From NCBI GenBank assembly GCA_965649825.1, contig OZ287703.1, positions 677,722 through 741,721 of the forward strand: 64,000 bases of DNA, in the 5' to 3' direction. Under the pieces are notes generated by a model. The model was not told the origin of the DNA. It ran no database searches and saw nothing but the letters and a program-made list of their open reading frames with translations. Within the stretch, counting starts at the first letter, position 1. Each line of letters starts with the position of its first letter. The stretch comes from Penicillus capitatus. Taxonomy: Eukaryota; Plantae; Chlorophyta. The position numbers and the translations under genes were made by a program. Positions 1 to 64,000 of the stretch are shown here, piece by piece.

Positions 1-504
1 ATTTTCATATGCAGCACGTGGGACAGAAAAGCATCGTTCCCTCCCACTGTTTTAATCTAGAGACCGTCTCGTTGGCATGAGAGACTGGAAAATGGAGGAC
101 AATGCGACGAAAGTGTGTGGTGTCAACGGACAGGATTTCCTGCCGCAAGCGTCCTTTATCCGTAAAGATGCCATTGAGCAAAGCAGGAGTCTTGCCCAAC
201 TGCAAACAACCCAACGATATGTACCGCATCGTATCTGAATCCATCCATCACTTCGCGCAGTCGATCGTTCTTCCGGCGTCTGCCGCTGTATCTGGGATCG
301 CGAGGCTCTGCCAAGATGACGGGGAGATCTGCAGGCAGCGCCGCCACTAAGTCTCTCTGCCGTAAAACGTGCCACACAGAGAGAACCCGATTCGATGGCG
401 TATGTCGACGATGGGTTTGTGCTCTCCGTCTCAGTCACAGTGGCCAGACTGCGAAAACACTGAACCTTCTGAAGCACTCGCCGTGTGCATCGATGCAGTG
501 CCAT
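1..504 (-). CDS. Possible organellar ribosomal protein bL25-like, 3' end runs off the window
   Basis: ATG 504 gives a transit-peptide-like start (MALHRCTRRVLQKVQCFRSLAT). Joining across a GT..AG intron gives EPRDPRYSGRRRKNDRLRE|LGKTPALLNG...EILSVDTTHF, resembling the L25/Ctc pattern (E.R...GK...RRLR..GK.PA..YG). Family call is from motif recall only. Confidence 0.4.
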
Positions 505-2047
505 GGTGGATGGATGAATGGATGCTGATCCCCTCAACGAGAGCGCTGTCCTGGATGTCGCTGTCAGATGTCGGTTGAGGCGATGGACGACGGCCTCGTT
601 TGCAAAGAAACACATCTTAAACACACAACGAATTCAAACCTCGCTAGAAACACATTGATTGGAGATTTGGTGCACAAGGTTTCAAACACACTCACACAGA
701 CATCTAGGAGTCACTGCTTTTGAGTTTCTGTAAATAGGGTCTGGGCATCAGTGGCTTCGAGCATTGGGGTGTGTCAATGCATGTATCTGTCCATGCATTT
801 GCATTTTGCATGCCAACGATTGATAAATTGAAATTCAGAATGGCGGTATGTCTCGCGTCCACGCTCAGAGCAAGCTTATCAAAAGTTTAGTTGTCTTCTT
901 CATCGTCACCGTCATCTTGTTGCTGTCCTGAGAGATGAGGCAGGTTTTATTGTTGTTAGCGTAAGAGTCAAGAAAGACGATTTGGATTGAGGTACTCCAT
1001 CAAGCCATAGATAGACGGCCCTCCTTATTTCTCAGAAATCTGCCCGGCATCCATTCCAAGCAAACACAGACATGAAACAGAGAAGCAAGAACCTATATGG
1101 CTGCAACTGTACGCATACTTAAGACGAGAAATATAAGCGAGAAGAGGCACTCTGCCTTCAGAAGAGGCAGGAAAAGCACGCTCTTTTCTCCTGCACTGAC
1201 AACCTGTATACAGAATGAAATACAAAACCGATGGATGTCAGTTGGTTCTCAGGTTCTCGCCGGAACCCCACTCAACATAACCCAGATGACTAACGAACGA
1301 ATAGAGGATCAATCTGATGATGGCTCTCAGGACCACTGAATAATGTACGGACAGGTTTCGTGAAGTGGCATGCATTAATAAAATTGCTAGAGCAGAACAA
1401 ACGACAGAACCTTGCAGACAATGATGGTCTTGAAGCAATGAAACCTGCTTTCCTTACTGGCTTGTGAGAAAAAGATCCACAAGAATCTCTATCAGCGTCT
1501 CCGCAATGGTATTGTCTTAGTTGTGGTGGCGCCTCGATAAATGGCCCACGATCATGCTGCCGAATCCGGTGGCTGCTCCGACGGCAGCACCCCAACACAG
1601 TATGCCTTTCATGTTTAACGTCGCTTGGCGTAAGCCTCTCGTCGTGCCCGGATGAATCTACACAGACAGATATATCCACTGCCCAGCCGCCGGCGGCGGC
1701 GGTGGCGGCGGAATGCGTACTTGATACGGCGCACGGTCATCTGTCGATTTCGCATCGGCATCCGAGCGATCAGCACCCACCCTCTCTATCGAACGAGGAG
1801 TACGAGAGACGGTGGCGTTTTCAAGTCTCGGTCCCGATTCTGTCGAGGAATGGGCATCGTGAGAGATCTGCTTTGGAATCAGGTGTGCAGAACCAAACTG
1901 AAAACAGCATCACCACCGTGCGCAAGACATCGAAGAAGCCCATCTTCCCTCACCTGTATGCCCGTCTGTGTTAGCACTTCTTCGACTTCGGCTGCCGTAA
2001 TAAGTGGATAATCGATCGTCTCTCTCTTAGTCGTCATACCTTCAAGG

Positions 2048-3465
2048 CTACTGGCTCCGGAAGCTATCGACCACAGAACATAAGCATCGAAGACAGTGAC
2101 CGTAGTACTTACGGATTTTTTCAGATGGCTGATCCCCTTTCACAAGTGCCGGGCGGATGCCATTGCAGTTGCGTAGCAATTCCATGATAAGCGCGTCCTT
2201 CTCATCGCTCTCGGACTTTTGCGCTTCGCATTGTCCGGTGAGCGTCAGAATGATACTCGTCTGTCTGTCCGTCAAACTCTTCAACTGGCGTATCTTCTGA
2301 AGGACGTTCTTCATCGTTCCTGGCGTCTGTCCATCAACCACAAAGGAATTGGTATGAGAGCTTTGCTCTCCTGGCAGTCAGCTAGCTCACCATGTCTCCT
2401 TGGGCATCAGCACTGATATCTGGACAAATCTCAGAAAGAGCCATTCGCGCCGCCTTTCTCCACTTCCTTAGTTTTCGCTTGAGACTCTTTGTCTTCTGTT
2501 TGAGTGCCTCGATTTCCTTCGGATTATCCGAGGACGCTTCATCGGCGATGTCCATCAAATTGTTGTCGTCATCGTCATCGTCTTCAATGCCTTCAAGAAA
2601 TGCTCTTGTCTGGGGGTCTTGCAAGAATACAACTAAGTCGTGATCCAGCGCCTTTGACGTTTCAAGCAGTTCTCGAATCTGCCCCGTTGTCTAGAGATAC
2701 AACAAGATGGGACATTCATGAGGTCGGTTGGATAATGGAGGACAGCATGTATGTCCGTTGATGAACTCACTCTGCTTGCGCTTTGCCGAAAGTTAGACAA
2801 ACTGCTGCGAACAGATTCCACAGTTTTTCCCTCGTCCGGCTGCGAATCGCAAGACATGAAGGATGTGCACGGCGTTGCCATTGTCTCTACCTGTCGCTGC
2901 AGTGCATCGTCGGTAGAACGTTTTCCTTGCTGCGTTTGTCCCTCTTCGGGATTGCCACTCGTCAACTCGCACAATTGTCTAAGACGCGAAGCGACTCGCG
3001 TCATTCGCCGCCTTGTGCGGCAACTCACCGGCATTCTTCGACAGAGGCTGTTTGACTTTCGCCATGGACACTTTCGTTTTCGATTCCCACATCCATTCTA
3101 ACAACATACCTTTACGCTTAGCGACACGTGTCCTTTTTGAATTTAGATGGAGAGAGGCACTTTGTCCACACTGATGGAATGCCACTGAGTTCAAGCGCGT
3201 CGAGCAAGGAACTGAGTTCGACAAACGAACGCGACAATGATGCGGATAGAGGTGCCGACAGTAGAAACGCAAGGTAAGAGATATGCGCACTACGGCTTAA
3301 AGAGCAGGGGAACTTCCACAATGCGGGACAATTTTCCACGACGAGGTTTATCAAACTACTAACGGCCGCGTAAATGAGCGGCCTCCCCAGCACGGCATCG
3401 GCAAAGAATCGTAACCGTTCTCTTCCGAACGGTGCATTCTCCGTATTCACGCTCGGCCGCGACAC
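2048..3465 (-). CDS. Multi-exon hypothetical protein with acidic/coiled-coil segments; boundaries approximate
   Basis: Consecutive minus-strand ORF pieces with protein-like composition (DPQTRAFLEGIEDDDDDD...EIEALKQKTKSLKRKLRKWRKAARMAL; MKNVLQKIRQLKSL). No family recognised. Confidence 0.3.
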
Positions 3466-3742
3466 GGCATGGCGACGACGTCATTACCGAAACCGGCTTA
3501 AATGAAGAGCACGCAAGGGTTCTAAGAGATTCTAGCAACGTTCATTATCGGCGCCATCATTCTTTCTCAAATCCTGCTTGCTTGACGGACATCCTGTTAT
3601 TCTCCAGGCAACAACGAACACACAGCCTTTGCCATCCATGTTCACTTCACATAATAAGATCCTTCCTATCATAGTGACCGAATGTAAAAGAAGATTCTTT
3701 TGCGGTACGGATTGGGGAATGTGTGCTCGTTATGGGCATGCA

Positions 3743-5456
<1,714 letters not shown>

Positions 5457-5754
5457 TTGGACGGGACTACAGAAAGAAGTGTTAATCCGTTACGGGATGG
5501 CGGCGTCGAAAAGCGCGAGAGCGAACGAACAAACGCACGCTGCTTAAACGACGCCCAAAGATCTCTACCTGCGTCGAACGCGATAACAATGCAATTGGCG
5601 GCGCTTTTGCCAAAAACGAGGCTGAAAAGGTCGATAGCGCGGAAAACGGGCAATGCAACGGCGTAATGGCTGCATGATGCTTTCGCACGTCACATCAACA
5701 GAAGGGTGCCGTCGTCCCATATGCAAAAGGATGTGACATTTCCAACCGGTCCGT

Positions 5755-7965
5755 TTACTGAGTCTCGTCGTCGAAGACCGAAAAAATATTCCCCTCTCTA
5801 AAATCGTTCTCCACTAAGCTCACGAGCAGCCAATGGGAGTGAATCTCCTTTAAGATCTTTTTAGATTTGCTGCCTTCTTCGTAGAGCGATCCCCATTCGG
5901 TGAGCCACAAATCAAACGCCTCATCTTTCCAAAACATGAAGCTGTGCAGATCGGCAATCGTCGGCTGCAGAATCTCAGAATCTGTCAGGACAACAGAAGA
6001 ATTAAATTTGGCCTCCCTCAGCCGCGAAAAGCATACTTGGAAAGATACCCCAAGTGACGGCATTGACGCTGTTCTCTGGGGCATTGGTGACAAGATTGCT
6101 TGAGGACGTCGTCGCCATGAATGTCAGCGAAGGCTTCGCTCTGAGTTTGGGCAACAGATCGTCGAAATCTTCAGGAGAGACGAAGAACTCGACATACGCT
6201 TTCTGAAAGATCACCCTAGACAGAACACACATCTCTAAGGTTCCGTACGAGAAGCGTTTGGCGCACCCGTTCGGGCCACCCCAACCCACAGAAGCATCCG
6301 TCGAGGAGACACCATTGATCTGCGGCTGGGAGTTGATGGTGAGAAAACCAGCCGAGTTCAGCTTCACGAGCTTGTCAATGATCTGTTCGGTCTCCTTTTG
6401 CAGTCTGTCTCTCTCGTTCCATGGCAGCAAGGGTATCTCGCCTGTAGGGCTCCTTGTCCGACGCCGAAACGCTTAGACTGCGTGCCGTACCTTTGGTGTA
6501 TTTGACAAAAACTTGGATGACATCGTCCAATCCTCTCAGATGTTCTCCCCAAGCATCTCTTGCCTTCTCTCGCCTCTTCTCCATCCGTGTGTGGGGATGC
6601 ATGAAAGGATAGGCATCGAGGGTGCCGTATACAGGAATGTCTACGTGGGACCACCTAGAATCCAAAACTGCCTGTCATACGCGTGCACCGCACATTGCTT
6701 CTGGTCACCTGCTCGAGACATAGTTCTCCCATTTTTCTGTTCTCTTAATGTAGCTCTTTGGCCGATTTGACCAGAAGATGGGGCGGACCTCTTCTCCTGA
6801 GCGCTTTTCGATGGGTGACTGTCTCCATGGAAATATCCTTGCACATCTGCTGTCGCTAATGAGCTTTAGGCGCTTCAGAATGTTAAGAACGCTGGCAGAA
6901 ACGTTGAGGCTATAGACATGCAGTCCTGGAGTCCCTTTGTCCAACAGCTTCTGACACATTTCCACACCCAACTCAATTCCGTAGGCCTTCACGGCAGCTT
7001 CGTCGCCCTTGATCTCCTCGAGCTTCTCCGAAATGGAAGCTGGGATGAACGTTTTGCAGAAGTTTGTCATTCTTTTGAATCCTCCATATGTCATGATCGG
7101 CATGATCCCTGCACAAACGAACCCTCCCCTGCATTTCTTTCCGCACAATGGACACCTGGAATGATGGGACATTCGATGCCGATAGACCGGCAGTCCTCCA
7201 CAAACTGAAGGAATCTGCTTGTGTCATAGAAGAGTTGGGTGATCACGAAATCGGCCCCGGCGTCGATTTTGGATTTGAGATAACGCACATCCGCCCAGTA
7301 ATTCTCTTTCATCTTCTCCGGATCTTCCACGATGGAATCGGGATGCGCTTCGGGATAACCGGCGACACAGATGCCGAAGAAATCGCCATACTCCTGACGA
7401 ATATACTTCACCAAATCCAACGCACATGCAAATCCACCTAGACACGCACCCCATCAACGCCCGCATTCGTCTGTACCGATAGCCTCATGCCTTCGATTTG
7501 GGTAAAACGTTCCTGTCCCTTTGGCGGATCGCCTCTCAATGCAAGAATGTTCTTGATGCCGACCTCCTTTGCCTAGAATCCCGGAGAAGATGATGGTCGA
7601 TTGCTTTGTGTGATATCACACTTCTTTCAGAGCGTGTTTCAACTTTTCGATGGACATGTTGGTGCAGGTCAGATGCATCATGGTCTCCACACATACCATG
7701 TTCTGCATACGGGTGGCAATTTCGAGGGTTAGATCGGCTGTGCTGCCGCCAGCGCCCCATGTGATATCGCAAAACGTCGGTTCGTGGGTCACCATCTCAT
7801 CCATGCGGCTGATTAGATTCTCAACACCCTGTGCAAGAGCGCTTGCAGAGAAATGCCTGCCGAACGGCGAGGACGGACTTCTTCTGTGCGGGGAGGGAAG
7901 TATTCGTAAGAGAAGAAGGTCTCCCCTGCGTCCATGGACGCCTTTATCTTATCGACGATCTTCAT
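5755..7965 (-). CDS. MTHFR: Methylenetetrahydrofolate reductase, eukaryotic type with C-terminal domain, multi-exon
   Basis: MKIVDKI...[84 protein letters not shown]; stop TAA at 5755. Confidence 0.95.
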
Positions 7966-8099
7966 GACGCGACGCGTAGGTCGAAGAAGCGCCGCATTGA
8001 GCGCAGCTCGTGGATAGGGTTTACAGGGAGACCGTATGGCGAACCGTATTTCAAATCGTATGCCAACCGTAGATATCCATATCATTGCTGATTGGTTAG

Positions 8100-9463
8100 C
8101 TACGCAACGTCTTCTTCCACTCCGAGATCCGTGATCTTGTACGACACATAGTCATTGGCACACAGAGGTGATTTGCGTATCTGTCACGTCATGTGTGTGG
8201 CCGATGAAAGTGTGATTTGAGTGACGTACCGTCGCCGTTCGTTTGCTGCGATGGGCTGTGCGTTCGAGCGAGATCCGGGTATTGACACAGTGCGCCCATT
8301 TCGTGCCGAGTGCCGGAATCACGCCATCGTACAGGACGGTGGTACTATCGCCCATGATATTGGTGCTGGGTCCATCCAGCGGTGATGTGACCTGACGGCA
8401 CAGGATGTAAGCAGCTTTCCGTTTATCGATCGTCCATACCTGGTTTGTCACGAGAACAGGAATATCGAAAACGTGGGCGATATACTTTAGAAGCGTCGCC
8501 TGTTCTCCAACAAAGCGCTGCCGTTCAATGATTTCGTCTCTCCCGAATTCAGCTCTCAAAATCGCGGCAATGCTATCCACCACCACCAACGAGGCTCCAT
8601 TCCGCGAGACGCTCGTCTCGAGTCCCTGCCGCCAGAATCAACATCTGCAGCGAATGTCGATGGGTGACAGATCCTTGCCTGAAAATGCCGCATCAATTGC
8701 ATGGTGTTCTCTGCTCGGACGATCCAGACGCGATCCAGAATGCTGTTTGTCAAGTCATCAATGTCTGCCACGCTGCTACTCCAGCGACTCTTGATGATCT
8801 GCGCCATTCTACAGGTCACACTTTTGCGATCGACGTGGTGATGGTTATCCCTATATGCACGGACCTCTTAGCTGAGAACTTGCCTTCTGTGTCAAAGTAT
8901 ATCACTCTTCCTCCATTCCTGCACAAATGGCGAGCTGCTTGGCTGCTCGTCGTGTACGGGGCAATGGACTCTACCCAGCACAGTGTTGAGGAGCAGCTTC
9001 CTGGATAGCGATGGAAAAGCAGAACTGGGATTTCCCGACCGTTGCCGGACCAACCTGAAAAACAGCAGCACGATAATTCGCACAGCCAAGAAGATCTCAC
9101 CAGTTCGGTAACAGACCCACGTGGAAGACCACTCTTCAGACATTGATCCAACGTCTACATCCAATGCCATGTGCCAAAAACGACGTCTCACGATCGGACC
9201 GTAAGTGTCGTCGAGATACGGGGACGTCGTTGTGCCTCTCGACTTTGTCGCAGTTCCAGTACCTAGCTAACTATCGTACATCGGGAGGAGTACTCTCTAC
9301 GGTGCCAGACCGTCGCATGCGATGGGCATTGCGCTTTGACGACGTCTTTCCTTTGCTCACGGATCTTGACTAGCGAGACGTCTTTGAGCTTTTCGAGAAG
9401 CTCTGTGTCGTTATAGAGCAAGTAATCCTCGAGTCTCTCGACGCGCGACATTGGGTAACGCAT
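8100..9463 (-). CDS. RAD51B: RAD51 paralogue, most similar to RAD51B, multi-exon
   Basis: GLPRGSVTEL|VGPATVGKSQ (Walker A), VIYFDTEGKFSAKR, VVVDSIAAILRAEF (Walker B), IPVLVTNQV, ALGTKWAHCVNTRISLE, last exon IRKSPLCANDYVSYKITDLGVEEDVA. Confidence 0.8.
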
Positions 9464-9518
9464 GGGCGGTACGCGCACCGCGAATCACGATCCATCGACT
9501 CACACAACGCCGGCAGCT

Positions 9519-11316
9519 TTACAGCATCTTGTTTGGATTGGGTGGTCCGTGGGAAGAATAACTCTCTTTCTGATCATCTGAGATGTCCTCCTCGGACGGC
9601 ACTTCTGTCATGCTCATGGCGTCATTAACACCGCGCGGATCTGTGATGTCGGAGAAGTCCATCACTTCTGCTGCATTTTCCACGCGGCCCTCGTCAATGG
9701 CCTCAGCCATAGCGCGCTCATACTCTTCAAATGTGTACTTGGCCTCGGTTCTGTTACGAGCCGTGCGGCCGTAGCCGCCACTTGAGTCGAGAATGATGTT
9801 GGATTCGTGCTGACGCAGCCGCTCCGCCGCCTTCTGTTTGCGCTCTTCTCTCTCAATCTGTTTTTCGAGACGCGGTACAACTTCGTCCAGAATCTGAGAA
9901 ACAATAAGATCTGACCAGAAAGAGTGAGACGTGTGACCAACCCTTTTTCGAAGATTGCGGCTGTGGGTGCCTGATGTCATGAGATCTTCTCCAAAAGCAC
10001 AGAGCGTTTCCAAATCGCCAGCCACGAGTTCCCAGTTGATCACTCTTGTGTAACCACGAACTCGTCCATTCCTATTCATCCACATCATACATTCAACAGA
10101 ATGGCGACGGATAAGGGGAGCAGACTTCTTCACATGTTCCCTGATCTCTCTATACAAACGAAAGTCAACGATCTCTTTGGACTCGAATAGCCAAAAGAAG
10201 GTCGAAGCATTCAGCTGCCCTACATTCCCTCATTCTGCGTCGACGCTCTTACAAGGGGAGGACCTACCCAGAGGCACCTTCCGCAAGAGATCGATCTGTT
10301 CTGCCTCTCGCCGCTGCATCGTACACACGAAATGTGCACAAGATGAACAGCGGCAGACGTCGAACCTGTTTCTTTCGGGGCAGAACGGGATTCTTGGACT
10401 TCGGTTTCAGTCGAATGTCGAAGATCTCACGGATGTCGTTCTCGCAGCAACGCATGTCGCAGAGGAACTTGAGAACCTGAACTCTGTACAGAACACTGCC
10501 TCATTGGCGCCGCCCCGCCTGTTCAATGATGTGACCTCTGGACAGCAGGTGCATTGCAGTAGTCCAGTGCCTCATTCCCACGATCCGGATTGAACGGATT
10601 CTCCTTCGAATTGGGACATTCCGAACGCAGCTTCCTCGCAAGTACCGTCGTCCAGTTCGTTTCGTCGACGCCGACTCTCGGCCGCAGTCCCTTCAACAAA
10701 TCCTGCATGACATGACATCTCGTTACCGATGCTGCCGTCCATCCCTCTTGAGTGGCTACCGTGTGCAATCGGGCCAGGAGTCCTTGACCATTGGATTTGA
10801 CAATGGCTTGCTCTATGTCGTTCATCTTTACGGGGATCGGTGTGAGGGCCAACGGACTCTGAAACGTGTGGAAGAACTGAAAGACGGCGGCGAGTTCCCA
10901 CATGCCTCGAATGGTCGCTCGATCGCGTTCCACCTCTTCGTCCGTCACTTCTCTCACCATCTCTACCCCATCCTCATTCATGGTCACACTTTTAGATGTG
11001 ACGTCTCACCCGGTTCGGAGGATGATGGAGTGGATTCCGAAGGTTCCTGCGGTGTCGTCTCTTTTCGTTGACGAAGATGCTGAGGGGGTCGCAGCTTTCG
11101 CGTCTGGACGTTGTCCGGCCGAGGAGGTGGTACAGGAGGTCCGAGTCTTCGACGCTTTTTGAAGCGTGTCGTCTCGTACTCACTCGAGTCAGAGACCTCA
11201 ACGTCACTCCAACTCGAGGAGGCTTCTTCCGCTTCGGACGACAATACGTAGCTGCTACCGTCATCTTCAGACGGACTACCGTCGGATAGGTCACACGTCA
11301 CTGAATCCTCCGCCAT
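9519..11316 (-). CDS. DDT-domain chromatin protein (DDR4/RSF1-like); start uncertain
   Basis: Acidic Ser-rich N-terminus, DDT-like WELAAVFQFFHTF...DIEQAIV...LLARLH|DLLKGL...NWTTVLARKL, then WELVAGDLETL and GRTARNRTEAKYTFEEYE segments. Family assignment from motif recall. Confidence 0.6.
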
Positions 11317-12974
11317 CTGCGAACGCTCCTGGAAGCGTCGAAGAGCGCGAAACGGGACAACTGCACGCTGACGTCGCGTAATTCGACTTAGATGGTACAA
11401 TACACTTCGTGCGTGTCACGACGCCTTGTTCATGAAATCGAGCAGCAAAGCGAACGGGCGTGATCAAGGTGGGGTCGATTCTTGGGCAACGACGACGCGA
11501 GGCCAAAGGGACGGATGCTATCTACGGATCGCCCAGTGCCTGGCCAGAGGCTTTTAGCAATGGACACGGGAAAGCACATACGTCGTGCCGTGTGTTGTTC
11601 TCATGAAATGCCGCAATCTTCACATAGCCACAGCCAACACAGCAGAAGGTCGCCTGCTGCGTCTTGCCGACATCGGGCAGGGCCCACCGTCATCATCCGC
11701 GTAGCCATAGATTCTGCCTTCGTTACAAGATCGTCGTCCATGGTGTGGCCCCAAGAGGGGAGAGAGAACGTGTCGTTTCGCAGAGAGAGTCTCCACGGGG
11801 GCGTTGTTTGTTGATGGCGTGGCTGGTTGTCGCCCTTTCTTGACTCGATCTCGTTAAACTGCTCAATGCGCCGTCTTTCCGTGGTACTGCCCTACAGTAC
11901 CGGCGCCACGACGATCTGTCCAACCGGCTTCCAGACAACGGCGTGCCGCTTTGTCCAACAATCAATGGATGCTTCGCCGCCCGATGTCTTCTCTTTATCA
12001 AAATGGTCGTAGCAGCGACGACGGACCCGACGTCGCATTGGACGTATCTGTGCGGCGTACTGCCGCTCGGCCTTGGGCAAAATCGTCTTTTCCCTCTTCC
12101 GCTTTCAGCACATTGGTCACCGAGGAAAACAGATCGTCTTCCTGTAACAGTGCTGTCTCTTCTCTGACGATCCTTTGCCCAAAACGCGTGCCTTTCGAGA
12201 ACTAATGATGCTTCTACCCTAGATAGAGGTTTTTCGTTTTTACAGCGCATCGTTATCTCGACGTGCGTTTCTTCGTTGTACAGAAGCGGCGAGTGTTTCT
12301 GCAAACAGCGAGCGACCTGCTGAAAAGAAAGCAAAAGTGTCCGTTAGCTGATCGTGAATGCTCTTTTCTGTAAGACGGTTCCTTTGTTTGGACAACCGTC
12401 CATACAAACGGTTTGCGTCGTTTTTTATCAACTCTCCTCCTTCGGGACGCCTAGAATCATCTTCAGAACAATCAATACCTGTCTTGATAAACGCATTCTC
12501 TATAGATATCTCAGTCTAATAAGCGCCATGCGTTGCCTAACGCGAACGCCGCCTTTGCCAAACGACACGTTTCTATCTCCTCTCGTTTTTCAGAGAATTC
12601 AACGCAAGGCACTAGGTATTGCCCGGCACTGCCCACTGGCAGGAGGATCTGCTAATCGTTAGCGACCTTTTGCTCTTACTGTCGACAAGATCCAGATTCG
12701 ATCAGAACTCCTTCTCGCATACTTTTATGTCCTCTGTTCTCTGCGTTTCATCATATTATGTATATGTTAATAAATAGATACTCAGCTACAGAGTGTTCAG
12801 TTTCAAATTGCCTGTCCTATTCAACATTTGCTGTCCCACTTTGCACAAGCGTTACGCAAACGTATGCAGCACGCTCCCATCTGAGCAAATGTGATCTTAA
12901 ATCTGACGATCTCTTATGTTCACTGTGCTGTCTGCGAGGCATCGTCCAATGCCAAGTCGTGCGTGTATTTCGCT

Positions 12975-14423
12975 TCATGTAGCTCCGGTCAGTTTATTCA
13001 TGGCTGTTGTGAAATCTCCGTCCGATGCGAGAAGCGCCGCTCGAACAGACGACTCATCGAAGCCCATCTCTACGAGTCGAGCAAAATCATCCTGTGGCGC
13101 CTCAATCACAGCAATCGATGCCGTATGCGATGCAGACGACGATGGATCCGTGATGAACTGAGGCTGACCAGGGAACCGTCGATTTGTCACATCACGCGTT
13201 CCTGTTGTTCTTCCCTCTCCTGTGAACGGAACCTGTTCTTGTCTATTCCTCCACCTTGTGAAAAAATCACTCCATCCCGACGTCGACCCTCTGCACATGC
13301 CAGAAACATGAGCGATCGTGTGATCAGCGAGATCGTGACAGACTCAGTGTGTGAGGCGTGTATTGGTAAGGAAACGGAAGTGTTGGCCGAGAGAATGAAG
13401 TTGGGCCATTGGGTAAAGGCGCAGCACACGGACCGTTCGATCATGACCACTGTAGCATCGGACGGCATCACAGATGCCAACGCTCTCCAGACATACATCT
13501 GCCCAACCTACACCACCACCGTCTTCTCTTGCGTTTAGGGATAGGGGCTAAGCTCCGTACAAGGACGCCGCAGAGATGACCGATGAATGATACCCCTGGG
13601 ATTAACAGTTGCCAGAAAACGAGCAGCACCCAGGCATAGAGCTTGGCTGGTACAGGGAAGAGACCGAGGACGGAATAGTGATCCACATTGCCCGAATTCG
13701 CATGGACCACGATCAATCCGAAGATCACTCCGGAGAATCCGACAGCACAGGTATTCACCGAGAAGACAGCGGCGTTCCTAGAAATCAACCGTCAGCTCAC
13801 TCTTCAGAGATATGCTGTTCCACGCGGTAGCCAATAGGTACATCAACAGGATGTACAGCACGTCGGAGAGCATCAGGATCGCGAAGATCAAGCATACAAA
13901 CTGCAGTGGGATGGATGAGTAAAAGAGTGAGAATGACAGGTCACACTTTCACAGTGCCCATCTGACGCTCCAGTCGTCCTCCAATCGGTACGAATGCCAA
14001 CATATTGAACGCGACGTGCACAACGCTGAGGTGGAAGAACGCATGAGTGAGTAATCGATGAACTAGAATCCACCACCGCCACCCAATGCATCGTCATACA
14101 GGATGCAATGTGTGAGTAGAGTCACTTACTTTTGTATTGCTCGACGACAGCTTTCGGTCTTAGGCAGACTTGGAGTGTCGGGGACCAGCCAAAGAGAAGC
14201 TCTGTGATGTACAGCGAAACGCAGACCACGAAAACAGCTCTGCAATGCAGATAGTTGCCCACAACAGTGTTGCACAGAAAGTTCGTGTGACCTTGTGGCA
14301 AACGCGACGCTTTCAAACCACGTCCTCACACGCGTCCCGATCGAAGACTGCGCAAAAGAGACGATACATCGACAGAAAGAGAGAAAAGGAATGCAAGACT
14401 TCTGTTGACGCACTATCGTCCAT
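12975..14423 (-). CDS. Rhomboid-like protease with C-terminal UBA domain (RBL15/RHBDD1-like), multi-exon
   Basis: FFHLSVVHVAFNMLAFVPIGGRLE, catalytic AVGFSGVIFGL and GHLCGVL, C-terminal UBA LVEMGFDESSVRAALLASDGDFTTAMNKL. Confidence 0.85.
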
Positions 14424-14844
14424 TTTCGCGTTCGATGCCCGAAGACAGTAGTGGGTGACCTGAGCAAGACGGTAAGCCGGTACGACGTCGTGCCACGTCA
14501 TTCCACCTTGCATTTCAGAACAATCGCTGGTACAGAGGGCAGTCCAATTCAACAAATACGAGCAACAAAAGCCGAGATTGGGCCAAAGATCGAAGGCCAG
14601 TCATTGGGAATGGACTGAAACCAGTGAAAGGATCCTTCCACCGTCTTCGATAAGATCGGTGGTATGAATAGATACACTTGTACGACACTCTAACGGCAAC
14701 AGACATTGCCGATCGACGTACACGAGGAGTGCCGAGACAATATAGGTCGCCGGCATTTGTCGCAAAAAATCTTCCGTCTCTGATGTTACAGCGCATTGAA
14801 AATATCCAGCAGCTCCCTTGTAACAACGTTCGATCGTTTATGTA

Positions 14845-16593
14845 TCAGTCGACATTGATAATCATGTTAGGTGCTTTCTTCTTCAAGCGCTTGGTATGGA
14901 GCTTTATCTGATCAGCGGCTTCGAAAGCGCTGATGTCCAGTCTTTCCAGCTGAGTAAGATAAGTCTGAGAAAAAAATGGCCGAACGAGTCCGAGGATGCC
15001 TTCATGTGCCAGACCCAGTCGTCGAAGATTGGGCATAGACTGCAAGACATCCAGACCTTGTAGCGACACATCCTCCGTCGCAACGATTCTCACGTCCTCC
15101 AACGACGAGAGCTTGGCGAGATCCAACATCATGTCGTCTCGTTTGATGCCGTCGATCCTCAGATACCGCAGATTCTCCAAGTCTACGAGATCTGCAGGCT
15201 CAAGATCTGTGATGCAGTCCACTTCTCTTTCGATCTCCACCCAACACGCGTAGAGATCTTGTAACTGCTTGGCGCCAGAGAAGAAGCTTGTGCCTCCTAG
15301 TATCCGACACAGCGAGAGCTTGAGGGTCTTCAGTTCTGGGAGATATGTGAGAAGATCCTTGCCATTGAAGGCAAACTTGTGCAATGACAAGTAATTCAGT
15401 TTTAACGGCTGAGTCACGAAACCTGCGGGAATAGGCGTTCCGACCTCATTCGCTTTCAGCTGTAATGTCAGCAGGTTCGGCAGAAGGGTCAAGAATCCTT
15501 GAAATACCAGTTCTTGTATGTTGGTCACTGAGCCGATCACAAGGCTCTGGAGCTGTGGAAGATCTGAGAGAACCTGCAGTCCTTGTGGATAAGGAAATCC
15601 GACAGCCAACGACGCTTGGGGCGGAAGCCAGTGGATGAGATCGTCTACAAAATCCGATGGCCCCAGGGTGAGGAGTTTCAGTCTTTCCAGTCTCTGAAGC
15701 TTTGACAAGAACCATGGTAGAGGATCTGCCCATATCGCAACTTCCAAAGCTTTCAGATGCGGCAAGGCGTCGACGATGATTGCCGATACACTGATGACGG
15801 AGAGACTGTTGTTTGCGTCGTCGTCATCATGCGACCAGTCCCCATGGTACTGAGACGCATCTCTTGCGTCGGCGGCATCCAGACTGCAGTAAAATCGCAG
15901 GGATGATACTTGGGTGAGCTTCTTCCAGGCCTCGTAGATACAGTCCATCTCATGTTCCGTCGCATAGCCGCCACTGAAGTGTAGGAAATCTCTTCGAATG
16001 TCTATATGTGACAGGCGTGGCAGCTGCGTTAAGATATCGAATAATGGCCGTCCCCACGAAGCATGGTATGGACGAAGAAAGGAAGAGATGTCCAGAGTGG
16101 AGAGATGTCGAAATTTCAGCAACGACATCGCGTCAGCCCTTGTCAGTTGTCTGCTCTTATTTGGCCTTATCTTGATGATATGTATGTTTGCCTGTTTCGA
16201 CCAATGTCTGTTCAGGAGTCGAAGAGAAGGTCCGTCTCGGCGCCAGCGTCGTGCTTTCTTGAGCCGCTTGACGATCTCGTCGATGATATCTATTGACAGC
16301 GAATCCCAACCGAGACGCTCTTTTGTCTGCCTAGGAGGAACCTGGGTACACATGCGAACAAAACTCGGACACTGCACGAAGTGAAGCTTTCGCAGTCGCA
16401 TGCTGAATATCGAATATACAGGCGAGCGAAAAATTGCGTCAAAATCCGATGAACCACACGTCAGGGTCCAGAGACAAAGAACCGAGGACAACAGGAGACA
16501 GGATACGTTAACCGTTCGTGTATCCCACGAGACGGGTCGTTCTTTACGGAATGGATGCGGGCGCGTCACGTTCGTCGACGACCTATTCAACAA
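14845..16593 (-). CDS. F-box-like/LRR protein, paralogue 1 (single ORF; true ATG probably 16402 or 16353)
   Basis: WDSLSIDIIDEIVKRLKKARRWRRDGPSLRLLNRHW motif, LxxLxxLxL repeats, C-cap YLTQLERL...KKKAPNMII. Confidence 0.8.
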   Translation of the reverse strand: MLNRSSTNVTRPHPFRKERPVSWDTRTVNVSCLLLSSVLCLWTLTCGSSDFDAIFRSPVYSIFSMRLRKLHFVQCPSFVRMCTQVPPRQTKERLGWDSLSIDIIDEIVKRLKKARRWRRDGPSLRLLNRHWSKQANIHIIKIRPNKSRQLTRADAMSLLKFRHLSTLDISSFLRPYHASWGRPLFDILTQLPRLSHIDIRRDFLHFSGGYATEHEMDCIYEAWKKLTQVSSLRFYCSLDAADARDASQYHGDWSHDDDDANNSLSVISVSAIIVDALPHLKALEVAIWADPLPWFLSKLQRLERLKLLTLGPSDFVDDLIHWLPPQASLAVGFPYPQGLQVLSDLPQLQSLVIGSVTNIQELVFQGFLTLLPNLLTLQLKANEVGTPIPAGFVTQPLKLNYLSLHKFAFNGKDLLTYLPELKTLKLSLCRILGGTSFFSGAKQLQDLYACWVEIEREVDCITDLEPADLVDLENLRYLRIDGIKRDDMMLDLAKLSSLEDVRIVATEDVSLQGLDVLQSMPNLRRLGLAHEGILGLVRPFFSQTYLTQLERLDISAFEAADQIKLHTKRLKKKAPNMIINVD

Positions 16594-16852
16594 CGCGAAT
16601 GACTGACCGCTCCGTACATCGCATGCCTTGCATGTAATGAATAAAGATGCACCGAATAAACAAAGTTGCTGTCAATCGAGCTAAGCCGTACAGACCATTC
16701 CACGAGAAGCTACACGAAGCTCCATATCATAACAGGTTCATTCGAGTCCAGTAAAGGCGAGACATGAGACACACGGACAAACACGTTAACACAATAGGAG
16801 AAATGGCCAAAGAATTGATGGCGGTTGGCTGTACATAAGATGATGTTGTGAT

Positions 16853-18505
16853 TCAATCGACTCTCAAATGTGGAGCCTTCTTTTCCAGTTTCTGCACACA
16901 GGCCTCCAGACGTTCTGTCGCGGTAAAGGTGACGTCAAATGATAATCTCTCCAAATGCGTCAGAAAGGTCAGCGCAAAGAAAGACCATAGCATTTCGTTG
17001 CCACGAGGATGCGAGACGCGAAGATGGCGTAAGTCCGGTAGCTTCTCTAACTCTCCGATCGCTTGGACGGATACATTCTCAAAGGTATCGACCGATAGGT
17101 ATTCCAGATTTGAGAGTTTCACGAGATCAGAAATCACGTCGTCATGCGAGATGTCTGTCATGCCCAGACGTTTGAGTTGCGCACTGCACGGTGCTAGACT
17201 GGCTGGCGTGATGCTTGCATAGACTCGGGGCGCCTCTTCAGCCAGTGTGCCAAACAGATAGAGCTCTTCGAGCTTCTTCATGTGCATCAAGGATCCGATA
17301 CCGTTGCGAACACGACACGATGTGAGCGTCAAGGTCGTCAGCTCTGGCAGACGACCGAAGAGATCGTCACCATCGAATTCAAAATTCCTCAGCGACAGAT
17401 GCGCCAGACTTAGAGACTCGCTGAAAAAATCGACAGGAATCTGTACATATGAAGCGACCGCTTCAAGTTGTAGGGTGACCAGATTCTGCAGCGTCGAAGC
17501 AAAGGACAGACTCATCAGCGACCAGCAATCCAATACATACCAGAACGTCAGGCTCTGAAGCTGAGGCAGATTCTCTAGGTTGCTTAGACTGTCTAAAGCA
17601 TTGGAAAGCGTACATGTTGTTGTGACGTTGACGGCGAGACGTGCTTGTTGGGGGAGCCACTGTGGTAAATCGTCGAGAAAACTGGATTGGACAGACACAT
17701 TGAGCTTCAGATGTTCCAATCGCTGCAGCGTGGTCACACAGGAGGGAGTGTGTTGGGCATTGACCGTAAATTCCAAAGTCGTTACATCGGGAAGCTCCTC
17801 CATCAGCGCACAGAGGCCTTCCACTTCCCACTCCGTCAGTCCATGTGCCTGCTGATACGGTTCCACAGCATGGAGTTCATCCGATGTCGTAATGCGCTCA
17901 AAGAGTTTGTAGAAGCGTAGAGATGACATCGAGGCCAGTCTCTTCCATTGCACAAGACCGCCTCGCCAGCAGAAACGCAACTGGAATTTCAAGACGCTCT
18001 CGGGTACGTCGACATGGGTGAGACACGGTAGACAGGAAAGAATGCGAAAGACCCGTTCGATATCGTCTTTCTGTTTCTGGATGACACGAACGGCCTGGCG
18101 ATTGAGTGTACCCGGCTCCGGAATGAAACGTTCAAAGTTGACGAGAAATGGCATTAAGTCCAGAGCTGTGAGATTTTTATACTTGAGAAGCGACGCTGTG
18201 TCGGCCTCGGTCAATTTTCGGGACACATATGCCAGCTCAGCCGGGGCATGTAGCCGGATGTCTGAGTGCGGTCGTATTGCTCTGATGTTCTTGTCTATCT
18301 GGTTGGACCAATGTCTGTTGAGCAGTCTGAGAACTGGCCCGTCTCTGCGCCAGCGCTGTGTTTGTCGTAGTTTTGTGACAATCTCGTCGATGACCTTAAC
18401 TGGAAGTGCATCCCAATCGCGATGGCTGCGACGAAAGCCATGAACCATGGCAGAATAGATACCCGCCAGAGACTGCCTAGGACGACGCACTTCACTGAGA
18501 GACAT
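16853..18505 (-). CDS. F-box-like/LRR protein, paralogue 2
   Basis: 550-aa ORF; WDALPVKVIDEIVTKLRQTQRWRRDGPVLRLLNRHW, LRRs, C-cap FLTHLERL...KKAPHLRVD. Confidence 0.85.
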   Translation of the reverse strand: MSLSEVRRPRQSLAGIYSAMVHGFRRSHRDWDALPVKVIDEIVTKLRQTQRWRRDGPVLRLLNRHWSNQIDKNIRAIRPHSDIRLHAPAELAYVSRKLTEADTASLLKYKNLTALDLMPFLVNFERFIPEPGTLNRQAVRVIQKQKDDIERVFRILSCLPCLTHVDVPESVLKFQLRFCWRGGLVQWKRLASMSSLRFYKLFERITTSDELHAVEPYQQAHGLTEWEVEGLCALMEELPDVTTLEFTVNAQHTPSCVTTLQRLEHLKLNVSVQSSFLDDLPQWLPQQARLAVNVTTTCTLSNALDSLSNLENLPQLQSLTFWYVLDCWSLMSLSFASTLQNLVTLQLEAVASYVQIPVDFFSESLSLAHLSLRNFEFDGDDLFGRLPELTTLTLTSCRVRNGIGSLMHMKKLEELYLFGTLAEEAPRVYASITPASLAPCSAQLKRLGMTDISHDDVISDLVKLSNLEYLSVDTFENVSVQAIGELEKLPDLRHLRVSHPRGNEMLWSFFALTFLTHLERLSFDVTFTATERLEACVQKLEKKAPHLRVD

Positions 18506-19116
18506 GGCTGCGCTCGAACAACAAGCGTAGCTATTGTTACGTTTCGCGTATAAAGCTCTTAACTGGAAGAAGAAGTATAGGTGATTCTCGGGCAGAATGA
18601 GCGGTTAGATGTACCTTGCTGCGAGCTAATTTGATCAGATGCCCCTTCGTCGGCGATTCTCTGGCAGATGGCGCTGTACTTGCGCGCATTTCCAGAAAAG
18701 AAAAGTAGATACGCTATCGTGCCTATTTGGAAAACATGGAAACCGAAACGAACTGAACCGACCTGACGCGACCTCCAACACCAACGACTGACTCCTCTGT
18801 CGCCCGAAGCACGCAAAACGCCGTTCCTAGGAGAGCAATACCGACTGGATATCAGATCGGTAGAGTAATGCAGTTTGCATGTCATTTCAAACCAAAGAAC
18901 ATAAGATGCGGCGCTTTGCGGCAGCCTCAAGATTTCGCTTTGTGTCTTGTCAGTGCCAAGCAAAGCGTCGGATGAGATACGGGTTCATGCAGTTTGTTGA
19001 GCTATTGGGTGTCTTTTTGAGAATGGAATCTTGGCCATAGCTCCATCTCCGACTGCGAACGACATATTCGTTTGACATTAAATGAGACAAAGGGGCGTCC
19101 ATTGATCTCCGTTTCT

Positions 19117-20658
19117 TTAATCTTCATCCACAAAAGAGAAATCTGGCAGCACGTGATATGCATTGACAAACTCCACGTTGCCGCGAGGACAGTGTGTAAT
19201 TTTCAGATGCGGTGCCATGCGTTGGAGCTCGTGTTCAAACTGATGAATCTCGTTGTAGATTGAGACGTCATCCATTCCCGAGTAGACGCAATGCGCATCC
19301 AGCCACAACGAATCCAGACGTGTCAAGACATGTGGACAGGTCGTTCCGTTCAGTTGAAGACAGGCATCTTCACAAAAGACTCCCAGATCGCGAAGATGCT
19401 TAAGCTCATCCAGTGGATACAGATCGCTGATGCAGAGAGCATTCCTGCCGATCAGTCCCACGATCTCTAATCTCGCCAACCCCGCTATCCATTTGACGCG
19501 CCCGACGACTTCGTCTTCCAAATCGATCGTCAGTGTCGTCAGGGAAGGAAAGGCCTCGGTGTCCACAAACGACGGCAGCTTTTCTGGATCGAGAGCGGTG
19601 GTGACGTGAATAATGCAGAGCTTCTGCAGACCCTTCAGTGCTTTCAGAGGCTTCAGATCGACGCCGTCGAGATGACAGTGCATCAGCGTCAGGCTGATCA
19701 GCGACGTCAAGGCTGTGTAACCAAGATCGGCGACGATTCGAAGGTCTTTCAGGATTAAGTACCGGAGTCTGAGAGTCCCGTGAGAGGCATTCCAGAGAAA
19801 GTCTGTACTCACTGCTCGGTTTCCTTCTAGACTGAGACCTGTCAACTTTGTCAAGTCCATCGGAAAGGCGGAAGAAGTCAGCACTCCGTGGGTGAAGCTT
19901 CGTAATCTTAGACTGACAAGTTTTGGCAGAAAGATCAAGGCACGCAACGAAACGGCGAATGCACAGGAAAGACTCAAGGCAGTGAGAGATGTCGCACCAA
20001 ACAGTAAATTCGTAACGGCATCGCAGGCAAAGAGTTTCAGTTTCACGGACTGGATTCGATTCAGTCGAGTCCCTCTAAAAGGATGCTTATCTCTCGCCAA
20101 GATCGAGGCGCTCAGCGACTGTAGGTCTGGCAATTGAGCCAACAGTACTTCCAAATCTCTGTAACCGCATTTCTCAACACACAGCTCGCGGAGAGGTAAC
20201 GGCGAAAGCATCGTGACGTTCTGTCGGATGAAGGGGAGGCAATCTTCTGCCAGACAGAGAGATGTAATCCCAGAGAGACATGTAAAGACATCTGGTCGGA
20301 TAGAACAGAGCGTGCCAGGGATTCGTAACTGTGCCAGCATGGGCAGCTGTCTCATGGCCAAACAGACAGCACGACTCATCTGCACATCGCCGCTTCTGAT
20401 AAAACGCACGAGGTCGAGCGATGTGAGCTGTGGGAATTGTGCCAAAGAGATGGCATGTTTTCTCAGAATTTCTCGACTCTTGTGGGGGCGAACGGCAAAG
20501 ACGTGTTGGTTAATGTGTCGACACCAATGCCGGTTGAGTAGCCTCAATGAACGACCGCATCGTGCCCAGAGACGCATGCGTTTCAGCGCATCGACGATAG
20601 GATCAATGACTTCGGTGGATGCCTGGCACCAGATAGCGGAGAGGGAAGTAGATGTCAT
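19117..20658 (-). CDS. F-box-like/LRR protein, paralogue 3
   Basis: 513-aa ORF; WCQASTEVIDPIVDALKRMRLWARCGRSLRLLNRHW, LRRs, C-cap VLTRLDSL...RMAPHLKIT. Confidence 0.85.
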   Translation of the reverse strand: MTSTSLSAIWCQASTEVIDPIVDALKRMRLWARCGRSLRLLNRHWCRHINQHVFAVRPHKSREILRKHAISLAQFPQLTSLDLVRFIRSGDVQMSRAVCLAMRQLPMLAQLRIPGTLCSIRPDVFTCLSGITSLCLAEDCLPFIRQNVTMLSPLPLRELCVEKCGYRDLEVLLAQLPDLQSLSASILARDKHPFRGTRLNRIQSVKLKLFACDAVTNLLFGATSLTALSLSCAFAVSLRALIFLPKLVSLRLRSFTHGVLTSSAFPMDLTKLTGLSLEGNRAVSTDFLWNASHGTLRLRYLILKDLRIVADLGYTALTSLISLTLMHCHLDGVDLKPLKALKGLQKLCIIHVTTALDPEKLPSFVDTEAFPSLTTLTIDLEDEVVGRVKWIAGLARLEIVGLIGRNALCISDLYPLDELKHLRDLGVFCEDACLQLNGTTCPHVLTRLDSLWLDAHCVYSGMDDVSIYNEIHQFEHELQRMAPHLKITHCPRGNVEFVNAYHVLPDFSFVDED

Positions 20659-21671
20659 CTGTGTTACGGGGAAGGAAAATGCACGACGCAGAGAATGGAT
20701 GTCTCCTGCTGTACGAAACGGGCAGGTAATGCGATAGACATCGATAGTGATTTCAATCGCGCATAACCGTCGCGTGTCTGATGATGGGATGTACAGATGA
20801 AATGCTGTTTTCCTACTTCATACCTTGAAGACAGACAACACTCGTCTGGTGCGTTACGAATGACGGTTGTTTGTTTCCTGGCTGTCTGGGTTGAGCGTGG
20901 ATGGCATATCGAATGTAGATTCCATCCCCAAAAGACCAACAAGGATCTGGCGACAGAGATTATGGAATTGACCACTCACTATCAGTCATCTGCGACATGG
21001 AATTACAGAATTGCCGGTGTACGACAATACTGTCTGTCTTCATGCTTCGTTTCTCGTCAGGGAGAAAGAGATATGGTGTGAGATCTTCAACGGAGATGAT
21101 TTGATCATTAACGGGAGATCGGATTCGATTGCAGGAAGGCAACTCTATTCTCGTTTCTTAGTGAGCGATGTCTTTGATAAAGAACTTTAAATGTCATAGA
21201 CGTCTAAAGGCGCCACACAAGACACTTGCTTTGCCAAACAAACGCCCGATGCGAGTAAATATGCCCGTCATTGCAGGACAAGCGATGAAATTATGCTGAT
21301 ATACAGCGGCATTAGACGGAGACGGTTGCATCATCTCTGTGGTCGATCGCTGCAGCAATGTCTATTCGTGCCACACAAGAGTGCATCAAGATCCACATAC
21401 TAAAGATAGCTCATTACTGTCTGTTTCTACATCGTTTGCGGAATGCTAGGAATATCACACCTTCGTCTAGCGTCAATCTTATCATCAGTTGGCCATACAT
21501 GATGATGAGTGACGAAGGCAGAGTGCGTTATATCGGGGCATTCCATATTTGAGTCAAAAACGCTCACTCCCTGTCATCGTTCCTTAAACGTAATGTACTG
21601 TCATAATTGCCTTTTTTCGGTAATGTTAACGATTTCTCATATCGCGGCTCTCCAATGTACAGAATCAAGGA

Positions 21672-22560
21672 TCATTTTTTCTTGACAAGGATTCCGTTTG
21701 CAAGATCCGGTTCGTATCCTTGCAGCATTAAGTTTTCATATGTCTTCTTTCCGATCATAATGATCCGATCCGTCTTGGGATTCAGAATCATGCCCTTCAT
21801 GACTAAGGGATGCAATTTTGGAGAGAATCCTGTCGTCTCCTGTACTTCAGCAGAAACATCCGTCAACGTTGTAGAAGTCTTTTCAGCAGCAGTCTGAGCT
21901 GCAGACGTCTTTTCAACAGTGGGCACTGTCTGTCTCGTTTCAGGGCGGGCTTTCTTCTTTCTGATCTTCACCCAGATCAGGCCACGCACCAGCAGCAATC
22001 CACAGCCAAACACTGACTCCGTTTTCAACACCGTACGCTCTGGGTTGTCCATCATCGCCGCAATGATGCAACATGCGAGACCGGAAGAGATGACAACGAA
22101 TTTTTGTAGCTTTCTCTCCAGAACGCTGTCGAAGTAAACGGCCGCCATTGTCGAGAAGAGAATACACAGCACGGCTGCGATCACGGCAAATCGATCGAAC
22201 GCTTCGAGATACCTCGTCGAGCCAAAGAAGGAAGACAGGGTCGCAAAGACCGCTGTCATTGCCGAGATGCCGAAGGAGGTGAGCGGAGTGGAGGCCGCAC
22301 GTCTAAAGAGAGAGGACGGGAATCTCGAGGACAGGCCTAGAAAATGGATATTGACCTGGCCAAAAGGCTCAAGGCGTAGACGACCATTAGACAGGAGAAG
22401 ATGAAGACTCGGAGAGCGGTGTACTCAACAACAACGTCGGGAAATGTCGTGAGCACTGCTCCTGTGACGCCGAGGGCGACGACGGGCATCGACATGGTAA
22501 GAGATACTGCCGTCCGGAACAGACCTTCGAATAGACAGCAATCGGTCCCATCAAGCTATC
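21672..22560 (-). CDS. Multi-pass membrane protein of unknown family; 5' end unresolved
   Basis: 195-aa ORF with several hydrophobic helices. An upstream hydrophobic exon (AVSLTMSMPVVALGVTGAVL...VYALSLLAR) joins in frame via a GT..AG intron. Soluble C-tail ILNPKTDRIIMIGKKTYENL. Confidence 0.5.
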
Positions 22561-24214
22561 GTCCATCTTACCATCTGTCGACGTTCATGTAATGATCCTG
22601 GGCGGTCACTGTGAAACTCGGTTTGTTTGAGCGTTGTCTGTGATGGATTGAAAATGTCGGCATGGTAGCGAAGACACTACGAAATGGACATCAGAGGAAA
22701 CATTAACATTAATCCGCGTTCGTTCGTCGTTTCCCGCCGTCTCGCATCCGCATGCGCGCCGACGGCGTCTGCCTCACCGCGCACCGCACACGACAGCCTG
22801 AAAGGTAAATATCATGGACTTTCGATTTCGTCCGCGAGACGAACACACCGAACACAACGCCTAACAGAGCTTGGAGAATTGCCGAATCTTAACAGGTAGA
22901 TCCAAAATCGGTTTATCCTCTCCGCTTGTTTCCATCCATCTTTTGCTTGCACAGAGTCGTCGAGCTTTTCTACATCTTTTCCTTAGTTGAGAACCGTCCA
23001 CATTTGCACAGTCGACGAGCGTCAGTTGCTGAGAGACGGTGTGAACTCCCACATAGTGTGGGACCATGATAGTCAAATCGGCGACCAGGGAGGATGAGGG
23101 GATATCTTAGTACGGTAGACGAGGCTGAAGAGACGTTATGACAAATGAATAAATATAGCGCCATGTGGGACTGTGTGTAGAACTCCTTGGTCTAACACTA
23201 TTCACCGCGCAGCTCATCGATAGCCGATGCGAAGCGCTTGACCGAATGAAACGGACAATAAAATAGGAGGGAATAGAATGCTGTTTCTGTCACGCGGAGG
23301 CGCCGCGCTAAAGAGATTGTGCATCGGAAGGCTTTGAGGTCTACAGAGCAAGGTAGACACGTGCCACGTTCATGTAATTGTACGCCACAGGTGACATGAC
23401 ACTTCGTATAAGCGCCCTTCGGAGACAGAACCCTTGAACAAGACACGTGACGATGTGACGGCCCTGTCCTTCCGACAGTTACAGCCTATCGTTTCAGACC
23501 ATCAACATCCGATTTGATGCAGTATGTAGAACACATGGCACAACACGCTTTTCGACTTAATTTCGAAGAATACGAATAGCAATATATGTTTCTGATACTT
23601 CGACAAGCCAGCAGAAAAAAATAATGTGACGGGGATGCGACAGACACTGGCGCGACGTGAACGCGCCGACGCGTGTGCGGATGAGGAGGGACTGTATCGA
23701 GTCGAAGCTAAGACTACAGCATGGTGCGGCCTGTCGCATAAATACCCCTGGCCCACGCGGACTCCTGTCACGTCAGGAAGCGGACAGCCTGTCCGGTCCG
23801 CGGGGCCAGAACCGTTCTCGCATACCCGTCATAATGTGACGTCTGTCTACTTGGTAGAGATTTCTTGCAGGTCGATCTAAATAAAAAAGAACCGACGTGT
23901 TCGTCGAACGAAAACGCTTTAGCGAAAGTCTTCGTTACAAGCGTTCGAAGAAGGTATCCAAAGGTTCGAATTCGCCGTTGAATACCCGCATGGTGAGGCG
24001 ATTCCCGAACAGGATCAGTCAGCAACGCATCAGAGCTAGAGAAAAGGCTCTTTTCACAAAACAGAACCCTCCTGACATGACAACAAACACCCTTCACCAC
24101 GGATGACCCATTGATTTGCAAGGGAATTACATCGCCAATGACAATCTTGGCGAAGGAAACCCAAATCAAACGCACGACTAAACCTCTACGCATTAAAAAT
24201 CTTTCCCTTTCGAA

Positions 24215-27200
24215 TTACACTTTCTCAAGATTCTGTAGCAAAGCAGGAAACTTGTCGTCAAAATCTCGTCGAAGCAACCAAACAAAAAAGTCAGTAACGT
24301 CCTTGCTCCACCTTCCGATTTCTTGACAAAAAGTCATATGTAGAACGAAAGAAGCTGTTTTGTGTTTTGTATGAGCGTCAAGTGTAAATGAATGCAACAC
24401 AAAAAAGAACAAAAGGCCATCTTTAAAGGCAGGAAGAATTGTAATTGCCGAAAAGACAATGCTTTCAGGTTTCATACCATCGATGGCTTCCATCGCCGCA
24501 CGACGCACGTACCCGTCTTCGTCCAAGCATCCCTTCGCCAGCGTCGGCAGAAACTCGCCGGCGTTCTGCGGCGCCGCCGCGACGACGCGGCCAACGGCTT
24601 CCATCGCCGCACGACGCACGTAACGGTCTTCGTCCAAGCATCCCTTCGCCAGCGTCGGCAGAAACTCGCCGGCGTTCTGCGGCGCCGCCGCGACGACGCG
24701 GCCAATGGCTTGCATCGCCGCATCACGCACGTGGCTCCTTTCGTCCAAGCATCCCTTCGCCAGCGTCGGCAGAACCTCGCCGGCGTTCTTCGGCGCCGCC
24801 GCGACGACGCTGCCAATGGCTCGCATCGCTGCACCACGCACGTTCCCGTATTTGTCCAAGCATCCCTTCGCCAGCGTCGGCAGAACCTCGCCGGCGTTCT
24901 GCGGCGCCGCCGCGACGACGCGGCCAATGGCTTGCATCGTCGCACCACGCACGTACCCGTCTTCGTCCAAGCTTCCCTTCGCCAGCGTCGGCAGAAACTC
25001 GCCGGCGTTCTGCGGCGCCGCCGCGACGACGCTGCCAATGGCTTCCATCGCCTCAGCACGCACGTGGCTCCTTTCGTCCAAGCATCCCTTCGCCAGCGTC
25101 GGCAGAACCTCGCCGGCGTTCTGCGGCGCCGCCGCGACGACGCGGCCAATGGCTTCCATCGCCGCACAACGCACGTAACGGTCTTCGTCCAAGCATCCCT
25201 TCGCCAGCGTCGGCAGAACCTCGCCGGCGTTCTGCGGCGCCGCCGCGACGACGCGGCCAATGGCTTGCATCGCCGCATCACGCACGTAGCTCCTTTCGTC
25301 CAAGCATCCCTTCGCCAGCGTCGGCAGAAACTCGCCGGCGTTCTGCGGCGCCGCCGCGACGACGCGGCCAATGGCTTGCATCGCCGCATCACGCACGTGG
25401 CTCCTTTCGTCCAAGCATCCCTTCGCCAGCGTCGGCAGAAACTCGCCGGCGTTCTGCGGCGCCGCCGCGACGACGCGGCCAATGGCTTGCATCGCCGCAT
25501 CACGCACGTGGCTCCTTTCGTCCAAGCATCCCTTCGCCAGCGTCGGCAGAACCTCGCCGGCGTTCTGCGGCGCCGCCGCGACGACGCGGCCAATGGCTTC
25601 CATCGCCGCACGACGCACGTAACGGTCTTCGTCCAAGCATCCCTTCGCCAGCGTCGGCAGAAACTCGCCGGCGTTCTGCGGCGCCGCCGCGACGACGCGG
25701 CCAATGGCTTGCATCGCCGCATCACGCACGTACATGTCTTCGTCCAAGCATCCCTTCGCCAGCGTCGGCAGAACCTCGCCGGCGTTCTGCGGCGCCGCCG
25801 CGACGACGCGGCCAATGGCTTCCATCGCCGCACCACGCACGTTCCCGTTTTTGTCCAAGCATCCCTTCGCCAGCGTCGGTAGAACCTCGCCGTTCCAGTG
25901 TGGCATTTGTTTTGCGATAGAACATAACAATTCGATGTGCTCTAAGTTAATCTTCTGTTGCTCGACTTTTTGTATCAAAAGTTCGATTATGATGTAACTC
26001 TGCGTCGGAGAATGCCTTGCAATCTTTGAGGCATCTATAATTTTTGACTTTTTTTCCCATGTCAATTTATTCTCGCATTCCAGCGTCTTCTTCACTTCAT
26101 CGATTGTCCCGCTGAGAATTTGAGGAAATTCCTCTATCACGCATGATAGTTGTTCGAACTCTTTAACCACGATTTCGTGAATTAGATTATCCTCCATTGT
26201 GCGCTCTAGCAGATGACGAGCAGCTTCAACGAGTTTTATTACTTGTTCGTCGTCGAGGAGGTTTTTTAAGTCATTTTCAACTGTCTCTTCTAAGATTGCC
26301 TCAAGAATTCGCAGTTTCAGAAAGAATTGTTGTATCCCAAGAACCTCGATGGGTTTTTCGTCGACAATCGAAAGCATCTCTTGTAATGCAGCCTTTCCTC
26401 GCCCTTGTGCGAAAGCGTGCATTGTGAAGGAGTGTGTTAAAGCATTCTTCTGATTATACTTCTCCTCTTGAATAAATTTTAATACTCGCTTTTCTTCATC
26501 CGATCCTTTGTTCTTTAAGCTTCTCGCAATAAATCTTCCAGCAAAGTATTCTTGAAAAGTGAGATGAGGAAACTGATACTGTTGTCCCTCCAGAACGAAT
26601 AGAAGGAATCCACTTTCTTTAAAGATTCCAGTTGTGTTTGTGGACGTTGCTTGACTCTTAACAATCCGTTCTTCGATTAGTATTTGTCCACTACGAAGTG
26701 CTTCGAAAGCTATCTTCTCCAGATCGCCAAAGACAATATCCTTGTTCACCATTCTCGCTTCGGGTCTTTCCTTAAACCTCTCCCATACAAAATTTGCCAT
26801 GTCGCTGTAGATCTGAAACATGCTCGCCCTTTTCCCTCGATCTTGTATTGAGGTGCCGTGTTTTTTCGACAAAGAGCAGAGAATGTGCGCCGTTACTGGA
26901 ATGTGTGCGGTTTCCCACATCCCTCTATCTTGTTGTAAAGAACGGATGAGTCTTGAAGCTTCATCTTGTTGCAGTTCTCTATTTATGTAGTTCCTTAGTT
27001 GTTGGTCATTGAATCCAAGGCATTCAAACTGGCAATCAACTCTTGCTCGGATCCGTTGAAGATTGTAGGGTCTTGTGAGTATCAACAACTTGCACATACG
27101 CTTCTCCGCTGCATGAACAAGCTCTCTGGCGTCTTCGCGAGCTTCATCCAATCCGTCGAAGATCAACAGCGTTGAGGAAAAATCGAGGTCGCCTTCGACT

Positions 27201-38878: not shown

Positions 38879-40402
38879 ATGGCAGCGGAAGATCATCACG
38901 CGGTGCGTCGACTCATCCGCCATGCGTTCTCCGAGATCCTCTCACTCTCCGATCGTCTCACAGCTGTCGAACAGCGAAACGACACTCCGACACGAACCGC
39001 AGCTCGCAAGAATGTCGACGTCTCGGGAACCGTTGACCTCACGGCTGGTGCTTTTGTTCGAAGCGTCGTGCCCAAGAGATAGCGGATGCTATGTGTGACG
39101 GAGGATGGTGTCGTGTAGGGACGCAGAGAAGAAGTGCCTGCTTCGAGCGTCGTCGTGGCGCCTCTCCTTCAGGCGAAGATGAAATTCCCCCTGCCCTTTC
39201 GCCAAACACAATGGGAGACGACATTTGCCACATCCTCACCCGATACTCAACTCAAACTCAAGAAAGCGAGATCCATACGTGTGATCTCTCACTCTAATAG
39301 AGTGAGATGGCGGATCAGGTGTTGTTTCGGGGAGACTGGTTTGACAGCTGTCTGAAATTCGTGTGCGCTCCGGTTGGCGGCAATGGACCGGATATCGTTC
39401 CGACCCTCAATCCCAATGCGGGTGGGTCCCAACTTGACGTCCATGAGAAAGTGTGAGAAGAATGGGCTTATGTATTAGAGTAGATGAGGGATTGAGTCAA
39501 GTGATCGCGGCAGGCTGTCCAGTCCATCAAGAATGCGTCGATGCAGCATCGATCGGCGGAAGTGTCACACAAAAGGGCAATATGATTGCAACAGGACTCT
39601 TCCATCAAAACCGTATGCTTGACCCAAAGGGCAAACCTCTTGGTACGCGCAGGCAATGTCTTCAGGATGGGGATCGAGGGAACGGTTGATATCTTTGACG
39701 CAAGGTATCCTGTCGCCAACGGAGAATCTCACGTTTGGACTCTTTGCGTCCCACGCTTCTCAACGATCGATTCAAGAATCGGTCGGCTCCTGTTCGACAC
39801 AATCGCACCCCACGTTCGACAATCGCTTTCCTCTGTGGATCTCGTCGGTCTGAGATGCCGATGTGGTGGTTCAGTTTCGGAATGTTCGGTCCGCTGATGC
39901 AGCATCGTGCCTATGGTCAATCGTCTCCCTACGACTCGCGACGTAGTCCATGGGTAACGGAGAATGTCAAGATCGGATCAGTCGGTGCGTCTGTCTCTCA
40001 CACTTTCGTCGTTAAAGGGCATCACTCTTCTTCACGCAGGAGCATGGAACGTCGATGATGAGTATGTGTTGTCTGGTTGGTGGTCGGTAAAGAACGCAAA
40101 GTGTCAACTGCGAGAGACATCGTTCGATAGCTGCGGCATGGCACTGTCCACCTTTCCTTACGCCAACACACCCACACACAAAATCGGCTTCCAAGTCTCA
40201 CACACAGCGTAAGTGTGAGATATGACGTGTCATCTTTCTTGACACCTCGATATCGTTCAGGGAGGGAAACGCCTATTCCATCGAATGCAGTTCGAAGCAT
40301 TCAACAGATCAAGGTTTGGAAATGCATTCGGGGTTGGTCGTCGATTTTTCATCGAAAGGCGTTTCCGCCTTGATCGGCGCCAAGACCCTTCTAAAATTCT
40401 GA
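38879..40402 (+). CDS. Conserved green-lineage uncharacterised protein, possibly beta-barrel; exon structure approximate
   Basis: Exon pieces MAAEDHHAVRRLI..., NVDVSGTVDL, VLFRGDWFDSCLKFVCAPVGG, GLSQVIAAGCPVHQE...SIGGSVTQKGNMIA, EYVLSGWWSV resemble an uncharacterised plant family (recall, not searched). Inferred C-terminal Phe. Confidence 0.45.
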
Positions 40403-40425
40403 CGCATGTCGCATCCCAATGTCAT

Positions 40426-40946
40426 TCATGCATCGGAATCTGAGCTGAGATCCAAAGGAACTTCATTGGCATCCACAGAGGGACCACTTGGTCCAGTTGG
40501 CTTTACTGGAATTGCTCTCTTGCCTTCGTTCTCCAGTTGGGACCATGGATCTTCTAACATGCTCTTCTTAATATATCTTGAAATATCGGGAGTCGAATTT
40601 CTGTGAAGGCTCACAGCGAGTGCAGGGAGGAAGAAAAGGGCCCGTCTCGCACCTTTGCCGTTGGAAAGGCCGTTGTGCTTTTCTGCTGCCGGATGCCAGA
40701 AACGTACCGTCTGCAATGGCCCCCCTCTCATCTCGTTTACAAGCAGACACATTAGCAAACGCGCGGAGACTGCTGGAATAAAAACCTGGCTTAGGAGGAA
40801 CGCATTTTTCTGTGTCAGGAAACGTCGGTGGTATTGTTGGACCTAATGAGAAGCATTCAGCGCGCCAGGCGCGTTTTTAAGAAAGAATAACTTGGATGAG
40901 TGACGGTGGCGATCCGTTCCTCTTCAGGAAGGTCGCATTTTTCCAT
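40426..40946 (-). CDS. Small MPLKIP/TTDN1-like protein
   Basis: C-terminal RYIKKSMLEDPWSQLE matches the (Y)xKxSMxEDPW motif; upstream exon PKPGFYSSSLRAFA. Confidence 0.4.
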
Positions 40947-41170
40947 CGGTCTTTTCCTGCCGATCATCTCTGCTATCGAATGTCGCCACCACCTGCCTCC
41001 CGCGACAGACGTCACATCATTACGTCGTACGCGCGCGCCTGACTTGCGCCAACCCAGTCGCCACAGCGGCACCACGGTAGGACAGACGAGACTTTGACCG
41101 ACAGACGACATGATGTGACAAGCAGTGCCACGCACATCGTTTCCTCTTGACGCCATTTGCAATTTCCACC

Positions 41171-42771
41171 ATGTCACAGTGTTGTTGTGCAAGCGGTCCC
41201 GGCTACGCCACGCCTCTCGTCAGGCTCTCCAAGACCTCTCTTCTCTTTTAGCGCATTGTGCCGCAGGATGCGATGAAGGGACCACGGGAGAAAATCGTCT
41301 ACATTCCTTGCATTCAACCGGCGGATCGTCAACAGCCGGATTACTTGGCGACCGTTGTGGTCGATCCCGACAGTCCCGACTATGGCAAAGTGGTCCATCG
41401 ACTTCCTTTCGGAATCGGCGACGAAGTGCATCATACGGGATGGAATGCATGCAGCAGTTGCTTCGGCGACGCAACCAAATCTCGCACGAAACTGATCGTT
41501 CCGGCCGTAGCGACAACGCATATCTACATCGTCGACGTCGGGAAGGACCCTTTGCGGCCTGAAGTGCACAAAGTTGTGAAAGGCGAAGACATCAAGATGA
41601 AAACGGGACTCGGCTATCCTCACACATCTCATTGCCTCGGCAGTGGCGAAATCATGATGTCTATGATGGGCGATGCCAACGGCGAGTCGTGCGGAAACTT
41701 TGTACTCCTGGACGAGCACTACGACATCAAAGGGTGCTGGTCTGACAAGAATATCGCCTTTGGATACGACTTTTGGTACCAGCCCAGACAGGATATCATG
41801 ATTTCGACCTCCTACGGTCGTCCCAAGAGCTTCTTAAAGGTAAAGGGACCACACTTTGCTGTTTTGTGTGAAGAAGAGTTGTGCAGTGCTTTGATCCTAC
41901 TGAGGTGGAGAACAATTATGGCTCGATGCTCTATTTCTGGGAGTGGTCCACTCGCCGTCTGATCAAGTCTGTGAATCTCAGACCGAAAGGCAACATTCCG
42001 TTGGAAGTGCGTTTCTTGCACAATCCGGACAAGGCGATCGGTTTTGTGGTATGTTGATTCGTTTGAGTGAGATAAGAGTGAGATCACGTGTGTCGTTGAG
42101 GGATGTGCCTTGAGCAGCAACGTGGTGCTGATTTACAAGAATGACCAAAACGAGTGGGACACAAAATTCGTCATCCAGCTGGAACCGATGAAGGTCGAGG
42201 GGTGGGCGTTGCCCGAAATGCCGGCGCTCATTACCGATATTGTGATCTCTCTGGACGACAAGTACCTTTACTGCAGTCACTTCTTCAGAGGTGTGACCTT
42301 CACTGGTATGCAAGATCGCATTCAAACTGTGTGACAGGTGACATTTGCCAGTACGATATTACGGATCCGCACCATCCTGTCTTGGTCGGTCAAACTTGGT
42401 GTGGTGGTCTGGTGAAAAAGGGCAGTCCCATCAAGGTTGTCTCCGGTCTCCCGGAGGGACGGACGGCAACCGATGTCGTCACAGTGAATGGCGTGGAACT
42501 CAGTGGTGGTCCACAGATGATCCAACTGAGCCTCGATGGCAAACGCCTGTATGCCACGGACTCTTTAATAAGCTCCTGGGACAAGCAATTTTATCCGGAG
42601 CTGGTGAAGAATGGAACGAAGTTGATCCAGATCGATGTGGATACGGAGAAAGGAGGCCTTACAATGAATGACGATTTCTTGGTCGATTTTGGAAAGGAGC
42701 CATGGGGTCCAGTGCTGGCTCACGAGGTGCGATATCCGGGTGGGGATTGCTCCAGTGACATATGGGTTTAG
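41171..42771 (+). CDS. SELENBP1: Selenium-binding protein / methanethiol oxidase (SBP56), multi-exon
   Basis: [16 protein letters not shown]|[84 protein letters not shown]. Confidence 0.95.
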
Positions 42772-42811
42772 CGTCATGATGTGACAGCTGCGCTCTTTTT
42801 TGCGACGAACG

Positions 42812-43577
42812 ATGAAAATTTCGACCTTCGCCAAGCGTGCGTCGCGTCTTTCCGTCCCGCGTCAACGCCCAGGAGTGCTCTACGTTCGCAACGTTTTCAG
42901 CGGAATCGTCCAGGGAACGGCGACGGTGCAGCGATTGGAGAGGAAAAAAGATTTCACGACACTGGTTCTGCGCTTTCCCGAAAATCTTGCCTCCTCCGTT
43001 TCCATCGGATCGAGCGTCGCCATCAACGGCGCCTGTCTGACAGCGACATCCGTTCAGAACGACGTATTGACCTTCGATGCCATCGGCGAGACACTCAATG
43101 TGACAAACCTCTCACAGCTCGAGATCGGGAGTGTCGTTAACTACGAAAAGTAACCGACCAGACGTCACATCAATCTAATATGCGCCGGATCTTAGGGCTG
43201 CGCGTTTTGGCGATGAAATCGGAGGACACACGCTCTCCGGTCACATCCATACCGTTGCCGAGATCGCAGCGATCGATCGCGAATCGGATCATTGTTGCGT
43301 GACCTTTTCCGTTCCGCCCCCTTGGATGAAGTACATTCTCTCGAAAGGATTCGTGGCGATCGACGGCGTCAGCCTCACGGCCTGTCACGCAACGGAGACA
43401 TCGTTTTCGGTCTATCTCATTCCGGAGACCCTTCGAATCACACGACTACGAGAGTGGACGACTGGGCAAAAGGTCAACATCGAGGTCGAAGCACAGACAC
43501 AGGCAATCGTTGATACGGTCGAACGCGTGGTGTCACGTTACATTCCCAGCACCCTACTGAGCAACAGTGTTCAGTGA
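42812..43577 (+). CDS. ribE: Riboflavin synthase alpha chain with transit peptide
   Basis: VFSGIVQG, GSSVAINGACLT, GETLNVTNL, VNYE, GHVHT, KGFVAIDGVSLT, LIPETLRIT, VNIEVE. Confidence 0.92.
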
Positions 43578-43592
43578 TACGTGCGTGCATCA

Positions 43593-45101
43593 TTAAATGG
43601 CATCCAATGCTTGTTGTATGTCATCCCAAATGTCTTGAAAATCTTCGATGCCGCAACTAAAGCGCACGAGATTCTCGTGAATGCCGAGTTCTTTCCGGCC
43701 TTCGATACCCAGATCCCAGTAGCTCATGATGGCCGGTTGGTTGACCAGCGATTCGGCGCCGCCCAATGAGGGGGCAATGTAGGGTAGGTGAACGGAATCG
43801 ACCAGTTTTGCCGTCCGCCATAGATCACCCTCCACTTCGAAACTCACAACGCCGCCAAAGGCGTCCATCTGCGAACGGGCGATATCGTGATCGGGATGCG
43901 ACGGTAGACCGGGATAATACACACGACGGATCTTTGGATGCTCTTCCAGTTTCTTAGCCAGACGCATAGCATTGTTGTTGTGCTGCTGCACTCTGAGTTT
44001 CAGTGTCTTCAGTCCTCGAAGAAAGAGATACGATGCGTGGGGATCGATGACGCCGCCCAGTACATTATGCAATGAGCGGATGGCTTCGATGAGCTCTTCC
44101 TTTCCGACCACAGCTCCGCCCAGTACATCATTGTGTCCTGCCAGATACTTTGTGGCCGAATGCACCACGAGATCAGCGCCGAAGCGAATGGCGCGTTGGT
44201 TAATGGGTGTGGCGAAGGTACTGTCGATGACAACGACAGCCCCATGGTCGTGACACATTTCCGAAATGCGCTCCACGTCAACGACACGGAGGTAAGGATT
44301 CGTGGGTGATTCTGTAAAGAAAAGCGAGACCTGGTGCTGTTCCAGCGCCGCTTGTAATGCTGTCAGGTCCGAAGGGTCAATAACAGTCGAGGAGATTTGC
44401 ATTTTGGGCAGAACGGTTTGGATGAATTGCCGAGTGCGACGATAACAGTCGGTCGTCGTTACGATGTGACCGCCAGCAGGAACCAAAGCCAACAGCAACG
44501 TCGTGGCTGTGTTCATCCCAGATGTCGACAGCAATGCCGCCTCGGCACCTTCCAGCGCCTTGAGCTTCTCTTCCACCACACGCGTCGTCGGATTGCCATA
44601 GCGTCCGTATTCGTAAGAACCGTATCTCCCTTCTTGATAGTCGATCAGCTCTGCCGTGTTGCGAAACGTAAACGTCGCCGTCTGCACGATCGGCGTTGTG
44701 ACGGTGTCTGAGATACGCGGTCGGCCACCGCGTTCGCCGGCATGAATCGACTGCGTGCCGCTTTCCCATGCATCGTTGCGATGTTCGGTATGGAGAGCGA
44801 TGGAAGGCTGGTCGGCTGAAGAGGCGGAAGAGTTACGGACAGACGCTTCGAGATCGTCGACATGAACGGCGTTGTTCGAAACGGCCGTCGAAGGTGTTGT
44901 GCCGTCCGACGACGTAGCCGCGAGACGAAAACTGGATCGCGACGAAAATCCGTTCGAGGACGACGACGACAACGGCGATACACGGCGGTGACGGCGGTGA
45001 CGCGACGGAAGACGGTCAACGCAACGAAAACGCGATAATGGATGAGGAGGCGAAAGGAGGGCGTTGTGCGAGTGGACCCACCGAACCTTCGCTGCTAACA
45101 T
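43593..45101 (-). CDS. CGS1: Cystathionine gamma-synthase, plastid-type, single ORF (in frame to 45260)
   Basis: Ser/Arg-rich transit peptide, TQSIHAGER, YGRYGNPTT, FTESPTNP, DSTFATP, PLP-lysine motif HSATKYLAGHND, SLGGAESL. Confidence 0.92.
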   Translation of the reverse strand: MLAAKVRWVHSHNALLSPPHPLSRFRCVDRLPSRHRRHRRVSPLSSSSSNGFSSRSSFRLAATSSDGTTPSTAVSNNAVHVDDLEASVRNSSASSADQPSIALHTEHRNDAWESGTQSIHAGERGGRPRISDTVTTPIVQTATFTFRNTAELIDYQEGRYGSYEYGRYGNPTTRVVEEKLKALEGAEAALLSTSGMNTATTLLLALVPAGGHIVTTTDCYRRTRQFIQTVLPKMQISSTVIDPSDLTALQAALEQHQVSLFFTESPTNPYLRVVDVERISEMCHDHGAVVVIDSTFATPINQRAIRFGADLVVHSATKYLAGHNDVLGGAVVGKEELIEAIRSLHNVLGGVIDPHASYLFLRGLKTLKLRVQQHNNNAMRLAKKLEEHPKIRRVYYPGLPSHPDHDIARSQMDAFGGVVSFEVEGDLWRTAKLVDSVHLPYIAPSLGGAESLVNQPAIMSYWDLGIEGRKELGIHENLVRFSCGIEDFQDIWDDIQQALDAI

Positions 45102-45560
45102 CTCCTGTCCTCGCAACATAAAACGCAATAATGCAGTCATTGTCGAACATGACATGTAATTCGCCCTTGCGCTGGATACAGAGCAGCAAAGGCAAATACA
45201 AAGCAGCAAAGAGAAATCGTATCTCACACTTTCCTCACTCCCACGCATCAGAGAATCCAAAACGCGTTGCTAATGATCCGTCGATGTGGGACAGTCTTCG
45301 GTCTGTAGGAGTAGGACGCCATAGACCTTCTTTGCGATACTGGGACAGTCGTGTGTCGTTTTTTCTGCAATGGCGGCGCATCGATGTTGTCATAACGTTT
45401 GTTGCTGAGGCAATGGCAGCGGTAAATGATGACGTCGTCGTCGTGGATGACGAGGGCGATAATGGCGGTGAAATGGGCGTGGTGTATCGTTGGCGCATTT
45501 CGTCTCCGTCTTTGTTCTTCTCTTCCTTGAAGGCTTCCGTCGCTAAGGGCGAAACGAAAC

Positions 45561-46198
45561 ATGCAGATCGTTGCGTTCGGCGGTCGTCTATTACTTTCGA
45601 CGATTTTTATTATGTCCGGTGTGTCGAAGCTGACGAGCTATGACGCTCAGACGGGAGGCCCTATGATGCCCATTGTCGCGCCCAAAATGGACTGCTTCTT
45701 GGAAACCCTCGAACAGGCGACGCAATTAGATCTTCCCCTCGACGTCGTCAAAGTTCGGCCTGTTTCTTCGCGCCAACAACGACGATACGATTGCGATGGG
45801 TCTTTTCAGGCGCACTACGGTGACTTGGTCGTAGCTGCCGGGGTTTTGGAAGTGGCGGGAGGTTTGCTTTTCATTTTGGACTTTTCCCTCGGAGCTTCTC
45901 TGTTGGTACGTTCGGCTAGGGTATGACTGCGTATCGCCATGTGGTCGTTGTCTGGCAGATGCTGTTTCTGGTGGGCGTGACACCCGTGATGCACAATTTC
46001 TGGGATCCAATGTGCTACAAGGACGAGCAAGTGCCAGAGATGATCAATTTCTTAAAGGTCTGTGCACCGACCTATCTCGCTCTTTTGCCGCTCCCACTAA
46101 CTTCACTTTTCTGCCGTTTGTAGAATGTGTCGATTTTTGGAGGTCTCTTGGCCTACGCCACGAAGGCTGGGAAGTATCAGAAATTAAAAGTGGAATAG
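45561..46198 (+). CDS. DoxX-family / HR-like lesion-inducing membrane protein, multi-exon
   Basis: GRLLLSTIFIMSGVSK, LEVAGGLLF, TPVMHNFWD, INFLK|NVSIFGGLL. Confidence 0.85.
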
Positions 46199-46746
46199 AC
46201 AACGGGGTGATGGTGAAGAGAGACACAAGGACGTGCCATTCAGGAATGCACGAATTCTGATTGTGTCGCATACTGAATGTAATACATCGATTAAAGTGAA
46301 TTCCAAGACCAATATCAACATCATACCATCATCCAGGAGTCCAAACGAATTCAAGCGTTTCGTAACCTCGACCCACGTGCTGAGCGATCGGGAAAAGGGT
46401 CCTGCGTGCTAACCAGAGGGGCATTAAGGGATTCTTGGAAAGGAATAGGGAAAGTGCCTTCGGTTAATAAACGAAAGAATGCAGAGTGAAGGAGATACTC
46501 TGGTAACCGACAAATGAGATATCACGATTTCTTAGTCTTCGACTCAACGGGACGGATATTCGAGGACCAGCCATCTGGACGCACTCGGGGAGACGTCGTG
46601 TTTAAAGTGACGGCCACAAATCGACTGCCGAGTTCCATTCCTCCTAAGACGGCTACGCCAAGGACAATAGCCGAGGCAGTGGTAGAGAAAAGGGCACGCA
46701 TAGTGCGTAGCAGAATAAACAGAAAGACAGTAGCAAGCAGACGTGG

Positions 46747-48348
46747 ATGACAGCGAGGTTCAAAGCAATTCGGCGAGTGGCGAAATCGGCCATGATGTGT
46801 CATCGTGTGGACGCTTCTTCCGCAGCAGAGCAGTGGTCAACGCCGTCTGGTGGCATCATCGACCACTTGGTCGGTATACTAAAACGCACACGACGATGGC
46901 GCCGCGACGGACCTGCTCTGCGAAGATTGAACCGACATTGGTGCGTACAGCTGAATCAGCACATCGTCGCAGTCCAGCCACACAGAAGTCGAGCTCTCGT
47001 GCACGAAGACGCGGCGTCGCTGCATAACTTTCCGCAGCTGACGTCTCTAAATGCAGAAATGTTTGCAAAAGAATACTGTGGTGATCGAAATGCAGCTCTC
47101 TTTCGGGCGATCGCGCAGCTTCCGAGACTGAAGTGCCTGGAATTATCCTCTGATGTCTTGAAACACATAAGCACATGTGATCTGGCCCAGCTCACAGGTA
47201 TCATCCGTCTACGGCACCGGGCGAGTCGTCGCATGACGCTTGTGGATGTCATGAAACTGGCACATCTGCCGTTACAGGAGCTGGCGATTGAATGCAGCCT
47301 CGTGTATCTGGAGCACCTCATACCGACGCTTCCGAAGCTGCAGTACTTAGAAGTCCGGACACAGACATTCGAATTGGAATCTTCGGTCATCGCGGTTTTG
47401 AAACCTATGAAACGTCTGAAGCTTGTTTTTGAAAGGGGATTGGCAACAGTGGCGCAACTCGCTCAGCTGACGTCCTTGGTCGCACTTGAGATTAACAGGG
47501 TTCGTTTTCCCTCCGTCGAAGCTTTCAGAAAACTCCCGAGACTTGGAAGCCTGTCGATCACCGTGATGACGCACGAGAGTCTCTTTCTCGATGATCTCTC
47601 CAGGTTCTCGAAGAAACTCGACGATCTGAGCATCTTCCCAGTGCACAAAAATGCACCCTTCGCTCGCTCGGAAGCGGACGAGCCCATTCACTTAAAGAGC
47701 CTCAGGCTGACCAACTGCCTCCTCGGTTCGGTCGATATGTTCCATCGCCTAACGTCGCTGACTTGTCTCATCCTGACCGACTGCCAGCTGGAGCATGGAC
47801 TCCAGTCGCTGACTGCCCTGAAGCGGTTGAGGATGCTGTGTCTCATGGATGTGTTTCCGGACTCCCGTCCTCTGCCGCCGGCGCCACTGAAGTCGTCGGA
47901 TTTCCGAGAGCTGAAGGTTCTGTCGATGGATCTGGGCCGAGCCTACTCCACATCGATGGAGATGATCCTCTCGCTGACGGGGTTAGAGATTCTGGGACTG
48001 GATTGTCCAGATCCCCTGCCGCATCACAAGATCGCTCAGCTGGAGCTGCTCCCCAACCTTCGAGAGCTCGGTGTGTTCTGTCCGCAGAAAGAAATCGGAA
48101 AGGACCATCGATTTTTCGAATCACAATTCTTGATTAAATTGGAAGCACTCTGGGTGACAAACTTCAACGAAATCTGCTCTTATCGAGAGAAGCGAGTCAA
48201 GGACCCGCGGACGGTACTCAGTTCGTTGTACCGTCTCCTACAGAATGCTCCGCATCTAAAAGTAACGAATGGTATCAGTTCTATAAGATCTCTCCCTTTC
48301 ATAGAATACCTCTGTCAACAATGTGCACCTAACTTTCGTTGCAGCTAA
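46747..48348 (+). CDS. F-box-like/LRR protein, paralogue 6
   Basis: 533-aa ORF; WSTPSGGIIDHLVGILKRTRRWRRDGPALRRLNRHW, LRRs, C-cap FLIKLEAL...QNAPHLKVT. Confidence 0.85.
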   Translation: MTARFKAIRRVAKSAMMCHRVDASSAAEQWSTPSGGIIDHLVGILKRTRRWRRDGPALRRLNRHWCVQLNQHIVAVQPHRSRALVHEDAASLHNFPQLTSLNAEMFAKEYCGDRNAALFRAIAQLPRLKCLELSSDVLKHISTCDLAQLTGIIRLRHRASRRMTLVDVMKLAHLPLQELAIECSLVYLEHLIPTLPKLQYLEVRTQTFELESSVIAVLKPMKRLKLVFERGLATVAQLAQLTSLVALEINRVRFPSVEAFRKLPRLGSLSITVMTHESLFLDDLSRFSKKLDDLSIFPVHKNAPFARSEADEPIHLKSLRLTNCLLGSVDMFHRLTSLTCLILTDCQLEHGLQSLTALKRLRMLCLMDVFPDSRPLPPAPLKSSDFRELKVLSMDLGRAYSTSMEMILSLTGLEILGLDCPDPLPHHKIAQLELLPNLRELGVFCPQKEIGKDHRFFESQFLIKLEALWVTNFNEICSYREKRVKDPRTVLSSLYRLLQNAPHLKVTNGISSIRSLPFIEYLCQQCAPNFRCS

Positions 48349-49165
48349 AGTATTTTTATTGTTCAATTTACTTCGACGTGTCTCATTCAGTCCATCAACT
48401 GATGCGTGTTCTCTGGAGAGTTCTGCCTCTGGAGTGTAAGAGGAATGTCTGGAATCGAACAGCATATACCGTGGTTGTCATCTATCCAGCTGTCGTACGA
48501 TAAGAGAAACGCCTCTGTGACGTACTTGGTTTCTCACCGTGATCTCGATCCCGATTTTGCCTTCGCGATGACGATCTCTTTTTCATGACGCATGAAACGT
48601 TTGGATGTCGCAGGGAATTTGCTATTCTGTCGCTATTTCGTATTGGAAAGGCGTGTCTGGCTGTGTATGCACAAACTGTAAGCCTTAGATCACTTGTGGA
48701 GCAACCAATCCAGACCTTATCCTGCGCAGATGAAGCGCGTATGCTGTTCTCGCTGCGCTAATCTGTCGTCGAGAGGTCCTTTCGGCGAACAAATGATCTC
48801 AACTGTCGGCGAGACTCGGGCGGGTAACATTCGATAAAGGTGCGTCGTGATCGAGACGTTGACCGCCGATTTGGCGACAAAGATCGATTCAACACACGCA
48901 AACGCGTCTCGCATCGGGCACAAGAGACTGTGTTTCTGCAATCAAGAGAGATACAACAAATCCGTCCACCAACCAATTGAGATGACATTCAGTTGGCTTC
49001 GAGATCATCGCCAACCAGTCAGTCCGTCATCATACGAAAAGTGAGATAATCCAAGTTGTTATGGGTAACGACTAAATCTCATGTTGACCAATTGTGTAAA
49101 ACCAACGATCATCGATTGGGTCCACAACGAAGAGTCCTGCTAACTCGTGTCTTCATCGAAACAGC

Positions 49166-50102
49166 CTATCTGCCGGGATTTGCACTAGCCGTCGCACTTG
49201 CTTGAATCATGCCATTGCCTCGCACACTGCCGCTAACATCAGTAGTTGTGGTCGAGGATTGAGCACTACCCGTTCTGTCAACATCACACAAGATGACAGC
49301 CTGTATGTGATCCAGAAGATACGAACCCGGATGCCGGAGACGGTGACGGTTTGTTCGTTGATGGGGAATCTTTACGATCGCAATAGACCCAGCACTTCTT
49401 GAAGGCCGTAGAGACAAGTTTCCGAACGGCGACATCAAAAGAAAAATCGGCATCGAGTCCCAAGACACCACTGGCCGAACAGGCGGAGGCCTCTGCCTCT
49501 GCTGCGGCCGATACCATGGCGTTCACCGCATCCACGACGGCCGTCTCACACTCTGCCGTATTCGTGCCAAGTTGCTTGGCAAGGTCGACAATTGTATTCG
49601 CGACAAAGCAGCCGACGACCTCAGCATCCGCGGCCGAGTTGGCTGAGCCGCATCCGACGGATCCATCTGTACATTCGGCTCTCACAAAGGCTGACGCAAA
49701 TGCCGCAGCAGCGACGGTGATATAGCATTTTGCGTCGTCTCTCGGTCTGACAGAACGGCAGGTGCCTTGGTCATAGAGTGTATCGCTTGTGTAGCATCCT
49801 TGAAGCTCAGAAACGAACGTCTGTACACAAAAGGCATGATATCACGAAGGGGTGCGAGGCGTGACGTACTCCGCAGTAAGCGTTGGAAATGGACCGCACG
49901 GCGCAACTTCCACCCGTCGAGACAACAGTCGCCGACGAAAACGCCGTGGCGCTGCATCGTCCACTTGGATTTGGACAACGACTGTTAAAATCGGCTGCAG
50001 GACATTAGATAAGCTCAAGACACAACGAGGACGTATTGGTCGACCTGAAGCAAATGTACCGAGAAGGACGACGCACAGAGCAACGAGCATATTGTTTGCC
50101 AT
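49166..50102 (-). CDS. Secreted Cys/Ala-rich protein, family member A (4 inferred exons)
   Basis: Signal peptide MANNMLVALCVVLLGTFAS|ADFNSRCPNPSGRC...AYCG|TFVSELQGC...AFKKCWVYCD; 14 Cys; Ser/Pro linker and short Ala/Ser tail exon. Confidence 0.78.
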
Positions 50103-50211
50103 CTTGAAACCTTCACTGTCTATCTTGCAATTCCTTGACCTGCGCAGATTGCAAACGACGGTGAACAATTCGCGAAAAATCTGAAAGCATGAAGATTGAA
50201 AGAACGTCACG

Positions 50212-50219
50212 TATTTATA
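50212..50219 (-). promoter_or_regulatory. Putative TATA box of secreted gene A
   Basis: TATAAATA ~110 nt upstream of ATG 50102. Confidence 0.45.
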
Positions 50220-50499
50220 CGTTGGCTGAGAAGGACCAGATAGACTGTCGCTTCGGCGTCAGATACTTCATGCTGTAAACTGTTCACATGACCTGTCTAA
50301 CGGTCGTCTATAACTTCTTGATCTTGTGGAGAACGATGATTCAAGTTCTAAAACGGACTTTGGTTGAAGGGCTATCAGCCAATGATGGCCGCAGAACGCA
50401 TTGGCCGCGGCCAGAGCAGAGCGAACGGGAATCTGAGCGACGTTTGGGGACAGCTGGCAGGCTTTTCCAGCTAACGTCCACCTTCGGGGCGAGTACTGT

Positions 50500-51200
50500 C
50501 ATGTAGGCGCGGCACCACGTGGTCGGCGTCGTATCGACCGCGTGGCTTCGGACAGCGGTGGACCGCTGCTGTCTTGTGGACAGTGAACGAAGTATGCAGA
50601 AGTTCGCACGCGCTTCGACGCGGCGCGTTGTGAACTCGCGTCATCCACAAGAGTCGTACTGCCGGTAAAACGGCACTGCGTCACCACGCAGACCAGCCTT
50701 CAAAACCTATGAAGGTTGCTTGACACGCCACAGCCAATTCGCCCATCGTCGCAAACAAAGACGGCAATCCATCAACGCACTCTCTTCAGGGACCAAAAGC
50801 GATACCTACTCTATCATTCAGTAAAGTACTCGATTGCGACAGGGACCAGATTATGAAGCTTGGAGAGGCGAGTGCTTCTAAGGAATGCAATGCCGTTCGA
50901 AAGTGTAGGAGTACTATACAGTAGAGAGGTAGATAGCTCTGCTGTACTTTGGCATTGGTTTTCCTAGACGAAACATGCTGAAACCATTGTCGAGTAAGGT
51001 ATTGTTCCAAGCCCCTGTCAGCTGGCGACTTAAAGTACTGCCGCAATCAACTGTGCATGCAGTCGTCTCCGGTTCCAAATCTCCATCGATCCTATCGCTG
51101 ACAGGGTTAGAGATTCTGAGAGTGGGCATTGTCCACATCTCTTGTCGCCTCACAAGTTTGCTCAGCTGGAGCTGCTCCCCAAACTTCGAGAGTTAGACTG
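50500..51200 (+). pseudogene. Degenerate copy of F-box-like/LRR paralogue 6
   Basis: 51088-51118 matches 47964-47994 with 2 mismatches in 31 nt; 51151-51192 matches 48025-48066 with 3 mismatches in 42 nt; weaker match 50515-50545 to the F-box-like start. No continuous ORF; spacing implies internal deletion. Confidence 0.75.
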
Positions 51201-52641
51201 TTCCAGCCTGCACTGCTGCTACCCGAGATGGGATACCTTCGGATAACATGTATTCTGTCTGTAACGTACATGATGTCACGCAGAGGACGTCAGGAATGCG
51301 TATGCGTCGTTTGACGTCACATAGCGAAAAATGTTAGTTCTTTGCCTTACCTTAATCGTAGCGGGAAGTTCATTGTCCTTCCTTCAGAATGGATATTCAC
51401 GAAGAAGCCTTGGAGTTTTGACCCGAAACAGAAAACGAGAGATTGTAGGATATTCCTAAACTGCTCGACGTCAACGATGTCGCCCTTCAGCGAAGCGGCG
51501 GGTATGTTGCGTCGCATCTCTCCTGCAAGCGTTGGCATCTATCCGACGACGAGGTTTGCTGCCTTTAGACTCTAGTAAAAGAGTAAGCAAAGTCTGTCGT
51601 CGGCGTGCGGCGAATTGCTTTCGGAATAACCCATGTGAGGCCGTCCAGTTGGACTTGGATAATCTAGCACAGGATGTCGAGTACCATCTCTTGTTTACTC
51701 AGTCTTTGTGCATCGTATTCTAATCTTGGATATAAGAACCACATGGCGATCGAGAAATACGCAAATCTCTAACAATACTACTGTCTGCGTCAAAGATGTC
51801 AGTCGGCGCATTGGGCATTTCAGATCATCCAGCTGCAGAGTTTATTAAGAGACATGGTGGAGCAAAGGCACAGTAAACACTCGCAATGATGCGTTTGTAC
51901 GTGCGCCTCTCGAGCTGACGTCTGTTTAACACGAAGAACATGCTCTTGTTCTGAGGGGAAGGCCGCTGATCGAAATGCGTGACACGATCGCGAGTCTCAA
52001 CGTGATTGGTAGACGGTCAATTGCAGAAACGTCGAGAAGCGTCATGGATGTGTTTTTGAGACAGCTTTGCTATTCGCTCTTTGTCTAGATCCTCTGATCT
52101 CAAAGTCAATGCACACAAACAAAAAGACTCCTTCAATTTCATCCTCTTTATGGTAGACTGTAATGCTGTCGACGACTAATGATACCGTTCTTCTTGGTGC
52201 GTTGTGCTTACGTGCTGAAACCATAAAAGGGTGGTTGAGTGCCTTCGAGGTTGCCTTGGGAAAAGAGCGAGGAATCAAATGATCGATGTTCGCGATAGAG
52301 AACGCGTTTTTCTGTGAGTGTCATCGATTTCGTTCGTTCGTTAAGCCGAGATGTTAACAGCTCTCTGCCAATGAACAACAACCCACTGATTCATCGTTAA
52401 CTGCCGATGGCAATGATTTGGGGGTGGTGTAGGAAATGTAAGATCCTTCTTGACCATCTTTGTAATGAGTGACCAGATTTGACGACGCGAAATGCGAGAA
52501 CCCATTGCAACATGTTCTGCACACAGAACGATGTTCGTATAGGACTTGTTTGGTTGAAGAGTACTATTTGGCTGTGGTATCGGCGTCTTCCATTGTGAGC
52601 CTAACGACTCCCGACGGGTCCTGCTGTAACTTCACCCATTA

Positions 52642-54230
52642 TCACGACACTGGCCCTATCATCAACCCGACTGTTATGTTTGGCGATAGGAAAGGCACGA
52701 ACGTTGGTGCTGCAGGAGGTGGTGGTGACGTAGTAACAGTTGCTCCTGCAGAAGCACTACCTCCGTCTGCTGAGGCATCAGTGGTGACAGCCACCATTGC
52801 GCCATCAGATCTGACAGATCAGCAAACTTATATACATTAAAGAGTGAAAAGGGACAGACGGGGAGGCCGGAGGAGGAGGCGTTGATGGTGGCGGTGGAGG
52901 TGGCGTATCGGGAGATGGAGTCGGGGAAGCCGGAGTGGGAGCCGGAGGTGTTGGTGAAACGGTAACATCTACCTCAGCAGAGGCCGTTGCGCCTCCGCTG
53001 GCCATGGCACTAGCGTCAGCTGCTACCATTCCGCCATCAGATCTGTCAGAAAAACAGAGTTATACTCTGCAGCGTGAAGAAAGGGACAGACGGGGTCGGA
53101 GATGCGGGAGCGGGAGACGGGGTCGGAGATGCTGGAGCGGGAGACGGGGTCGGAGATGCGGGAGCGGGAGACGGGGTCGGAGATGCGGGAGCGGGAGACG
53201 GGGTCGGAGATGCGGGAGCGGGAGACGGGGTCGGAGATGCGGGAGCGGGAGACGGGGTCGGAGATGCGGGAGCGGGAGACGGGGTCGGAGATGCGGGAGC
53301 GGGAGACGGGGTCGGAGATGCGGGAGCGGGAGACGGGGTCGGAGATGCGGGAGCGGGAGACGGGGTCGGAGATGCGGGAGCGGGAGACGGGGTCGGAGAT
53401 GCGGGAGCGGGAGACGGGGTCGGAGATGCGGGAGCGGGAGACGGGGTCGGAGACGGAGGAGAAGGAGACGGAGGAGAAGGAGAAGGTGTCACTGGAGGTC
53501 GATCATCACAGTAGATAAAACATCGCCTCAAAGCTGAAACGATGCCATTCTGGACACTGATATCGAACGCAAAATCGGCATCGAGTCCAACGACCCCGCT
53601 GGACGAGCATGCCGCGGCCTCCGCGTCGGCTGCGGCCCGCGCTGTGGAATCCACCAAACTCGCAAGCGCCGACGAGCATCTTGTCGATACAGGTCCGAGA
53701 CTTGCTGCTAATTGCGCGATCGAATTGACCGTAAAGCAACCGACGATCTCGGCATCCGCAAATGAACTGGCCGAACCGCAGCCGATCGATCGCCCATCGC
53801 AATCCGCTCTCACAAACGCACTGGCAAACGCCGCAGCGCTAACCATGGCAAAGCACTTGGCATCGGATTCGGGTGTCACCGGACGACAACCTCTACTTCC
53901 ATAGAACGATCCCGAACCGAAGCAGCCTTGAAACTCGGAAGGAAAAGACTACACAGCAGCCATGTGATACCCATCCATGCTCGTGTTTAAGCGTACTCCG
54001 CAAAACGCGTTAGAGCTGGCCCGCACGGTACAACTTCCACCGCTCGACGAGGCGGTCGCTCTTGTCCCGACTATGGCTGTGCAGGTCGACGTCGGGTTCG
54101 GGCATCTCGACACAAAACCCGCTGCGGGCCGCGTGTTCCTTTAAGGCCACGAACGTGCAGCGGTCTAACCTGAAGTAAGGGTTCCCAATAGGGTAATGGA
54201 CAAAATCACAAGCGCCGTGAACGACATCAT
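52642..54230 (-). CDS. Secreted Cys/Ala-rich protein, member B, with Pro-rich (HRGP-like) tail; 3' end uncertain
   Basis: [20 protein letters not shown]|[14 protein letters not shown]...AFCG|SFPSEFQGC...[10 protein letters not shown], then (SPTPSPAPA)n and two further SDG-start exons; 14 Cys. Confidence 0.8.
53089..53451 (-). repeat. Coding minisatellite, 13 copies of a 27-nt unit encoding SPAPASPTP
   Basis: Plus-strand unit GATGCGGGAGCGGGAGACGGGGTCGGA repeated from 53101 to 53451; only one substitution seen (copy at 53128). Confidence 0.97.
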
Positions 54231-54334
54231 GCCGTTTATGCTGCCTCCCTTTGAGGTAATAACCCGCTTCAAGTTGGCAGGGTATGCGAAGAATTCGCGA
54301 AAAAATCTAGAGGCAAAAATCTAAAGCGAAGGGC

Positions 54335-54344
54335 GAATTTATAG
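54335..54344 (-). promoter_or_regulatory. Putative TATA element CTATAAATTC of secreted gene B
   Basis: Identical 10-mer upstream of genes B, C and E, at similar distance from the ATG. Confidence 0.55.
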
Positions 54345-56220
54345 CTTGGCCGATTCGATGCGATCCGATCAGATAACGAGTCGCTTCACTGTCAGCTACC
54401 GAACAGCGTGCGCCTTGCACGAGGCACCACATAACAGCGCCCCACGGCTTCCTTACCCGTAGGTACAGCTGATGAGAAGCTGAGAAGTTCACCAAGATGC
54501 CGAGAGTCCTGGACATTAATATCCTTCCTTACCTGGTGGGCCGCGGCGGCCTTTCGAGGCATATATTGTCCACATGCCCTAAACAGCTAGGAGCTGACAC
54601 ATCCAACGCAGTCAGCTTCTGACTCCATGTTGCCAGGTGTCTTCTTCACGCGGCTTTTCCCACAAGTCGGAAAGCCAGTTGTGTTGCGGAGGCATAGCAG
54701 ATGCCGCCCAACAACGAACGAAAAGCAGCTAGCCGAGCACAGCAGTCGCGTCGCTGAAGATGCTTCGGTGAACGTACTCTGCTCAAGCCAATGTCGTTGA
54801 AAGAGCGATAAAGCCCGGTGCGTGCGACGCGTCTGGGTCCACCTTGTTCGGCCGAGGCGGCGAGTCGAAGATGCCCAAGGCAGCGAGCGTCTCGTTCTTC
54901 GTTTCATAATGCAGGTACAGCGCGTGCGGGTACGAGTTCGAATTTGCTAAACAGTGCCGACTACAGCTGAACCGTTGCTCGCAAAGGCCTTCGAAGGCAT
55001 AGGCTGGTCTTTAGAAACGGAAAAAGCGTGTCTAGTTGGAATAGTACGCAAAATTGTAAAGTGCCTTCGACGCATCCTGTCCACGAGTACGATCGGAAGG
55101 CACCCACTACATTCGAATGGTGTCATGCCGAAGCCTATTTTCAGCTATACGCGTTTGCCGCATCTCCTTCCACTCTCCCGGCAAGACAACGAATCGCCCG
55201 TAAACAAGTGCTTCTGAGCGTCTATGCCTCAAAGACCGAGAAAAAAATGTTCCCTGGGCACTTTCCACGTAGCCACTGCATGGTTCCCATTTTTAGAATG
55301 GCATTAAGTTGTTTGTTGTTATTGACGTCACCCATCATGTCTATGAAAGCATCCGCTCCGTGATAATGTCCTCTACACGATCTTAGTCAGCTGTTTGGAT
55401 ATAGTGGACTGGACGTCCCGCTTGATTTTTTAAACAATTGTGTGTGGCATCGGCTTAAGAGCCATGTACCCTGAGCGCGTCTAGACGGTGGCTATCTTAT
55501 CGACGATCGCTACTGCCATCATTAGACAGTTGCTGTCTCTAGAATCAAAAACTGCAGCGGAATCCAAATGCAATTGGAGATCGAAAGAGAAAGCCGATCG
55601 ATCTATAGGCAGCAAAGGCGCCCTGCGAGCCATCGAGATCTTACTATTCGTTTCCTGTGCGTGGCGGTGGTCGTGATGGGCGATGATGACCCGTGCACCG
55701 AACGCGTTGCGCGTTTTTCGATGAGGAGGTATTTGCGAATAGAGCATGCTCTAGCTGCCAACAATTTCCTTGCCCGACACATAAATCCATCCAACATTGC
55801 CCGAATATCCCATGTGTATGTTCGAGTGCTAGATAGGGAGGGTCTTTGTCGTTCCAAAACCTGCATTTGCCAAAAATAGAAACAACGAAATGGAAATCGA
55901 CATCAAATGCGATTTCCGTAACCGGGCGAAGTCACTTGATCAACAGAACCCCTTCTCAAACTGGAGAGAAATCCAGCCGCTTGATAGTTAGCAATTGCCC
56001 GTATAGCACAAATGAAAGCAATGCGGTCAGACCGCAAAGAAAACGGCTTATTCTGCCGTTTTATACAAAAAAGAGGTTATACTGGCTTCGTTTGTAAATG
56101 CAAGTGTCGTATGGACCACCAATACTTGATAGATAGAAAGGAAACTTTGCAAACCACGTGGGTCATTTCGATGTCATGCAAAACTAACTTTGTGATCATT
56201 CTCGCGTAAGTATTTTCAAT

Positions 56221-57075
56221 TCAATGGTCTGTGGTATTTGAAGGAGGAGATGTGACATTTGCAGGAGGAGATGTATCGGTAACTTCTGCACCTCCCGCGG
56301 ATACCGGCTTTTCCACCTCCTTGTCGTCAACTTTTTCGCAATACACCCAGCACGACGCAAAAGCCTTAGAAATGACGCTCTTCACTTCGCTGGAGAACTG
56401 GAAGTCTTTCGCCATTCCTGGTTTGTTTTTGGAAGAGCAGGCACTGGCCATGGCAGTTGCACCAGCAGACGCGATGTTCACGACCACGGCATCGACTGCT
56501 GACTGACAAGCGGGATCGTTGGTTTTTCCGCTATATAGGGTTACGTTAACGATAGCTTCGGCAACAGAACACGCTGTCGCCGATGCTTCTACTCTCGCCT
56601 CAATGCACCCCTCCCCTTTGCCCGTGCATTCGGCAAAGACCGAGGCGGATGCAAAAGCCGACGCAGCTGCCTTCGCCCAACATTCGACGTCGCGTTCGAT
56701 ACCATGAGTACGACACTTTCCATCTGCTGCGTCTCCGTAGAGTTTTTCGCCATTGACACAACCCTGACTTGCCGACGCAAATGTCTAATAATGCAAAGCG
56801 TTAAGGAGAACGGTTCGTAGGGAACGGTCGCAGAGGATGGATACCTTGCAATCCGTCTCGTGTTTGAAAGTGCACGGTTTCGCACGCTTACCATACTGCT
56901 TAATTTTCGTGCGAACGTATTCACTGTTGCAGCTTGATTTGGTTGCGGGACATGTCGACTTGAAATCGGCTGCATGCACACTTCAAGAAAACCGACGAAT
57001 ATGTGTTGCCATACCATAGACTGAAGCGGCGCCCAAAAGGACGACGAACAGTGGCACAAACAAAGTCTTCCACAT
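56221..57075 (-). CDS. Secreted Cys/Ala-rich protein, member C
   Basis: MWKTLFVPLFVVLLGAASVY|ADFKSTCPATKSSC...DCK|TFASASQGC...AFASCWVYCE; 14 Cys; same two intron positions as A and B. Confidence 0.78.
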
Positions 57076-57178
57076 TTTGTTCAAAACTGAAACGGTGTTT
57101 GTTCTCCAAACGATGTCGCTCTCGACGCGTCCTCTTGGGCAATTGCTTGCTTGGGTGAAGAATGCACGTAGGGCCGTC

Positions 57179-57188
57179 GAATTTATAG
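57179..57188 (-). promoter_or_regulatory. Putative TATA element CTATAAATTC of secreted gene C
   Basis: Same 10-mer as upstream of genes B and E. Confidence 0.55.
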
Positions 57189-57839
57189 AATACGTTGACG
57201 TGACAGGTGTGGTACGCGTGTGCTGAGAGCCAATATCCAACGCTCGTTTTGTACCTCTACATGAGAGCAAGGGTCATCAGCTTCTCTATCCGTCAATGCA
57301 GCTCCACTGAACCATGAAGTTCGCACTGCGTGCCCATCTTGAAATCATTCTTAAAAAATGGGACGCGGCCCTGAAGCGACCTTCGTCAACGTATGGTAAC
57401 CCGTCGGCCATGCTGACCACAAAAACAGAAGATTCTCGGGAGAACGGTAAGACACCATCTGCATCGATGAACGTGGCGCAGCATCGATTGCGCTTGAATG
57501 CTGAGAAGACATTTGCGAGCAATGCCGCGTTCGCGTTACGCTTTTGAGAATCAAGACGTTGAGCCGTTTATGCTTTCAACGGAAACCCCGCGGAGGAATG
57601 CAGCTCCTTGTCTCCTAAAGCTAATCCCCCACGGTTTATACAGACGACCTCACTCAAAGAGAAAAAAGTCGATTGTTTCATTGGGAAAGAAGACTCCTTC
57701 CGTCAAACCGCACAACTGACAAAGACATCGATCAAGACAGCACAGAACGGAACGCGTAGCTCCACGGCATTCTGCATGCCGTGTCGTTGTCACTAGCACC
57801 AAGCAATAAAAACTCAATAGCGCCTACAAATGGGCATCA

Positions 57840-58660
57840 TCAAAGACCGAATCCTTCGCAATACATCCAGCAAGCGTTGAATGCCGTTGCCACTTCATCT
57901 TGCACAGCTGCTATGAAATCGCGGTCCGCAGTGGTGGAAATCCCTTCTGGCAAGGCGCAGATCGATTCTCTGAGGATGGCGGTCTGACTTCGTACGGCGT
58001 CGATCACTGCTACGATGCTCTCTTCGCAGATGGGATCTCCAAATGTATTGACTCTCTCTGCAACGTCCCGGATGGCACGGCCCACTCTGCATGAGACCTC
58101 GTCGGTCTCTTGCCGGATAGCAGCGCAGGCAACGCCGCCTGGAGAACAATCCACCGAAACGAATCCGGAAGCGCCTGCGGCGGCGGCCGCAAAACACGCT
58201 GCGTCTTGTTGGATATCGACGTTGCGGCACTCTGTCTCCGATGGTGGTTGATCCGTATTCAGGCAAGCATTCGCTGCCTGTTGGAAATCCTAAGCAAAGA
58301 ACGTCGTCACAACGTCGCCCGCTTTGTCGATGCATTCTACCGCCTCTGAAGAATCGGATGTCACCGAACACTGTCCTGGACTATCGGCAATGACTCTCGC
58401 CTCGGCAGCATTTGGGCCTCCACTCCCGTCAGCAGCTACCGCAAAGCCATCGACACTCACATCGCCGCTGCCGACAATCGTGGTCTGAGCGGTCGCTGTC
58501 AAGACGGACTGCGGAGCAGATGGTGGACACCTGTCCGCAAATTGCGCTAGAAAGGAACATTGGCGTCTCGCAGGTATCGACGGACATATGGATCCTTACC
58601 CTCAGAGACGATGACGCCTGAGAGCATGACGACTAAAAGAGCAATGGCCTGCTTAGACAT
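57840..58660 (-). CDS. Secreted Cys/Ala-rich protein, member D (divergent, 12 Cys)
   Basis: MSKQAIALLVVMLSGVIVSE|AQFADRCPP...GQCSVTSDSSEA|DFQQAANAC...AFNACWMYCE; introns at the family positions. Confidence 0.72.
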
Positions 58661-59209
58661 AATTGAATCCACGAATGCACGAATGGGAATCCGGAACTGG
58701 CTATCACTGGAACTGAACAAAAGGACCCGGTCGAGGTTTAAATACCGCGCTGGTCGTTCACCGTGAAGTTGTGCTGACGAGACGCGTGGACACCTGACTG
58801 GAACTTTCCAGAAGTCGCGGCGTCAAGTGACGTGTCTCTCTACGACATAGCGTCGACGGCTGACGCGTCGTTTCTTTGTGAGTGGCGTCGGAGGCATAGA
58901 GAGTCATGCGAGAAACGCCATTTAGTGGGCGAACCTCCAAAACACGTCACATTCCGCAGCAGAATGGCGAGGACGGAACTCTGTAGGAAAAAGGCGCCCA
59001 TTGCGCGTAAGTATTAGGTAAGTGCTCGAGACAGGTGGCACGTCTATGGAACGCATACTGACCGAAATCGCACGCAGACTTGCCTGCCCGCTTCCTAATC
59101 ACGTCGCCGTCTGACGCAGCAACAGTTCTTGTTACGTACAGGTGTCGTACGATAGCCAACGTGCATGACCGCTAGGGTGTCCATGGGGACACCGCGGGAG
59201 CTTCATACG

Positions 59210-60433
59210 ATGGAAGAAAAACGCGGCGACCGTCGAGGAAAGAAACGCGAGGCCCCTTACGCTGCCTCGTATTCGCTGCGTAAACGTTCTGTAACGAACA
59301 GCACAGGGTAGGCTGCATCGACCTGCGATTTGTAGTGCCGTTGTTCGTGGCTTCGCAGAAACGACGACTTGTTGCGGCAGTTTGTTACGTCGTTGAAGCC
59401 GGACGCGCGTTTCATCGTGTTTTCGGGCAGCGGTCTTTCGGCCGATGCAGGTTTGAAAACCTAGGCGTCCCATTCGACTGCTCCCCTGTCGCCACAGGCG
59501 TCTCAATGTTCACCACAAACAACGGCCTCTATGCGAGAGCCCAAAAGAGATTTCGTGTCGCCAATGGGCAGAAACTCTTGTCTTATGATTTCTACGAGCA
59601 GCGACCTCGCGATGCTCAAGTCATTGGACGAAAAGAGTGATGCCCATTACTGAGAAGATCTTTGTTTTGAGGCATTCTTCGCTTCGATCTATGAAGAAGT
59701 TCTCAATTGTCAACCAGGCCGTAGTCATCACCTGCTGCATGAGCTTCAGACGAGAGGTCACATCTTGCAGCACTACACACTAAATATAGATGGCCTGAGT
59801 CGACTGCTGTCGGATCAAGGCCTCGTTGAGATCCACGGAAATATCCAGTACCCCCAACATCGGCAGTCACATCATAGAATAGTTGAGGCTGTCACATCTG
59901 TAGGCGTCTCTTCTGCCCTTCTTGCGGGAATGTTTGCGACATGACCCTCAGAATGGCACAGAGAATGAAGCAGCGAAAGGAACAGATCTGCGCATCCTGT
60001 CTGTCCGACCACCTTCGCTCCAGAATCGTTCTGTATCAAGACAAAGATTCTGAAAAGATAACACCCGCTGCCGCCCTCTGGACCTCAGTTCAGCAAAGCG
60101 CAAACGTCACTCTCATGCACATTCTCACACTTCTTCGATCTTCTCTTTGCGGTAGGCAGTGGATGATATTCTGTGGATTGGCATGAGTTTCAAACAGGCT
60201 GCTTCCATCGAGTACTTTAACAAAGTCTGCTCCCTTACCAGTGAGCAGCAGTTAGGCATTCATCAAGACATAACCTATGTCGTGCAGAGGACACCGTCCG
60301 GCACGTTATTGTGAATCCAGACGAAGAGACAGAGTTCTATCTACGCTCCGGCGTGACACACAGTGACGTATCTCTCTTGCATCTGCAACGAGAAGCCTCA
60401 GTGGTACTGGAAGCGATTCGTGAGCAGAGATGA
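59210..60433 (+). CDS. Sirtuin (SIR2-family NAD-dependent deacylase), multi-exon; start uncertain
   Basis: IVFSGSGLSADAG|VSMF...GLY, HYTLNIDGL, VEIHGN, Zn ribbon CPSC...CASC, LRSRIVLY, LWIGMSF, HVIVNPD; stop TGA 60431-60433. Confidence 0.82.
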
Positions 60434-60448
60434 GATAAAATACGCTCG

Positions 60449-61957
60449 CTACGTTTGGTTGAGATCTGAAAAGAAATTAGGAATCGACTGTTTTTTCTTC
60501 ATCTTTTTTCTGGATCTCTTGCTCAGCTGAGGCTTTTCGCGCTTAGAGGGTTTATGTTCCGCTTCCTCCTCGTGTGCCTCCTCGTGTTCTTCGACTTTTT
60601 CGCCGGTAAGAATCTTCAAGTTTTGAATATCCCACAGACGAACACAGTTCTCCAAACCAATCGAAGCCAAAAGAGTGTCATCTCCACTAATACTGAGTCG
60701 TTCGATCGTATCGGAGTCCCGGTGACGACCGATCACTCCTAACACACGATTCGGATCGAATCTTAGGACACGTAAGACACCATCGGCACACCCTGTCACA
60801 CTTTTTTCGCTGAAAAGGTATTCTAAGTGAGATTAGGCCGAACAGACCTGTCACGACAGATTGGTCGTCCAGAGACACCATCGCATCGATCGATCCGCGA
60901 TGCGTTTGTGCACTTCCAGAAAACCAGGCGTGTGTCTTGTCAACCGTCAAAGGTGAGAAAACTGCCACTTTTCCACTAGACGTCCCACATATCACCTTTC
61001 TACCATCTCCAAGAGGCTGCAGGGATACGCCCTCTTCCTTGAAACCTGACAATCCAGGTGAGACCACAGGAAATGCTCGCTCAGCTAACCGTCATGCGAC
61101 TGAAGCACCGTCTTGAATCTGCGCATGTCGTTCACAGTGATGCTGGTATCGCCGCTGGCAGCAACAAGGCGATGTGTTCCAGGGAGAAACGCGAGATCGG
61201 TGATGTAGTCCACATGCGCCTGGACTTCTCCCACCTCTCTGCGGCACCTCGTGTCCCAGACCTGTCCATTCGCGCATCAACATCCTCTTCTGTGCCCAAA
61301 GGGCCCATCCACCCATCTCACTTTTAAAACACCACTGTCATCTCCCGAGGCCAACGTTCCATCTTCCAGGTTTTCGATTCGATAAATCTCGCACCCCTGT
61401 CCCGCCGCCTCGATGGTCCTGCCGAAATGTCTCTCAAAATCCCACCCTCAGGTGAGTCACAGACGTCCGTGCCTGACGCATTGTCCCGTCGAGGCGTCGA
61501 AGAGATGAAGCCGTCCGTCGCTGTGTGCGGATGCGAAACGCGTTCCCTCTGCTCCAAACAACACAGCTCGGACTGGCGACCTGACAGCCTCTCCGCACAG
61601 AGAACGCTCACACCTAAGCACCCCCTACCGAGTCGAGCTGTCTCAGAAACGCGATAACCGACGTGTAGTAGACAGCTGGCCTAAGGGTCGCCTTCTCGGC
61701 GAGTTCCCCTTCGAATTGCCTGTCTATGTCCGCGGGACTGTCTGTGTCCGCGTCGAGCAGCGGGCGACACGAGAGAAGACGTATGTCGCCGGTGATGCTC
61801 CCGACGGCGAGCAACGTTTTTGTCGGATGGAAGCTGAGGTCCTGAGGACCGTCGTCTCGTTGAGATGCAACGGGGCGGACTATGGACTCACCGTTGGCTG
61901 GTCGTCGAGGTCGATACGACTCGACGCGCTGCGAAACTCCGCTGGCGACAAAGCCAT
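60449..61957 (-). CDS. WDR55: WD40-repeat protein WDR55/JIP5-like, multi-exon
   Basis: DQPT|DLSFHPTKTLLAVGSITGDI, KVICGTSSG, SIDAMVSLDDQSVVTG, GVIGRHRDSDTIERLSIS...VRLWD, Lys-rich tail ending NFFSDL. Confidence 0.8.
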
Positions 61958-62782
61958 GTCTGACCCTCAGACGTTCTTTGGTGTACGACGATCGTTGCAT
62001 TGTACCTACCCTTTCAAGTTATAGCCTGCGTAGTTTTTCGTACTTTCGAAGGAGATTATTATTCCAACGAAAGCAAAACAAGAGAAACGCGTTGTTGTAC
62101 AGAAGCCACGTGTGGTCCGTCTGAACACCCTCGATAAGTAAAAACAAGGCATCCTTATAAGAGCCGCGTGTGGAAGATAAAACGTCATGTAGCTATTTAC
62201 CTTCTTGCTGAAACGAAGCATCGAATCTCGATTTCGTTTTTCTTTTTGGTGCCTCGGGCAGTCTGCTTTAGGTAATATCATGGAAACAAGGAGGATCCCT
62301 TTGATACCTAGCGTTGGGATGAACCTGGGTTTTCTAGAAGGAATCGAATCGTTTACCGACAACACTCAAACGTAAGCAATCATGGCAGATGCTTGTCCAT
62401 CCAGATCGATGGTGAGAGTTCCGTCGCGTCGACAACACTCCCATTGTTCGCTATGCGATTTCGTGGACCGAAACGTCCTCTGAGGCGGCCGATTGCGAGG
62501 GCGGCGTCGGGCAGATACAAGTGACTAACTCCAAACTTCCGTTTCATGATTTTAACGATTGTCCTGAACGTTTTCAACAAACAGGCTACTTGTTTGAATT
62601 GTCTTTCAGGAGACAATTCATCGACGACGACGATGGCGAGTCATAAGGTACTCGCAGGCAAAAAACTGTAAGATAGATCATAACCGGGAAAGAAACCCAG
62701 AAAGAAAAAAATACGAAGCACGTGATACTTCTGCTAATGGCTTTGCGTTTGTCGTGCTGACTGCTTAGCATCGACTTCATCA

Positions 62783-63651
62783 CTAATGATTGGTGGCATT
62801 GGCGTCCGCTTGGGCACCATCACCCTTCGTTGTCTCCTTCTCTTTGGATTTTTTACTACCGGCCTTCGCATCTCCATCAACTGCAGAAATAGCGATGCTT
62901 TCTCCTTTCTTATCTTCGCAGTACACAAAACAGGCGGCAAAGACTTTAGCGAAAACCTCTTCAAGCGCCTTTGCCAATGCAAAATCACGATCGAAGCTGG
63001 CTTGATTGCTGCCGACACAGGATTTTGAAAATGCCGACGCGGTAGCTTGGGCAATGGCCGTAATCGAGGCGTCAACCGCCGCATCGCACACGGCGTTGTC
63101 ATGGCCTCCGACGGAGACGTACAAGTCGACAAAGACTTTAGCGACAGCGCAAGCGATGGCATCGGCGTCTGACTGTGCTGATACGCAAGCAAACGTGTAG
63201 TCATTATCTTTCCCAGCACACTCCGCTTGAGTGCGTGTCGCAGCAATGGCCAAGGCAGAAGCTTGCGCATGGCACTTGGCATCCACCCTGACATCGACCG
63301 TTCTGCATTTTCTCAAGTCGGCGTAAAAACTACTGCTGTCGAAACAACTGCGGGAGCCTTTGATCCATGCCTAACAAAAATGCCAGAAGTGAGTTTGGTC
63401 AGAACCTCCGCGTTAAAGCTTACTCCACAGAAAGATGCCCCGCTCGCGCTGCAATGTCCGGGTCCTTTGAGGCTAATTCTGAGCGATGTATTGGCCTTGC
63501 ACTCGGTGATTGGCACACACTTTTGGTACGTAGCATCTAGACAGAGACAGAGAGCTTCTTGATAACCTAGCCCGAATTATAACCGCGGCTTACCGACTCC
63601 GTTGGAGGCCAGAAGTGCAACAAGAAGCACGAAAACTGCGGCTTTATACAT
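62783..63651 (-). CDS. Secreted Cys/Ala-rich protein, member E
   Basis: MYKAAVFVLLVALLASNGV|DATYQKCVPITEC...ASFCG|AWIKGSRSC...VFAACFVYCE; 14 Cys; same intron positions. Confidence 0.78.
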
Positions 63652-63739
63652 CTTTAAGACGATCTCTTGAAAACTTCAAACACTGGTATACTCTACGCTT
63701 GCCCACCACAAAACAGAATGCATGGTGCCTAATGTGGCT

Positions 63740-63749
63740 GAATTTATAG
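63740..63749 (-). promoter_or_regulatory. Putative TATA element CTATAAATTC of secreted gene E
   Basis: Same 10-mer as upstream of genes B and C, ~90 nt upstream of ATG 63651. Confidence 0.55.
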
Positions 63750-64000
63750 GGCCCTGGACATGACAGCCCGCGCGACGGAGTATCCGTTTTTAGAGTTGTC
63801 TTGTAGCTTTTCGTCGAGAAGTTGTACGAATTCGGACCTCTGGCTTCTTCATCTGTCACATCAGCTACCGCCCAAGACTGAAGTTCACCCCGCGGCCTGA
63901 CGTTGACAGATGATCAAGTGGACGAGAACCACAAGTCTGCCCTAGACAACGAGAAGCAACACGTCCTACGCGCTCGCGGCTGGCTACTGATCGACTACTC

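Follow-up and report, generated by a model that had tools for sequence, protein, structure and literature searches.

Five genes (A–E) in a 64,000-nt stretch of Penicillus capitatus DNA (the window) encode proteins that belong to a wider green-algal domain family without any known domain or fold match. The evidence supports an undescribed, secreted and probably disulfide-stapled family with no recognisable domain, and the sequences are best explained if A–E arose through tandem duplication and represent nuclear genes of a chlorophyte, each transcribed independently. All five lie on the minus strand, with end coordinates exactly as proposed in the initial annotation. The splice models, together with a repeat located by Tandem Repeats Finder, are as follows:

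49166..50102, minus strand: gene A, exons 50102-50045, 49994-49870, 49820-49327 and 49274-49166
52642..54230, minus strand: gene B, exons 54230-54170, 54121-53997, 53948-53092, 53042-52860 and 52810-52642
53088..53471, minus strand: tandem repeat in gene B exon 3, 27 nt x 14.2 copies, 98% match
56221..57075, minus strand: gene C, exons 57075-57015, 56969-56845 and 56784-56221
57840..58660, minus strand: gene D, exons 58660-58600, 58546-58341 and 58289-57840
62783..63651, minus strand: gene E, exons 63651-63594, 63536-63424 and 63370-62783

It had been proposed that each gene carries a signal peptide with a phase-1 intron next to it, and a phase-0 intron at an equivalent point after Cys4. The first feature is present in all five genes: on the criteria of hydropathy and the -3/-1 rule alone, each N-terminus contains a hydrophobic h-region of ~20 residues, positions -1 and -3 hold small residues in four proteins out of five, and intron 1 (phase 1) lies immediately 3' of this signal sequence. 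Intron 2 (phase 0) occupies one aligned position throughout, one residue past Cys4; however, gene D lacks both Cys2 and Cys4, so that its second intron shares the aligned position but is not 'after Cys4'. All introns are GT..AG and 45–60 nt long, and for intron 2 of gene D (58340-58290, 51 nt, GTAGAA..GCTTAG) the chosen boundaries are the sole in-frame option and give the same length in the ortholog. The claimed scaffold of 14 Cys likewise holds for A, B, C and E but not for D, which has 12. The Cys columns are colinear across A–E, all five proteins end their scaffold in the motif C[WF][VIM]YC[DE], and the core is Ala-rich as described (Ala 17–20%, Cys 6–7%). The features by which we provisionally define a 14-Cys subfamily (signal peptide, phase-1 intron, 14 colinear Cys and a C[WFYML]x[YHRTNQ]C ending) were thus found together in A, B, C and E, and in D with 12 Cys.

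Sequence between the Cys and in the tails is highly variable on this invariant scaffold, as had been reported. The gene A precursor (261 aa) comprises a 20-aa signal peptide, a 188-aa core with 14 Cys and a Ser/Pro/Thr-rich tail; an alternative model ending in …CHLV was rejected, as the model with four exons, in which the tail intron is phase 2, fits both the proposed end coordinate and the ortholog. The gene B precursor (464 aa) continues beyond its 14-Cys core as a repetitive rod, the tandem repeat being translated as Pro/Ser/Thr/Ala, and then as two duplicated tail exons that each start with SDG[GA]MVA, before closing in a moderately hydrophobic C-terminus; a recurring donor motif (CC/GTCTGTCCCTTT) and a recurring acceptor motif (CAG/ATCTGATGGCG) were located in the gene. 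The gene C precursor (249 aa, 14 Cys) has an acidic/SPP tail and three N-glycosylation sequons, and that of gene E (252 aa, 14 Cys) a tail rich in Lys/Asp/Glu. Gene D (238 aa) carries a 26–27-residue insertion in its N-terminal subdomain and has almost no tail (EGFGL). The mature proteins are 22–42 kDa. Putative promoter elements were found upstream of every gene:

50213..50219, minus strand: TATAAAT, gene A, 117 nt upstream of ATG
54337-54343: TATAAAT, gene B, -113 from ATG
57181-57187: TATAAAT, gene C, -112 from ATG
58737-58744: TATTTAAA box, gene D, -84 from ATG
63742-63748: TATAAAT, gene E, -97 from ATG

Similarity among A–E (tblastn E-values 1e-5 to 1e-50) indicates paralogy far beyond chance. 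The description of a five-gene cluster is accurate for the window but too narrow in its limit, since at least three further members lie on the same contig just beyond the window, extending the cluster to at least eight members in 48 kb.

The bacterial-style ORF track of the window gives fragments only, as stated in the initial annotation, and this would fit the view that A–E are decaying pseudogenes or chance ORF fragments joined by optimistic manual splicing. A syntenic locus in a sister species (L005, 76–85% nucleotide identity) makes this reading extremely improbable. It retains all five genes, their order, both intron positions and open frames, and 69 of 70 aligned Cys columns, over a synonymous divergence (dS) of ~0.5–0.8 and with dN/dS well below 1 (0.26–0.47 for A–E). 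Gene A is 77% identical to its ortholog, with three introns kept as GT..AG, 15/15 Cys conserved and dN/dS of 0.29; the core of gene B is 83% identical (14/15 Cys); genes C and E have intact ORFs in the sister species with 14/14 Cys each (both dN/dS 0.46); and gene D retains 12/12 Cys (dN/dS 0.26). Also against non-functionality are the constant spacing between TATA box and ATG and the presence of full-length relatives on other contigs, some of them transcript-like with UTRs. These relatives are colinear across both splice junctions and, with the introns and open frames of the sister genome, argue for the exons as inferred. The neighbouring cystathionine gamma-synthase (CGS) and leucine-rich repeat (LRR) genes have dN/dS of 0.08 and 0.11, and this comparison, taken with the conserved structure, indicates that A–E are real, constrained but fast-evolving genes.

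An exhaustive HMM search recovered 27 representatives of the family among 1.84 billion proteins, while the five-sequence profile, used in a word-indexed homology search, returned only the window's own ORF fragment and a scan of JGI metagenomes with the A/B alignment returned no relatives or transcripts. The named relatives are all hypothetical proteins and, where securely named, all from Bryopsidales: BSKO_04115 (GMH36247.1), BSKO_09760 (GMH41850.1) and BSKO_09354 (GMH41444.1) of Bryopsis sp. KO-2023, g4870.t1 of Caulerpa lentillifera and CAD7701791.1 of Ostreobium quekettii. Homology to A–E extends over the whole ~190-residue domain (E 1e-12 to 1e-5 with the five-sequence profile, down to 1e-43 with a 26-sequence profile) and includes the signal peptide, ten Cys columns, Ala-rich helices and a G-x-G-[FY]-[AG]-C-G turn. 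Unlike A–E, these relatives have 10 Cys (C50, C73, C112 and C184 being absent as a block) and no C[WF]xYC ending, most add a C-terminal Cys-rich module (…CC…CxC…GPW…CFC), and some have two head domains linked by repeats, e.g. (PSGDT)n in BSKO_04115. Among the other representatives, the 14 Cys columns of A, B, C and E recur in P0002, P0005, P0007, P0009, P0010 and P0011, and P0015 contains a linker that is acidic and rich in Pro. Genomic contigs of a distant relative likewise have a phase-1 intron behind the signal-peptide sequence.

The initial annotation recognised no known domain, and HMM, Pfam, PDB profile and Foldseek searches all agree, matching no described family, pherophorins included. 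A search of Pfam-A with hmmscan gave nothing credible for the five proteins (E<=1), ten relatives (E<=0.1) or 26 aligned domains (E<=1), and the best hits of a PDB sequence profile search (E 0.06) were to unrelated low-complexity proteins. No profile or fold match to elicitins, nsLTP/2S albumins, PMEI, hydrophobins or CFEM proteins was obtained with Pfam, PDB sequences or Foldseek, and literature searches on cysteine-rich secreted proteins and wound-plug proteomes of Bryopsidales returned no description of the family. An AlphaFold2 (AF2) model built with the 26-sequence alignment (pLDDT 72.8, pTM 0.68) contains five long helices and short hairpins, but is only moderately confident and poor over the N-terminal 60 residues; a model from the five sequences only (pLDDT 44) was unusable. 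With the former, Foldseek retrieved only generic helical bundles from PDB (best E 0.57, TM 0.34) and from BFVD (best E 0.43). Disulfide pairing is supported by the loss of Cys in blocks: D lacks C13 and C40, P0027 lacks C30 and C91, and the 10-Cys subfamily lacks C50/C73/C112/C184. The scaffold Cys count is even in all of A–E, and the sequences support up to seven predicted disulfides per protein, with 14 Cys in A, B, C and E and 12 in D.

As a whole these features are best explained by an extracellular-matrix or wall-associated glycoprotein, which we infer to be the likeliest role and hold with about as much confidence as doubt. The signal peptide would send each precursor into the secretory pathway, and the mature protein would consist of a small N-terminal Cys-loop subdomain, an Ala-rich bundle of about five helices stapled by up to seven disulfides, and a variable low-complexity tail. 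The rigid, stapled head could then serve as an interaction or cross-linking module outside the cell, with the tail, probably O-glycosylated, as a spacer or anchor in the form of a Pro/Ser/Thr rod as in hydroxyproline-rich glycoproteins (HRGPs; gene B), short SP motifs (A and C) or charged sequence (E). Architecture leans towards such a matrix role, judging from the 14-copy Pro-rich rod of gene B, the repeats of BSKO_04115 and the linker of P0015. Against it, a true long rod is found in gene B alone, the Ser/Pro rod being absent from D and E, and D is essentially tailless.

In volvocine green algae the extracellular matrix is built chiefly from HRGP chimeras, and the pherophorins and chimeric HRGPs of Volvox and Chlamydomonas resemble gene B in combining a secreted, Cys-containing globular domain with a Pro/Ser-rich rod; pherophorins, like A–E, form families expanded via tandem duplication (PMC10762512). 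There is however no sequence relationship between them, PF12499 (DUF3707) being unmatched by all 26 members, and the head of A–E is predicted to be all-alpha and Ala-rich, unrelated to that of pherophorins, with a long rod in gene B only. By analogy only, the elicitins and elicitin-like proteins of oomycetes are also small domains that are secreted, all-alpha and held together by disulfides, as predicted for A–E, often tethered to the wall by Ser/Thr/Pro-rich tails and encoded by similarly clustered, fast-evolving families. They differ from A–E in having 6 rather than 14 Cys in another pattern, and in lineage, and share no Pfam or Foldseek match. We tentatively suggest, with more doubt than confidence, that the ~190-residue module represents a new fold and defines a superfamily of extracellular domains, so far unrecognised, in ulvophyte (Bryopsidales-related) green algae. 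It would then head a class of wall or matrix glycoproteins of their own, parallel in function to pherophorins but of independent origin, and the form with 14 Cys would be peculiar to one lineage and doubly reinforced.

The restriction of securely named relatives to Bryopsidales, an order noted for its wound plugs and for aggregation of its cytoplasm (bioRxiv 10.1101/2023.11.22.568388), could also point to a lectin-like role in aggregation or in the wound plugs of siphonous algae, akin to that of bryohealin, and the multidomain relatives could be multivalent. The Bryopsis lectins BPL-1 (bryohealin, F-type), BPL-2 and BPL-3/4 (H-type) are, like A–E, expanded families, secreted or released by siphonous green algae. 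This role nevertheless appears distinctly improbable: Pfam revealed no lectin domain in any member, whether F-type, H-type or other, and GMH36247.1, GMH41850.1 and GMH41444.1 are absent from the listed BPL-1A-L, BPL-2A-C, BPL-3A-C and BPL-4A-B accessions, the Bryopsis members thus being genes other than every listed BPL. BPL-2A-C (GMH37924.1, GMH38563.1 and GMH45872.1), which have no Pfam domain, showed no overlap with the family's Bryopsis matches when compared by accession only.

Molecular knowledge of wall and matrix proteins in ulvophyte and siphonous green algae is almost nil, the existing picture being drawn from Chlamydomonas and Volvox. The domain described here is conserved, apparently secreted and disulfide-rich in Bryopsis, Caulerpa, Ostreobium and P. 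capitatus, with no Pfam entry, solved relative or fold match, and is therefore a concrete candidate for involvement in the extracellular apparatus, or in defence or wound responses. Bryopsis, for which both a genome and RNAi are available, offers a system for testing the role of the domain. Eukaryotic contigs that are at present chopped into meaningless ORF fragments by metagenome pipelines could also be annotated with the family as a useful marker.

The raised evolutionary rate of A–E suits a role in defence or interaction just as well as one in the matrix. Such proteins would be secreted, stable and Cys-rich, diversified by tandem duplication, and would act on microbes, grazers or symbiotic partners (e.g. 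as antimicrobial, inhibitor or effector-like proteins). Identity to orthologs by tblastn is only 52–77% for family members compared to 92–95% for the CGS and LRR neighbours, and dN/dS in the family exceeds the values for these neighbours three- to fivefold; the local expansion to at least eight copies and the variable sequence on an invariant Cys scaffold fit the same picture. However, no positive selection was detected at segment resolution between A–E and their orthologs, every segment having dN/dS <1, the mature proteins exceed typical antimicrobial peptides in size, and no similarity to toxin, inhibitor or enzyme families was found with Pfam, PDB profiles or Foldseek. Nor do the flanking LRR genes resemble receptors; their products carry no signal peptide and have the appearance of cytoplasmic F-box-like/LRR proteins. 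We regard defence or interaction as a serious but rather unlikely explanation, and continue to favour a matrix or wall glycoprotein. The neighbouring cystathionine gamma-synthase is itself 72–73% identical to those of Bryopsis and Ostreobium, and 66–72% identical to those of many other chlorophytes.

Between 49 and 64 kb the minus strand carries five paralogous genes: A (49166-50102), B (52642-54230), C (56221-57075), D (57840-58660) and E (62783-63651). Splicing of the reverse strand at GT..AG sites gives each a complete reading frame, the ends of which agree exactly with the coordinates proposed in the initial annotation, as does the signal peptide followed directly by a phase-1 intron in all five. 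Exon 1 (58–61 nt) encodes a classical signal sequence, in which a short polar stretch precedes a hydrophobic core (maximum 10-residue Kyte-Doolittle mean 2.9–3.4; Ala at -1 in four of the five), and intron 1 is 45–57 nt long. Exon 2 (113–206 nt) codes for an N-terminal Cys-loop subdomain and ends at a phase-0 intron (48–60 nt) one residue past Cys4, beyond which a large exon supplies the Ala-rich core, closed in every case by the motif first described for it, [AV][FL]xxC[WF][VIM]YC[DE]. The 14 Cys columns are colinear as originally claimed, but gene D has only 12 cysteines, Cys2 and Cys4 being jointly absent. Genes A and B have extra phase-2 introns in their tails; in B two tail exons are duplicates of each other with identical donor and acceptor motifs, and a 27-nt tandem repeat (14.2 copies) encodes a repeated peptide unit, or rod. 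A TATA box precedes every gene, with the heptamer TATAAAT lying between -97 and -117 for A, B, C and E and TATTTAAA taking its place in D at -84; such regularity far exceeds what chance would give for a 7-mer. At the sequence level the paralogy is unambiguous (between-member tblastn E-values 1e-5 to 1e-50), and the genes arose by tandem duplication; tblastn across the window found no additional family copy outside A–E.

A motif of the type [SV]-D-G-[GDA]-[AM]-x-A (e.g. SGDGADASV) recurs in the tails of A, B, C and E (e.g. 52642-53042, 49166-49274, 62783-62915) and of the related proteins P0002, P0003, P0005, P0010 and P0013, and opens each duplicated tail exon of B. Its role may lie in processing, cross-linking or metal binding. 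His or Lys is the last residue of several tails in the family (…TNH, …TDH, …GHK, …GKGH, …KHH).

The contig is also present in an ENA HiFi metagenome assembly (ERZ25074695, 944,726 bp, 38x), whose only gene calls are prokaryote-style ORF fragments, much as the ORF track had been described. A syntenic sister-species contig in ERZ26696514 (173x), with 76–85% nucleotide identity over genes and spacers, carries all five genes in unchanged order. Projection of the exon models onto it places introns 1 and 2 at the same positions, with GT..AG ends and near-identical lengths; open frames are retained in C, D and E and in the cores of A and B, and the two species share 69 of the 70 aligned Cys columns. 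Three full-length relatives on contigs of ~1 kb (P0002, P0005 and P0007) are colinear through both intron positions, the one contig read (P0002) having UTR-like flanks, while genomic contigs of another relative (P0010/P0029) have the same phase-1 intron immediately behind the signal peptide and lack intron 2; this colinearity and the shared intron 1 lend the gene models indirect support. A–E are almost certainly real genes, and the notion that they are pseudogenes or an artefact, contradicted by the comparative data, is scarcely credible.

Relative to the sister species, dN/dS is 0.29 for A, 0.47 for B, 0.46 for C, 0.26 for D and 0.46 for E (dS roughly 0.5–0.8), compared to 0.08 for the neighbouring cystathionine gamma-synthase (CGS; 95% amino-acid identity) and 0.11 for a neighbouring LRR gene (92%); the A–E proteins are 52–83% identical (tblastn). 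The family is thus under purifying selection, yet evolves several times faster than its neighbours. Pooled by segment, dN/dS is 0.20 in the signal peptide, 0.50 in the N-terminal subdomain, 0.27 in the helical core and 0.52 in the tails; very divergent inter-Cys sequence and variable tails had been noted initially. The rod of gene B (53088-53471) is a 98%-identical 14-copy array, replaced in the sister species (L005:10345-10750, the syntenic locus) by a shorter, different repeat (PATPSPTPSP…), which implies fast turnover by repeat expansion. The main rival to a matrix or wall role, that A–E are defence or interaction proteins, would explain both the raised rate and the copy number; however, no pooled segment has a dN/dS reaching 1 and there is no similarity to known effectors, and we regard it as unlikely.

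The initial annotation recognised no known domain, and we likewise found nothing credible in Pfam-A for A–E, ten relatives or 26 aligned domains, only low-complexity noise when all PDB sequences were searched by profile, and only the window's own fragment in a word-indexed search. Searched exhaustively with the HMM, 1.84 billion representatives yielded 27 proteins at E<=1e-3 (17 at E<=1e-10). The close matches are metagenome or SRA-assembly proteins with 14 Cys as in A–E; the distant named ones are all hypothetical proteins, from Bryopsis (GMH36247.1, GMH41850.1, GMH41444.1), Caulerpa lentillifera (g4870.t1) and Ostreobium quekettii (CAD7701791.1), with one borderline, low-complexity match in Haematococcus. 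This taxonomic distribution is suggestive of lectins or wound-plug proteins, a reading that is improbable: Pfam searches found no lectin domain in the family, and its Bryopsis members are absent from the BPL-1, -2, -3 and -4 genes (Bryopsis lectins) listed for the Bryopsis genome.

In an alignment of 26 sequences the head domain is homologous end to end and its Cys columns define two subfamilies: a 14-Cys subfamily, comprising the window's alga and its closest relatives, and a 10-Cys subfamily of Bryopsidales proteins, in which C50, C73, C112 and C184 are missing as a block and which usually has an extra, separate C-terminal Cys module. In some Bryopsidales members there are two heads, with a linker between them that is either (PSGDT)n or acidic and Pro-rich. 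Cysteines are lost together (C13 and C40 in gene D, C30 and C91 in the relative P0027, and the block of four), from which we predict disulfides C13–C40, C30–C91 and pairs within the block. AlphaFold failed with five sequences (pLDDT 44); with 26 (pLDDT 72.8, pTM 0.68) the N-terminal 60 residues are poorly defined and helices span 37–47, 67–84, 103–124, 130–155 and 163–184, with two short hairpins between. Foldseek gave no significant match in PDB (best E 0.57, TM 0.34, to generic helical bundles and rhodopsins) or BFVD (best E 0.43), and at this level of confidence the predicted fold has no described counterpart. The head appears to be undescribed in Pfam, PDB and the searchable literature, and the family is very probably new.

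The five-gene cluster first described is where a larger local family is most concentrated: an interval of about 48 kb contains at least eight copies. Farther along that contig, 17–34 kb past position 64000, the window's end, come three more members:

Past the 64000 end: E-like gene P0003, followed by a WDR55-like gene, as is gene E
~532 kb (record position), past the 64000 end: A/B-like gene
~522 kb (record position), past the 64000 end: P0011
L004:3-800 (= L006:16195-16919), L006:9787-10573, L004:10001-10690 and L004:11744-11899, loci on the same contig: these three members and one short fragment

A family gene is also paired with a downstream WDR55-like gene on a genomic contig of a distant relative (L008), and the arrangement is therefore probably ancestral. 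In the window the WD40/WDR55-like gene lies just downstream of E (~60449-62000, minus strand); a 958-nt tract of it (60966-61923) is 98% identical to L006:11081-12038 in the copy ~17 kb away that adjoins P0003, whereas the E and P0003 proteins are just ~40% identical, a pattern that points to gene conversion, or else to partial duplication in the very recent past. The sister genome has a D-like fragment near the P0013 gene (L007:14097-14536).

In A–E, the signal sequences, an even number of cysteines in an unvarying scaffold, the co-lost Cys pairs, a helical core rich in Ala and tails that vary greatly bear out the earlier proposal of a secreted family with predicted disulfide staples, and the sequence features make it highly likely that these proteins are secretory precursors. 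The mature proteins may be extracellular glycoproteins of the matrix or associated with the wall; their stapled head would then provide a rigid module for interaction or cross-linking, and the tail would serve as a spacer or tether. This tentative role is suggested by the tails of B (a long Pro/Ser/Thr rod) and of A and C (short SP motifs), by the Bryopsis relatives, which have several heads linked by repeats, and by analogy with the hydroxyproline-rich glycoprotein chimeras and pherophorins of other green algae, in which the same design is in established use (PMC10762512). We consider the combined explanation, a secreted family with a matrix or wall role, an even call. Lineage-restricted, tandemly expanded, secreted Cys-rich modular proteins are a familiar kind, and the head, while no surprise in principle, would merit a domain entry of its own and functional study in Bryopsis.

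Elsewhere in the window we identified the following genes, the first three of them housekeeping:

41273-42771, plus: selenium-binding protein SBP56, split ORFs
42812-43577, plus: riboflavin synthase Lum_binding domains
43593-45101, minus: plant-type CGS, intronless, 95% to sister species and 73% to Bryopsis
14845-16593, minus: LRR_14 paralog (Pfam LRR_14)
16853-18505, minus: LRR_14 paralog (Pfam LRR_14)
19117-20658, minus: LRR_14 paralog (Pfam LRR_14)
31861-33771, minus: LRR_14 paralog (Pfam LRR_14)
33846-35492, minus: LRR_14 paralog (Pfam LRR_14)
46747-48348, plus: LRR_14 paralog (Pfam LRR_14)

The best matches of the CGS are green-algal proteins only (Bryopsis sp. KO-2023 73%, Ostreobium quekettii 72%, then Tetraselmis, trebouxiophytes and chlorophyceans at 66–72%). 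TAA and TAG are reassigned in some ulvophyte orders; the long intronless ORFs here contain neither codon in frame, and the nuclear code is thus standard, which speaks against a host from those orders. The host is a chlorophyte not close to any sequenced genus and, given that the family is otherwise known from Bryopsidales, probably an ulvophyte. The six LRR_14 paralogs are intronless, encode 513–636 aa with 24–35% mutual identity and no signal peptide, and share a conserved N-terminal 'LRxLNRHW' motif of F-box-like look; this looks like a cytoplasmic LRR family that has expanded locally and is interspersed through the region. In a 1160-aa ORF on the minus strand (24215-27697), an N-terminal NACHT domain precedes numerous HEAT repeats; the ORF lies in a stretch with raised G+C (0.60) and strongly negative GC skew, and long antisense ORFs overlap it.
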